Positions 1-64,000 of a DNA stretch of 64,000 nucleotides are shown one piece after another. The stretch's first letter is position 1; each line of letters opens with the position of its first letter. Source of the stretch: an uncultured Planctomycetota bacterium (GTDB taxonomy: Bacteria > Planctomycetota > Planctomycetia > Isosphaerales > Isosphaeraceae); assembly GCA_963823665.1 (NCBI GenBank), contig CAWGMQ010000004.1:1600001-1664000 (forward strand), given 5' to 3'. Below the pieces are notes generated by a model that was not told the DNA's origin, made no database searches, and saw only the letters and a program-made list of their open reading frames with translations. The translations under genes and the position numbers were made by a program.

Positions 1-144
1 CCGGAGGCAACACAGGTTGCGATTTCTCCAGCCCTCGTGAGCGCGACGGTTCGTGCGTCATTGAGATTCTCGGAACAACCCTCGATAGCGGCCGGTTTGT
101 CATCAACGACCACTGTCAGCCTCGCTACAGGAGTGATTTACGCC

Positions 145-609
145 ATGACGATCACGAAAACGAAGATTTGCCGCGCCGTGCTGGCGTGCGTTCTCACATT
201 GGGCACATTGCATACCTTTGCTCGTCAGCCCGGTGGCCCGGCCGCGCCTGGAAAAACGGCAGTGCCCGCACCAAGAGCCAACGAACGCGAGGCAGCGCTG
301 ATCCTCCGCTCGGAGGCCGCGCGTCACGCCTTCGAGATGACCGCAAAGGACCTGAGCTCGGGCCGATTGACGGACATTGAAGTGCTTTACCGCTGGTCAC
401 ATCGCTGGATGGACGCAGATGTTGCAGCAAGTAAAACCAAGCAGGAGCGCATAGCGGCCGCAGAGGCCCACTTGAAGCGCATGCAGCAACTCGAAAAGGC
501 CGCGCCTGAACTGAAGAAGGTGGCGGACGTTTTCCCGGCATCTGCCGAAGCCGCGGCCACGTATTATCGTCTGGACGCGGAGGACTCCCTGGCCGAGGCA
601 CGACGCTGA
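145..609 (+). CDS. Exported helical hypothetical protein
   Basis: AGGAG at 129-133 before ATG 145; signal-peptide-like N-terminus (KTKICRAVLACVLTLGTLHTFA); helical C-terminus (YRWSHRWMDA...AHLKRMQQLE...YYRLDAE). Confidence 0.7.
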   Translation: MTITKTKICRAVLACVLTLGTLHTFARQPGGPAAPGKTAVPAPRANEREAALILRSEAARHAFEMTAKDLSSGRLTDIEVLYRWSHRWMDADVAASKTKQERIAAAEAHLKRMQQLEKAAPELKKVADVFPASAEAAATYYRLDAEDSLAEARR

Positions 610-633
610 ACGGGAAGAAGTGAACCAGGAACT

Positions 634-3450
634 TCACCGATTCCGATCCGATGATGAATCTTCCTTCGGAGATGCGGCCGGTCCGATGGGTGCGAGCGCC
701 TTGGCGAGAAACTGGCCGGTTGGCGTCTGCGACCTCGCAACGTCTTCGGGCGTTCCTTCAGCCACAAGGCGGCCGCCTGAGTCGCCACCACCGGGGCCCA
801 GATCGATGATCCAATCGGCGGAAGCCATTACCTCGGGGCGATGCTCGATGACGATCACCGAATGGCCGCGCTCGACCAGTGAGCCGAGCGCTTCGTTCAA
901 TTTTTCGACGTCGAGCGGATGCAGCCCCGCGGCGGGCTCATCCAGCAGAAATACCGTGTGAGGCGGTGCTCCGGGGCGTTTGAGGGCAGACAGAGAGCGA
1001 GCGAGGAAGCTGGCGAGCTTGAGCCGCTGTGCCTCGCCACCGGACAGCGTGCTCAAGGGCTGCCCCAGTCTCAGATAGTCCAGGCCGATGTCGAGCATCG
1101 AGCGGAGGCGCGATTGAACCCTCGGACGGTTGCGGAAGAAGGAAAGAGCCTCGCGCACGGTGAGATCAAGGACTTCAGCGATGTTCTTGCCGCGATAAGT
1201 GACTTCGAGGACTTCGGGACGATACCGCGTGCCTCGACACTCCGGGCAGCGGACGCGAACGTCCGGCAGGAACTGCATGTCGATCGTCAAGAATCCGTTT
1301 CCTTGACACGTGTTGCACCTTCCCCCCTCGACGTTGAAGCTGAAGCGCCCGGCGTCGTAGTTCCTGAGCTTCGCCTCGTGGGTCGCCGCGAACGTCCGGC
1401 GAATCTCGTCGAACGCATTCGAGTGAGTGGCGGGATTGGAGCGAGCCGACCTGACTAGCGGCGACCGGTCAAGCAGCACAACGTGGGCCACATCAGCATG
1501 CACGATCAATTCGTCGTGAGCAGCGGACAGGATAGGCTCACCGCTCAAACGCTGTCGCAGAGCAGGGAAGAGTGTCTCCTTCACGAGGGTGCTCTTCCCC
1601 GAGCCGCTCACGCCAGTCACGACGCAGAGCACGCCGAGCGGGAATGTGACGTCGATCGCCTTGAGGTTATTGCCCCGCGCTCCCTTGACCGTGAGGTTTC
1701 GCGCAGGACCGCTGGCGGCGGCGCTCGGGCACGCGCACACGCTTGCGGCCGGAAAGATAGTCGGCAGTGGCCGAGCGCTCCACCTGGGCAAGTCCGGCGA
1801 TCGCTCCGGCATAGAGGACTTCTCCGCCTGAAGAACCGGCTCCCGGGCCCAGGTCCACGACGTGGTCGGAACCGCGGATCACGTCGTGATCGTGCTCGAC
1901 AACCACGAGCGAGTTTCCCTGGTCGCGCAGCCGGTGCAGCATGGCGATCAATCGGCCGGCGTCATGCGGATGCAAGCCCGAGGTCGGCTCATCGAGGATG
2001 TACAACGTGCTCACCAGCCCGGAGCCGAGTGTCCTGGTCAGAATGACGCGCTGGAGCTCGCCTTCGGCAAGGCTTGAAGCCGGCCGGTCGAGCTGCAAGT
2101 ATTCGAGGCCGACTTCCGCCAGATAGCCGAGCCGGTTGGCGATTTGAGCGAGTATGGTCCGAAAAGCGGGATCGTCTTGGAGTCCGTTCGACTGATGAAA
2201 GAATGCCGTCAATTCGCGGACGGTCATGGCCGAGAGCTCGGCGATGTTCCGGCCGCCGATCTTGACGGCAAGAGCCTCGGGCCTGAGGCGCGCCCCGTGA
2301 CAACCCGCGCAGTCTTCAAGCCGCCGGAAACGACTTAAGAACAACCGGTTCCGAATCCGGTGCGTGGCGCCTCAACCTCGCGAAAGAAACCATGGATGCC
2401 CGAGAAGCCTCCGGCGGCAGCGCCGTGGATGAGCAACTGGACCTGGGCGGGATCGAGCGAATCGAAGGGGATGTCGACGGCAACGCCGATCTCGCCGGCG
2501 CCCGCGACCAGATCATCGAGATAACGGCGAAAAGCCGGAATCGACCAGGGCGCAATCGCACCCGAGCGGATCGATAGCGACGGGTCGGGAATGATCCGGC
2601 TCAGGTCGAGCTCCATCGTCCGGCCGGTTCCTTCGCAGGTCCCGCAGGCGCCCAGCGGGTTGTTGTAGCGAAAGAGCGCCGGCTGAGGCTCGATGTGGTC
2701 GGTTCCACACCGGCTGCATCGCCAGCCGCGGACGAACGTATGCGACTCTCCCGATGCGATGATCCGGCATCGTCCCAGCCCCTCTTCAAAGGCTGTTTCG
2801 ATCGAATCGGTGCGGCGGTCGAGACGATCGCCCCCGCGAACCAGGCGGTCGACGATGACCTCGACCGACGCATGCTCGGGCAGCGCGGGGCAGGGGCCAT
2901 CGAGCATCGCCGCCTGGCCGTCGATTCGGAGGCGTGTGAACCCGCGGCACGCAATGAAGCGAACAGTGCCGCCTGGTCGGTTCTCGGAGCGGATCTCGAG
3001 CGGAAAACCGACCTCGTAGCGCGTGCCTTCGGGCATCGCTTCGATGGCGCGAGAGACCGACTCCGGAGAGGCCGGTGCGACAAGCTCGCCACACTGGCGG
3101 CACACAACTTGACCGGCCCGCGTGAAGAGCAAGCCGAGCGCGTGGTGGATCTCGGTGATGGTGCCAATCGTGCTGCGCGTCGCGTGGCGAATGCGGGGCA
3201 ATGTTACGGCGATCGCTGGCGGTATTCCAGCAATCAGCTCGGCGTCGGGCTTATCAAGCCGTACCAGGAATTGGCGCGCGTACGGTGAGAACGTTTCGAC
3301 GTAGCGCCGGTGTCCCTCTGCGTAGAGTGTGTCCAGGGCCAGCGAGCTCTTGCCGGCGCCGCTCGGGCCGGTGATGACGATCAATTGCTTGAGCGGCAAG
3401 TCGAGGTCAATTGCCTTCAAGTTGTGGGTGCGCACGCCGCGCAGCTTCAT
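634..3450 (-). CDS. uvrA: Excinuclease ABC subunit A (UvrA family), split by ~4 apparent frameshifts
   Basis: MKLRGVRTHNLK, Walker A TGPSGAGKS, YVETFSPYARQFL, Zn-finger CxxC pairs, LDEPTSGLHP, second ABC domain TGVSGSGKS / LSGGEAQRLKLA. Pieces lie in ORFs 2335-3684, 2601-3167, 1667-2344 and 634-1812; shifts near 2985, 2940, 2350 and 1710. The start may lie further upstream (GTG ~3630). Confidence 0.85.
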
Positions 3451-3535
3451 TGATGAAGGCGCCTCGGACCTCGTGTGCAAGTGGTGAGTTGTTACGACGG
3501 AAGGGTCTTCACTTCGGGCCTCTGCCGACAGGCAG

Positions 3536-3570
3536 CCCTCACCCCGCCCCTCTCCCGCAGGGAAAGGGAG
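3536..3570. repeat. REP-like palindrome (CCCTCACCCC...CTCTCCC-GCA-GGGAAAGGG type)
   Basis: ccctcaccccgcccctctcccgcagggaaagggag; stem ccctctccc/gggaaaggg; reads FPAGEGRGEG in the uvrA frame. Confidence 0.6.
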
Positions 3571-3833
3571 CTTGGGTTGGGAAGCGGATGAGCCGCCGCC
3601 ACGGCCTTTGTTGTTCGCACGGCTCTTCACAATGCGTTCGCTCCCGCACTTGCCCATTTTACGCCGTCGGGCGGCGTGATGCATCGGACGTTTCTTTGAT
3701 TTCTAAAATGTGGAAACGATAAAAAATAATTAGCCTCGCAGATAACCCAGTTTATAGTTGCTCAAGCTTTGTCGGATACGTTAAACTGAAACAAGACGTT
3801 ATTGATCGGATTTCACGCAGCTCGGAGGTAGAG

Positions 3834-4076
3834 ATGAGCGGAATCGACACCGTGGCCGCGGCCGTCAAGGACAAGGCACACAGCTTCAAGTATATCCGCA
3901 AGGCCACGGGCCTGAAGCTCTCCGACGACCAGTTTCTGGCCCTGATCAAGGAGAATCAAGAGCGGCTCGAGTTCACTCGCATCCGGCGGGCGGACTCTGC
4001 CGGCAAGGTCGTCCGACCCGGCTGGCCGGGTGTGAAGCTTCGAGCGGAAGCGCGACCACTTGATTCGCTCGCGTGA
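3834..4076 (+). CDS. Small basic hypothetical protein (80 aa)
   Basis: GGAGG RBS just before ATG 3834; GC3-rich codon usage; divergent from uvrA across an AT-rich intergenic region. Confidence 0.75.
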   Translation: MSGIDTVAAAVKDKAHSFKYIRKATGLKLSDDQFLALIKENQERLEFTRIRRADSAGKVVRPGWPGVKLRAEARPLDSLA

Positions 4077-4270
4077 AGCCAGCGGGCCGGGAGACGCCGG
4101 GTGGATCGATCGACGCCGATCGTGCGGGCGGTCTTGAGATCCCGATCGCGTTTACCGTCGGTGCGGATGCGGTGACGCAAACTCGCACAATCTCCTGTCG
4201 CTAAAGTCTGGTGTCCATTATCATTGCTAGAGTGGACGCCAAACGGGGCCAGGCCAAACATTCGGTGCAC

Positions 4271-4981
4271 GTGAAGGGCTTCCAGACAACGCGCTGGAGC
4301 TTGATTTTCGCTGCGCGCGACGGCGAGGCCGAGGAAGCCAGAGAGGCCCTGGCGGCTCTCTGCGGCGCGTACTGGTACCCGCTTTATGCATTCGTGCGCC
4401 GCAAAGGGCACGACGCGGAAACGGCCCAGGATCTTGTCCAGGGTTTCTTCGCGCGGCTGCTGGAGAACCGCGACCTGCAAACAGTCGATCGCGGCAAAGG
4501 CAAATTTCGATCTTTCTTGATGGCAGGGTGCACCCATTATCTGGCGAACCAGAGAGACCGTGAGCGGGCCAAGAAGCGCGGCGGCCAGCGGGCCGCCATC
4601 TCGATCGACGGCCTGACCGCCGAAGGTCGATATCGCTGCGAGCCATCGCACCAACTGACCGCCGAGCGTTTGTTCGAGAAACAGTGGGCGCTGACACTCC
4701 TGGACCGAGTCATCGAACGGCTGGATTTGGAAATGTCGCAGGCCGGCAAGGCCCGGCAGTTCGCGGCGCTCAAACCGGCGCTTCTGGGCGGGGCTGCGCG
4801 AACCCCGTTCGGGCAGATCGCCGCCGAGCTGGGGCTTTCCGAGGATGCGGCCCGCGCAGCCGCACACCGGCTGCGCCGCCGATATCGCGATCTGCTGCGG
4901 AATGAAGTCGCACGCACTCTGGACGACCCTGCTCAAGTTGAAGAGGAAATCGCCGCCTTGTTCTCTGCCCTGGGCTACTGA
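4271..4981 (+). CDS. ECF-type sigma-70 factor (FxTTRWSL type, kinase-associated)
   Basis: FQTTRWSLI...ALAALCGAYWYPLYAFVRR...AQDLVQGFF...KGKFRSFL (region 2); C-terminal HTH IAAELGLSEDAARAAAHRLRRRY. Start uncertain (GTG 4211 or 4271). Confidence 0.85.
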   Translation: MKGFQTTRWSLIFAARDGEAEEAREALAALCGAYWYPLYAFVRRKGHDAETAQDLVQGFFARLLENRDLQTVDRGKGKFRSFLMAGCTHYLANQRDRERAKKRGGQRAAISIDGLTAEGRYRCEPSHQLTAERLFEKQWALTLLDRVIERLDLEMSQAGKARQFAALKPALLGGAARTPFGQIAAELGLSEDAARAAAHRLRRRYRDLLRNEVARTLDDPAQVEEEIAALFSALGY

Positions 4982-5071
4982 AGCAAACGGTGCGAAAGGT
5001 GCCGCGGCAGAATTGCGGGCTCGCCCGTCCGTCTGCGATTGCGACCGAGAGTACTAGCGGAGGCTCTTCCG

Positions 5072-7719
5072 ACGGCCGACAAGCTGATCTGCCCGGAATG
5101 CGGCGGCGAAATGTCGGCGAATGCTCCAGGCGGGCGGTTTGTCCGCGCTGCCTGATGAATGCAGCCCTCGTCGATTCGGCGATCAGTGAGCCGGCAGAGG
5201 AATTCAAGCGCGTCGTACTCGAGCTGGGAATTGCGGACCCGGAGGCCATCGAGACAGCCGCGAGTGGCCAGAGCTCGGGTCTGCCGGAACTGATGCGATC
5301 GCTGATCCAGGCTCAGGTACTTACCGCTTATCAGGCACGTGCCATCGAGCAAGGAAAGGCGCGCGGGCTGGTCATCAGCCGTTATCTGATTCTCGACAAG
5401 CTCGGCGAGGGCGGAATGGGCGTCGTCTTCAAAGCGCGACACCGTGTATTGAACCGGCTGGTGGCGCTCAAGATCCTGCCGCCGTCGTTCGCGCGAAATG
5501 AAGAACTTGTGCTCCGCTTTCGCCGCGAGATGCATGCGTGCGCGCGTTTGAACCACCCCAACGTCGTCGCCGTGCTCGATGCAGACGAGGATCGCGGCGT
5601 CTACTTCCTCGCGATGGAGTACATCGAAGGGCGCGATCTCGACCACCTGATTCGCGAGCACGGCCCCTTGCCGGTCGAAGAGGCACTCGAGTGCACCGTC
5701 CAGGCAGCCCGGGGACTCGAAGCGGCCCACGCGCGAGGGATCGTGCACCGTGACATCAAACCGGCCAATCTCATGCTGGACGCCTCCGGCACCGTGCGCG
5801 TTCTGGATCTGGGGCTGGCGCGGCTCCTTGGCGACTCGTCGCCGGCAGGGTCGAGCACGCCCCATCATCTGACTCGACCCGGAGTCTACATGGGGACGGT
5901 CGATTTCATGGCTCCGGAGCAAGCCGAAGATTCGCACAACGTCGATCATCGCGCGGACATTTACAGCCTCGGCTGCTCGCTCTATTTTCTCTTGACCGGC
6001 CGCCCGCCGTTCGAGGGCACGACGGCGATCAGCCGGCTCATGGCCCACCAGTCTGAACCCCCGCCGTCGATTCGCAAGACACGCCCCGAACTGCCCGCGA
6101 CGCTCGAGGCTGTCTACCTCGCGATGATGGGCAAGCGCCCGGACGACCGTCCACAGTCCATGGCCGATGTGATTGCTCGGCTCATTTCCTGTCGCAGCAG
6201 CTCGGTGGTCGACGTGCATCTCTCCATCGAGTCATTCTCGAGCACCGTGGTAGAGAAAAACGCGTTGGTACGGGCGGCGCTGGACCCGACAATCTTCCGC
6301 GGCCGTGACTCCTCGGGAGGAACTCGGATCGAGGCCCAGCTCGACTTCGAGGACGGCGGGCCCGCGGATCGATCTGGCGAGCTTACGCGCACCGAGGACG
6401 AGCCGGCATGTCTCGAACGCAGCGGATCGGGCCTTTTTTCAAAGCATATTCCGCATCGACCAAGGCGAATGGCCGCGGTTTGCGTCTCAGCCGTGCTGGT
6501 GTCGTTGGGCCTCATCTACGTCGCCGCGATGTGGCGTGGCGGTGGTCGTCATGGAGCGGCGGCGCCACCCAGGACATCGACCACGCCGCCGGATGTCGCA
6601 TCGGCCCCGACGGGAGAGCCGAGTGACTCCTCGAGCAGGCCTCCGGAGACGCCGAATCCCGCTTCCGAGGAAGTCGCCGTCAACGCACCCAAGAAAATGC
6701 CGGAGCCGCCGCCGCCCGAGGCTGCCGTCGATCGGGCCGCCCCCAGCCGCAAGACGGCTCGTGACTCGTCGAAGCCGAAGGCCGCCACGATACCGAGTTT
6801 CAACGTCGCCCCGATCTTCGCCAGACACAAAGGACCCGTGAATGCGATCGCCGTCACTGGCGACGGCAAACTCGCGCTCAGCGCCGGAGCCGACCATTCG
6901 GTCAGGCTCTGGGAGGTCGCCACCGGCAAGCAAGTCCTGGAGCTCCCTCCGCATCCTTCCCCTGTCCTGGATATTGCAATGACGCCAGACGGCGTGTTTG
7001 CTTTGACAGTCACCCGAGGAAGGCCCAACACGAATGGAGCGATTCGTCTGTGGAACCTGCGAACGCGCCAGCCGGTGATGAATGGGATTGGCCAATCTCC
7101 CCATACCGGCTCGATCCAGGGCGTGGCGTTCGTGCCTAACAATCGCGCTCTGACGGGCGGTCACGACGGCCATGCGATCCTCTGGAACCTCCGTGTCGGC
7201 CGGCCGATCGGCAAGCTCGGGGCGTCGCAGAACGGAGTCGTCCGAATGCACGCCCTCGCGGCCTTTCCAGACGGCCGCCGCGCCTTGACGGGCGGCGAGG
7301 ACGGAATTGTGCACGTCTGGAACCTCGGGACTCGTGCACAATCCGCGCAATGGAGCGGCCACGAAGGCCCGATCAGCGATCTCGCGCTCTCGGACGATGG
7401 CCGCCGCGCCGTGACGGCCAGCCGTGATCACACCGTCATCCTCTGGGACGCCGTGCACAGCTCCCGGTTGCGCCGCTTCCGGATGCCGGGAGAGGACAGG
7501 CCCAAAGCCGTGGCCATACTTCCGGACGGAAACGTGCTCGCGGCTGGGTTGCTCGGCCATGTGATTCTTTGGGATGCCAGCACCGGCGCGATCCTTCGCC
7601 AGGCCCAGCCGCCATTTACTCCTCACGACGAACTCATCGTTCTGCCGCCTGACGCACGACAATTCTTGACGGCCGACCAGGACGGCGTGGTCAGGATCTG
7701 GACCGTGAGGGAGCCCTAG
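5072..7719 (+). CDS. Ser/Thr protein kinase with N-terminal Zn-ribbon, one TM helix and C-terminal WD40 propeller (apparent frameshift ~5138)
   Basis: LGEGGMGVV, VALKIL, HRDIKPANL, DLGLA, GTVDFMAPEQ; TM AAVCVSAVLVSLGLIYVAAM; repeated GH...W(D/N/E) units. N-terminal CPEC lies in a different frame from CPRC. Confidence 0.85.
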
Positions 7720-7738
7720 CCTCCGCCGATCGCCACGC

Positions 7739-8228
7739 TCAGCCCTCAAGCTCTTCCTTGAGCCGCTTGTAAGCTTCCACCGCCATGCGGTCACACGCCT
7801 CATTCTCCGGGTGGCCACGATGGCCGAGAACGTGCGTCACTCGAACCTGGTGGATTGCCAGGAGTGAGTCGATCTTCTGCCAGAGATCGACATTCGATAC
7901 CGGTTTGAAAGTACGACCTTCTTTCCGCTGCCATCCCTGGCGCTTCCACATGGGTAGCCACTCATTGATTCCCTTGGCGACGTATTGACTGTCCGTGACC
8001 ACCTCAACCTGGCAAGGCCGCTTGAGGCTCGACAGTCCTTCGATCACGCCTTGCAACTCCATCCGGTTGTTCGTCGTGTTCGGCTCGGCACCGGAAGAAT
8101 CGATCGTATGACCGCTGGCGGGGTGCTGCGAGAATGAAAGCCCAGCCCCCAGGGCCGGGATTTCCACTGCACGCTCCGTCCGTGAAGAGCCGCACCGTGT
8201 CTTTCGGCGCACCGGCGTCATGCACCAT
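7739..8228 (-). CDS. rnhA: Ribonuclease HI (apparent frameshift ~8130)
   Basis: [16 protein letters not shown] in ORF 8004-8228; [32 protein letters not shown] in ORF 7739-8221. Confidence 0.9.
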
Positions 8229-8243
8229 CGACCATTCCTTAGC

Positions 8244-8849
8244 TCAGTACTTGCGAACGACCCCGACCAGGACGCCCAGCACGTTCACCCGGTCGCGGTA
8301 GATCGGCTTCATCGTTTTGTTGGCGGGCTCAAGTCGAATTCGATTCCGATCGCGATAAATCTTCTTGAGAGTCGCCTCGCCGTCTTCGTCCCGCACGGCA
8401 ACGATCTGCCCATCGCGAGCCTGCTCCTGCCGCTTGATGATGACATAGTCGCCATCGGCAATGTGCTCGTCGATCATCGAATCACCGGAAACCTTCAGTG
8501 CGAACTTGTCGCCCGGCTCCATCCAGTCCGTGAACGTCAGCTCTTCTTGCTGCTCAACGGCTTCGATCGGCTGCCCGGCAGCGATGCGCCCGATGAGCTT
8601 CAGACCCATAAGATGCGCATTCACTGGGTCTTCGAGCAATTGAATTGCCCGCGACATGTTCGGCTCGCGGTGGATCAGGCCCTTCTTTTGAAGTGCCTTC
8701 AGATGGCACATCACTCCGTTGGGGCTCTTGATCTGGAAGTGCACGCCGATCTCACGGACGGTCGGTCCGTAACCGCGGCCCTGAATCTTGCTTCGAATGA
8801 AGTTGTAGATCTCTCTCTGTCGGGCGGTAAGTGCATCCAGGTCAGCCAT
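8244..8849 (-). CDS. lexA: SOS repressor LexA
   Basis: LTARQREIY...GYGPTVREIG...HLKALQKKGLI (winged helix); IAAG cleavage site; GDSM serine; TLKK lysine; RLEPAN. GGAGGA RBS before ATG 8849. Confidence 0.95.
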   Translation of the reverse strand: MADLDALTARQREIYNFIRSKIQGRGYGPTVREIGVHFQIKSPNGVMCHLKALQKKGLIHREPNMSRAIQLLEDPVNAHLMGLKLIGRIAAGQPIEAVEQQEELTFTDWMEPGDKFALKVSGDSMIDEHIADGDYVIIKRQEQARDGQIVAVRDEDGEATLKKIYRDRNRIRLEPANKTMKPIYRDRVNVLGVLVGVVRKY

Positions 8850-9119
8850 GGATTCCTCCTCCTTTTGCGAAAGCGGCCGAAGTTGGATGACCTGTGCCAG
8901 CATGGTCTCCATGCGACACGGGCGATCAGTAACTGACTCTTTGAGTGCTAATGTACACAGGTTGGCTAGCGCACGCGAGAACATTTTCCCGAAAAAGTTG
9001 AGACACCTCGCGGCTTGACCGGAACAAGCGCCCTCGAAAAGGAACGAGGTCTTGTCCGAGCAAGCCCGAGACATTACATCTCAGAGTGTCTAAATTTGAG
9101 CCACTTCAGGGGGAGAGCC

Positions 9120-9890
9120 ATGACGTCGCCGACAAAGATTCTGGCCTTGCATGCACATCCGGACGACATCGAGTTTCAGTGCGCCGGCACCTTGATCCTG
9201 CTGCGCGAGGCGGGTTGTGAGGTGACGATCGCCACGATGACTCCGGGTGACTGCGGCAGCGCCGTCCACGATGCAGAGGCGATCGCCGCCATCCGCCGCG
9301 AGGAAGCGGCAGCGGCGGCCGCCATGATCGGTGCCCGGTACATCTGTCTGGAATTTCGCGATCTCGCGATCTTCAACGACGATGAATCGCGGCGCCGGGT
9401 CACCGAGGTGCTGCGGCGAGTTGCGCCTTCGATCATTCTGACTGCCCCCCCTTCGGACTACATCGCCGACCACGAGATGACCAGCCTGCTGGTGCGGGAT
9501 GCTTGCTTCGCCGCCTCCTGCCCCAACTACGCAACGCGACAGTGGGATCCGGCGGTTCCACTCGTGGAGATTCCACACCTTTACTTCGTCCATCCGGTCG
9601 AGGGTCGCGACCGCGACGGCCGCGCGGTGCCGGTCGACTTTCAAGTTGACGTCTCCCGAGTTTTCGACACGAAGCGCCAGATGCTCGCCTGTCACGCCAG
9701 CCAGCGTGACTGGCTCATGCGCCAGCATGGGATCGATGAATACCTCGCGATGCAGGAGCGATGGGGCGGGTTGGTCGGGGCGGAGATTGGCGTGGCTCAG
9801 GCAGAGGCGTTTCGCCAGTATCGCGGCCACCCGTATCCGCAGGACAATCTGCTGCTTCAGTTGGTGGGAACAGCCGGCCGTTCGAAGTAG
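9120..9890 (+). CDS. PIG-L/LmbE family deacetylase
   Basis: AHPDDIE metal motif, RREEA, DYIADHE, CHASQ, AEAF. Confidence 0.9.
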
Positions 9891-10723
9891 TCGATGATCT
9901 GGGCGATCGTGCTTCTCAGGTCGCGGCGGTGCACGATCCGGTCCACGAACCCGTGCTCACAGAGGAACTCGCTGGTCTGAAAGCCGCTCGGCAGTTGAAC
10001 CCGGACAGTCTGTTCGATGACTCGCGGGCCGGCAAATCCGATCAGGGCCTTCGGCTCGGCCAGGATCAGGTCTCCCAGTGACGCAAAGCTGGCCGCGACC
10101 CCGCCCATGGTGGGGTGCGTCAGCACGCTGACGTACAGCCCTCCAGCGGCGTGGAATCGTCCCAGGGCGGTCGAGACCTTTGCCATCTGCATGAGTGAGA
10201 AAATGCCCTCGTGCATTCTGGCACCACCGCCTGATCCGGAGACGATGACCAGCGGAAGCTGCTGGCGTGTGGCTTCCTCAATGGCCCGCGTGAGCTTTTC
10301 GCCGACGACAGACCCCATGCTCCCCATGATGAAGCCGCTGTCCGTCAGCCCGAGCACGATGCGAATGCCCTTGATATAGCCTTGGCCGACGACCGCGGCT
10401 TCTTCCAGGCCGGTTCGCTCCTGTTCGCTCTTGACGCGCTCGGGATAGGGGCGCCGATCGTTGAAACCCAGGGGATCCATGGGCTCGAGACCGGAGAACC
10501 ATTCCTCGAACGTTTCGAGATCAAGGAGCTGCTCGATCCGCTCGCGGGCCGGGACGACGAAATGGTGGCCGCACTCGCCACAGACGCCCAGGTTTTGCTC
10601 GACCTGTTTGCGGAAAAGGGTCGCCTGGCATCCGTCACAGCGCATCCAGACGCCTTCGGGCACTCGTTTGCCTTCGAAGTGCTCGTGCCAGGCGTTTGGC
10701 GCTCTTCCTTCCCGCGCTGGCAT
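9857..10723 (-). CDS. accD: Acetyl-CoA carboxylase carboxyltransferase beta subunit
   Basis: [12 protein letters not shown]...CGECGHH Zn finger; [53 protein letters not shown]. Confidence 0.95.
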
Positions 10724-10813
10724 CAAAAGGCTCCTTGATCGGTCAGTCGCGAATCCTCAAGGCGGGTTGAGGCTGCTTGCATGCCGGGCCCGTCGTGCGA
10801 AAAAGACACGTGG

Positions 10814-11407
10814 TCACGCTGTCCCGTTGCGCAACAGCACGGGCGCGATTTCAATCATCTCGAAATCCCCGCAAGACCACTGCTCGTCGAGCTGAACTCG
10901 TGGCTCGCACCGCAGATACGATGCGACCATGCTGGCCAGCGGCTCCGCCACGACAAGCCCGATCGACTCATCGTGATGACGTCGTAAAATCGGCCTGAAC
11001 GCCGCTTTGATTCGGCCCATGGCGCACTCGAAAGTCTCACCCTGGGGTGGACAGATCGTCTCCGGGGCTTCGATCCACTGGCGATACAGCTTGGTGTTCC
11101 GGCGCTTGATCTCGTTGATCTGCAAGCCTTGCCACAATCCCTGGTCCAGGTTGCGGAATTCGTCCAGCCGCTTCGGGCGCACGCCCAGCGCCTTGCCGAC
11201 GATCTCGGCCGTATGAGTCACGCTCTCGCCCGGGCCGCAATACAGCGCCGAAAGGCAATCGGCAGCGAGGCTGCGAGCCAGCATCGGCACCATCCGTGTG
11301 ACTTCCGAATGCCCACGCTCGGAGAGGGGGATGTCCAGAATCCCTTGCAGGCGATTTTGCTCGTCGTAAACAGTCGCGCCGGGACGGATCAGAACCAATT
11401 GGCACAT
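10814..11407 (-). CDS. Histidine phosphatase (PGM-like) family protein, catalytic RHG replaced by RPG
   Basis: LVLIRPGATVYDEQNRLQGILDIPLS, NLDQGLWQGL, PPQGE; directly upstream of accD. Confidence 0.75.
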   Translation of the reverse strand: MCQLVLIRPGATVYDEQNRLQGILDIPLSERGHSEVTRMVPMLARSLAADCLSALYCGPGESVTHTAEIVGKALGVRPKRLDEFRNLDQGLWQGLQINEIKRRNTKLYRQWIEAPETICPPQGETFECAMGRIKAAFRPILRRHHDESIGLVVAEPLASMVASYLRCEPRVQLDEQWSCGDFEMIEIAPVLLRNGTA

Positions 11408-11717
11408 TCGTCGTTACACAGCATTGCCTTTCCGGCGCCGAGGGCAATCGGCGGCAACCGGAAGACAGTAGTATAGGGGACACCCGAATCCGCTGTCAAC
11501 GTGCACCGCTCGGTGGCTTATCGGCTGGCAGCCGGCCTCGGCTTCGGCCGTTCGAGGCCTCAAGCGGCAGTCGTCCCCGGATGTCCTCAGCTCATTCCTC
11601 ACCTTCCGCAGATCGGGCAAAGTGACGGGCTTCGAGCAACGACCTATTTCGGATCGCAGAGGTCTCCGCCATGATAGAGCCCCGCGATTTACCCACGGCA
11701 ATTTTCCGGGACCGCTG

Positions 11718-12344
11718 ATGAGCTCGAAATATGACGAACGTGTCCTGGTCGTTCCCAGTTCCGAGCTTGATCGGCTGGGCCGGTTCCAGGGGTTCTCTCC
11801 CGAAGTCGACCATTATCTGACCGGTCTGCTCGTTCCGGAGTTGATTCAGTTCCTGCCGCGCTCGAAGGTCGAAGAGGATCCCTCCTGGAAGCAGATCATC
11901 CCCTACGTCGTCTTCCGCTGCCGCGACAGCGCGTTTTGTTACACGCGAGGCAAGACGCAAGGTGAGGCCAGGCTCCATCGTCTGCGATCGCTGGGGGTCG
12001 GCGGTCACGTTTCCGAAGAGGACGCCGAAGGGCGAAAGAGTCTCGAGGCTTATGAATCGGCCATGAGGCGCGAAATCGACGAGGAAGTCGAGATCAAGAG
12101 CCCCGGGCGTGTTCTTCGAGTAGGACTGATCAACGACGACTCGACACCCGTCGGCCAGGTTCACCTCGGGGTCGTGCACCTTTTCGACCTGGAGCACCCG
12201 CATGTGCTGCCGCGTGAAGAGGGGTTGGCCGATGCCGAGTTCCTCGCGTTGTCGAGGGTCTGCGAGCTGCGAAACGAGTTTGAAACGTGGTCGCAGATTT
12301 GCGTGGACTCATTTTTGAGGCGTGCCGAGAACCGCTCCGGCTGA
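11718..12344 (+). CDS. NUDIX-superfamily predicted phosphoesterase
   Basis: EEDPSWKQIIPY, YTRG..GEARLH...SLGVGGH, REIDEEV Nudix-like box, GLINDD..VGQVHLG. Confidence 0.85.
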   Translation: MSSKYDERVLVVPSSELDRLGRFQGFSPEVDHYLTGLLVPELIQFLPRSKVEEDPSWKQIIPYVVFRCRDSAFCYTRGKTQGEARLHRLRSLGVGGHVSEEDAEGRKSLEAYESAMRREIDEEVEIKSPGRVLRVGLINDDSTPVGQVHLGVVHLFDLEHPHVLPREEGLADAEFLALSRVCELRNEFETWSQICVDSFLRRAENRSG

Positions 12345-13544
12345 CCGTCCGCTAAGGGCGGCAGGGATCGACGCACCGTTAAGTGTGCTCCTGCCCTGGG
12401 GCGACGGGCCAGCTCCCGGTTGCCGGTGGTCCAGCCACGCGATGATCGGCGGGAAGATCTCGATCGGAGCATGCCGGCTCCACACCAGGTCACAGTGACC
12501 GTAATCGGCAACGTGACCCTGGAGTTTGCCGAACCTCATGATCGCCTTGTCCGGGCTGCCCAGCGCCATGTACGTCAGCTCGGTCGAAGGAACATCCGAC
12601 ATGATGTCGCCGTCACCGGCCACCAGGAGCGTGGGCGTGCGGATCTCGCCCAGGCGCGCCGAATAGTCAATCGTGCGGTCCGCTGAGAGCATGTGTCCAA
12701 ATTCGAGGTAAGGATCGAGCTGGCGCAGCGCGCCTGGCCCGGTGTCCTCGAGGGCGTAGCCGTAGAATCGGGAGATCGTCTCGCGATCGACATTCTCGTT
12801 CGAATAATAGAACCGATCGATCAGCTCCATCCCCGGCAGGCGGAAGAACGCCAGCGGCCGGCCCAGGCGTCCAGGGCTGGCGAAAAGCGACAAAACTCGC
12901 AGCCCGCGGTTAGCGGCGAGCATGTCTTTCTGAGGGGTCTCCGCCTGGATGATGGTGCTTCCCATTCCAATGAAATTGGCAATCCGCTCGGGGTGCGGCG
13001 CCAGCTCCAGGTAGGGAAAGATGAGCATTCCCCCCAGGCTGTGGCCAACCCAGTTCACGCGATCCCGCCCGGTCTGCCGCTGTACATAATCGAGAATGGC
13101 AGGGACGTCATAGTGCACCAGATCATCAACATTCCAGTCGCGCTCGCCCCACTCTCTGAAGAACGTATGGCGCATGATCTTGTTGATGCGGTCGTGCCGT
13201 CCGAGGTGCGAGTTCTCTCCCGAGCCCCGAATGTCGAACACAAAGACGTCATAGCCCCGTGCTGCCATCTGGGAAGCGAGATGGTTTTCGGTGATCGTCC
13301 AGAACGTGCCGTTGAGCCCCAGCCCGTGGCACAGAATCACCGGCAGCTTGCCCGGATCGAGGTTCGGTGATCGGTAATGCCGCACCCCAAGCCGCCAACC
13401 GTCCTCGGTGTACGCAAAGCCGTCGGTGCACGGCCGAAGGTCAATACTGGGCGCATCGCGGCGCATCCTGACACAACCGGTCAGTAGAAACGACCCGCCG
13501 CAAAGAAGTGCGTAGGCGAAAAGAATTCGCCCTCTACGGCGCAT
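12309..13544 (-). CDS. Alpha/beta-fold hydrolase, probable lipoprotein
   Basis: LLTGC lipobox-like; LCHGL oxyanion motif; GHSLGG nucleophile elbow; GDGD; YGHCDL. Confidence 0.85.
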   Translation of the reverse strand: MRRRGRILFAYALLCGGSFLLTGCVRMRRDAPSIDLRPCTDGFAYTEDGWRLGVRHYRSPNLDPGKLPVILCHGLGLNGTFWTITENHLASQMAARGYDVFVFDIRGSGENSHLGRHDRINKIMRHTFFREWGERDWNVDDLVHYDVPAILDYVQRQTGRDRVNWVGHSLGGMLIFPYLELAPHPERIANFIGMGSTIIQAETPQKDMLAANRGLRVLSLFASPGRLGRPLAFFRLPGMELIDRFYYSNENVDRETISRFYGYALEDTGPGALRQLDPYLEFGHMLSADRTIDYSARLGEIRTPTLLVAGDGDIMSDVPSTELTYMALGSPDKAIMRFGKLQGHVADYGHCDLVWSRHAPIEIFPPIIAWLDHRQPGAGPSPQGRSTLNGASIPAALSGRSAGAVLGTPQK

Positions 13545-13781
13545 GGCGATGGGAATCCCTTCCTCCTCGCAACCGACATGACCGACAGCATCCTTGCTTA
13601 TCGGCGCGTGCGGATTCTATCGGCCGACCACGTTTGTGGGAACAGCAGGACCGTGATTCATTTGCACGCGGGATACACCTCAGCTCGCGAGCCCCGCCAC
13701 GGACCGGTGACTTGCCTCGCCCCTGACCACTTGCGCTCGGCTTCGTCCTCCTTTCGCACACTTAGCTCTCGCGGACCCCCA

Positions 13782-13901
13782 AAAACGTCGTCATCGTCGT
13801 CATCTCCTTTCCACAACAGGAGTTACGAATGACGACGTTTTCGAATCCGAAAAACTTTCGAAGTAACTCTTGAGACCCATTGATACTTACGAATGACGAC
13901 G
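13782..13901. repeat. Palindromic non-coding element with internal direct repeat
   Basis: Perfect 13-bp IR aaaacgtcgtcat (13782-13794) / atgacgacgtttt (13829-13841); 15-bp direct repeat ttacgaatgacgacg at 13823 and 13887. Confidence 0.75.
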
Positions 13902-14010
13902 CCTCTCGCACCGGGGCGCACCCCTCGTTCCGACGTTCCGCGTCGAAACGTCTCTCAGGCCGCTCCGCGGCGCGCTCGGCGATGACATCCCTGTGCCGCC
14001 TTCCGCGCCC

Positions 14011-14043
14011 CTCCTCCGTCCTCCGTCCTCCATCCTCCACCCT
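14011..14043. repeat. Short tandem heptamer repeat (TCCTCCG-like, ~4 copies)
   Basis: ctcctccgtcctccgtcctccatcctccaccct. Confidence 0.65.
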
Positions 14044-14074
14044 GCGCCCTGTGTCGGGCCCATCCGCCCACCAC

Positions 14075-14857
14075 TTCGTTTTGTAGATTTGACGATGCTC
14101 CTTTCCCTGTAAGGATTAAGGGAACGAATCAGCGCCAGTGTAGGTCAGGCTTCAGCCTGACGATTTCGCCACGCCCGTGCAAATGAAAATAGCCCTCACA
14201 CGACGACGAAGCTCCGCGTTGATGGTCACACACGCACACCACGACCGCGGCGTCCTCCGTAACTCCATAGGCGACTTGGGTTTTCGACCTCATCGAAGGT
14301 CTTTCACTCGTGGTAAAATGTGGTAATTAATGGTAATCCTCGCGAGAAATTCCTGCTTCTCTCTCGCTCTCCCGGGCCGGTCCAGCGCCCCGTTCTGGCC
14401 TTGTTTGACGACAACGCAACATGCAATCGCTCGCGCCACGGACCGATGCGAACCAGACGCCAAGGCGCTCTGCGCCCGCGATTGCGCTGGCTCACTCTGC
14501 ACAAGTGCAAGAGCGACTTGCGCTTTCGTCCATATTTCAGGTTCTTCAGGCATGGATCAAAATGATAGCAATGTGATAGCAAAACAAAGGCTTTTTCTGA
14601 TCCCACGCTCGCGGTTCTCTGCCCTGGCGCAGACCGCCCGGCGCATCCCTCGTGGACGGGTAAATGACGCGATCGAATCCTGACGTGAAGGGATCGAATG
14701 ACGCTCATCGGGAATGACGATCGGAAAAAGACATTTCGCGATGTGGTATTGGATGAGATGAGATTCCAGCCACGGACTGACCGGCATGGTTGCCCGCGCT
14801 CCGATTTCGTTTTGTAGATTCGTCGCGCGTCCTTACCCCACAAGGACTACGGGAACG
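14075..14857 (+). repeat. Dispersed 52-bp direct repeat, 2 copies (14075-14126, 14806-14857)
   Basis: Ungapped, 40/52 identical by eye; starts ttcgttttgtagatt, contains TCCTT-N7-AAGGA, ends ggaacg. Confidence 0.8.
14140..14161 (+). repeat. GTAG-type REP hairpin
   Basis: GTAG + GTCAGGC-TTCA-GCCTGAC, perfect 7-bp stem. Confidence 0.7.
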
Positions 14858-15057
14858 CACTCGCTCGGTCGAGAGGGCGATCCATCGGCCGAGCTCGAAG
14901 CCGAAACCTTCCCCTCGAGCACGTCGCTTTGATCAACGGGTCGAATGACGCTCATCCGGAATGACGATCGGAAAAAGACATTTCGCGATGTGGTAATGGA
15001 AGAGATGAGAGGAGTTTCGAGCCATGGACCAACCGGCATGGTTGCCCCCGGGCTCCG
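14694..15057 (+). repeat. ~110-bp direct repeat, 2 copies (14694-14803, 14941-15057)
   Basis: First 55 nt are 54/55 identical (tcgaatgacgctcatc...cgcgatgtggta); similarity continues through accggcatggttgccc...gctccg. Confidence 0.9.
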
Positions 15058-15248
15058 GTCCGCTTCGCGACGCCTTCCCGGCCGTCCGCGCCGACCACGC
15101 ACTCTCCCCCTAGTACTATTATGCGCGGGTTTTCGGCGTTGGCCATCTCTCAATCACACTTGTAAATCTGACGTCTCCGACAAAAGTTCGTCGAGTTTAG
15201 TTTTCTGCGCAAGTTAATGTAAAATCTGAGTTTATGTCCATTTCTCCC

Positions 15249-15277
15249 TTGACTCTAGCGAGGCGCACCTCTACATT
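15249..15277 (+). promoter_or_regulatory. Sigma70-like promoter of the transposase
   Basis: TTGACT-17 nt-TACATT, then AAGGAG RBS before ATG 15311. Confidence 0.6.
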
Positions 15278-15310
15278 CAAGTATCCCCTGCGAAAGGAGT
15301 TGCGCCCGCC

Positions 15311-17034
15311 ATGATCCACATCGTTGACCCGCGGCAAAACCGCCTGTTCGACCCCTTCGAGGGCGTCATACCTCCCGCCGGTCAACGGATCATCAGCTCG
15401 GGCTGGCAGGGAGTCTTTCGACACGTCCTCCTCAAACTGATGCCCGTAGGTCAACTGGCCCAGCATTTCAGCCGGGAACTGGGAGCCCCCACCAAGGAAC
15501 TGTACTCGATGGCCGGCTTGGTCTTCATGACCGACTTCTTCGACTGGACCGCCCAAGAGGCCGCCGAGGCTTACATCTTCCGCAGCGACGTCCAATACGC
15601 CCTTAACTTGGAGCCCGGCGTTGAAGTGTCGTCGCGCACGGTCGAGCGTTACCAAAAGCTCTTTCGCGAGAACGAACTGGCCGCTCAGGTCTTCCACGAC
15701 GTGACGATTGGACTGGCGGAAAAGCTCGAACTCGACATCTCCCGCCAGCGGCTCGACTCGACCCACGTCTTTTCTCACATGGCCAGCTTTGGTCGCACCA
15801 AGCTGATGGCCGTGGCAATCAAGCGGTTCCTGACCCAGGTGATCCGGCATGCCCCTGAGCGGTACGCCGCGTTGCCCGCGGAGTTCTGCGGCGCTACGAA
15901 CCGGCAGAATCGCAGTTGTTCGCCGCCGCCAAGGATGCCGAGGCTCGACAGCGGTCGCGGCAGCAAGCAGCCGAGGACTTGTGCTGGATCATCGACCACT
16001 TCGCCAATTGTCCCGACATGACGGCCCGGTCGAGCTACAAGGCCCTAGTCACGATCTTCAGCCAGCAGTGCGAACTGAGTGAGGGCAAAGTTGTCGTGAA
16101 GGCCAAGACCGGCGGTGACTGCGTTCAGAACCCGTCCGACCTCAGCGCCGGCTACGACGCCCACAAAGGTAAGGGCTATCAGGTGCAGATCACCGAGACG
16201 TGCAGCTCTGAGAACGAGGTGCAGTTGATCACAGGCGCTCTGCCGCAGGGTGCCGCGGAGCACGACGGCACGGCGGTGGTGCCGATGCTCGATCAACTCG
16301 AAGACTCGAAGTTGTTGCCCGAGGAGATGCTGGCTGACACGCTCTACTGCGGCGACGAGAACGTACAAGCGGCCGAGGACCGCGGCGTGGAGCTGGTCGG
16401 ACCGATCCCCGGTCGGGAGCCGGCAAGCGACCCTGGGGCGCTGACGCTGGACGACTTCGCGGTGGATGAACGGACCGGGCGGGTGGAAGCCTGTCCGCAA
16501 GGGCACATGCCGCTTGTGGTCGAGCGGAACGAAGAAGTAGGCACGACGCGAATCCAGATGGCGGCGGCAGCGTGCGAAGGATGCCCGTTCCGCACGTCGT
16601 GCCCGATCCACCAAACGCGGGATGGTCGCTACGAGCTGGATTTCAGTGACAAGGATCATCGGATGGCTGGGCGTCGCCGGGAACAAGAGACACCGGTATT
16701 CGCGGAGCGGTACAGGATGCGCTCGGGCATCGAGTCGACCAATAGCGGCTTGAAGAATCGGCTGAGGTTGGAACGTCTGCGAGTGCGAGGCCGCGGGAGT
16801 GTGTTCCGTGTGATCCTGCACAAAGTGGCGGGCTGGAACGTGCTACGGGCGGCAGCGTCGAAGAAGCTGCGCGCGTGGGTGAGCCGCGAAGTGGCCCAGA
16901 CGCTGAAAGGAGCTGAATCTGGGCCAACTGGGCGACTCTGCGCGCTCGTTCTGAGGCTGTGGGACGGTTTTCAGATGATTTTCCGCGGTTCTCACGGCTG
17001 TTCGGTTGATCTTGGAGGCTGTTGGGCCGCTTGA
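15311..17034 (+). CDS. DDE transposase (apparent frameshift ~15887)
   Basis: QRLDSTH; QNPSD..AGY..HKGKGYQVQITET; LADTLY; CxxCxxRxxCP; YRMRSGIESTNSGLK (YREK-type motif). One missing base in ttc[.]tgcggcgctac joins ORFs 15311-16021 and 15916-17034. Confidence 0.9.
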
Positions 17035-17693
17035 GCGTGCATCACTGACAATTCACAGGCGGCATTCTGTCGGCAGCGTCAAATCTATGTGTAACGCAGA
17101 AGTTCAATCGCGATAGGGGATTAACTGCGGTCATTCGGTTGAAATATTTGCATAAAGTTGAGCCCGTTCAAAGCGCTTTGAAACGGCATCCCGCCACACC
17201 CCCTGGGGGGCCAGCTACCCTCCGGCGGCCGAGACCAGGTCCGAGCGCCGAGGGATGCCAGCGCAGAGTGAAATGAAAACACCGCGTACGAACCACCCCT
17301 TCGTAGACGACGGCGTAGGGGAAAGCCGCCGCAGCGGCGAGACGGTCGTGGGCGCGCTGTTTTGTCCGGCGCGGCGGTTCGTGCGGCGTTAGCTGGCCGC
17401 ACCCTCATTGCGCACAGCCTCACACCACGTGTCGCCTCTGCCGCGGAGCCCAACAACTCTGCGATGCCCGCCGGGAGCGTGACGCTGCGATCATCGCTCC
17501 TGAGAGGCTCGTGTTCTGGTGCCCCGCCGTCGGGGCGCGGAGGCGAATTCGGAATTGAGGTTTGTGGCGCAGAGGCGCCGGATTACTGGTTAAGGATGTA
17601 CGTCCCCGTTGTTCGTAGGGGGCTCGCTCTTGCCGTACAGTGCCACCCTCGGCCGCGCAGGGCTCATTTGAGCGACGCCAAAGTCAGCACCCT

Positions 17694-20600
17694 CTACGGC
17701 GAGGTGCTGGCCGCGAAGTCCGCATCCCCGCCGTAAATGACGGTGATCGGCTTTTTCGATACGCTATTGGGTTTTACCGAAAGCGTGCCCGAGCCGCCTT
17801 TCAACGAAACGGTCCCCAGCTTTTTTTCGACCAGCTTCTTCTTCACCTTCACCTGGACGTCGAAGGTCGCCGTGCCCGTTGGCAGTCCCGCACCCGGGGC
17901 GACTGGCTGGACCTCGGCCGTCAAGCCGACGGACACGAGCTTGTGCTTTTTCTTGAAGACGGGCTCGGTGATCAGGACCACTTCGGTGGCGGCCCGAGTG
18001 ACCGACAGGATGCCTGGCTCGTAAGTGATCGCGTAATTGGGATCGATCGCCCCAGACGCCGTAATCGCGTAACCTCCCGCGATCACCGGGCTGAACGTCG
18101 AAGCGGTCGTCGATAGCGTCGGCAGGGTAGTGAAAGTTGCGGGCGTGTCGCCGTTGACGAGGCCGCTGTAGCTTGCCGTCAGGGTCTGGATCGCCGCGCC
18201 GTAGACCTTAGTCTGGCTGTTGGCGGTGATCGTCAGCGGGGCCGTGCTTATCTCGCCCACGGCGCCGCGGATCGAGGTGGAACTGAGCTGGTAGTCGGCC
18301 GCGTCGGGCCCAGTGAGGGTGAGCCCAGAGACCGAGACGGTCTTGCCGGTGCCGGCGTTCTTGCTGTCATAGACGGCGGCGGAGGGATCGTTGAGGACGA
18401 CGCTGTCGCCAGGGAGCACGCCGCTCAGGATGAAGTTTCCGGGCAGCAGGTCAGCGGCAATCGTGCCGTCGTAAGTCCTCTCCACCGTGCCGGTCAGGGA
18501 CGCGGTGAGAAATCGGGCGATGATCTTGGCATTCGTCGTCGGCGGGATGAGGGCATAGTCGAAGGCTTGCGCACCGCTGATCGTCAGCCCTGACACCACC
18601 ACTGAAACGCCGTTGCCGACGTCCTTAGACGCAAAGGTGCCGATGGCGCCAGTCGTGACCAGACTGACCGAGTCACCCGCAATCACCCCGGTGAGCGTCG
18701 CCGTGCCAAGGCCCGCGAGTGTGGCGTCCGTGGCGGCGTCATACACCTTGTCGTTGGCCGTAATGCCAGAGACCGTCAGCGAAGCCGCGGAGATAGTGGC
18801 CGTGGTCGCTGGCGGGATTAGCGAGTAGTCGCTTGCCTGGGCGCCGCTCAGGCTCAGACCGGAAATTTGCACGGCGATGTCGTTGCCGGCGTCCTTGGAC
18901 GCAAAGGTCCCGACGGCCTCTGCCGTGACCAGAGTGACGGAATCACCGACGAAAACCCCATTGAGTGTCGCCGTGCCAAGGCCGACGAGCGTGGCGGCCG
19001 TGGTGGCTTCGTACACCTTGTCGCTAGCCGTGATGCCAGAGACCGTCAGCGAAGCCGCGGAGATAGTGGCCGTGGCCGCTGGCGGGATTAGCGAGTAGTC
19101 GCGTGCCTGGGCGCCGCTCAGGCTCAGACCGGAGATTTGCACGGCGATGTCGTTGCCGGCGTCCTTGGACGCAAAGGCGCCGATGGCCCCTGCCGTGACC
19201 AGAGTGACGGAATCGACGCCGATAACCCCATTCAGCGTCGCCGTGCCCAGGCCGAAGAGTGTCGCGGTCGTGGTGGCGTCATACACCTTGTCGCTGGCCG
19301 TGATGCCCGAGACCGTCAGCGAAGCCGGGGAGATAGTGGCCGTGGCCGCTGGCGGGCTCAGGGAGTAGTCGCTTGCCTGGGTGCCGCTCAGGCTCAGACC
19401 GGAAATTTGCACGGGGACGTCGTTGCCGGCGTCCTTGGACGCAAAGGTGCCGACGGCCCCTGCCGTGACCAGAGTGACGGAATCGACGCCGATAACCCCA
19501 TTCAGCGTCGCCGTGCCCAGGCCGAAGAGTGTCGCGGTCGTGGTGGCGTCATACACCTTGTCGCTGGCCGTGATGCCCGAGACCGTCAGCGAAGCCGGGG
19601 AGATAGTGGCCGTGGTCGCCGGCTGGATCAGCGAGTAGTCGCTTGCCTGGGCGCCGCTCAGGCTCAGACCGGAAATTTGCACGGGGATGTCGTTGCCGGC
19701 GTCCTTGGACGCAAAGGTGCCGACGGCCCCTGCCGTGACCAGAGTGACGGAATCGACGCCGATAACCCCATTCAGCGTCGCCGTGCCCAGGCCGAAGAGT
19801 GTCGCGGTCGTGGTGGCGTCATACACCTTGTCGCTGGCCGTGATGCCCGAGACCGTCAGCGAAGCCGGGGAGATAGTGGCCGTGGTCGCCGGCCGGATCA
19901 GCGAGTAGTCGCTTGCCTGGGCGCCGCTCAGGCTCAGACCGGAAATTTGCACGGGGATGTCGTTGCCGGCGTCCTTGGACGCAAAGGTGCCGACGGCCCC
20001 TGCCGTGACCAGAGTGACGGAATCGACGCCGATCACCCCATTGAGCGTCGCCGTGCCAAGGCCAACGAGTGTGGCGTGCGTGGTGGTGTCGTACACCTTG
20101 TCTCTAGCCGTGATGCCCGAGACCGTCAGCGGAGCCGGGGTCACGGCAAAGGTAGGTGGATTGGTGACCACCGCGAGCGTGTAGTTGCCGCCCGCACTGA
20201 GCGTGCCCGGCGTGAAGGCATACTTGCCGACGGGGCTGGCCATCGTGGCAGACGTACCGAGTTCGCCGGTGAGCAACGAAGACGTGTCTCCATTGACGAA
20301 GCCGCTCACAGTAGTATAAGTCAGGGACGGCACGGCGGAGCCGTAGAACTTCGACTGCCCCGTGCTCGGCGTAACGGTCAGCGGAGCCGGGTTTACGATG
20401 ATGGTGTAGGGTTGACCGCCCGTGAAGCCGCCGCTATCGGTCGCCGTGACCGTGAAGGAGAACATCCCGGTGACGCTTGGAACGCCGCTCAGCACTCCGC
20501 CGGTTGCCAGGATCAGGCCGACGGGTAGTGCGCCAGCCGTGATGGCGAAGGTGTATGGCCCACCCGCGCTGCCTGTTTCCGTCGCCGTGATTGTCTGGCT

Positions 20601-23267
20601 GGAAGCGGTGCCGTACGTATCGTTCGGCAGCGTCGTGGGGCTCACGACGGGCTTCTGTACCTCGAACGCACCGATGTCGACGCTCCCGCCGCTGATGCGG
20701 GGGAATCCGCGCTGGTCGGTGGTCAGGGGATTACCCGATGCATCGACAGCCAAGGCGTTGCTGCCCCCGTCGATGGCGGCGCTGCCAGGCAGCAGCGCAA
20801 TGGTCAGAGTCGGTCCGCCGTTGTCCGTGAGCGTGCCGAGCCCGGGGTCGACGACGCCGACTTGGTTGCCTGCGACGTCATTAACCAGTCCGCCGGAGCC
20901 ACCAATTCCGACCAGGTTGTACGCACTGACCGGAGACACGGTGCCAGCGATGTCATCGGGCGTGGCGCCACTTCCGGTGCCGATGTTGTTGAGTGCGATA
21001 ATCGTGTTGTTCAGGATGGCTGTGCTCGAGGTGACTTGCAGCCCCCCGCCATCGCTGGCGACGTTGTTGTAGGCAATGGTGGAATTGGTGACCGTCAGCG
21101 TGCCATCGCTGTAGACGCCGCCGCCGTCGCTAGCGGAGTTGCCGCTGATCGTGCAGTTGATGAGCGCGGTTGTACCATCGTTCCCCACCCCCCCGCCGCT
21201 GTTTGTCGTTGAGTTTCCGGAGATTGTACAGTCGGTGAGCGTCGCCGTCCCTTTGTTATACAGGCCGCCGCCGTCGAGGCTAGTCGAGCCGTCAGTAATG
21301 GTGAGTCCCGAGATGTTAGCGGTCACGTCGGAGTCGACGTCGAACACGCGGCTGTCTCCTCCGCCGCTGATCGTCAGGCCACTAGTCGGACCGACGATTG
21401 TTACCGTCCCGCCGGTATCGCTCAGCTCGAGCTGGCCCTGCGTCAGGACGATCACCTGCGCTGCGGCGAAATCGAAGGTGATCATCGCGGCAGCGTCAAG
21501 CAAGTTGGCCAGGTTGACCGCCTGGCGCAAGCTCAGCTCGCCCGAGGACAAGCCGCCAGTTTCGTCGCTCGAGGTATTCACTACGAGGTCGGTGTGAGTC
21601 TGGAAGGCCCCGATGTCGGGGGGCGAGTCGAGCGGCTCGCCACGTTGGTCGGTGGTGATCGGCGTAGTCGTGCCTGGATAATCGGCGACGACGCCGTTGC
21701 CGATGGCCGCGCTGCCGGGAAGTAGTGCCATCGTCTGCGTCGGGCCGCCGTAAAATCCCAAAGTCGCGAGGTCCCGGTTGCCTGGGCTGGCGAAGATAAT
21801 GTGGTTGGTGCCGTTCTTGAGCCCACCGTATCCACCCGGTCCGACGAGGCAATAGCTGCTCGAACTACTGACCGATCCGTCGATGTCGCTGGGGGTGGTT
21901 GAGTTTAGCAGCGTGTTGCCGGAAATAATCGTATCAATGAGCATCGTTCCAACTTTGTTATACAGTCCGCCACCCGCGGCGGCCAAGTTAGCACTGACCG
22001 TGCACGCCGTCAGTGTCGTCGTGCCGATATCATAGATGCCGCCGCCATCCTTCGCGGCAGAGTTTCCGCTGATCGTGCAGTTGGCCAAGTTCGCATCGCC
22101 CTGACAGTGCACGCCGCCGCCGTTCCCGCTGGAGGAATTGCCATTGATCGTGCAGCCGGCCAGGTAGGCCCGCCCAGAACCGCCGACTGCGATCCCGCCG
22201 CCTTGCCCGCTGGAGGACGAGTTGTCGCTGATCGTGCAGTCGGTCAGAGTGGCCTTGCCGCCGCCCTCGTCGAGGCCGCCGCAAAATGTTGCCGTGTTTC
22301 CGCTCACGCTGCTGTCGGTCAACTCGAGTGCACCACCGTTGTTCCCAACGCCACCGTCGTTGCGGCCTGTGTTGCTGCTGATCGAGCATTTGGTCAAGTC
22401 CGCCATACCGGAATTGTATAGACCGCCGTTATACTTCGCGTTGTTGGAAGTCAGCGTGCAGCCGTTCATGGTCAGGTTGCCCGAGCCGTGGTTGTTCACG
22501 CCGCCGCCGGAATCCCCGGCGTGGTTGCCGCTGATTGTCGTGTTCGTCAACGTGGCCATGCCTCGGTTGTCCAGGCCGCCGCCGTAGTACCCGTCGGCGT
22601 AATTCTTTGTGACGGTGCAGCCAGCCAAGGTCATCGTGCCTCTGTTCTCAAGGCCGCCGCCCGTCCCAGTCGCCTGGGCGGCTGACGCGGTGTTACCGCT
22701 AATTGTGCAGTCGCTCAGAGTTGCTTCACCGTTATTCCACAAGCCGCCGCCCTCGTTGCCCTTGGTGGTGTTACCACTGATGATGCAGGAGTACAAGTTG
22801 ACTGTGCCGAGATTGTAGAGGCCGCCGCCGGGAGCGCCCTGAGAACCTCCGGTGATGGTGAAACCCGTTATCGAAGTGGTGACCTCCTTGTCGATCTCGA
22901 GAACTCGGCCGTTGCCGCCGCCGCTGATCGTCACGCCCCCCGCCGGGCCGTCAATCGCCTGAGTTCCGCTGGTGTTGCTCAGCTCGAGCTGCCCTTGCAG
23001 TGTGATCGTCTGTTGCGAGCCGATAAACATCGGAGCGAAGGCGATCGTGTTGGCAGTCAAATCCGCGTTGGCTTCTGCGATTACATATGGCAGCGTGCCG
23101 GGGCTGTTGGGGTCGTTGCCCGTGTTCATGACCGTGAGTAACGTTAGCAGTCGGCGCTGCTCCAGCTCCAACAGCCTGGGCCGTAAACAGCGCCGATTCA
23201 GCCGCCGCGGTCGCAAGCCCAAGATCCAATCGCGCCGCCGCCCGAAACCGGATGAGTTGTGAGTCAC
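17694..23267 (-). CDS. Giant extracellular protein: LExRxLL N-terminal motif, two beta-helix (choice-of-anchor Q-like) regions, Ig/MBG domains, tandem YDG domains, Lys-rich Ig-like C-terminus
   Basis: LLELEQRRLL; many GGGLxN / TISGN repeats; LLPGSAAI and TDQRG...DIGAF twice; DKVYDxTT repeats. GAGG RBS before GTG 23267. Confidence 0.85.
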   Translation of the reverse strand: MTHNSSGFGRRRDWILGLRPRRLNRRCLRPRLLELEQRRLLTLLTVMNTGNDPNSPGTLPYVIAEANADLTANTIAFAPMFIGSQQTITLQGQLELSNTSGTQAIDGPAGGVTISGGGNGRVLEIDKEVTTSITGFTITGGSQGAPGGGLYNLGTVNLYSCIISGNTTKGNEGGGLWNNGEATLSDCTISGNTASAAQATGTGGGLENRGTMTLAGCTVTKNYADGYYGGGLDNRGMATLTNTTISGNHAGDSGGGVNNHGSGNLTMNGCTLTSNNAKYNGGLYNSGMADLTKCSISSNTGRNDGGVGNNGGALELTDSSVSGNTATFCGGLDEGGGKATLTDCTISDNSSSSGQGGGIAVGGSGRAYLAGCTINGNSSSGNGGGVHCQGDANLANCTISGNSAAKDGGGIYDIGTTTLTACTVSANLAAAGGGLYNKVGTMLIDTIISGNTLLNSTTPSDIDGSVSSSSSYCLVGPGGYGGLKNGTNHIIFASPGNRDLATLGFYGGPTQTMALLPGSAAIGNGVVADYPGTTTPITTDQRGEPLDSPPDIGAFQTHTDLVVNTSSDETGGLSSGELSLRQAVNLANLLDAAAMITFDFAAAQVIVLTQGQLELSDTGGTVTIVGPTSGLTISGGGDSRVFDVDSDVTANISGLTITDGSTSLDGGGLYNKGTATLTDCTISGNSTTNSGGGVGNDGTTALINCTISGNSASDGGGVYSDGTLTVTNSTIAYNNVASDGGGLQVTSSTAILNNTIIALNNIGTGSGATPDDIAGTVSPVSAYNLVGIGGSGGLVNDVAGNQVGVVDPGLGTLTDNGGPTLTIALLPGSAAIDGGSNALAVDASGNPLTTDQRGFPRISGGSVDIGAFEVQKPVVSPTTLPNDTYGTASSQTITATETGSAGGPYTFAITAGALPVGLILATGGVLSGVPSVTGMFSFTVTATDSGGFTGGQPYTIIVNPAPLTVTPSTGQSKFYGSAVPSLTYTTVSGFVNGDTSSLLTGELGTSATMASPVGKYAFTPGTLSAGGNYTLAVVTNPPTFAVTPAPLTVSGITARDKVYDTTTHATLVGLGTATLNGVIGVDSVTLVTAGAVGTFASKDAGNDIPVQISGLSLSGAQASDYSLIRPATTATISPASLTVSGITASDKVYDATTTATLFGLGTATLNGVIGVDSVTLVTAGAVGTFASKDAGNDIPVQISGLSLSGAQASDYSLIQPATTATISPASLTVSGITASDKVYDATTTATLFGLGTATLNGVIGVDSVTLVTAGAVGTFASKDAGNDVPVQISGLSLSGTQASDYSLSPPAATATISPASLTVSGITASDKVYDATTTATLFGLGTATLNGVIGVDSVTLVTAGAIGAFASKDAGNDIAVQISGLSLSGAQARDYSLIPPAATATISAASLTVSGITASDKVYEATTAATLVGLGTATLNGVFVGDSVTLVTAEAVGTFASKDAGNDIAVQISGLSLSGAQASDYSLIPPATTATISAASLTVSGITANDKVYDAATDATLAGLGTATLTGVIAGDSVSLVTTGAIGTFASKDVGNGVSVVVSGLTISGAQAFDYALIPPTTNAKIIARFLTASLTGTVERTYDGTIAADLLPGNFILSGVLPGDSVVLNDPSAAVYDSKNAGTGKTVSVSGLTLTGPDAADYQLSSTSIRGAVGEISTAPLTITANSQTKVYGAAIQTLTASYSGLVNGDTPATFTTLPTLSTTASTFSPVIAGGYAITASGAIDPNYAITYEPGILSVTRAATEVVLITEPVFKKKHKLVSVGLTAEVQPVAPGAGLPTGTATFDVQVKVKKKLVEKKLGTVSLKGGSGTLSVKPNSVSKKPITVIYGGDADFAASTSP
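18518..20138 (-). repeat. Intragenic tandem array of six 270-bp (90-aa) YDG-type repeats
   Basis: gtcgttgccggcgtccttggacgcaaagg recurs at ~18879, 19149, 19419, 19689, 19959 (exact 270-bp period), with a more diverged copy at ~18610. Confidence 0.95.
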
Positions 23268-23716
23268 AGGATACCTCGAACAGAGCAGGTCGCTCGTGAA
23301 ACAGCAGAGATCTCTGCACAAATCTTCAAGTCTGGGGCGTCGAAGCCTACGATGGAGAATCTCAACGGGAGCGCAAGCCGCAACCGAGTCTCACCTTGCT
23401 CTCCAGATGCCGGATCGCGCACGATACTTTTGAGGAAAGAAACGGTTTCACGCGCGAACCTTGATGCTCCTCGCGTCGAACCTTATGATAGGACCACTGA
23501 ATGCGCGGAACGCCGGACGGCGCTTAGACTTCCCGCTGAGCATTCGGGGACGAGGAAGACCAGAACGCGGCGGCGGCATCCGGGCTGGCCGGAGCGTCAA
23601 CCGAATCTCTTTCTATTTGGAGTACGGAACGCGTAAGCGCGATTTCCGAAGAAAATCATCTGACTGTATAAGAGTCGTGCGATGCTGACTGCGTCCGCGC
23701 GGGGGAGCGCTCAAAG

Positions 23717-24355
23717 ATGAAGCTTCTCGAAGACGTATCGACGAGTCCTACGCTTCTGAGGGACGTAGGCGACTGGGGTAACCATCCCGCATGGCTGGCG
23801 TTCCGCGACCGGTACGATCCGCTGCTTCGACGCTGGTGCCGGGGCTTCGGCCTCGATGCGGACGGTATCGATGAGGCGTGCCAGCGCATCTGGACCGAGC
23901 TCGCGGATCGGATGAGAACGTTTCGCTACGATCCCACCCGGACCTTTCGCGGTTGGCTCAAGTGCCTTTGCCGCTGCCGGGTCATTGACCTGCTGCGAGA
24001 GCGCCGTGCAGATTACGCCGTGAGCCTCGACGCTCGCGATGACGAGCCGTCAGCGAACGAACGCGAGACCGTTGTTTCCCTCGCGTCAATCGAACCCGGC
24101 CAACTGGACACGGACCCCCTTCATCTCTTTCTCCGTAGCGAAGCCGAGTACGTCCAATCCGCAGTCAGGCGCCGGGTGCAACCCCGGACATGGGATGCTT
24201 TCTGGCTCGTCGCCGTGAGTGACTGGACCATCGCCCAGACGGCCAAGGCGTTGGGAATGACTCGCATCGCAGTGTACGCAGCCACGCAGCGTGTGAGCCG
24301 GATGCTCCGAGACGAAGGACTGCGCCGGTCGGAACGCTGGAACACAATGCGGTGA
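23717..24355 (+). CDS. ECF-type sigma-70 factor (STSPTLL type, kinase-associated)
   Basis: STSPTLL...AWLAFRDRYDPLLRRWC...FRYDPTRTFRGWL; WDAFW...TAKALGMTRIAVY (region 4). Confidence 0.85.
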   Translation: MKLLEDVSTSPTLLRDVGDWGNHPAWLAFRDRYDPLLRRWCRGFGLDADGIDEACQRIWTELADRMRTFRYDPTRTFRGWLKCLCRCRVIDLLRERRADYAVSLDARDDEPSANERETVVSLASIEPGQLDTDPLHLFLRSEAEYVQSAVRRRVQPRTWDAFWLVAVSDWTIAQTAKALGMTRIAVYAATQRVSRMLRDEGLRRSERWNTMR

Positions 24356-24382
24356 AGCATCCTTTGCCAGGAGTGTTCGATC

Positions 24383-26769
24383 ATGTCCCCCTGCCCGTCC
24401 GAATCGACGCTGAGGTGTGTCGGCAGTTCCGCGATCCCGGATGATCGATACGCCGCCATCGAAGAGCATCTCGAGGAATGCGAGCACTGCAACGCCGCGC
24501 TGGAGCGCCTCGTGCGTGCCGGTCTCGTAGACCCGGATAACTTGCCCAAGCGCGAAGAATGTCCACGTATACCCGGATTTGAGATCCGGCGGGAGTTGGG
24601 ACGTGGTGCGATGGGCGTGGTCTACCAGGCGTGGCACCCCCCCTTAAGCGCTTCGTGGCGTTGAAGATCGTTAGGAGTGGGCCGAACGCAGGCATTCGTG
24701 AGCGCGGTCGCTGGCTGCGCGAGGCGCGAGCGTACGCATGCGTTCGGCACCCCAACATCGTTCCTCTGCACGACGTGGGCGAGGCTGGCCCCTGGCTTTA
24801 TCTGGTACTGGAGTACATTTCAGGAGGATCGCTTAAGCATCGGCTCGAGACCCCCTATGCCCCCGCAGACGCCGCCCGGCTGTTAGAGACGATCGCTCGG
24901 GCCGTCGCTGCCGTCCATTCCGGAAACCTGGTCCATCTCGACCTCAAGCCATCGAACATCCTGCTTGACGTTGGTCCCGAAGAGTCGCGGGAGCAGGCGA
25001 CTCCCCGGGTCGGTGATTTTGGCATCGCTTACCGCTGGAGCGATCCTGATCTCAGCCTGGCGACGCAGAGCCAGTCAGGCCCGCTTGGAACGCCCTCATA
25101 TATGGCGCCGGAGCAGATCACAGGTGATCGAGACGCGATCGGACCGCCGGCTGACATCTATGGGTTGGGCGCGCTGTTGTATCATGTGCTTACAGGACGC
25201 CCCCCTTTCTCCGCCGCGTCGGTCGTTGAAACGCTCGAACAGGTTCGCAGCCAGGAGCCGGTGCCGCCGCGACGGCTCGTTCCGCAGATTCCCCGCGACC
25301 TCGAAACCATCGCGCTCAAGTGCCTAGCGAAGCATCCTGCGGGCCGCTACGCCTCGGCCGAAGCCGTAGCCGTTGACCTCCGCCGCTGGCTGGACGGCTG
25401 TCCGATATCAGCACGTCCGGTATCGCCGATCGAGAAGGTCTGGCGCGGGTGCCGCCGCCGTCCGGCAATCGCGGCACTGGCAGCTTTGCTCTCGCTTGCG
25501 ATCTCGACAGGCTTGCTCATCGCTATTCTGCTCTGGCGGCGTGCCGAAGCGGAGTGGAACCGTACCCAGGACGAGCTAGCCTTCATTAGCCGACTGCTGG
25601 AGGAAATCTCTTCGGTCGGCTCGAATTCATCGGGGCACCTCAGGGTCCTCAACCGAGACGAAGTCAGCTCAGTTCTTGAGCGAGCAAGAAACCACCTAAT
25701 CCGCCAGCGAATGCAGCGTCCCAATGATTTGGTGATACTTCGCCAACTAGCCGATGCGGACATCGCTTTGGCCCGAAGGTATCTTTCTCAAAAGAAGTTG
25801 AACCAGGCTCGGACCTTGCTCAACGAGAACCTGGAAACGTTAGATCATATCGAGCGGCTTGAGCCAGCGGACCTGAGGTCGCCACGCCGCAAGCTTGATG
25901 CACACTCGCTATTCGCTGAAATCGCTGAAACGGAAGGGAGGAACGAAGAGAGTCTTACGCATCTCAGCCGAGCCGTTGCTAGCGGCGAGGAAAGCTTGCG
26001 CTTCATATCGGACCCCAAATTAACCATTAAGGTTGCGTACTTGCGCTGGTGGCTCGCCGAGATTGTTCGCCGCCGAGGCGATGACGAAGTTGCGAGGTCC
26101 CTGATCTTGGCCAATCTCGAGATGCTTGACGAAGTGCCCGAAGCCGCGGCCAGTCCGGCAGTCACGATCTGGCGCACACTGGCGCGAATCGACCTCCGCG
26201 AATTCAAGGCCGCCATTCCACCTGTGCTGACGTCCCAGCCCCAGCAACCCGATCCGTTCACACGGCTATCCTCCCCTGCAACAGACTCGCTGGATGCCGA
26301 AAACTGGGCGGACTTGGTAGCCCGATGTTTGAACTGCGCTCTCAAGCCCGTCGTCCCTCCGGATCGGCATTTGTGGAACTTCACGGACTATTTGAGCCAA
26401 CGCATCGCACGGCAGCGCCGGCTTGGCCGGATCGATGAGGCGCGGCGTTCAGCGAGCCGCGTGCACGCATTCGCCCGCCTGATGGTCCTACGGTTTCCGG
26501 GCCAACCTGTTGCTCACCTTGCGATGTGTGAAGCATTTAAGCAAATGGCGAAAAACGCCTGGGAAGTGGACGATCGAGTTGCTGTAGAACACAACTGGAG
26601 GCTGGCGATCGACGAGGCCCGCCGTGCATTGTTCCTTGATCCCAATGACACTCGCGCCGGTAGCGAAGTGGCCGACCTGCAACACCGGATCGACAAGCTC
26701 GTTGCGTCCAAATCATCGCCAACTAACCAGGATCTCACGGCGCGGACCTCCAGCGAGACCGGGCGGTGA
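24383..26769 (+). CDS. Ser/Thr protein kinase with N-terminal HxxxCxxC (ZAS-like) motif, TM helix and helical/TPR-like C-terminus (frameshift in C7 run 24637-24643)
   Basis: CPSE...HLEECEHC; ELGRGAMGVVY in ORF 24383-24664; VALK, HLDLKPSNIL, DFGIA, GTPSYMAPEQ, IPRDLETIALKCL in ORF 24631-26769. C8 would restore the frame. Confidence 0.85.
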
Positions 26770-26831
26770 GAGAGCGGTAAGCCAGCGTCGCTCATTGAAA
26801 TTTCCCACTGGACAATGCGCCCCGGACACCC

Positions 26832-26859
26832 GATACTGATAAAAGGCATTATCATCCAA
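26832..26859. other. Candidate tyrosine-recombinase core site
   Basis: gatacTGATAA-aaggca-TTATCAtccaa (TAA-N6-TTA geometry), ~60 bp past the integrase remnant's stop. Confidence 0.45.
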
Positions 26860-26915
26860 ACACTGGATGACGGAATGTGGATGGAAATCGCTCGCCGGGC
26901 AGGAAGCCGCCCTGT

Positions 26916-27038
26916 TCACACCGAAATCCTGTCGACAACGCTGCGCATAATTTTCTTCCGCCGGCGGTCGTAGAGCCGCGTCGTGCGCGGGTCAACATGG
27001 CCCGCAAGGTTTTGCACGTCTTCCAGCGGCACGCCCTG
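26916..27038 (-). pseudogene. C-terminal remnant of a tyrosine recombinase/integrase
   Basis: QGVPLEDVQNLAGHVDPRTTRLYDRR (box II His and catalytic Tyr); the rest of the gene is absent. Confidence 0.85.
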
Positions 27039-27506
27039 ACGCGGAAAAGGACGCGGAAAAGGTGTCAGGAACCGATCATTCAAAGAATGGGTCAAACGAT
27101 CACCACAGCCAGCCTCGACACCCTCAGTGCCCGCAGCCCAGGACAATGGTGTCGCGCCGGTGAGTCTGGCCTCAGCGCTGGCGATCTTGGTATACCAAGA
27201 GAGACGTTCAGTCCAACAAAACAAACACCTGCTCGACCAATGCCATGAGTTCCCAAGACGAGTCCAGGATCAACCTCGGTGACCTGATCCAGACGCTCGT
27301 TCGTCAGCTCGACGCAGCGAGCCTTGTCATGACGGGTCGTGCAGTCGGCACGGCAGGCGTTCGAGGCTTGGGAGCGCGTCAAGGAGACCGACAACGCGCG
27401 GGTGTACCTGGCTTGCTTCCAGCTCTGGAAACGTTGGGACGAAGATCCGCGCTGACTGCGCGGCCCAAGCGGCAACGACACCTTCGCGACCTCGCAGCGC
27501 CGAGGA

Positions 27507-27746
27507 GCCAAACGCGACTTGCGCGGCCGCCTTGCCCTGAGACCAGCGCCGTCGGCAATGCGGTGCAGCGCGCACAAGCGAACTCACCCGACCTGCCGCT
27601 TGCTTGAACATGCGACCGAAGTCACGCACCGTGTGCACCCAATTTGATCGATCCACACCCGGCCGGTCCAGGATGGGAGCCAGGTCGTCTGGGATTGCCC
27701 CACGCTTGTCCCGCCTCAATTCCCGTCCCGTCCAATCGAGCAGCAT
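27507..27746 (-). pseudogene. C-terminal remnant of a REP-associated / IS200-like (RAYT-type) transposase
   Basis: LLDWTGRELRRDKRGAIPDDLAPILDR.G...W...VRDFGR.F..AAG, recognised from memory as the tail of this family; no HUH domain present. Confidence 0.6.
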
Positions 27747-27751
27747 CACCC

Positions 27752-27780
27752 TTGACTTTCCGGGCAAAAAGTCTGATACT
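27752..27780 (+). promoter_or_regulatory. Sigma70-like promoter with embedded inverted repeat (putative operator)
   Basis: TTGACT (27752-57), 17 nt, GATACT (27775-80); GACTTT-N8-AAAGTC at 27754-27773. Confidence 0.65.
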
Positions 27781-27808
27781 GGCAGGTGAAGAAACGGAGG
27801 TCCTCGCC

Positions 27809-28234
27809 ATGCCAGATTTCGCTGGTGCTCTAGGTGCCAGTAAAGCCGCATCGGCGTTACTGGTGCTGTTTATTCGCAGCAAGGATCGCCGCAACAAAGC
27901 CATCGACCAGCGGTACTGGGTTAAGGAAACGCTGAATGTGCTCGGCACGTTGTTCGGCGGCGCAACTGCCTTTCCACGCGGCGAAGGCGTTTGGCGTGAC
28001 GACGCCCAGGGCGGCAAGCTCTTGTTTGATAATCCGGTTGTCATCCAGTGCTACACCAGCGAGCATGTGATTGACCAGCAGATGCCCGCGTTACGGGACT
28101 TTCTCCACCGCATGGGCAGCGAAGCACGGCAAGGAGCTGTCGGACTGGTTATCGACGACGATTACCTTGAGATTGGCTTCCCACTGGAAGAAACCCCAAC
28201 GACCCGGCAACCGAAAGGTAAGAAACGGAGGTAA
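27809..28234 (+). CDS. Hypothetical protein, 141 aa, DUF3574/PII-like fold suspected (putative toxin)
   Basis: GGAGG RBS at 27796-27800; FGGATAFPRGEGVWRDD..GGKLLFDNPVVIQCY...MGSEARQGAVGLVID. Confidence 0.75.
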   Translation: MPDFAGALGASKAASALLVLFIRSKDRRNKAIDQRYWVKETLNVLGTLFGGATAFPRGEGVWRDDAQGGKLLFDNPVVIQCYTSEHVIDQQMPALRDFLHRMGSEARQGAVGLVIDDDYLEIGFPLEETPTTRQPKGKKRR

Positions 28235-28240
28235 ATCAAC

Positions 28241-28573
28241 ATGGCAAGAAACATCGACAAAATCGCCGCCGGTCTGGGCGCAAAGGTCGTCAGCAAAGTG
28301 CCACACACCGGCGGCGGCGCCTTCGGCGCAGCAAGGCTCGCCCGGATCGTCGCAACCATTCAAGCTCGCCTTGAGCCTGGACAAGGCATCCGCCCAGGCA
28401 GGCCAACCGACCCAAGCTGGGTCCGGCATCCCAAAGTGCCCATGAGCGACGCCACCAGACAGCGGCTTACCCGCCTGGCAGAGCAGAGCAGCACAAGCGG
28501 ACGCAAGGTAAGCCCCATGCAGATCGCCGCGCAAATCCTCGAGGATGCGTTGACCGGAATTCCAGAGCGGTAG
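28241..28573 (+). CDS. Small protein with C-terminal ribbon-helix-helix-like DNA-binding domain (putative antitoxin)
   Basis: GGAGG RBS overlapping the end of the upstream gene; GRP motif, strand PKVPMS, helices DATRQRLTRLAE and SPMQIAAQILEDAL. Confidence 0.75.
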   Translation: MARNIDKIAAGLGAKVVSKVPHTGGGAFGAARLARIVATIQARLEPGQGIRPGRPTDPSWVRHPKVPMSDATRQRLTRLAEQSSTSGRKVSPMQIAAQILEDALTGIPER

Positions 28574-28694
28574 CCGCTTGCGCGGAAACCCCTCGATAGA
28601 AGCGCGACACCACCTCCATGTCCCGCGCCACTCACTTCAGCCGCGCGTGCGATCTAGCCATCTTGTTTACGCGCTCGGTCGTGATCGAACGCCA

Positions 28695-31265
28695 TCACCT
28701 TCTCGGCAAACTCGAAGACCGGCCCTGAAATGGGTCTTCCGGCCAGGAATGCTTCGGATAGCGCCGGCGGAGATCTTTTCTGACCTGGTGGTACGTGGTT
28801 GTCCAGAAGCTCTTGAGGTCGTTCGTGATTTGTACGGGCCGATTGTTCGGGCCGAGAATGTGCAACAGGATGGGCACTCGCCCTCGGGCAACTCGCGGGG
28901 TTTCCGACCAGCCGAAAAGCTCTTGCAGACGCACGGCGAGGATTGGCGGCCGGCCTGGCTCATAAGCGAGTCGAGCCTGTCGCGTGCTGGGCAGGGAAAC
29001 GACCTGGGGCGCGCTCTCGTGCAACTCTCGGTTCTGAGCCGCGTTCAACCGGCCTTGCAAGAACGGAACGAGATCGGTTCGCTCGACCTCGTCAAGCCGT
29101 GATTTTCCTCGGCAGACCGACTCCAGTATCTCGCCGAGCACGTCGTCATCGAACGTGGGCCAGTTGAGTTCCGGCACCGCTCGGCTGACGAATTCGATTC
29201 GTGAGAGGAATTGTGCGGCCGCCGGGTTTTTCCGGAAAAACTCAGCAGCTTGCGGGTGAAGCGCTTCGATAAGATGCGATCCAGCCTGCTCAGACTCAGT
29301 GACAGCACCCGTGTCTTCTCGAAGAAGCAAGTCGTGATACCAGAGCTGGGTCGTGCTGACGACGCGCCGTCGCGATTCGTCGTATCGGGTCAACCGCTCA
29401 CGGCGAAGCTGAGCGGGAAAAAGCTCCTCGACCCATTCGAGCCGGACCATGCTCGCGAGCTTCACTTGTGCGTCGACCCGGGGGCCACGCCGATCCTCAC
29501 GCGCATCAATGGCAACAAAGAACTCGGCATCGCGAACGACGGATTCAGGAGCAAGGCAGACACCACGGCCGCCCACCATCACGCCCGTCCCGGGTGTGTG
29601 ACGGCGCCGGACGAGCCGATCCGGGTAAGCCAGCAGAATCCACTTGAGCAAATCCGCGTCGTCCTCGATGTTGTCCCGCGGCACGATCTCCGGCTTGAGC
29701 GCGGTACGATGACGGAGCAAATCGTCACGCAGCCTGGCAACCTGGTGTGCGGCCGCGTGATCGATGCCCCGACTCCGTAATGAGGGCGCGAACCGGGCTG
29801 CCAGCGCCTCGTCCAGCAGATCGAGGCGGTCAAAGATGTCAGACGCGGCATTCACGGCGCGCTCGCGGGCCGTCTGGCTGCGCGGCTGGCCAGGCTGTTG
29901 ACTGAGCCGGATGTCTTTCTCGGAAAGAAGAGCGGCGATCGAAGCACCCTCACGGGCGCGGCCGCACTCGCTCGCCGCGATGAACAGACGCGCCAGCCGC
30001 GGATGGACCGGCAAACCCAGCATGGCTTGCCCGAGCGCCGTGATTCGAGGGGATTCACCGGCGAGCGCCCCCAGAAGCAGAAGCAATCGCTCAGCCTCGG
30101 CCAGCCTTTCCGGTTTCGGAGCATCGAACCACTCGAATTGCGCGGGGTCGCGAACGCCCCAGGCATGGAGCGCAAGAACGGTGCTCGAGAGGTCGACGAG
30201 GTGAATTTCAGGCTGTTCAAACTCCGGCCGGCCACGGTGCTCGCGCTCGGACCACAGCCGAATGCACGTCCCCGGCGCTGTACGGCCGGCCCGACCGGCG
30301 CGCTGGTCAGCCGACGCGCGACTGATCCGGATTGTTTCCCAGTGGTCCATGCCCCTGGCGCCGTCGTAACGGACAGTCCGCGCCAGACCGCTGTCAAGCA
30401 CGGTGGTAACACCCTCGATCGTGAGCGAGGTCTCCGCGACGTTTGTGCTCAGAATGATCTTGCGGCGATCGCTCGGCCGCAGCGCGCGATCCTGTTCTTC
30501 AGCCGGCAAGGAACCGTGTAACGGAAGCACAACGGCATCAAAGCGCGCGGCGGCCGGCTCGAGACGTCTCGCGAGGCGCCGTATCTCTGCCATTCCCGGC
30601 AGAAAAACCAGCACGTGGCCCGTGGCCCCTCCCTTCAACAGCTCTTCTTCGATCAGGGGTGCGATTTGCTCCGCGTCAGCCGGCCGGTTGATGGGTCGGT
30701 ATTGCACGGTTACAGGGTGTACTCCCCCGTCGACTCGAACAATCGGGCAGGCGTCCAGATAATTCGAGACCGCCTCGGCGTCCAGAGTCGCCGACATCAC
30801 CATCAGGATCAAGTCCGGGCGCACGGTCTGGCGCACCTGTCGCAGAAAGGCCAGTGCCAGGTCGCTATTCAGGTTGCGCTCGTGAAACTCGTCGAGCACG
30901 ACCGCACCGATCTTTTCCAGAAACGCGTCCGCCAGGAGCTGCCGTGTCAGCACGCCTTCCGTGACGAATCTCAATCGTGTGCGCTTCGAGAACCGTCGTT
31001 CGAATCGAATCTGAAAGCCGACCTCCTCGCCCAGAATCCAGCCGCGTTCCGCAGCGATTCTTGCCGCGCTCGCGCGGGCCGCGACTCGCCTGGGCTGGAG
31101 CACGATCACGGATGGATACTCGGCCGTCAGCAGCCCCGATTGCAGGATCGCCGGCGGCACCCGTGTCGTCTTGCCGGAGCCTGGGGGCGCTACCAGGACC
31201 AGTGACCGCCCCGAAAGTCGATCGATGATCTCCGGAAGGCTCGAATCAACTGGAAGCGGGTCCAT
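28695..31265 (-). CDS. hrpB: ATP-dependent helicase HrpB
   Basis: APPGSGKTTRVP, QPRRVAAR, DEFHER, MSATL, TNVAETSLTI, QRAGRAGR; C-terminal LQELFG...RPVQIT.DL.SFW...Y..VRKDLRRRYPKHSWPEDP. Confidence 0.95.
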   Translation of the reverse strand: MDPLPVDSSLPEIIDRLSGRSLVLVAPPGSGKTTRVPPAILQSGLLTAEYPSVIVLQPRRVAARASAARIAAERGWILGEEVGFQIRFERRFSKRTRLRFVTEGVLTRQLLADAFLEKIGAVVLDEFHERNLNSDLALAFLRQVRQTVRPDLILMVMSATLDAEAVSNYLDACPIVRVDGGVHPVTVQYRPINRPADAEQIAPLIEEELLKGGATGHVLVFLPGMAEIRRLARRLEPAAARFDAVVLPLHGSLPAEEQDRALRPSDRRKIILSTNVAETSLTIEGVTTVLDSGLARTVRYDGARGMDHWETIRISRASADQRAGRAGRTAPGTCIRLWSEREHRGRPEFEQPEIHLVDLSSTVLALHAWGVRDPAQFEWFDAPKPERLAEAERLLLLLGALAGESPRITALGQAMLGLPVHPRLARLFIAASECGRAREGASIAALLSEKDIRLSQQPGQPRSQTARERAVNAASDIFDRLDLLDEALAARFAPSLRSRGIDHAAAHQVARLRDDLLRHRTALKPEIVPRDNIEDDADLLKWILLAYPDRLVRRRHTPGTGVMVGGRGVCLAPESVVRDAEFFVAIDAREDRRGPRVDAQVKLASMVRLEWVEELFPAQLRRERLTRYDESRRRVVSTTQLWYHDLLLREDTGAVTESEQAGSHLIEALHPQAAEFFRKNPAAAQFLSRIEFVSRAVPELNWPTFDDDVLGEILESVCRGKSRLDEVERTDLVPFLQGRLNAAQNRELHESAPQVVSLPSTRQARLAYEPGRPPILAVRLQELFGWSETPRVARGRVPILLHILGPNNRPVQITNDLKSFWTTTYHQVRKDLRRRYPKHSWPEDPFQGRSSSLPRR

Positions 31266-31390
31266 CGGCTGCTCGTTCGGTGCCCCTGATCGATTCGGCT
31301 CGCCGGCGGGCGCGCTGCGAGTGCTCCCACAGGCGTGCATTCCGCGCGCTCACCAAGGGCTTCCATCAGACTCGTGCCGGCGATGGCTTG

Positions 31391-33358
31391 TCAAATCGCG
31401 GTCGGAAGTATCGACGTCTTGGCTGGGATCATCGGCCCGCCGGGATTGACAGCCGCCGCCGCGGCCGCTTTTGCGGCCGCGTTGTGTTTGTTCTTCAGGG
31501 TCGCCTTGAAATCGCCCCCCTTGAGGAAGCGATCGGGTATCGGGACCAGGTGGCCGTCGATGAACTTGTAGAATGTCCCGCCCGGCGGCAGCGTATTGAG
31601 CAAGGCCGTACGCCGGCGCGGCTTGCCGGCGAAGATGATGGTCGTTGCCTTGCTGGGCTTGAACTTGACCTTGCCGGCCAGGCCGATGAGCTGGTTCGGA
31701 CCCGGGCCGCCGATCAGCGTCGTGTGCCCGAACCAGCCGTGTTCGCGGGTCGGCGCGCCCCCGCCCGTCAGGAACGCGACGTTGCCGTGCCCACTATCGA
31801 TCGTGGTCGCGACCTTCACGCTCGGATCGATGACGATCTGGTTCCGCGCCGTGCGCCCGCCGAAGACGATGATCCGGTTGATGTCGTCGATCCCGGGCTG
31901 GGTCGAGTCAAGCTCTCCGTTGATATTCACCTGAATCACGGCTCCGCCATTGGCCGAGGCGTCCGCGACCTGAGCGACGAAGATATGGTTCTTTCCGTGA
32001 TACTTGGGCGGAGGCTGTACGACCAGCGCCGAGCCGATGATCCTAACGTCTCCCGTCGCTTCCGCTCCGACCACGATTGTTACCTTGCCCGGATTGCTCA
32101 CGGTGGTCGCTGGTGTACTCTCGGGACCGGTTGCCGTGACCTGGTAATTTAGCGTATCGGTGCCGAGGTACCCGGTGTCGGGCGTGTACGTGAACGTTCC
32201 GGTTGATGAGTTGAAGTTGCTGATCGTGCCGTGCGTCGGTTGACTGAGCAGCGCGTAACTGAGCGTGCTTGGCGTCGACGTGTTGGGAAACCCGCTCTGG
32301 CCGTTGAGCTGCACCTGTCCCGGAGTGTTCTGAGCAACGGTGCCGGTCGTCGCGTTGGCAAAAGGCCGGAAGTTGATTGTCGGGCTGGCCGGCCCGCCGT
32401 ACGCACCCACCGTCACCATGAACGATTGAGACATGGTCGAGGTGCCGTCATGGGCGGTGACGGTGATCGTCGCGGTTTCGCCTGGCATCGCCTGGGTCGT
32501 GTCGATCAAAAGGGTGCCGTTGGGATTCGTGTCTGAAAGCGTCGCGGACGTGATCGTCAGCGCCGAATTCGTAACCGGCTGTGAATTCTCTCCGGTGACC
32601 GTGTTGTCCATGACCGGGACCTGGGTCATCTGGCCAAGGGTAGTCGTTCCCGTGAGCATCTGGCCGAAGACCGTGTAGCCGTATCCGAGCTGGGAGTTCA
32701 GCGACCCGGTGTTGATGAAGAACTGTGTGTCGTTACTGTCGGTCCCGCCGCTATTGGCCATGGCGATCTGATTGATGCCAGAAAGCGGCAGTTGTTGCAG
32801 GTTCTCGTTGGCAAACGGCGTTCCCGGCTGCCCGCTGCTCCCACTTCCGGTGTCGCTCAGCGAGCCTCCTTGAACGACGAAAAACGTCGTGCCGCCGAAG
32901 TCCGTAACGATGCGAGGGAAGAATGTATTATTATAGAAACCATCATTGGTGAATTCGTTGATCATATTCGCGGTGTTCGGCGTGAGGTCGTTGAACAACT
33001 GAAACGTTAGACTGCCCGTGAAGTCGGCGTGGGGGGTAGTTGTGCTGGTGTTGGTGTAGGAAATGCCGAGTGTCCAGAACTGGCCCTGAATGATCGAGGC
33101 GGCGATGTCCGGATTGCTGGAAGTGACGGTGAATGTCTGGGGGTCCGTCTGCCCGGTGTTGGCAAGTAATGGCTGTGTGTAGCCCTGCTGCGCCGGGACG
33201 GTGAGGTTCGAAATCGATTGCAGAGTGGCAGCCAGTAGTTGACGGTCCTCGAGCGCCTCGCACTGCGGCTGCTGGCTCAAGCGACGGCCTGGCTTTCTGG
33301 TGGTTTCCCCGGACTGTCGCTTCAAGTTGGAACCGTCGACCCTGTTCCGGTGCCACAT
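31391..33358 (-). CDS. Extracellular cyclophilin-type peptidyl-prolyl isomerase with LExRxLL motif and Ig/cadherin-like domain
   Basis: AGGAGG RBS; EALEDRQLL; TPNTA..., FPRIV, VVQGG, IAMANSG..SNDTQFFI, YTVFGQ; PTHGT...FTYTPDTGYLGTD. Confidence 0.85.
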   Translation of the reverse strand: MWHRNRVDGSNLKRQSGETTRKPGRRLSQQPQCEALEDRQLLAATLQSISNLTVPAQQGYTQPLLANTGQTDPQTFTVTSSNPDIAASIIQGQFWTLGISYTNTSTTTPHADFTGSLTFQLFNDLTPNTANMINEFTNDGFYNNTFFPRIVTDFGGTTFFVVQGGSLSDTGSGSSGQPGTPFANENLQQLPLSGINQIAMANSGGTDSNDTQFFINTGSLNSQLGYGYTVFGQMLTGTTTLGQMTQVPVMDNTVTGENSQPVTNSALTITSATLSDTNPNGTLLIDTTQAMPGETATITVTAHDGTSTMSQSFMVTVGAYGGPASPTINFRPFANATTGTVAQNTPGQVQLNGQSGFPNTSTPSTLSYALLSQPTHGTISNFNSSTGTFTYTPDTGYLGTDTLNYQVTATGPESTPATTVSNPGKVTIVVGAEATGDVRIIGSALVVQPPPKYHGKNHIFVAQVADASANGGAVIQVNINGELDSTQPGIDDINRIIVFGGRTARNQIVIDPSVKVATTIDSGHGNVAFLTGGGAPTREHGWFGHTTLIGGPGPNQLIGLAGKVKFKPSKATTIIFAGKPRRRTALLNTLPPGGTFYKFIDGHLVPIPDRFLKGGDFKATLKNKHNAAAKAAAAAAVNPGGPMIPAKTSILPTAI

Positions 33359-33623
33359 ACAATACCTCCTGCAAGCTCGATTCACGCGGTCATCCAACCG
33401 CAGCTCGTCGCGCTCGGGCGGCGCGGAGCCCCAACGTGACTTCCTATGTATCGGTTCTGCACTTTGCGTTGCTTGACCAGGATGCTCGAACGCAGCGCAT
33501 TGCCTGGTGCCGGCCCGATCGATACGCGACACCGTGAGCCGATCTGCCGCGTTCGCGGGTTCAGTCCCGTAACCTAGATCCTTTCGTTGCTTATACTTCC
33601 GTGAAACAACCCGGGGCACCTGA

Positions 33624-33652
33624 TTGACACCGGCACCGGGCTTTCCTATAGT
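33624..33652 (+). promoter_or_regulatory. Near-consensus sigma70 promoter for the downstream kinase
   Basis: TTGACA (33624-29), 17 nt, TATAGT (33647-52). Confidence 0.7.
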
Positions 33653-33734
33653 ATGGCTGGACTGTTGGAATGCATGCAATTCCCTATCCGATCCCACGTC
33701 GCGATCGATTCTTCTCGAATGCCGGTCTTCTCGA

Positions 33735-36700
33735 ATGCCGGGCAAGGACGTAACTACTGGGGATGAACCCCGAACTGTAGAGCACGAGTCGATGCCGATC
33801 CCCGACCAGCCCAACCCCCGCGATGAGACCGCCTCCTTGCCGCAAGGCGCCCGTGCGCCTGTTGCGGAGGATGGAGCGGGGGTGTCGAGCTCCGACGGGT
33901 CGCCGACGGTGCACCGAAAGCCGGGCAGCTCGTCACAAAATCGATCGGCGACTCCACCCGCAGCCCTCCAGACGGCCGGGGTCTTTCCTCTACCCGGCGA
34001 GGTGCTGGACGGTTTCGCGATCGAAGAAGTGATTGGCGTGGGGGGGATGGGTGCGGTCTACCGCGCCCTCGACACGAAACTGGATCGTCAGGTTGCCCTC
34101 AAGCTACTGCCTCCCGATCAGGGCGCCGATCCCGAGGTCGTTGCGCGGTTTTACCAGGAAGGCCGATCGGCAGCGCGGCTGGATCACGAGAATATCGCCC
34201 GGGTGTATTCCATCGGGCAGCACGGGGCCTTCCACTTCATTGCCTTCGAGTTCATCGAAGGCGAGACAGTTCGCGCGCGCACCGAGACCGCAGGCGCGCT
34301 GCCGGTGAGCGAGGCCGTGCACATCGCGCTGGAAATCGCTCACGCTCTCGTGCATGCGTCCGAACGAGGCGTGGTGCACCGCGACATCAAACCCTCGAAC
34401 ATCATCATCACGTCCACTGGCCGGGCGAAGCTCGTCGATATGGGGCTGGCGCGCCGATTCGAGCGCGGCGGTGATAACGGGCTCACTCAAAGCGGCATGA
34501 CGCTGGGCACATTCGACTACATCAGTCCCGAGCAGGCTCGCGACCCTCGCGACGTGGACGTGCGCAGCGATTTGTATTCGCTGGGCTGCACCATGTTTCA
34601 GATGTTGACCGGCCGTCCCCCTTTCCCTGGTGGAACTGTCCTTCAAAAACTCATCCAGCACCAGGAAGAGCCTGCCCCGGACGTTCGAACGCTCAATCCG
34701 CAGGTTCCCGCCGAACTGGCCGGAATGATCGCCAAGCTCATGGCCAAGGACCGTGATCGCCGCTATCAGACGCCGGAGCATCTGGTCCGCGATCTGCTGG
34801 GCGTTGCCGGCTCGATCGGCTTGACGCCGCCGTCTTTCTCTTTCCCGGGCTGGCAGGCTGAAGGCACTCGTCACTCCTGGGAGCGCAACCTCATCTGGCT
34901 GGTGCCGGTCGCCGGGCTGGCCGCTACGGTTCTGGGTCTGGCATGGTGGGGTCGAGACCTGGCCCGGACATCGTCGCGCTCGCCGCGACAGGCCGATTCG
35001 GCCGCCACGCGCCGCTCGAGCGACCTGGCGAATGATTCGGGCTCGCCGTTATCTGGGTCCTCAGCGGGAGTGTCCGAGCGGCCCAGCAGCAACGAGGCGG
35101 CGAGCTCGGCACCGGTTTACTCTCGCAACATCCCGGTCAGCTCCAATGAAGACCTCCTCGAAATCCTCGCAACGGCACCCCGCAGGTCCGTGATCGTTCT
35201 TTCCGACGACGGGCCCTACCAGATCGGTGGCCGCGCCTGGTCCTTCCGAGCACCTGCTCCGATTTCGAATGCAGACTTGACGATCAAGGCCGAAGCTGGA
35301 GTCCGCCCGGTACTGAAATTTACCTCTCAGTCGCGCCTGGCCGATCGCCCGCCCGCGAACTTGCTGCGTTTCGTAGGCGGTCATGTGACCATCGAAGGCG
35401 TCGCGTTCGAGCTCGACGTCGTTCTGCCCGACGAGCCCGTCGCCGCCATAGGAGCCGATGGCACCGAACTGACGCTCCGAGGTTGCTCGTTCAGGCGCAC
35501 GAATTCGCAGGAAGGCAGGAATGTCGCCGCAGTCTCAATCCGTCAAATGCACCCTCCAGCCTCTGCCGGTGACCGGCCGCCGGCGGTGTTCGTGGATATG
35601 TGCCACTTCGACGGAGGTCAGACCGCGATCCTCGCAACCGGCCCCGCTGACCTGGCCCTCCGAGACTGTACGATGGGGCCTGGCCAGCCATCGATCTGGC
35701 TGGACAACACCGGCTCGAGTTCACCGGTCTTCGCCGAGCTTCGACTTTCACATTCGAGCATCATGACCGGGAGTGACCCCGTGTTTCGGTTCGACGGCAG
35801 CCAGGTCCGCGTCTGGGTGGACGACTGCGTCGTTGCGCCGGTCGGCAGGTCCAGCGCAACGCTCGTCATGATCGACAATCCGCGTTATCTCAACTGGCAC
35901 GGCCGTTCCAACCTCTATTCCAGAATTGAAGTCTTTCGAAGCCTGCTCGGGTGCAGCGGAGCGCCAGGAGCCGATCGTCGATTTCGCGAGCTGGATGGAA
36001 ACCAATACCGATCGTCGCGAGTCTGGCTCCAGGATGCTAGCCGCCTCGGTATGGGACGCTGCCGATCCTTCCACCGCTCTCGCCGCAGAACGTGACAACC
36101 CGACCCGCGCCTTTCAGTTGGATCAGGCAGTGGCCCAAACCAGCGATGCCGGCGCTCACCGCGGGCCTTTCGGCTCGATTCTCAGAAACGCCAACATCGC
36201 CAGCCACCCTCGGGATACGGTTGACGAGGCGCCGCCTGGCTCAACTCGCCGCACCGAAGAGCTCGCGCTCGAATCGTAACCGAAGCGAGCCTGCCGTTAC
36301 GAACGCTGAACCGGCCAAGACGCCGGCTCCGATGCCTATCGCGACAGCAAACAATCCGGCACTCGGGCCGTTGGAAGATGACGCGGCGGATCCCCCCCCA
36401 ATGCCACTCATGCCGCCGACGTCGCAAACCACAACAAACGCGGTGGAAGCGTCCCCGAATGGAGCAGAAATCGCATCTTCCGCGCCGGACAATCGCGGCG
36501 CGAGGAGGCCGATCGGTCAGTGCGGGCGCAGACAGTCCGTCGTCGCCCCAGCGTGATCGCCGTCCCGCGGCGCTCTCGGACCAGGGAATCATCCACAATA
36601 GCGAGGAGTTGCTCGCACAGCTCCGTCGGATCGGAGGGCAGGGCGGCGTGATCCGGATCGCCGCCGATGCTGTTCTCGATCTGCCCACGATTGCCCTCGA

Positions 36701-37736
36701 GGGAACCGGCCGGATCCAACTTCTGGCCGAGCCCGGTGTCAAGCGGCCCCTGGTCCGTTTCCGGCCGGCGCAATCCGTTCAACGTTCGCCGGCGGATTGG
36801 ACGGTCATGGTTGACCTCCGCGCGGGGTTCCTCCATCTTGAGGGAATCGATGTAGTCGTTCCCGACATCGAGACTCTACGAACACATCGCGTGGCGGCAG
36901 TGGGTCTTCTCCCGGGAGCCGAGCTGACGATGACCAACTGCTCCTTGACCGTGGCAATCAATCGGCCCGGAGCCGACCTGCTCGTCGTTCAGCCCGAGGT
37001 CGCGACCGCGACAACCCCCGCCTTGGGTGGAAGCTCCGGGCAGAGCGCAGTGATTCGTCTGAGGGATTGCTTCATTCGTTCGGGTGGCGAGGGTGTCGCC
37101 GTTGCCGCTGGCCGCAGGATCGATCTGGAGCTGTCCAACGTACTCGCCGCCACTGACGGGAGTCTCCTCCATGCTTTCGGAGGCGCCCGATCCGGGCACG
37201 CCGACTCGCCGGCGCTGAAATTTCACCTGAACCACGTCACGGCTCGCATCAAGGGCGGGCTGCTCCACCTCGAGAGCACGCCCGAGGAGCCAGAGCTGCC
37301 ATTCACGTCGATCCTCGCGGAAAGCACAATTCTGACAACAGCCAACCACGACGATCCCTTGTTCCGGCTCGATGGCCGTGATGAGTCGGATGATCTGGCT
37401 AACAAAATCCAGTGGGAAGGCCGAAAAGTCGCCTACGACCGGATCAAGACTTACCGCCGCGATGAAATCGCCAAGATCGGAGGCATTCCCAAAATCTACA
37501 ACCGCGCCGACTGGACGAGTGCATTCCTTCCCAAGGACGATGCTCCCATCCTGGGCGATGTGAGGTTTCTCCGCGACATCGACCCTGGACAAGCCGCCTG
37601 GAAGCTGGAGCGCGATGACCTCCGGCTCTCCCCGCAGAGCCCCCTGGGCGACGCGGGCTCGGACGTCAGCCGCATTCCCCAGCCTCCAGACCCGGGCAGT
37701 CTCGACAGTTCGCGTCCCACCACCGGGCGAGAGTGA
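33735..37736 (+). CDS. Large membrane Ser/Thr kinase with two extracytoplasmic beta-helix-like domains (~3 apparent frameshifts)
   Basis: IGVGGMGAVY, VALKLL, HRDIKPSNI, DMGLA, GTFDYISPEQ; TM LIWLVPVAGLAATVLGLAWW; related domains (AEAGVRPVLKF / AEPGVKRPLVRF). Pieces in ORFs ending 36095, 36279, 36556 and 37736. Confidence 0.8.
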
Positions 37737-37751
37737 GCCGCCGCCGCCGCG

Positions 37752-38942
37752 TTACTCGCCCCGACCATCGATGAGGCTTTCGAGCTCGTGAGCTGCCCGA
37801 GAAATGTTCCCGGCACGGAGCTCGTCTCGGGCACTGGCCAGTTTCTCGACGTGCGCGGCACGGAAGGGAACAGCCTCGCCGGGAGATGGCGCAGCGGGGA
37901 CCATTCGCTCGATCATCGATTCGACGAGCGCGTCCATGCCGTCGCCGCGCTCGGCCGAGACCGTCACGGGCGGCGTGGTGCGCAGGCCGATGTCGCCGAC
38001 GTTCCAGGCCGGCTGGAGATCCGCCTTGTTGGCAACCAAAAGCGCATTCGTGATGGTCGCGATCAACTGCTGGTCGATCGGCTGTAGACTCTCCGACCGA
38101 TCAAGCACCAGCAGAACCAGATCGGCGTCGCCAAGCTCCCGCCCGGCACGTTCGATTCCCAGTAATTCGATGGCATCATCCGTCGCCCGCAGGCCAGCCG
38201 TATCCGTGAGGTCCACGGGCCAGCCTCCGAGTGCGGTTCGGAAGGCGATCACATCACGCGTCGTTCCCGGGGTGGCGTCGACGATGGCGCGCGAAAAACC
38301 GCAAAGTGCATTGAGCAATCGGCTCTTACCCACGTTGGGTCGCCCGGCGATGACGACCTTCCACCCGGATAGAAGATGCAGCCCGACGGCCGAGCGCTCG
38401 ATGAGTGCATCCAGACGAGCACAGGCGACCGCCGCATCCTGCTCAGCCAGCATGACTATGCCCGCGATCTCGTCCCGCAAGGCGCCGTGGAACTGATGGA
38501 GCAAAATCTCGGCAGTGAGCACCGTCGGCGCGTGTGCCAGGTCCTCTAGTGCCTCCGCCGAGAGCCCGTCATTGCCCGGGTGATCGAACCGAGGGATTTC
38601 CCAGCGTCCGCCGCGCCGCACGCCTGCGTGCTCGAGCGATTGAAGCACCGATTCGACCGCCGCCACACCGCCGTGACACTGAATCTCGACCGCCGGAACC
38701 TCGGTTTCGTTCAGCACGGCGACAACAACTTCGTCGCCCAGACCCGCACCCATCCGCCCCACTCGCAGCCGCCCGGAAACATCCTTATCGAGTGGCGTCG
38801 CTGTGTACGGGCGAAAGCCAAGACCGACAGCCTCGATTGCGCCTTCACCCCAGACCCGAATCACCGCGATGGCGCCTCGGCCCGCGGCCGTCAACACGGC
38901 GAAGAAGGGTCCGTTGTTCGAATGCTCGAGGCTTGCGTTCAA
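37752..38942 (-). CDS. mnmE: tRNA modification GTPase MnmE/TrmE-like
   Basis: LTAAGRGAIAVIRV; EIQCHGG; G1 GRPNVGKS; PGTTRD; DTAGLR; NKAD; VSA..G.G. Confidence 0.8.
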   Translation of the reverse strand: MNASLEHSNNGPFFAVLTAAGRGAIAVIRVWGEGAIEAVGLGFRPYTATPLDKDVSGRLRVGRMGAGLGDEVVVAVLNETEVPAVEIQCHGGVAAVESVLQSLEHAGVRRGGRWEIPRFDHPGNDGLSAEALEDLAHAPTVLTAEILLHQFHGALRDEIAGIVMLAEQDAAVACARLDALIERSAVGLHLLSGWKVVIAGRPNVGKSRLLNALCGFSRAIVDATPGTTRDVIAFRTALGGWPVDLTDTAGLRATDDAIELLGIERAGRELGDADLVLLVLDRSESLQPIDQQLIATITNALLVANKADLQPAWNVGDIGLRTTPPVTVSAERGDGMDALVESMIERMVPAAPSPGEAVPFRAAHVEKLASARDELRAGNISRAAHELESLIDGRGE

Positions 38943-38943
38943 G

Positions 38944-39137
38944 GGCTGCAGGCTCCCCCGATCTGCACCATCTGCACGAGGTCAGTTGCCTCACGGTACA
39001 CGGCGCGGCGAAGTTCGGAAAGCTTCTCGTTTCCAACAGGAATTAGTGAACAACGCCCTAGCCCACGAGGGGACGAACTCCTGCACCGCAGCCTTCAACC
39101 TGATCGATCCTTGAGTAACTTGTTGTCAGCTACAGCC
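38944..39137 (-). ncRNA. Candidate rod-shaped structured RNA (6S-like), 194 nt
   Basis: Nested pairings on the minus strand: GGCUGUAG/CUGCAGCC, UCGAUC/GAUCGG, CUGCG/UGCAG, AGUU/AACU, CCUCGUGG/CCGUGAGG, GGCG/CGCC, GUUC/GAAC. The G-U pairs become A-C mismatches on the plus strand. Confidence 0.5.
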
Positions 39138-39243
39138 AGCCGCCATACAATCTCGCTTCGAAAGTCAGGCGCGACGGATTCAGCGTTGGGCACTCCCAAG
39201 CGTCGGACGGCCTGGACCCGTCCCAGAGCCGTGGGACGCTCTC

Positions 39244-39512
39244 ATGCTCCAAACGCCTCCTGAGTCGAGGTTTGTCCCTGGGACACGCGTCCGCGTCACG
39301 CACAGCGTCCGCGTCGGTGACAGGCGCTGGCAAACGCAGGTCGAGGGGGTCGTCGAACTGGAAGGCACCCGGCCGGTCGGCGGGATGGAGATGGGGGGAA
39401 AAGCGTCGTACTGCTTGCAGCCCACGATCCGCCTGAAGCGCGACGACGGCGAAACGACCGTCGTCGCTCTCGACGGCGGCACCCGAGTCGAGGAAGTCTC
39501 CGCGGCGGCTAG
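39244..39512 (+). CDS. Small beta-rich (SH3/Sm-like) hypothetical protein; runs in frame into the next gene as sequenced
   Basis: PGTRVRVTHSVRVGDRRWQTQVEGVV...IRLKRDDGETTVVALD; an out-of-frame TAG at 39510-39512 suggests one indel fused two genes. Confidence 0.55.
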
Positions 39513-39519
39513 CCCGACC

Positions 39520-41720
39520 GTGGACGCGACCAGAACGCCCGCCAGCTCCGATGCGAGCTGGCTGGCAGCCGGAGCGGTAATCGTCGTTCACGGCGTGGGA
39601 AACCAGGAGCGCGGGGCGACGCTCACGACGCTCATGCAAGCGATCGGCAACCTGGCGCCGGGCGGCACCGGGAACGAGGTGGTCGCCCAGGGTGATGTCT
39701 TGGTGAAGCCATCCGACGAGCCTGACATGCCCCTTGGCTCCCCGCGCGCCGCGGCGAGTGCATCAGTGCCTATTGCCCGCACGCCGAGCTTCGATGGAGC
39801 GACGGCAAGACCTGTCGTTCGTTGCCGTGCTACGAGTTCTACTGGGCCAACGAGAGCCGGGTTGGTGACTCCATCTGGAACCAGGCTCGGAGCTACTGGC
39901 AAATCCTCGCGGGCCTGCCACGTCTCGGCCTGTACGCAATGGACGGCCCCGCCGGAAGCCGGCCGCGCTTGGTCGATAGCGCAGTGCGCTTCTTCTACAC
40001 GGTCGCCTGGGCGACTCTGGTGCCACGGCTCCTGCTTGGAATGCTCATGGGGGGATGTCGGCTTCGAGGCTACTCGACCGCATTCATCGCACTTTATTAC
40101 CCGTTTGCCTGGGTCGACGTTATCCGCACTTGGGCTGACGTGTTGTTCATTCTCACGCTGGCAGTGTGGTGGCTATGGACGCCCCGGCGAGACAGGGAGA
40201 TTCTTGGCCAAGTCGCGACAACGGCCCTTCTCGCACTGACCGCAGGCACCATCCTCTCCGACTTGGTCCCCCTCGGCATTCGTTTCGATCCGTTCAAACA
40301 CTTCGAGCTCCTGCTCCGGTTCATACGGGGCGAGTTCATCCCGCCCCCTGAGCATTTTGATCCTGGCTCGTACGACCCACGCTCGCTCTACGTGTTCAAC
40401 ACCGTCACGGGCCTGCTGTGGATGCTCGGCTACGCACTGATCCTGCTCGGGATTGTATGCGCGAGCTTAAGCTCGTTCGCCGCCTGGCTGCGTCGCCGGC
40501 TTCAAGGTCCGCGGCCGGGAGGGGCCGACCACACGATCGACGCTCAGACGAGAGTTGCCACCGGCTGGTGGCTTGGCGTGGGCTTCGTCGTGCTGGTTCT
40601 TCACCCGCTCGCCTTCATTCACGATTGGAGCTTGAAGGAACGCGATCGCGCGTCGTGGACCCTCTTGACATTTCATTTCATACCCGAAGACATGTACGAT
40701 CTGCGTTTGATATCCTGGAAAGATGGCAGGGGAGTGACGACTTCGGGCAAGAGCCTGGTGATCGTTGGCCCCGATAACGACCGATTGCTCCACATTCGTA
40801 TCTTCAACGCCGATGGCGATCTCGTCACGGACACCGACGAGAAGAAACTACTTACTCAACAGGGTGCGGCAACCACGGAACGGAAGAAGCAACAAGATGC
40901 AGAAATCTCTGCACTCAAGAAGCAGGTCGCGATCCTGTTGACGCGGCGTGCTCTGAGCAACGACGAGAAGGCCCAGATTCTCACCGAGGCGACGTCACTC
41001 GTCGGCCAGAATCCCGCGGTCAATGTTGATAAATTAGATATTTACATTTATCACATTTCAAATCAAATCTATCGCATATTTGAATTCATACTCAATCTTA
41101 TAATCGTACCCATATCCCTTGTCTCCTTTCTACTTTTAACGTCTTCGCATGTGAGGCAGATGTTGACACCAATCCTGGAATTGGCGCTCGACGTTCTGAA
41201 CTACCTGCCGCCCCGCCGATTCATCGACTCCTGGTCCGTTTCGCGATTCTTGCTCGGGGGAAGGCGCAGCACTCGGCGACCGAGGCTGGACGAGGTACTT
41301 GACGCCCGCCTTCGTACGTTGATTGCATTGGCGGCGGAACGGCACGGTGAGCCGGTGCGATTGGTGGCGCACAGTCTGGGGGCAATTATCGCGCTCTCCG
41401 CTGTCGATAACTGGCCCGGGCCCGGCCGCATAGTCGACCTGACGACCATGGGCAACCCCCTCATGCTCCTGGCTGAGCGGTTTCCGTACATCTACGGTCG
41501 GGCGCGATCCGACGGCGGACACCGCAACACGCCAGCCGTCCGCCGCTGGCGTAACTATTACTATAACCAGGACCTGATCGGTCGCAGCCTCGACCGACAG
41601 CTCACAGTCCCCGCCGGTGCTTCTCACGTGAAGTTCGAGCCCGACCTCTCGCTCGGCGACGGTACTCACACCGACTATTTCGGCGACCCACGTTTCGCCG
41701 CGCGGGTTTTATCAGTGTGA
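39520..41720 (+). CDS. Multi-TM membrane protein with split alpha/beta-hydrolase domain (apparent frameshift ~39800)
   Basis: N-terminal VIVVHGVGNQ, then YEFYWA, several hydrophobic helices, C-terminal VAHSLG, LTTMGNPL, WRNYY..QDLIG, HTDYF. Confidence 0.7.
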
Positions 41721-42899
41721 CGGATTCGACGGCTGCGCCGGAACTATGGCCCGTTTTGGTGTCGGTCGCAAGAGGCGTCGTAAGAGCCTGTCCAAGAGTG
41801 CGTCGCTTGGTGTCAATGCGAGCGGAGCCTGCCCTGATGCCGTCTGAATCAACCGAGATATCGGGACCACGCGGCGGAAGTCATTAGGGGCGTCCAGCAT
41901 GGCCGGTGCAGGTTGCGCAGATGGCGGTGCGAGTTTGCCCGGAGCCTGCGGGACCGCCTTGGGAAGTTCCGGGACCTGTCCCGGCGCGATTCCCTGATCC
42001 ACAGCCGCTGGCGGCATCGATACCGGCCCGACGACCTTCGGAAGCAGGTCTCGGGATCGATCGAGTAGCTGTTTCGTCGTAGCTTCCGTTTCCAGCCGCA
42101 CTCGATCGGCGCTGGTGACAATCGCCCCGGAGGACCACCACAGACGGATGTCGCCGACGTCGTCCTTTTCTTCCGCATCCCGCTCGAGCTCCATGACCAT
42201 CCATTGCACGAGATTGGTGTCGGGGTCGATCCAAATACCTACTGGGGGTCCCTGATCTCCCGCCTCTACACCCAGAGGTGCCTGTCCTCGCGGTTGAATG
42301 TCCACGACCCGCCAAAGGCGGTCATTGAAAACTGACTGGTAAGTGCGAATCCAGCTAGACTGCTGAGCGATCCGCGTCGGCGCGTCTGGTGCGGTCATCA
42401 ACGTCGCAAGGTACACGAGCAACTGAGGCCCTCCGACTTGAACAATCGCCATTTGCTCTGGATCAGGCGGCTTCGCCAGAGACCTGAGCGCGATCGCCGG
42501 CTGGGTCTCCACAGGCACAGGGCCCACAAAATCAGAGGCAATAAGTGGACTGAAGGGCTGGCTGGTGTTTTGATTGACCAGCGTCAGGCGCTCCTTATCG
42601 ACGGCCATGCCAGTTACTGTCGCATCCCACACCATCCGCTCCGACCGCACGAACCGCAGCGGTACCCGAGCGGTGACCTCATGCGGGACCCCTCGCTGGG
42701 AGTAAGTCAGTTTCAGCAGACCCTGATCGGCGTAAGCATCGATCTTCCGATAGGCTGCGGCAACTTCTTTAAGCCGCGTCTCCCCCGCCGAGCTCTGCGG
42801 TGCGGCAACCGGGACTTGGGCATCGACCCCCGAGCCGAGCGCCATCCACATCAAGGCGGCCGCTCCAACACCGCCCAGACCCATTGAATCCCGTCGCAT
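41712..42899 (-). CDS. Exported protein, LolA/DUF2092-like fold suspected
   Basis: Signal peptide (AAALMWMALGSGVDA); LKEVAAAYRKIDAYADQG; IWIDPDTNLV; Pro-rich tail. Confidence 0.6.
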   Translation of the reverse strand: MRRDSMGLGGVGAAALMWMALGSGVDAQVPVAAPQSSAGETRLKEVAAAYRKIDAYADQGLLKLTYSQRGVPHEVTARVPLRFVRSERMVWDATVTGMAVDKERLTLVNQNTSQPFSPLIASDFVGPVPVETQPAIALRSLAKPPDPEQMAIVQVGGPQLLVYLATLMTAPDAPTRIAQQSSWIRTYQSVFNDRLWRVVDIQPRGQAPLGVEAGDQGPPVGIWIDPDTNLVQWMVMELERDAEEKDDVGDIRLWWSSGAIVTSADRVRLETEATTKQLLDRSRDLLPKVVGPVSMPPAAVDQGIAPGQVPELPKAVPQAPGKLAPPSAQPAPAMLDAPNDFRRVVPISRLIQTASGQAPLALTPSDALLDRLLRRLLRPTPKRAIVPAQPSNPSH

Positions 42900-43147
42900 T
42901 GGCTGCCTCCGATCTCATAGTGATCTTCAGCGACGCTCCGCGCAATAGGAATCATCGCGCTCGACTGAGACAATATCGGTGAACAACGAGCTCCGCAAGC
43001 ATTGAGATGAAATGGGCATCCCTGGCTCACACGCGGCGCGGTAGGGCCTTCGAGCAAGCTGTTGGACTCGATCCTGGTGGGCAAGGCTCCGCAAAACTCA
43101 GGTGCGCCGGGCGGACACATGGCGCCCAAAGTCGAGTTTACTCATGC

Positions 43148-43951
43148 CTAATTATACTGCTGATCGTCCTGACTCTGCGCTCCCGAGTAGTTGACCAAGC
43201 CCTTCAGAACCACGATGACAGTCCCGGAACCTTGGCTGCCGGGCACGGGATGGGCGTCGGGAACATACTTGAAGGTGGCGATTCCGATCCCCATGTTCCA
43301 GTTATCGACACTCGTGGGCGGCCCGAGGCTCCCGGGCGAGCCCGGCGGAGGAGCCAGGGAACCCGACGCAGTGAAGTAATTCGCCGGGAAATTTGAGAAT
43401 CCCGGAAGAGTCGTTCCCGTTCCGGCAAACGCCGTGGACTGCGTCTGGTTGGCGTCGGGTATCCAGTAAAGACTGGTCGGCAAGCCGTTGACCTCCGTTC
43501 CGGTCGGCCCTCGTAGATCAAGAATCTGGAGCGACGAGTTCTGAAGAAAATTGCCGCCGACCAGGCTCATCACGCCAGTCACCGCTTGTCCCTTGTTCAC
43601 CGGCTCGGCGATCTGGTACTGAAAGTGGAACCTCCGCGAGACGTTGCTGGTCATCGGCTTGCCGTAGCCGTGAATGACAAGCGACTGCGTGTCGAACTGG
43701 CCCGGACCAATCGTGTACCGCCCGTAGCCCTTGGCGATGAACGACTCGCGCGACACTTCCGCCGCAGTGGGTTGTGGCGTGCCCGGCGGATAAAGAATCG
43801 GCACGAACTGCTGCACGTCTGGCGCGGGATAGTGCTTGCCCGGCAGCGCAGGTCCCAGCGGGTGCGACGAAGGGAGGTCGCGGCCTTCCAGACTTTCCAG
43901 TCCTGGGCGGCACCGCCGCGTCGCGCGGATGGACGGGCTTTGCGGACGCAT
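43148..43951 (-). CDS. Exported protein of unknown function, paralog 1 of 3
   Basis: RRCRPGLESLEGRDLPS; family motifs shared with the two upstream genes; GAGGGGGAG RBS. Confidence 0.8.
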   Translation of the reverse strand: MRPQSPSIRATRRCRPGLESLEGRDLPSSHPLGPALPGKHYPAPDVQQFVPILYPPGTPQPTAAEVSRESFIAKGYGRYTIGPGQFDTQSLVIHGYGKPMTSNVSRRFHFQYQIAEPVNKGQAVTGVMSLVGGNFLQNSSLQILDLRGPTGTEVNGLPTSLYWIPDANQTQSTAFAGTGTTLPGFSNFPANYFTASGSLAPPPGSPGSLGPPTSVDNWNMGIGIATFKYVPDAHPVPGSQGSGTVIVVLKGLVNYSGAQSQDDQQYN

Positions 43952-44017
43952 GGATTTGACGCTCCCCCTCATCTTTTTCTTACCGGGGGCCGAGCCCCGA
44001 ATCAGACGGACACGCGG

Positions 44018-44758
44018 CTACGAAATCAACTTGGAAACCGGGCTCACAAGTCGACTTCCATTGATCAAGCCCTGGAACGTGATTATGACCTTGCCCGAGC
44101 CCTGCGTTCCGGGCAGCGGATGGGCGTCCGGCATCCATTTGAGATCCAGCGTTCCCGTGCCCTGGGTGAAGCCCACCGGCGCGGCGTACGTTCCTGCACT
44201 CGTGTTGAAGTCGTAGGTCCAGCTCAAATGCGTCGGCAGAGCAAGCGAGCCTGAGCCTGATGTCGACGTGCCGTTCAAGTCGAGCACCAGCACGCTGCTC
44301 GACTGAAGAATGTTTTCGGGAAAGAGACCGGCCACGCCGGTCAACTGATTGGCAAACGGATCGCCGGGAGTTGCTGTTGCACTCGGATCAGCCGGCGGAA
44401 ACAATTCCAAATTGAATTTGCCCTTGAGAAACTGATCGGACCCACCCGCGACGCCGTAGGCGTGGATCGTGCTCGCTCTGTCCGAAAAGCGAGCCGGCCC
44501 AATTGTGTATTGACCGATCCAGCGCGCGACGAAAAGCTGTCGGTGGACCGCGGCGGGAGTGGGTGTCATCGGCGTCTGCGAGTTCGGTCCGTACAGCAAC
44601 TGCACGGCCTGCTGAATGACGGCGGGATTCGGCAGACCCGCAGCGATAGGGTGCGCAGCTTGGGAAACGACATGCGAGAGCAGGTCGCGGCTTTCCAGGC
44701 CCTCGACTAGAGGACGGCATCGCCGTTTGAAGCCCTCACCCGCGAACTCTCGACGCAT
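44018..44758 (-). CDS. Exported protein of unknown function, paralog 2 of 3
   Basis: AAGGAG RBS; KRRCRPLVEGLESRDLLS; GQYTIGPARFS, LFPPADPSAT, NILQS, PDAHPLPGTQGSG, QGLIN. Confidence 0.8.
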   Translation of the reverse strand: MRREFAGEGFKRRCRPLVEGLESRDLLSHVVSQAAHPIAAGLPNPAVIQQAVQLLYGPNSQTPMTPTPAAVHRQLFVARWIGQYTIGPARFSDRASTIHAYGVAGGSDQFLKGKFNLELFPPADPSATATPGDPFANQLTGVAGLFPENILQSSSVLVLDLNGTSTSGSGSLALPTHLSWTYDFNTSAGTYAAPVGFTQGTGTLDLKWMPDAHPLPGTQGSGKVIITFQGLINGSRLVSPVSKLIS

Positions 44759-44808
44759 CGAACAACCACTCCTTCCCGCACATGAGGAACCCCGCGGCCA
44801 AACGTCGT

Positions 44809-45836
44809 CTAATTGATTCCCTTGTAGAGCGGGTTGAGCACGCCCGTGAGATTGATCAATCCCTGCATTCGCACCAGGACAGTGCCTGACTCGATGCGCA
44901 CCTGAGTGCCGGCGATTATCGGGCTGGTACTTGATGTCGATGATCCCCGCTCCCTGATTGAACGCGACCGCTCCACCCGAGCCGCCGGTGAGAGATAGCG
45001 CCTGCTCCGGTCGCGGGGTCGGTGATTGTCGGGGGCGTCGTCGTGTACTGGGGCGTCGAATACGTGCCGCCGGAAACGCCGCCGGGGTCGATCTGGAACG
45101 CGAGGTGCGAGGGCAGCCCATGATCGAGCGTGCTGGGATCATTGCTCGCGACTCCAGGCACGTTGCTCGCCTCGGCGAAAAGTACCGACCCGGATTGGAG
45201 AATGTTCGCGGCAAAAAGCGAAATCAAGCCGACGGTTTGACCGGCGACCGGATCCTCGGTCGTCGGCGTTGCGCTCGGATCGGCCGGCGGAAACAGCAGG
45301 ACCTGGCCTCGTCCGGTGAGGAATTGATTTGATGTCACGTCCCGGCCGTTGCTGAAAATGTGAATGGTCGCCGACTGGTTGGAAAACCGCGGCGGTCCAA
45401 CCGAGTAATGCCCGACAAACTCAACCCAGAATGTCTCGCGACGGATCTCGGCCTGAGACGGTTGAGGAACCGAATACGTGCCGGGTGGGAAGATCTGATT
45501 GCCGACCGAGATCGACTGCGTCGTCGTGATCGGGGCGTAAAGCTGGCCCGCGAGCGAGTTCAAGAACGCTGGATCCACCCAGGACGGCGTCGCAGCGGCC
45601 TGCGCACGCGACGCCGGGTTGAGCCCGGCCTCGGTCTGGACTCGGCTGCTCGTCACGGCATGGCCTGCTGACGAGCTCGATAGCACGCCCGCGGGCTTTT
45701 CGACCATCAGGTTCAAGCTCGGCTCGGCCGGCCGGTGCTTGCTCGATGGCTCGACTTGCACCGCCACCGCCGAAGGCAGGTCGCGACCCTCAAGCCGTTC
45801 GAGGTCTGGCAGGTATCGGCTTGGTCGATGGTACAT
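44809..45836 (-). CDS. Exported protein of unknown function, paralog 3 of 3 (apparent frameshifts ~45010 and ~44895)
   Basis: LPDLERLEGRDLPS; GHYSVGPPRFS, LFPPADPSAT, NILQS; homologous tail IESGTVLVRMQGLINLTGVLNPLYKGIN-stop read manually in another frame, ending at 44809. Confidence 0.75.
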
Positions 45837-45885
45837 GGTCGAAAAGCCCTTCGCCCCCCGGTTCTCGCTCCCACAGTCTCCGAGA

Positions 45886-47494
45886 CTAAGGCATCAGCCG
45901 CTCGCCGACGGCCGTGTTCAGGTCGAGAATCGCGTTGCGATGGCGGATCAGAGCGTCGAAATACGCATGGACGAACTCGTTGTAATCCTGCTGAGCATCG
46001 AGATATTCGTCCATGCCGATTTCACCCCCCATCATCCGCCGTTGCGCCGTGTCTCGCACTTCCTTGGCCGGCGGCAGGATCTCTGTCCGGAACTGCGCAA
46101 CGGCGACCTTGCTCTGTTCTAGCTCTTGAGCAGCGTTCAAGACATCGCTCACGACCACCCGCTCAGCGCTCGCGACTTGAACTGCGGATTGGTGAATATT
46201 GATCTTGGCCCGGGTCACGTTTCCCTGGTTCCGGTTATAAAGCGGGATCGACGCGGTCAGGCCCAGCGTCCAGGAATACGCGCTCGGAACGCCCAGGTAC
46301 GTGTTGTTCTGGAAGGTATAGGGTTGATAGAGGACGAACACATCGGGGTAGGCATTCGCCTTCGCCAGCTTCAAATCGGCCTCGGCACGGCGAACTCCGT
46401 ACTTCCAGGCCAGAAGGTCCGGCCGCTTCTCGATAGCTTTCTTGATCAGCTCCTTCGGCGGCATCGGCAGCCCCTGAAGGATGCCCAACCGGGTCGAGCA
46501 CGTCGATCGAATCCACTTCCTCGAGCGGCAGGTTCAGAATGAGTGCAAACGCACGATTCGCCTTGATCTTGGCCTGCTGCGCATTCTTGACGTTCAGCTC
46601 AGCTTTCTGAACGTTGGCCCTCACCGCCAGATAATCAGCAGGTTTGACGCTCCCTTCCTTCAATCGCACACGTGCAACCGCCTCCAGCTTGACGAGCGCA
46701 TTTCGAGATGCCTCCGTCAGCCGTAGTGTGAGCCCGGCCTGGACAACGCCGACATGGTACGTATAGAGGTTATCGATCTGGTTCCGAATCGCGTCCTGAA
46801 GCTGTGCCTCCACCGCGCTTTTGGCCTCTCGGGCCGATCGCGTCCGCGCCAGCCTCTTGAAGCTCAAGTCGAGAGGGTAATTGATGTTGATGTCGCTTTG
46901 CGGAGGGCCACCCGGCCTCAGAAACGAAAAGTGGCCGTACGGAATGAGCTGAGTATCCGCGTAAAAGATCGGGTTGGCGCGCAGGTTCGCCGTCAAGATG
47001 TCTGCTTCCGACATCGGCACTTCGAGCCTGGCCGCCAGCAGATCCAGGTTCTGCCGCACGAGCTGCTCGATCGACGCATCGAGAGTCATGCCGCCGGCGC
47101 CCTTGGCTAGAGGATAGTTCACAATGTCCACCGGCAGATCCAGCCCCTCGGCCATCTGCGGGGTCTCGAGCGGCGCCGCATTCTGCTTGATCGTCTGCTG
47201 GGCTCCCACGCCGATAAACACAGGCACGCCTGGTGTTGTCAGTGAGCTCGCCGGCACGTGAGCTCCCCCAGGACCCGCCCGGCCGGAAAACGGCGCGTTC
47301 GAGGGCGACCCGAAGTCGGGAAAGTTCGCCGCCCCCAGCGGTTGCCCAACCGCGCTCGCGCCACCTGCGGCGCCCGGTGGAGAGCCGACGTCGAACTGCG
47401 GCCCCTGGCCTCGGGCCGTGGCCGCCGCCAGCAGCAGGATCGCTACCGACGCGGCACCGCTGAAACGTGCAAGTCCGGTCCGGAGGTCCCTCAT
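45886..47494 (-). CDS. TolC-family (CzcC-like) outer membrane efflux protein (apparent frameshift ~46485)
   Basis: Signal peptide; LDASIEQLVRQNLDLLA...ADILTANLRANP; RPDL...AKANAYPD...SIPLYNRNQGN...YLDAQ...LNTAVG. Confidence 0.85.
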
Positions 47495-47788
47495 TCGTAT
47501 TCCTCGCCGCCGCCCATCGCTCTCACGACGGTTCCGGCGTACGTCAACGAAAATGATGGGTTTCGCCCAAAACAATACGCCGCAACTCGCTGGCTTCACT
47601 ATTTCTACGCTTTCCAAGCCGTAGGATGGAAAGCCGGTTCGATCGATACCTGAGACCCCGATCGAACCGCCGAAGCGCATTGTCTTCGAATGTTACATCG
47701 GCCCTCTCTGCGCCAAACTCCACCCGATTATCGGGAAAACGCGCAAACTCAGCGCATTCGATAAATTCGATTCAACCCGCATCTTCCA

Positions 47789-48553
47789 CTACTGATCGTG
47801 GGAAAAGGCCAACATCTGAGACAGCCCGATCAGAACCAGATCCGGCTCGATGCGGGCCTCATTTCCTGCCACCGCACGCGCAAGCATCGGCGCGTCGCCG
47901 CCGGTCCAGATCACCCATGAATCGTTTCCAAGGTCGGCCGTCTGTCGAAGCAGGAGCTCGCGCACCGCACCGACGGTGCCCCAGTAGACGCCCGCTTCGA
48001 CGGCCGGACGCGTCGACGCCCCCCAGTGAGGAGGTGTCTGGTGCAGCGCGACCAGCGGCAATTGCGCGGTTTGATGGTGCAGGGCTCGGGCATTGACGGA
48101 GAGCCCCGGCGCAATCGCGCCGCCTTGCCAAATTCCCTGCTTCGAGATCCGCTCGAATGTGATCGCGGTGCCGCAGGATATCACGACTCCCGGCCGGCCC
48201 GCAGGTGCGAGCCCGATCGCCGCGGCCACGGCCAGCGCGCGGTCCGCGCCTGCCGTCTCGGGCTCGATCAGCTCGTTTCGCACGGGAACGTCGCCCGCCG
48301 ATCGAAACCATCGGGCATTGGCGTTGCTCTGTCCGTTCAGGAACGATTGCAGCCGTTCGGCCAGCGGCGGATTCACTGACGAAATGGCCCAATCCGATGG
48401 CGTTCCGGCGGGGCGGTTCCACTTTTCCCAGGCCGCGGCCCAGGCCGCCGAGTCGTCGAGCGACAAGGCGATTGACTCAGCCAGTTGCCCGGTCTGATCG
48501 AGGCGCCCCCACTTGAGCCGGGAGTTTCCCACGTCCGCCACGATCCGCAGCAT
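47789..48553 (-). CDS. coaX: Type III pantothenate kinase
   Basis: DVGNSRLKWG, SSVN, GADR, CGTAIT, GGAIAPG, TGGDA, PDLVLIGL. Confidence 0.95.
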   Translation of the reverse strand: MLRIVADVGNSRLKWGRLDQTGQLAESIALSLDDSAAWAAAWEKWNRPAGTPSDWAISSVNPPLAERLQSFLNGQSNANARWFRSAGDVPVRNELIEPETAGADRALAVAAAIGLAPAGRPGVVISCGTAITFERISKQGIWQGGAIAPGLSVNARALHHQTAQLPLVALHQTPPHWGASTRPAVEAGVYWGTVGAVRELLLRQTADLGNDSWVIWTGGDAPMLARAVAGNEARIEPDLVLIGLSQMLAFSHDQ

Positions 48554-48556
48554 GGG

Positions 48557-49612
48557 TCAGCCGCCCGCCGCCGGTGCGACCGTCGCCATCGGCGCGACTG
48601 GCGGCTCGTCCGAGCGCTGCTCATTCGACTGCGCGCCCAGCAACTCGATGATTCTGTGAATCAGTTGCGGAATCCCCCGGCCTGTAACGGCCGAGATTGC
48701 CAGCACTTGATCGCCCAGCTCGCCCTTGATTCGCGCGAAAGCGTCTTCCGCCTCGGTCACGTCCATCTTGGTCACGACGACCAGCTCCGGACGCTCCGCC
48801 AGCGGCTCGCTGTACTTGAAAAGCTCGTTTCGAATCGTGCGGTAATTCTCAACCGGGTCGGTGCCATCGAGCGGCACGGCTTCCACAAGATGGACCAGCA
48901 GCGAAGTTCGCTCGACATGACGCAGAAATTCGTGCCCGAGCCCCAGTCCAGCATGCGCGCCTTCGATCAGCCCGGGTATGTCTGCCACCACGAACGATTG
49001 GTCAAACGCCACGACCGACCCCAGATTCGGGTACTTGGTGGTGAATGGATAGTCGGCAATCTCGGGATGGGCCCGCGAGATGCGTGAGAGTAGCGTCGAC
49101 TTGCCGGCGTTGGGAAGTCCGATCAAGCCGGCGTCGGCGATGACCTTGAGCTCCATCGTGATCCATCGCTCTTCACCGGGATGACCTCTCTCGAATTGCC
49201 GCGGCGCCCGATTCGTCGACGATTTGAAATGAGCATTGCCATGCCCACCGCGGCCTCCTCGTCCCACGATCAATTCATCACCCGCGGACTGGAGGTCCCG
49301 CAGCACGTGGCCGCGCTCACGATCGCGAACGATCGTCCCCGGCGGCACCTCGATCACCAGGTCAATGCCGCCGCGCCCGAAGCAGTCCGACCCTTGCCCG
49401 TGCTCTCCGCGCTCGGCCTTCCAGTGACGCTGATGCGAAAGGTGGGCCAGGTTCGTGTGTCCGAGCGAGCCGCGAATGATCACGTTCCCGCCATGTCCGC
49501 CGTCGCCGCCGTTGGGGCCGCCTCGCGGCGCATATTTCTCACGCCGGAAGCTCAGGCAGCCGTCGCCCCCAGCCCCACCTTGAACGAATATCGCGACTCG
49601 ATCGACGAACAT
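48557..49612 (-). CDS. obgE: GTPase ObgE/CgtA
   Basis: MFVDR...FRREKYAPRGGPNGGDGG; GLPNAGKSTL; YPFTT; DIPGLIEGA; GLGHEFLRHVER; TKMD. Confidence 0.97.
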   Translation of the reverse strand: MFVDRVAIFVQGGAGGDGCLSFRREKYAPRGGPNGGDGGHGGNVIIRGSLGHTNLAHLSHQRHWKAERGEHGQGSDCFGRGGIDLVIEVPPGTIVRDRERGHVLRDLQSAGDELIVGRGGRGGHGNAHFKSSTNRAPRQFERGHPGEERWITMELKVIADAGLIGLPNAGKSTLLSRISRAHPEIADYPFTTKYPNLGSVVAFDQSFVVADIPGLIEGAHAGLGLGHEFLRHVERTSLLVHLVEAVPLDGTDPVENYRTIRNELFKYSEPLAERPELVVVTKMDVTEAEDAFARIKGELGDQVLAISAVTGRGIPQLIHRIIELLGAQSNEQRSDEPPVAPMATVAPAAGG

Positions 49613-49635
49613 GACCCTCTACCAATCCAGGCAGA

Positions 49636-49914
49636 TCAGCTCTGGGGCGTCGCCGGCATCGGTGCCGGCGCTAGCGGAAGAACGTTGATGCGCCGTCCGT
49701 TTTGATCGAAATGAACCTTGCCGGCGATCAGTGAGTAGATGGTCCAATCGCGCCCGACACCGACGTTCTTCCCGGGCCGCCATGACGTGCCACGCTGCCG
49801 GCAGAGGATGCTTCCCGGCTTGGCAAACTCGCCGCCAAAAAGCTTGATTCCCCACATCTGAGGATTCGAGTCGCGACCGTTTCGACTCGAGCCCTGTCCT
49901 TTTTTATGTGCCAT
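49636..49914 (-). CDS. rpmA: 50S ribosomal protein L27
   Basis: [16 protein letters not shown]...RQRGT...[10 protein letters not shown]; short Pro-rich C-terminal tail. Confidence 0.97.
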
Positions 49915-50122
49915 GAGACGAGCGTCCTGGAGCGTGCGTAGTTCAAATCGCGCGGCGCCAGCGAGGATCAAGCGTCCGGCCGACCCAAACGGGGGAATTG
50001 TTTACCCACCCCGCGCGTGATCAATCACTTCGAATCAAACAGGATAACGAACAATTCGACCACTGAGCAAGAGCGGTTGTTTCGACCTCGTTTCGGTCCA
50101 GGCTGACTGCTTCCGGCGGAGC

Positions 50123-50683
50123 TCACTCCTCCGGCTGCTCGAAGATGCTGTCCAGCCGAGCGCGAAATCCGGGCAACACGTCCCCGCCCTCGAGCTCATC
50201 ACCCGGCGCAAGCACGCGGACATCAATCGGAGAACGGTACGCATAAATCTTGAGCTGACGTGGATAGACCACCCAGACGAGCCGCACGCCTACCCGGAAG
50301 TACTCCTCAAGCTTCTCAGCAACCTCGTCGGCTGTATTTGTCGTGCTCACAACTTCGATCGCAAGGTCGGGCACGACCGCCCAGGAGCGGGTTCGTGGAA
50401 CCTGTCGATTTCGAGCCCAACGCGCGAACGAGACGAACGCGACATCCGGCCGCCGCTCGCGATCGATTGTTGGGCGAAGGTCGAAGATCATTTCCTGTAC
50501 GGCTCGGCCAGATGAGTTGTCTCTGACGTATGGGTTCACAAGATCGTATATGACCTTAGCCAACCACACTTCGTACGCACCCATGGGTTTCTCCACGATG
50601 CGGCCATCGACGATTTCGTACAGTCCGTCGGGATCGCTCAGGATCTCGAGGCGATCCTCTTGGGTAGGCATGACCGTGGCCAT
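50123..50683 (-). CDS. Uma2 family endonuclease (PD-(D/E)XK)
   Basis: YEIVDGRIVEKPMG, RRPDVAFVS, PDLAIEVVS, YFRVGVRLVWVVYP, VLPGF. Confidence 0.9.
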   Translation of the reverse strand: MATVMPTQEDRLEILSDPDGLYEIVDGRIVEKPMGAYEVWLAKVIYDLVNPYVRDNSSGRAVQEMIFDLRPTIDRERRPDVAFVSFARWARNRQVPRTRSWAVVPDLAIEVVSTTNTADEVAEKLEEYFRVGVRLVWVVYPRQLKIYAYRSPIDVRVLAPGDELEGGDVLPGFRARLDSIFEQPEE

Positions 50684-50869
50684 GGTGTCTCTCCGTTCGC
50701 TCGAACCGGATCGTTCTCCAGCATCATTATTCTATCACTCGCGCGAAGTCCTCGCATTCGAACGGGCTGGACGCCATCCTGATGAATGCGAGCAACGAGT
50801 GGCGTACACACGTTTGTCTGGCTACGCTCAAACAGTATCGACCCCCGGCGGATGAAAGCGAGACAAACG

Positions 50870-51577
50870 ATGCCCCCGAACTCACGTGCCGTGGTCCTTC
50901 TGAGCGGCGGCCTCGACTCCGCCACCGCGATGGCGGAAGCTCGAGCGGCCGGTTTCGAGCGATTCACACTCACCGTCCGGTATGGCCAGCGCCATGCCGT
51001 CGAGATCGAAGCCGCCCGGCGTGTTGCACAATCCCTCGGCTCCTCCCGCCACGTCGAGCTCGAGATCGATCTCCGCGGCTTCGGTGGTAGTGCGCTCACG
51101 GCCGCGTTTGAAGTTCCCAAAGACCGGACCGAAGACGCGATGGCGCACGGCATTCCCATCACATACGTCCCCGCGCGCAACACCGTCTTCCTCTCCCTTG
51201 CGCTTGCATGGGCCGAGACCTTGGACGCGTTCGACATTTTTATCGGCGTCAACTGCGTCGATTACTCGGGGTATCCCGACTGCCGGCCGGAGTTTCTTCG
51301 TGCGTTCGAACAGCTCGCCAACCTGGCCACACGTGCCGGCGTCGAGAATCGCGGGAGTTTTCGGATCCACGCGCCGCTCTTGAACATGGATAAAGAGCAG
51401 ATCATCACGCGCGGCCGAGCGCTCGGCGTCGATTTCAGCCTGACGCATTCTTGCTACGACCCGGCGCCTTCCGGGCTCGCATGCGGACGCTGTGATGCCT
51501 GCCGGATTCGCCGGTCTGCCTTCAACAGGCTGGGGCTTGAAGATCCGATCGCTTACAGCTCACCCGGGGCGCCCTAG
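50870..51577 (+). CDS. queC: 7-cyano-7-deazaguanine synthase
   Basis: [44 protein letters not shown]. Confidence 0.97.
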
Positions 51578-51590
51578 TGTCCCGACAATC

Positions 51591-52376
51591 TCACCAGTAA
51601 ACCCATTCGTACGGTGGGTCGTTCAAATAGATTTCCTTCTCGCTCAGATTGTGCTCGTCGCCGCGCCGGATGAAATCGATCCGGAGCGTCTTGTACTTGA
51701 CGGTCGGCTTGCCGCCGGAAGGCGGCGGTATTTCCTTGTAGCCGTCGGAAAGCCCCCGGACGTAGATGCTGAACCGGTCCGACTTCGGATCCCACTTGTC
51801 CCAGGTGGCGACGCCGAACACTGAGTCGTCGACATCAGGCTTCGTGCTGGGTGGAATCACACCCATGATGTTGACAGCTCCCAGGAGCGGATTCGCCGCG
51901 TCCTCGCGAGCTTGAATCAACGGCACGGCCTGCGGGATGACGTTGTCGTAGAACTTCGTACCTTGCTCGTTCACCATGATGAATTGGGGAACGAAGGTGC
52001 GAGGCTTACCCGTTCGGTTCGTGACCTTGTAATACAGGTAATGAACCTGTTTGCGGCCCTTGCCCGGAATCTCGACCGTCTTGATCCGGAGTGGTTTGAA
52101 CGCGAAATCAAGAACCCAGATGCCGTCCTTATCGCGCGGAAGGAGCGCCGTATTCACGAGTTGCACGTTGAACACATTGCGGTCATGCGGCACCGGAATC
52201 GTCCGCAACTCGGGAACGAGCGGTTTTTCTTCAATGGGCGGTGGATCCACGAGCGGCACGCCGCCCTGCTGAGCAAAGCAGGGGGTCGCGATCATTGCGA
52301 CCAAGAGCGCCGGGATCATCCAGCCGTGAAGGCCGCTCACGCCTCGGGCACGCTCGCTCGAACGAAAAATGGACAC
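51591..52376 (-). CDS. Exported hypothetical protein (planctomycete-type)
   Basis: Signal peptide (ALLVAMIATPCFA); WVLDFAFKPLR...YLYYKVTN...GVATW...FSIYVRGLS...KTLRIDF.R.GD. Start uncertain. Confidence 0.75.
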   Translation of the reverse strand: MSIFRSSERARGVSGLHGWMIPALLVAMIATPCFAQQGGVPLVDPPPIEEKPLVPELRTIPVPHDRNVFNVQLVNTALLPRDKDGIWVLDFAFKPLRIKTVEIPGKGRKQVHYLYYKVTNRTGKPRTFVPQFIMVNEQGTKFYDNVIPQAVPLIQAREDAANPLLGAVNIMGVIPPSTKPDVDDSVFGVATWDKWDPKSDRFSIYVRGLSDGYKEIPPPSGGKPTVKYKTLRIDFIRRGDEHNLSEKEIYLNDPPYEWVYW

Positions 52377-52687
52377 GGAATCGACTCCCCGTGATACGTG
52401 AGGTATGGCTTGCGGCGACGTATCGAATCGAAAGGTTTGGTCTGCCTCGAGAAGTGAATGGCTCGCAGACTCATTCACATCTAGCCAAAAAACCGTGGTT
52501 GCGTCAACGCGTATTTCGCGATTCTTGGAAATGTAGCAAATCCAGGAAGGATAAACAAACAAATCCCGTCCTGGTTATTGGGGTGCAATCGTGAGCAGGC
52601 TGGGTTGAAAGGATCGAAGCGATTCTTACAATAAGGGTTAGTCCAATCGATTGCAGGGGAAACGCGTCGGTCGAGGGAGGGTGGCAC

Positions 52688-53740
52688 TTGGTCCTACGCT
52701 GTTTATGGGTTACTGCGGCACTGTGTTTGACGTCAGCGGGAATGCCGGCGCTGCGGGCCGGCGAATTCGAGACCGTGATACTGAAGGACGGACAGCGGGT
52801 TATTGGTGAAATTGTGGCCGAGCGGGCGGCCGCCCTTTACATCGATCTGGGTTACGACATCCTCAGGATCCCCAAAGACCAGGTGCTGCGGCGAGCCAAG
52901 GGGGTTGAAGCGGCGCCCGGTCCGCGCGCCAGTGCCCGGTCTCTTGAGGAGGATAGCTCGGGCTTCTACACGACGGGCGTATTGAAGCCATCCCCGGTCA
53001 AGGAACTGGTTGGCAAGTTCGGCGAAGCGGTGATCTCGATCGAGACGCCGTCGGGCAAGGGCTCGGGGTTCTTGATCAACAGAGATGGGTATGCGATCAC
53101 CAACGATCACGTCATTCAAGGGGAGACCCGCATCTCGGCCATCCTCTACGTGAATGTTCCCGGTGGGTTCAGCCGGCGCCGGATTGAAGACGTGGAAGTC
53201 ATCGCCCTCAATCCGTTCGTCGATCTGGCTCTCCTCAAGTTACCGCTGCCGTCCGACTTGAAACCAAGCCACGTCGTTCTGGGTAATTCTGACGACGTCA
53301 ATGCCGGTGACACCGTTTTTGCGGTGGGAAACCCGCTGGGGCTGGAACGCTCGGTGACGTCCGGCATCGTCAGTAATCGCAGCAGGAGCCTGGAGGGCCA
53401 GCTCTTTCTCCAGACCGACACGGCGATCAATCCGGGCAACTCCGGCGGGCCCTTGTTCAACCAGCGAGGCGAAGTGATCGGCGTGACGAGTCGCGGTTTT
53501 CATGCCGCGTTCGCCGACAACCTGGGTTTTGCGATTCCCGTCTCTTATGTCAAGGAATTCATCCATCATCGGGAAGCCTTTGCATATGACAAGGCCAACC
53601 CGAACAGCGGTTTTCGGTATCTGGACCCTCCACGCCGACAAATTGTGAGCCAACCGGAAGGCTTGAAGGCGCGGACGAGCGGGGGCAAGAAGGCGGCAGA
53701 CTCCACAGGCAAGCCTGACGGGCCCGCGGCCGGGAAATGA
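52688..53740 (+). CDS. Trypsin-like (S1C) serine protease without PDZ domain
   Basis: GSGFLI, ITNDHV (His), DLALLK (Asp), AINPGNSGGPL (Ser); signal peptide. Confidence 0.9.
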   Translation: MVLRCLWVTAALCLTSAGMPALRAGEFETVILKDGQRVIGEIVAERAAALYIDLGYDILRIPKDQVLRRAKGVEAAPGPRASARSLEEDSSGFYTTGVLKPSPVKELVGKFGEAVISIETPSGKGSGFLINRDGYAITNDHVIQGETRISAILYVNVPGGFSRRRIEDVEVIALNPFVDLALLKLPLPSDLKPSHVVLGNSDDVNAGDTVFAVGNPLGLERSVTSGIVSNRSRSLEGQLFLQTDTAINPGNSGGPLFNQRGEVIGVTSRGFHAAFADNLGFAIPVSYVKEFIHHREAFAYDKANPNSGFRYLDPPRRQIVSQPEGLKARTSGGKKAADSTGKPDGPAAGK

Positions 53741-53945
53741 AGCCGTCCGCTCGAGGAGAGCCTGGCCTGGTACGCTCTGGCAGGTAGAATTCTCTCATCG
53801 AAGTGAAGTGATTCGTCGGTCACCGCCGGCGGCGGGTCAGGCTTGGAGCCTGGCGCGAGGTGTTTAACCCTGGCTCGTTGCCGGGGTCGCATGACCTACT
53901 CCCTCGTCCGGTGAGCGAGGGGTGCCTAAAACGGAGTTTCATTTG

Positions 53946-55805
53946 ATGCGTACTGCGAAGATCGCCATATTTCGCTGGGCTTTCCTGGGATGTGCGGGGC
54001 TCGTCGCGGGCTTGGGGCTCCCGATCCAGCAGGCCCAGGCTGCGGCACCCCCCGAGCGAATTCTCCCAGACTCGACCGTGTTCATGATCAAGCTGAACGA
54101 CGCCAAGTCGTTCCGCGAAGCATTCCGCGCCAGTCAATACGGCCAGCTCTGGAACGACCCCGCGCTCAAAGGCTTTCGTGACGAGCTCGCCCAGAAGCTG
54201 ACCGACGCCACCAAGGATTTAAGCGAAAAGATCGGTGTCACCGTAGGTGACCTGGTCGAGCTCCCCCAGGGTGCTCTGGCCGTTGCCGCCATCGCCAAGG
54301 ATCCCGCGCGTGAAGAGAAGGATCCCACGCGTGAAGGGGCAGTTGCCTCCAGTCTCCCTGTCGATATCGTGCTGCTGGCTGATACTGGTGAAAACGAGAA
54401 GAAGATGCTCGACGTGCTTGAAAGAGCCACCAAGCAGGCGGCGGAGCGGTCCGACGCCAAGGTCTCATCCGAATCGTTCAACGGGCTGACGATCCACACG
54501 CTTCGGTTCCCGCCTGCGACGCAAGAAAAAGCCGACAAGGACAAACCCGCGCCCCAGCCGACTGTCGTCAACTGGACCAACTCGGGCAGCGTTTTCTTCA
54601 TCACGACCAGTCTCGGGGCCATCAAGGACCTGGCTGCCCATCGCGACGGTCGCGAAAATGCCCTGGGGGCGACCGACGCCTATCTGAAGACCCAGGCGAA
54701 GACTGATTCCGCCAAGTCCCAGGTTGTCTGGTATCTCGACGTCGCCAAGCTCGTCAAAATCGTGCTCAAGGCCAATGCCAAGGATGCCGACGCTCAGCAG
54801 ACCGACGGGATGGTTCAAGACCTCGGCGTGTATGGTCTCAAATCGATCGGCGGCTGCCTGACCCTGGGCACCGGCAACTACGACAGCCTGACGAAGACCT
54901 TCGTCCATGCGCCCCGGCCCGTCGCCGGCCTCCTGAAAATCTTCTCCTTGCCGCCCATAACGCTTCGTCCGGAGTCATGGGTGCCCGCCACCGTCGCCAG
55001 CTACCAGACCGTAAGCTTCGACCTGGACAACGCCTTCGTCGCCCTCAACGAAATCGCCAACAAGTTTCAGCCAGGGCTCCTCAACATGGTCGAGCAGGGG
55101 CTCGTGGGCCCCAACGGTGGCCAGCCACTCAGCTTCCAGAACGATGTATTCGGCCCCCTGGGCGATCGGATCACCGTGATCAGCGACTTCAAGAAACCGA
55201 TCAAGGAAGACAGCCAGCGTATGCTCGTCGCGGTGAGCCTCGAAGACACCAAGGCTTTTCAGAATACGCTTTCCAGGTTGCTCGAACTGACCGGTGTAGC
55301 CCCACAGAAACGTGAGTTTCAGGGCACGACGATTTATGACCTGGACCTGAACATCCCTAATCAGGGCGCGGGCGGGCCCCAGATGAGCGGCCCGATCAGC
55401 ATCGCGATTGCCAAGGATACGCTGTTCATGACCAGCGACACCACCCTGCTTGAGCAGGTCCTCCGGCAAGGAAATCCCGCGTTGGTCGACAGCGCGTCGT
55501 TCCAGAGCATTGCCAAGGAATATCCCGAAAAAGCCAGCGGCTTGAGCTACGTGCGCCCCGACGAATCTGCCCGTCTCTCGTACGACCTGGTCAAGAGCGG
55601 CAAGTTCGAGAAGGCCATTCAGCAAGCGGCAGCCTCCCGCGCCCCGGGTGGCGACCTCCCGAACCTCGGGAAAATCATTCCTGGCGACAAGCTCCCCGAT
55701 TTCTCGGTCTTCGCCAAGTATCTGTCGCTCGGCGGCGGATTCAGCACGATGGACGAGGACGGATTCATGATGACCGGCTTCACCCTCCGCCGCCCCGGCC
55801 CGTAA
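53946..55805 (+). CDS. Exported hypothetical protein (DUF3352-like suspected)
   Basis: Long ORF with strong GC3 bias; signal peptide ending AQA; PERILPDST N-terminus. Confidence 0.75.
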   Translation: MRTAKIAIFRWAFLGCAGLVAGLGLPIQQAQAAAPPERILPDSTVFMIKLNDAKSFREAFRASQYGQLWNDPALKGFRDELAQKLTDATKDLSEKIGVTVGDLVELPQGALAVAAIAKDPAREEKDPTREGAVASSLPVDIVLLADTGENEKKMLDVLERATKQAAERSDAKVSSESFNGLTIHTLRFPPATQEKADKDKPAPQPTVVNWTNSGSVFFITTSLGAIKDLAAHRDGRENALGATDAYLKTQAKTDSAKSQVVWYLDVAKLVKIVLKANAKDADAQQTDGMVQDLGVYGLKSIGGCLTLGTGNYDSLTKTFVHAPRPVAGLLKIFSLPPITLRPESWVPATVASYQTVSFDLDNAFVALNEIANKFQPGLLNMVEQGLVGPNGGQPLSFQNDVFGPLGDRITVISDFKKPIKEDSQRMLVAVSLEDTKAFQNTLSRLLELTGVAPQKREFQGTTIYDLDLNIPNQGAGGPQMSGPISIAIAKDTLFMTSDTTLLEQVLRQGNPALVDSASFQSIAKEYPEKASGLSYVRPDESARLSYDLVKSGKFEKAIQQAAASRAPGGDLPNLGKIIPGDKLPDFSVFAKYLSLGGGFSTMDEDGFMMTGFTLRRPGP

Positions 55806-55896
55806 GCGGGCACCACCGGCAGAACAACCCCAGTGACTTCTTCCGGCATTGCAAAGCGGGGAGCTCGCCGCACGACTCCCCTCTCAACGAACCGCT

Positions 55897-55944
55897 CGCC
55901 CCCTTCCCCCCCTCCTCGCCAGGGGGCCAGGGGGCGTTTTATTT
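55897..55944 (+). terminator. Probable intrinsic terminator
   Basis: Outer stem cgccccct/agggggcg, inner ccccct/aggggg, followed by ttttattt; downstream of the plus-strand gene. Confidence 0.6.
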
Positions 55945-57148
55945 GAAGACGCACACTCGGAGGCGCGGCTGACCATCAACCTTCGCGCACTGCGAATCGG
56001 GGTGCGCTCGAAAGTCGCGTACACACAGTCGGAGCCGCCTCGCGCGATATGATCCCTCCGATAGACGACTACTTTTCAAAGAATTTCTTCCTTTTGATTC
56101 GTCGCACGCACGCTACCCTGTTCTCATCGACACCATTCGCAAGCGACGACGCAATCGATGTGTTCCGATGCAGAAATCGCCGTGCCTGAATATTCTTGTC
56201 CTTTTATGGCAATCGTGTTCTACGCTTTCGCCATGCGAACGATTTTTTCTCGAGGTTTTTCGACGCCGCGAATCGGTCACCCGGATCGATCTGCGCCTCA
56301 AGGTCACTTTTTTTTGCGCCGCCCACCAGAAAATTGCCGCGCAACTTCCGGCACACGGTATGTCACAAGTCTTGAATTGCCAACTGCTAAGGACTGCCTC
56401 AGAGCGCCGATTCAATCAGACAGCTCAGGCGTGACCTAAGAAATTTGGGAGAATTTTGTTGACTGGGGTATGTGAGGGCTTTATTTGTACTAAGACTGAC
56501 TAGGAAGTCTGAGCGATGAGCCAAGTTTCGCGAAAGGTCGAAGCTCTCTCACAGGCGAATGACTGTGGGTACTCACCGGCGAGAGTTCACCGGAGGATTC
56601 GATCGGACTGGGCGAGAGTCAGCTCGGGGAATGCAGGCGTTTCAAGGGGGGGGCGAACCGGTTTCTCACACGAGCGAATTGTGTGCGGTCTCAGAACTAG
56701 GCCGGGTTCCCTTGAAGCATTCGACGAGCAACGAGTGGTGGTTCTGACACACGGTTTCATAGCTCCTAGGGTTTCATAGGTGTTGTTGGCGGGTCTGATG
56801 CCCGCGACGATTTCGAGAGGCAGTGGGGCCGGGGCAAACTTCCGTATACGCCAGAGATCGGCTCGCCGGGTATACGTCCGGCGCGTCGGGGGGATTGTTC
56901 CGTCTTCTCCGTTTCGAGGCAGCCGCAAGTTTTGACTTGCCATCCGCGTTTTTCCAAGACTTTGAACAGTCTGCTGATCCATACGAGGCTTGCGAGCGCC
57001 CGTCGCTCGCGTAGCTGCTGCACCGTCTTCTTTCGTGTCATTCACCGACTGAGCTTCGGGCAGAGGTTGGCTCACCGTTACCGACGTCGGCCCTCAACGT
57101 TCTGGGAGATCTTCAGCAATGTCTGCTAACCGTCGTGACCGTGGCGTT

Positions 57149-60100
57149 ATGAGTAATCGGTTCGGTGTCAAATCACGCAGGCGTTCCCGCCAGTGGTGCA
57201 CGTTGGAACCGCTGGAGAGTCGCGTCGTGCTGTCGTACACGTTCTCACTCACGGGCCAGACCGCGACGGTGACCCCGGTCGCCAGCACTGGCGGACCGAT
57301 TCTGATCGACGAGGTCATGATCTCGGGTAACCCATTCCTCGAATGGAGCCAGGACAACGGAGCTACGTTCTCGGTCGACTGGGATTCGTCGACACCAGGC
57401 GACCAGACTTTGCCCGCGACCACGGCGTCAACCATCGACCTCACGCCGACCACCGGCGCGGGTTCGTCGATCACCCTTGGCGATCTGCCGAGCCCCGCGA
57501 GCAATATCTTCGCGACGTTCCACCTGGGAGTTGTCGGAACACCCGCGAACAACTCAGTGACCATCGACGACCGCACGAGCACCCAAGCGGCGGGGACTTA
57601 TGACTTCTACTCCACCCTGGGCACGATCACCGGTCCAGGGGGCGCGACGGGCGGGATCAACTTCACCTCGTTCGGGCCGGTCAACTCCTATCTCGTCGAG
57701 GGCGGTCCGGCCGACAACACCTTCGACATTCACTCGACATTCAACGCCACCACGACAAGTAACACCATCGTGGGGGGCGCTGGCAACAATACGGTGAACG
57801 TACTGGGTGACACTTCCCCGGGCATCGGCACACCGCTGACGATCAACCTCGGGGGCGGCACGAACATCGTCAACGTCGGCAATGGCAACACCGGTGCGAC
57901 AATCTCGAGCACGGTGCAGGTGACGGACCCCGCCACGCTGAACATTGACGACACGGCTGACACCACCCATTCGACGGCCACGCTCGATTTCTCAGGGAAT
58001 CCCGCCGCTCCCTTTCAAGTGACGGGCCTAGGGGGGGCCATCCAGTACGGCACCGGCGTCACCGCACTCAACGTCAGCGGCGGCACCTTCGGCGCGACTG
58101 GCGTTACTTACGACGTCGATAACACACAGGCCGGCACGACCACCACGATCAACGGCGGGCCCAACGCGAATACCTACAATCTCAGCAATTCCGGCGAGGC
58201 CGGCGGCCTCGATAATCTGCCCGGCCCGGTCGTGGTCAACGGCGGCGGCGCGGGGGACGCTATCATCGCAGATGACTCTGATAACGTTGCCAACTACAAT
58301 TACACCGTCACTGACACGACCGTTACCGATACCGGACTCTTCGGTGGCTTGACCTACGGCGGACTCGGGACCGGCGGCGCCCTGAACCTCAACGCCAGCC
58401 AGGGCAGCAACGTCATCGACGTGGACGACACGGCCGACAACGTCGACACCAGTGTCTCCAGCGAAGCAGGGGTCGATACCGTCAATGTCAACGGCACCGG
58501 CACGGGTGCGACGCTCTTGATCGCGACCGGCGACTCCACCTCCGATCCCGCCACGGTCAACGTGCTTGCCGACAACGAGCCGGTCAATATCTCGAGCTTC
58601 GCCAGTTTCCCGACCATCACAACGGTCAACATCGGCTCGACCGGCGGCCCGGGCACAATGGCCGGCATCCAGGGCCCGATCTCGGTCGTGAATGCTCCCT
58701 CCTTCACCTCACTCAATTTCCACGACGAGAACGACACCACCGGCCAGACCTGGACGCTCGACAACGACGACAGTACTCCGACCGGCACCGTCGCGGTCAC
58801 CGGCAGCGCCACGACGACCTACGATCCCGTCGATCTCTCCGACATGACGGTCAATGGCGGCAGCGGCGGCAACACGTTCATCGTGGACAACACCTCCGGG
58901 TTCTACCCGACGACCCTCAACACCGGCACGGGTGACGACACCACCACCGTCTTCGCCACCGGCGATGACACGCTCAATATCCAGGGCCAGGATGGTACCG
59001 ACACGGTCACCCTCGGCAGCAGCCTCGTGGCCCCGCTCGGCATGCAAGGACTGACTGGCACGATCAACGTCGACAACACCCTCGGCTCGACGGACCTCGT
59101 CCTCGACGACTCCCAAGACCCCGTCGGGCAGACCGCGCTTTTCTTCAATGACGGCACCAACGGCCAGGTCACCGGCCTTTCCCCGGCCACCATCAACTAC
59201 ACCGACAGCGGCACCGACAGCTTGACCGTTGCTGGTGGCTCAGGCGGCAACACCTTCACCATCGACGGCACGCTGGCTAACCCGGCGGTCGTCCCGACCG
59301 TCACCGACATCACCACCGGCACCGGCGACGACACAACGTTCGTCGAAGCGACCTCCGCCGGCAGCCAGCTCAACATCCACGGCCAGGCAGGCCAGGATGC
59401 TGTCATCATCAGCTTCTTCGGCAGCGTCGCCGACATCCTGGGCCCGGTCTTCGTCGACAACGAGTTCGGCTTCACCGACCTCACGGTCGATTCCTCGGCC
59501 GACCTGATCAGCCACACCTTCACCTTGTCGAGCACGGCGCTTACCAGCACCCTGACCGGGCTGGCACCGGCCGATATCACCTACACGACCCTCGATCTGA
59601 GCTCGCTGACCATCAACACCAGCGACTTCGGCACCCAGGTGATGAATATCGACATGAGCGGCGGCAACCCGATCCCGTATGTCGACACGCCGGGCCTGAC
59701 CTGGAATGCGAGTCCCGACGGTGGCGGCGGCTTCGATACACACGCCCTGAACATCTTTGGCACGCTCCCCACCGGTCCGTTCGCCAGCGAGACCCACAAC
59801 GCCAATGATCAGAGCGTCTTCCCCCAGGTCGGCCAGTACGGCTCCATCTTCTTCGACGACGGCCAGGGAACATTCTCGAGCCTCACGAGCCTCTGGTACA
59901 CCGGCCTTTCGCCGATCACTGACACGACCCCGGCGACAAACTACACCTTCAACGACTTCGGCTATCCCGACCAGTCCTTCAGCGCCACCACCGGCCCGAT
60001 CGTCGGCGGCTTCCAGACCCTCGAGTTCGCCAGCACCCCCACGCCGCCCTTCCCGACCAACTTCGAGACCACCGATATCGCCAACAAGAGCTTCGTGACG

Positions 60101-63100
60101 TTCAACACACCGCCCTCGATCCCCCCCATCCCCAATAACGGCGTGATCGGCACGGTCAACATCCCGATTCCTTCCGACGGTCTGCTCTCCCTCACGTTCA
60201 ACACGCCCACCGGCGGCACGGATACCGTCTCGTTCGTCAACACACCCCCCGGAGTCGTCACCTCCTACTTCGACGGCTCCGGCAACGCCATCACCGACGT
60301 CACCGGATTGGGCGTCGCCGACGGCACCGTCTTGTTCTTGAACGGCGGCGCCGGCTTCAACACCCTGGATTACGACGCCGGCGGCGAGGTTCCCACCATC
60401 ACGCCGGGATTGTTGCCCGGCGAAGTATTGATCACCATTCCAGGCGCCGGCATCGTCGATGCGATCAACTACGAGGCGATCAACATTTTCGACCTCGGCC
60501 CGCTGGTCATCACCCCAGGCCCGGCCGTGACCATCAACACGGTCGAGGGCTTCCAGAACGTCGACTCGATCGTCGGTACCTTCACCGCGCCGATCCTCCC
60601 CATCCCGGGCCCTCCGGGCTTCCCCGCCGGCGACTTCACCGCCTCGATCGACTGGGGCGACCCGTCTCCGGACCCCGATGCAGGCACCATCACCCAGGAT
60701 GCCAGCGACCCCAGCGTCTACTACATCACCGGCACCCACACCTTCCTCGAGAACGGCACTTACACCGTCGCCAACACGGTCGCCTTCGCCGGCGGCACTT
60801 ACACCGCGCCGGTTAACGGCGTGCCGATCACCATCACCTTCGGCCCAGCCGGACCCACCCCGGGCACCGACGCCACCGCCAGCGTCACCCAGGGACCGCT
60901 GGCCGTCTCCGTCTTCCCGATCGTCGGCACCGAGGGCATCGCCATTCCCGCCGGACCGATTGCCACCTTCATCGATGCCGGCGGCGTCGATGCGATCGGC
61001 AGCTACTCCGCCTCGATCTCGATCTTCGACTCTGCCGGCACGCTCGCGGTCGGGCCGCTGCCGGCAACCAGCATCACCCAGAACGGCAACGCGGCCCAGT
61101 TCACCGTCAACGCCCCGACCTTCTCGTTGCCTGAAGAGGGCACCTACCAGGTCGTCGTCTCGGTCACCGACAGCGGCGGCACCACTCCGATCACCGTCTC
61201 GGGTGCCTCGTCGGCCGTCATTGCCGACGCCCCGCTGACGTCGGGCGCTGCCGTGCTTCAAACCGGAAACACCGGCATCACGCTCGTCGGCATCGGCGTG
61301 GGCAGCTTCACCGACGCCAACCCCGGCGCCATAACCAGCGATTTCACCGGCACCATCGACTGGGGCGACGGCTCGCCCAACAGCGTCGCCATCTTCGCCG
61401 GAGTCGGCGGCGGGGTCTTCGATGTCTCCGGCAGCCACACCTACGCCAAGCCGGGCGTTTATACGGTCACCACCAATGTCTTCGACGTCGGCGGCTCGAC
61501 GACCACTCTCATCGGCTCGTTCACGATCACCGATCTCCCCGTCACCGGCTCGACCAAGAGCTTCACCGCGGTCGAGGGCCAGAACACCGGTCCGTTCGTG
61601 CTGGCGACATTCGAGGATCCCAACACCCTGGCCACCGTCGCCGACGTCAGCGCCACGCTCGCCATCGGCGGCTGGGGCGACGGTACGCCAACCGTCGCGG
61701 GTGTCGGGCTCACAGTCCAGCAGACCGGCTTTGATCCGGCCAACGGCGACCCGATCTTCGAGGTCCTGGGCAGCCACACCTATACCGAGGAGACACCTCC
61801 GGGCCTGCCCAACACTCTCAGCGTCATCATCACGACTCTCGGCGGCGCGACGACCACGTTGACCAGCCCGCCGGGCGGCGGGGTCACCGTCCTCGACGCC
61901 GCGCTCACCAGCTTGAACGGCACCACGATCTCCGGCGTCGAGGGCAGCCCGACGACCACTGTTATCATCGGGGCCTTCAGCGACGCTAACCCGTTCGCCA
62001 CCAGCGCCGACTTCCTACCCCTGCCCGGCGGCAACGGGGGCTCGGTGGTGGTCAACTGGGGTGACGGCAGCGCCCCGCAGACCTTGACCGCCGCGAATAT
62101 CTCCGCAGTGGGCTCGCCGGTCGGCGTCGTCTTCAGCATCAACGCCCCGCACACCTACGCCGAGGAGGGGACATACCCGGTCGTCATCACGGTGACCGAC
62201 GATGGTGGCGCGACCACAATCGTCTCCTCGACGGCCGTGATCGCGGACGCCGCGCTCACCGCCGGTCCCCCCGTGGCAATCTCGGAGACCACCGGCGTGC
62301 CGTTCACCAACGTCGTCGTCGGCGATTTCATCGACGCCAACACCGTGCGCCGGCGAGCGACTTCACGGCCGTCATTCAGTGGGGCGACGGAACGCCCACC
62401 AGCCTGGGCACCGTCGTCGCCACCGCCACCCCCGGCGACTTCAACGTCGAGGGCAGCCACGTCTATGCCACTCCCGGCGTCTACGCCGTCACGATCGTGG
62501 TGACGGACGTCGGCGGCTCGCGTGTCACGCTCACCGCCACGGCCGGCGCAGCCACGATCACCGTCACCGACCTGCCGGTCACCGGCGCCGTCAACAACTT
62601 CACTGCGGTCGAGGGCCAGAACACCGGCACGATCGTGCTGGCGACCTTCGTCGACCCCAACACGCTGGCCACCGTGGCCGACGTGACGGCGTTCCTGCCG
62701 GTCGGCGGCTGGGGCGACGGTAAGCCGACCGTGGACACCACGCTTGCGGTCCAGCAGATCGGCGTCACGCCGCTCACCGGCGCAACCGATCCGGGCGACC
62801 CGATCTTCGAGGTGCTCGGCAGCCACACCTACACCGAAGAGGGTACCTTCACGGTCAACATCAGCGTCACCACCATCGGCGGCGTGACGACCACGCTGAC
62901 CCCCGGCACCGCCACCGTGCTCGACGCCCAGCTCACCAGCTCCAACGGCACCGAGATCACCGACATCGAGGGGAACACCAGCGGCACCGTCCTGCTCGGA
63001 ACCTTCACCGACGCCAACCAAGGCGCGACCGTCGCCGACTTCACCACCGCACCCGGCTCGACCGTGGTCAACTGGGGCGACGGCTCCGCTCCCCAGACCC

Positions 63101-64000
63101 TGACGGCATCCAATCTGACCGCCGTCGGCACGCCCGAAGGCGTGATCTTCACCGTCAGCGCCGCTCACACCTATGCTGAAGAAGGCACCTATGCCTACAC
63201 CGTCACCGTCACCGACGACGGCGGCTCGGTCACCATCTTCAGCGGCTCGGCCATCGTCGCCGACGCGGCCCTGGCACCTTCGGCAACCCAGCCGACCGTC
63301 AGCACCGTGGAAGCCTCGATCTTCCCCGTACCGGTCTTCTCACCGCCGCTCTTCAAGGGCCCGGTCGCCTCGTTCACCGATGCCAATCCGACTTCCACCA
63401 TCGCCGACTTCTTCGCCACCATCGACTGGGGCGACGGCACCCCCATGACCGCCGGCACGGTCAGCCAGCCAGGCGGCGTCGGCACCGCCTACCTCGTCAG
63501 CGGCTCGCATACCTACGCTGACTCCGGTGTCACCACCGGCACCGGAAATAGCGGAACTTACGCGATCCAGGTCTTCGTCACCGACGACGGCGGCTCCAGG
63601 CTCACCGTCGACAACACCGCCACCGTGGCCGACAACTCGATCACCCTGACCGGCGTGCTCAATCCCGCAACCGACAGCGGCCTCTCAACCGGCACCCCCG
63701 ACGTCACCAACGTCAAGCAGCCCGACTTCTTCGGCACGTCCGAGCCGCTCTCGAGCGTCACCCTGTCAGCAACCCTGCTTCCCAGCGGCACCCCCTTCAT
63801 CATCGGCCAGGTCGAGTCGGGCAGCGACGGCTCGTGGAACATCCAGTCCGACATCCCGCTGGCCGACGGCCATTACTCGATCACGGCCACCGCGATCGAC
63901 CAGTTCGGCGAAACCATCGTGACCACGCCCCCCAGCCCGGTCGTGATCACCAGCAACCTCTTGATCGACACCACCGGACCGGTCGTCACCGGCATGTTCT
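57149..64000 (+). CDS. Giant Thr/Gly-rich surface protein (LEPLESRVVL motif, beta-solenoid-like region, many PKD/Ig-like DWGDG domains, bacterial Ig-like domain); frameshift ~62345; runs off the window
   Basis: Repeated (D/N)WGDG...GSHTY.EEG.Y units; one missing base in acc g[.]t gcg ccg restores DANTGAPASDF; duplicated block TDLPVTG..FTAVEGQNTG..LATF.DPNTLATVADV at ~61530 and ~62565. Confidence 0.85.

What the first reader, a model, noticed from the sequence alone, without database searches (positions are those of the whole stretch)
27752..28573. Candidate undescribed toxin-antitoxin-like operon: PII/DUF3574-like protein plus RHH regulator with its own operator
Seen: two small genes (141 and 110 aa) 6 nt apart, each preceded by the same 13-mer AAGAAACGGAGGT containing the RBS; a TTGACT-17-GATACT promoter overlapped by the inverted repeat GACTTT-N8-AAAGTC; the cassette sits among integrase and transposase debris. 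Gene 2 has a GRP + strand + two-helix pattern like BrnA/CopG-type RHH antitoxins. Established: toxin-first type II TA operons (higBA, brnTA) are autorepressed at promoter palindromes. Inference: gene 1 resembles no classic toxin I recognise. Its GAT...GxGxW...D/E...QxAV pattern recalls DUF3574 and the PII-like phage SAM lyases, so it may be a metabolite-destroying toxin or a small-molecule sensor coupled to a repressor.
Basis: partly seen in the sequence, partly recalled or inferred. Interest (0 to 1): 0.75.

Follow-up and report, generated by a model that had tools for sequence, protein, structure and literature searches.

The report
SAM-lyase-fold toxin-antitoxin-like gene pair
A conserved, apparently undescribed two-gene module of planctomycetes and several other bacterial phyla pairs a protein predicted to fold like the phage enzymes that destroy the methyl donor SAM with a predicted repressor that likely binds it and likely silences their shared promoter, which would make it a toxin-antitoxin system with a new kind of toxin.

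Summary
Gene 1 (27809-28234) is followed by gene 2 (28241-28573) in 74 of 76 related genomic loci; both misses end at contig edges. Flanking genes vary. The promoter palindrome is conserved in 35 of 38 loci of one clade; a second clade with a different gene-2 DNA-reading strand has another palindrome (13 of 15). The gene-1 model best matches phage SAM lyase Svi3-3 (E 6e-5; Z 8.4). It keeps the Gly and Gln, has Asp for the catalytic Glu, and lacks Glu105. Gene 2 ends in a ribbon-helix-helix-like fold. Complex prediction gave weak support (0.54, control 0.01). Gene 1 is lost or broken beside an intact gene 2 in 17 of 49 de-duplicated metagenome loci, the reverse in 5 of 62 genome loci; a congeneric genome keeps promoter and gene 2 but deleted most of gene 1. 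Best reading: a type II toxin-antitoxin module with a SAM-cleaving toxin (0.4); about 0.6 for toxin-antitoxin with any target. Toxicity, catalysis and DNA binding are untested. Main rival: an anti-restriction SAMase under an Aca-like repressor. Literature searches found no description, and the scan had not noted this pair elsewhere. The duplicated 13-mer is incidental.

The parts
27752..27780 (+). Sigma-70-like promoter: -35 TTGACT (27752-27757), 17 nt, -10 GATACT (27775-27780)
   Evidence: positions conserved across 35 clade-A sites (GACTT 35/35, -10 A 31/35, final T 32/35)
27754..27773 (.). Predicted operator, inverted repeat GACTTT-N8-AAAGTC over the -35 box and spacer; family core ACTT-N10-AAGT
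   Evidence: 35 of 38 clade-A loci, 42 of 50 metagenome loci, background 2 of 2111 windows. Binding not tested
27789..27801 (+). Ribosome-binding region of gene 1 (13-mer with GGAGGT)
27809..28234 (+). Gene 1, 141 aa, SAM-lyase/PII-like ferredoxin fold, predicted toxin; G60, W62, D74, Q108 at the SAM-lyase motif positions
28220..28232 (+). Ribosome-binding region of gene 2, same 13-mer, inside the last codons of gene 1 (likely translational coupling)
   Evidence: exact duplication in 3 of 55 pairs
28241..28372 (+). Gene 2 N-terminal module (about aa 1-44: helix, LGA, Gly-rich loop, helix), inferred gene-1-binding part
   Evidence: Conserved; helices 5-11 and 27-43 in the model; weak match to N-termini of the 313-326 aa partners (E 0.049). 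Role inferred
28241..28573 (+). Gene 2, 110 aa, predicted antitoxin/autorepressor; residues 58-110 (28412-28570) ribbon-helix-helix-like, preceded by GRP
27327..27701 (-). Context: fragment of a multicopy transposase-like gene
   Evidence: 34 matches in own genome; family label recalled, no Pfam hit
26916..27224 (-). Context: tyrosine recombinase C-terminal fragment
   Evidence: Pfam E 0.011, NCBIfam E 0.025, both below cut-off
13672..28729 (.). Context: about 15 kb segment absent from the matching site of congeneric genome G301; the pair lies at its right end, beside hrpB
   Evidence: G301 joins sequence matching window 10652-13671 to sequence matching 28730 onward within about 170 nt

Best explanation
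The two genes form one conserved module behind one palindrome-bearing promoter, and it is likely a toxin-first type II toxin-antitoxin system: gene 1 is predicted to be a SAM-lyase-fold enzyme that would split S-adenosylmethionine and stall methylation and growth when free, and gene 2 likely holds it inactive with its N-terminal module and likely represses the promoter with its ribbon-helix-helix end. Shown: pairing, operator conservation, residue conservation, biased loss of gene 1. Predicted: both folds and, weakly, the contact. Inferred: toxicity, SAM as substrate, trimer, neutralisation, repression.
For: Pairing: gene 2 directly downstream in 74 of 76 gene-1 loci; gene 1 or a remnant upstream in 71 of 80 gene-2 loci. 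No third conserved gene among 101 nearest ORFs of 54 loci. Patchy spread: 10 of 301 phylum genomes, 28 of 121 family genomes, up to 7 paralogues per genome, several phyla. Operator A in 35 of 38 clade-A, 0 of 15 clade-B loci; operator B in 13 of 15 clade-B, 0 of 38 clade-A loci. Fold: 6zm9 top in Foldseek (E 5.9e-5) and VIA (Z 8.4, rmsd 4.3, 117 aligned). PMC7877911 names Gly56, Glu69, Gln104 as the only strictly conserved residues; here G60 55/55, D74 55/55, Q108 54/55, and D or E and Q in 21 of 21 distant paralogues. T3 SAMase inhibits E. coli growth when induced. Complex: score 0.54, best of 3 controls 0.01, runs share at least 61% of contacts, partner pLDDT at least 57; weak pass (mark reached by 116 of 157 solved and 2 of 215 mismatched pairs, but at 0.60 or under by 18 solved and both mismatches). 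All 14 members of a distant clade have a coupled 47-94 aa partner with no RHH seen, as a neutraliser would. Decay: gene 1 broken or absent beside intact gene 2 in 17 of 49 de-duplicated metagenome loci against 5 of 62 for the reverse in genome loci (Fisher p 6e-4). Congeneric G301 keeps promoter and gene 2 with 323 nt of gene 1 deleted, beside AbiEii/AbiEi-like and Phd genes.
Against: No activity measured. The gene-1 model is middling (pLDDT 68; four of five models under 45); Z 8.4 is under 1 above an unrelated ferredoxin fold (7.8). No sequence-level link to SAM lyases: no PF23780 or PDB hit, no alignment to T3 SAMase. The catalytic acid is Asp, Tyr58 is Trp and Glu105 is Gly (53 of 55). DUF3574 proteins of unknown function keep the same motif, so the motif does not prove catalysis. 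The decay test compares two different collections, each selected on its query gene, and kin are not independent. Within the genome set alone 10 versus 5 is not significant (p 0.44). Intact gene 1 with broken gene 2 occurs in 5 of 74 genome loci and 4 of 28 family loci; these may be assembly indels, not verified. Clade-operator match rests on one branch. Four partners of 313-326 aa carry a large unknown domain instead of an RHH, which fits a regulatory role for gene 1 as well.
Confidence: 0.4

Rival explanations
1. Toxin-antitoxin module as above, but the toxin does not cleave SAM: the inter-subunit pocket acts on another ligand (a SAM derivative or nucleotide), or the protein poisons by binding a host enzyme such as SAM synthase.
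For: All architecture, operator and decay evidence. Glu-to-Asp and Glu-to-Gly changes in the pocket. The same fold cleaves SAM-AMP in type III CRISPR systems (PMC12255297), and catalytically dead T3 SAMase still binds MetK.
Against: The three positions that PMC7877911 calls strictly conserved are kept or conservatively changed; three paired homologues (L092, L095, L105) have Glu at position 74; Glu105 mutation cost only threefold in Svi3-3.
Confidence: 0.22
2. Anti-defence cassette: gene 1 is an anti-restriction/anti-BREX SAM lyase expressed in a burst when the DNA enters a naive cell, and gene 2 is an Aca-like autorepressor that then shuts it off, without needing to bind it.
For: SAM lyases are established anti-restriction and anti-BREX enzymes. 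The layout effector first, RHH repressor second, inverted repeat on the promoter is that of Aca14 operons (PMC13551039 passages). The pair ends a 15 kb variable segment; 6 of 54 loci have a recombinase or transposase as nearest ORF. Loss of the repressor would also be costly.
Against: No relative in IMG/VR viral contigs; no phage or plasmid record covers 80% of gene 1, though these collections hold few planctomycete elements (own knowledge). Many named flanks are housekeeping genes (IF-2, TatC, ArgJ, MlaE). The cassette is always two genes. The conserved N-terminal module, the short partners without an RHH and the weak complex pass are not needed by this model.
Confidence: 0.2
3. Sensor-effector pair: gene 1 is a non-toxic PII-like ligand sensor (SAM, MTA or a nucleotide) that binds the partner's N-terminal module and switches whatever domain is attached, an RHH repressor here or a larger unknown domain elsewhere.
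For: PII, CutA and CPII rows follow the SAM lyase in Foldseek. A similar-looking N-terminal module heads 313-326 aa partners in four loci (E 0.049). Catalytic residues are altered.
Against: No regulon: the operator pattern matches 3 times in the 16.5 Mb genome against 2 for the reversed control, and no third gene travels with the pair, so the RHH version would regulate only itself. Biased loss of gene 1 and the 47-94 aa partners with no effector domain are unexplained.
Confidence: 0.13

Closest known systems
Phage SAM lyase Svi3-3 (PDB 6ZM9/6ZNB; PMC7877911) and T3 gp0.3 SAMase (PF23780; PDB 7OCK, 8BB1)
   Same: Top structural match of the gene-1 model in two programs; Gly-x-aromatic, acid and Gln at matching places (spacing 14/34 against 13/35 in Svi3-3).
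   Different: 14% identity; no PF23780 hit; Asp for Glu69, Trp for Tyr58, Gly for Glu105; chromosomal and coupled to a dedicated partner gene, whereas these are phage anti-restriction genes.
SAM-AMP lyase of CorA-associated type III CRISPR (PDB 9GAB/9GAD; PMC12255297)
   Same: Same fold class (Foldseek E 4.6e-3); its E71 and Q108 are the positions kept here.
   Different: Clears a CRISPR second messenger; no cas gene was identified among the flank ORFs scanned.
DUF3574 (PF12098) and PHROG 3543
   Same: Motif columns align; hhalign E 0.0063, probability 2.6%; gene 1 hits phrog_3543 at E 1.4e-5; Atlas lead 0.88 with DUF3574 on 12% of members.
   Different: 0 of 55 members hit PF12098; DUF3574 keeps Glu and QE; both families are of unknown function.
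Toxin-first type II TA operons with RHH antitoxins (BrnTA, CopASO/ParESO type; general features recalled)
   Same: Two small coupled genes, toxin candidate first, C-terminal RHH-like domain, palindrome on the promoter, patchy spread, orphan gene-2 copies.
   Different: Gene 1 matches no known toxin family; no BrnA hit; a SAM-lyase-fold toxin was not found in print.
acr-aca operons with RHH repressor Aca14 (PMC13551039)
   Same: Effector first, RHH autorepressor second, inverted repeat over the promoter.
   Different: Aca14 is 66 aa with varied cargo on mobile elements; here the cargo is fixed, the repressor has an extra 44-aa conserved module, and no viral copy was found.

Membership tests
Type II toxin-antitoxin system | Two small co-transcribed protein genes that travel together | tested here: met
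   74 of 76, 71 of 80; co-transcription inferred from 6-nt gap and single promoter
Type II toxin-antitoxin system | Antitoxin has a DNA-binding domain and a promoter operator | tested here: met
   RHH-like fold at Z about 4; conserved palindrome; binding itself not measured
Type II toxin-antitoxin system | Direct toxin-antitoxin protein complex | tested here: inconclusive
   Weak support, 0.54 against best control 0.01
Type II toxin-antitoxin system | Toxin inhibits growth and antitoxin rescues | not testable with these tools
   Only indirect: biased loss of gene 1, with counter-cases
Phage SAM lyases (Svi3-3/T3) | PII-like ferredoxin fold | tested here: met
   model pLDDT 68
Phage SAM lyases (Svi3-3/T3) | Strictly conserved Gly56 and Gln104 | tested here: met
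   G60 55/55, Q108 54/55; equivalence by spacing and DUF3574 alignment, not by superposed residue lists
Phage SAM lyases (Svi3-3/T3) | Catalytic Glu69 | tested here: inconclusive
   Invariant Asp74 in 55/55; Glu in 3 of 21 distant paralogues
Phage SAM lyases (Svi3-3/T3) | Tyr58-Glu105 pair closing the site | tested here: not met
   W62 55/55, G109 53/55; not strictly conserved in the family
Phage SAM lyases (Svi3-3/T3) | Match to Pfam PF23780 | tested here: not met
   0 of 55; the model does hit T3 SAMase
Phage SAM lyases (Svi3-3/T3) | Homotrimer with sites between subunits | not tested
   The single complex job went to the gene 1-gene 2 pair
Phage SAM lyases (Svi3-3/T3) | SAM to MTA plus homoserine lactone | not testable with these tools
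   Needs an assay
DUF3574 (PF12098) | Match to the Pfam model | tested here: not met
   0 of 55; control protein hit at E 9.5e-38
PII signal proteins | Long T-loop (over 20 residues per PMC12255297) and match to a PII family model | tested here: not met
   No Pfam or NCBIfam hit; G60 to D74 spans 14 residues, the lyase-type length
Ribbon-helix-helix regulators (CopG/BrnA) | Strand plus two helices of about 45 residues | tested here: met
   Top 10 VIA rows are RHH proteins over residues 56-110, Z 3.7-4.2; Foldseek found nothing; RHH_5 in 2 and RHH_1 in 1 of 52 members, weak
Anti-defence gene plus Aca-like repressor | Location on phages or other mobile elements | tested here: inconclusive
   None in viral contigs, phages or plasmids, where this host group is likely sparse; lies in a variable segment

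The most novel reading that the evidence does not exclude
Bacteria have turned the phage anti-restriction SAM lyase into the toxin of a widespread toxin-antitoxin superfamily: the first TA toxin that destroys SAM. It is held by a short helix-Gly-strand antidote module that occurs alone (47-94 aa), fused to an RHH repressor with clade-specific operators, or fused to a 270-aa unknown domain, so one enzyme-inhibitor pair is rewired to several outputs.
Probability: 0.3. Interest if true: 0.85.

Novelty: new variant of a known kind. Interest (0 to 1): 0.68.

Why it matters
NAD- and nucleotide-depleting toxins are known (recalled), but my searches found no TA toxin that cleaves SAM. If true, this adds a toxin mechanism, gives a cellular role to a large unannotated family (4293 clusters), and supplies a natural protein inhibitor of a SAM lyase, which bears on how hosts could counter phage SAMases. 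It also offers a route to the function of DUF3574 and PHROG 3543. Each step is testable in E. coli with two small genes, a 20-bp operator and an HPLC assay. If the anti-defence rival holds, it would be a chromosomal, self-repressed anti-restriction cassette.

Tried and rejected
No hits for either gene in Pfam, NCBIfam or PADLOC. Profile searches of PDB sequences gave nothing meaningful for gene 1, gene 2 or the large partners. Foldseek on the gene-2 model gave no match at E <= 0.001. hhalign of gene 1 with T3 SAMase failed. PF23780 rang nowhere, controls included, so that search is uninformative. The by-eye likeness of gene 1's N-terminus (FAGALGAS) to gene 2's (IAAGLGAK) had no profile support (E 0.4); nor did the likeness of the short partners to gene 2's N-terminus (E 0.13, other region): both stay impressions. 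The 13-mer as a regulatory repeat was rejected (3 of 55). Search for longer forms gave 6 proteins, read by eye as frameshift joins or upstream extensions, not true fusions (weak evidence). No relative in viral contigs. No RNA holder was listed. A wider regulon was not supported (3 matches against 2 control). Defence-island association: 8 of 28 loci had a PADLOC hit among 125 flank ORFs, mostly generic domains, one type IIG R-M; no background was run, so not used. My first operator-A pattern had the wrong spacer and was redone. A GIY-YIG-like reading of the large partners' C-terminus is recalled and had no hit.

Full report
1. Observation. Gene 1 is 27809-28234 (141 aa), gene 2 is 28241-28573 (110 aa). 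The promoter-like site 27752-27780 is the only one in 2.5 kb, the inverted repeat is at 27754-27773, and the 13-mer occurs twice (0.03 expected). The genome G000 (16.5 Mb, 12 contigs, 92% complete) is unnamed; close named records include Isosphaeraceae at 91% and 82%, so a planctomycete host is inferred.

2. A real, large, unannotated family. Gene 1 has 1626 relatives among 1712 candidates by single sequence and 4293 among 7194 by profile; gene 2 has 397 representatives at 50% clustering. Neither hits Pfam, NCBIfam or PADLOC; 0 of 55 gene-1 members hit a relevant Pfam family. Gene 1 hits phrog_3543, function unknown (E 1.4e-5).

3. Pairing. Of 76 GTDB loci found with gene 1, 74 have gene 2 directly downstream; the two misses end at a contig edge. 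Of the 80 best of 372 metagenome loci found with gene 2, 71 have gene 1 or a remnant upstream, 70 of the 77 with over 150 bases of room. In a phylum sample, 6 of 10 non-own gene-2 hits had gene 1 upstream and 4 did not. The nearest long ORFs (101 from 54 loci, crude picks) share no family; 6 loci have a recombinase or transposase, others have housekeeping genes. Gene 1 occurs in 10 of 301 phylum genomes and 28 of 121 family genomes; hosts span Planctomycetota, Acidobacteriota, Myxococcota, Nitrospirota, Actinomycetota and others. No copy was found in viral contigs, and none covering 80% in phage or plasmid records. In the window the pair ends a 15 kb segment absent from the same site of congeneric G301.

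4. Operator. I kept 55 intact pairs; 22 of 77 loci were dropped as broken, truncated or without a clear start. ACTT-N10-AAGT lies upstream in 35 of 38 clade-A loci, both outgroup loci and 0 of 15 clade-B loci. CGAT(C/T)TATAT-N1-2-ATCG, over the -10 region, lies in 13 of 15 clade-B loci and no other. Background: 2 and 0 of 2111 flank windows. In the metagenome set 42 of 50 carry operator A. Clade A reads PKVPM in the predicted DNA-reading strand, clade B QRLVRL or QRQIAL. The patterns were drawn from these same sequences and the switch maps to one branch (support 89/80), so this is consistent with autoregulation by gene 2, not a statistical proof. The pattern gives 3 matches in the own genome against 2 for the control: no wider regulon. 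The 13-mer duplication is kept in 3 of 55 pairs.

5. Folds. The gene-1 model (36 close sequences; pLDDT 68, pTM 0.62; other four models under 45) is a ferredoxin-like fold with an extra hairpin. Foldseek ranks SAM lyase Svi3-3 first and second (E 5.9e-5, 8.6e-4), followed by a ribosomal protein and PII-like, CutA, SAM-AMP lyase and T3 SAM lyase rows. VIA ranks 6zm9 first of 48,161 chains (Z 8.4, rmsd 4.3, 117 aligned), within 1 of the next row. Viral hits are mostly uncharacterised phage proteins. The gene-2 model (pLDDT 71, pTM 0.44) gave no Foldseek match, but the ten best VIA rows are RHH proteins over residues 56-110 at Z 3.7-4.2 (RHH labels partly recalled); the Atlas lists a CopG-like cluster at 0.91 with RHH_1 on 22% of members.

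6. Active-site residues. PMC7877911 (passages) gives Gly56, Glu69 and Gln104 as the only strictly conserved residues; E69Q/A lose over 1000-fold, Y58F fivefold, E105Q threefold. PMC12255297 (part 3 of 6 read) finds only E71 and Q108 structurally shared with Svi3-3. In gene 1, G60, W62 and D74 are invariant in 55 sequences, Q108 is in 54, and G109 (53) replaces Glu105. Among 21 distant paralogues position 74 is D in 18 and E in 3, and Q108 is in all. Nine DUF3574 proteins align G, W/Y, E, Q in the same columns, with a weak profile score (E 0.0063, probability 2.6%). T3 SAMase could not be aligned by sequence. The equivalence rests on spacing and this bridge, not on a residue-level superposition. 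So the pocket is conserved, with Asp for Glu, but SAM cleavage is an inference.

7. Contact and partner types. The complex prediction gave weak support: 0.54 against 0.01 for the best of 3 controls, at least 61% shared contacts, partner pLDDT at least 57; 116 of 157 solved and 2 of 215 mismatched pairs reach the mark, but only 18 solved and both mismatches do so at 0.60 or under. Other clades change partner: 14 of 14 distant paralogues have a coupled 47-94 aa partner with no RHH seen; four have a 313-326 aa partner whose start resembles gene 2's (E 0.049, probability 1.1%); one has an unrelated RHH. The shared helix-Gly-strand start of the short partners is seen by eye only.

8. Decay. In 64 metagenome loci away from edges (16 of 80 excluded): 41 intact, 17 gene 1 broken, 5 gene 1 absent, 1 gene 1 absent with gene 2 broken. 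After de-duplication at 95%, gene 1 is lost in 17 of 49 loci with intact gene 2. In 74 genome loci: 56 intact, 10 gene 1 broken, 6 gene 2 broken, 2 both. One of the 6 (L074) is a divergent intact ORF, leaving 5 of 62; Fisher p 6e-4. All 5 are in records titled MFD and carry 1-2 nt indels; that these are long-read assemblies prone to such errors is recalled, not checked. Against: the two sets differ in source and selection; 10 versus 5 within one set is not significant (p 0.44), 6 versus 0 without MFD records gives p 0.04; the family set, drawn from the same collection, shows 4 of 28 loci with intact gene 1 and broken partner. G301 keeps promoter and intact gene 2 with window 27817-28139 deleted, next to an AbiEii gene, a weak AbiEi hit and a Phd-like gene. 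The own genome holds four gene-2 remnants and one further orphan without intact gene 1.

9. Mechanism. Most likely: gene 2 dimerises through its RHH, binds the 20-bp palindrome over the -35 box and holds gene 1 through residues 1-44; when gene 2 is lost, free gene 1 cleaves SAM and growth stops. T3 SAMase shows that this activity inhibits E. coli growth (bioRxiv 2023.02.27.530186 passages). I give 0.4 to this full chain, 0.22 to a TA with another target, 0.2 to an anti-restriction enzyme under an Aca-like repressor (layout as in PMC13551039 passages), 0.13 to a sensor-effector pair.

10. Literature. Searches: 'SAM lyase' 41 papers, 30 listed; 'toxin-antitoxin' + 'SAMase' 12; 'DUF3574' 1; 'toxin-antitoxin' + 'PII-like' + 'ribbon-helix-helix' 1; 'antitoxin' + 'S-adenosylmethionine lyase' 0; 'toxin-antitoxin' + 'SAM depletion' 2, 1 listed; an Aca search. 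I saw listings and abstract starts for these, two passages of PMC12839542, and the passages named above; none describes this pair. No supplements were read; large TA or defence catalogues in supplements or subscription journals could hold the family. Earlier scan notes: nothing by sequence or relatives; by words, three phage SAM-lyase-like findings, one of which supplied the PF23780 accession and a parallel for the anti-defence rival.

11. Verdict. Observation confirmed; interpretation partly supported. It works like a toxin-first type II TA module and its first gene belongs to the SAM-lyase fold group, but it is not a member of DUF3574, PF23780 or PII by their models. New variant of a known kind; interest 0.68.

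Noticed in passing
L078:537-1905 (-) (G000:C10), also L252, L253, L260: A second gene-1 paralogue (33% identity) is followed by a 313-326 aa gene that begins like gene 2 (ISxILGS...GxF) but continues into an unknown domain with no Pfam or PDB hit; its end looks GIY-YIG-like by eye.
   Followed up: partly
L090, L091, L096-L100, L103, L104, L106-L110 (G092, G144, G213): A distant clade (5, 3 and 6 copies counted for G092, G144 and G213 as 6, 2 and 6 loci) in which all 14 genes have a coupled 47-94 aa partner: acidic-hydrophobic helix, Gly, short strand, basic low-complexity tail; 13 overlap the stop by 4 nt.
   Followed up: partly
L080-L083 (G000:C4:1711566-1730805): Four partial copies of gene 2, 83-102 kb from the finding, without gene 1, 90-92% identical; three begin at the same base (window 28354) after an HTH_37 gene; neighbours include a Phd/PIN TA pair. 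Looks like a TA hotspot with repeated rearrangement.
   Followed up: partly
L102 (G000:C10:560028-560431): A further orphan: only the last 30 codons of a gene-1 paralogue remain before an intact divergent RHH partner; G301 holds a matching pair intact (L249).
   Followed up: partly
L092:1471-2249: A very distant gene-1 homologue lacking G60/W62 is paired with an unrelated RHH protein (weak RHH_5, FitA-like hits): partner exchange.
   Followed up: no
window 13672-28729: Segment absent at the matching site in G301; holds a frameshifted IS-like transposase (15311-17034), a 1875-aa repeat surface protein (17694-23321 -), an ECF sigma (23717-24355) and a Ser/Thr kinase split over two frames (24383-26769).
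   Followed up: partly
L111:2833-3285, L112:2926-3270: Plasmid proteins of Planktothrix and Bacillus with the canonical G-x-Y, E, QE motif bridge gene 1 to PHROG 3543; no RHH partner checked.
   Followed up: partly
L047:4001-4686: A pair inserted between infB (IF-2) and DUF503 with no upstream promoter or operator seen, so inside a housekeeping operon.
   Followed up: no
L001:2959-3723: A 91%-identical pair lies near the start of a contig in a MAG titled Acidoferrales, beside a resolvase: recent cross-phylum transfer or a binning error.
   Followed up: no
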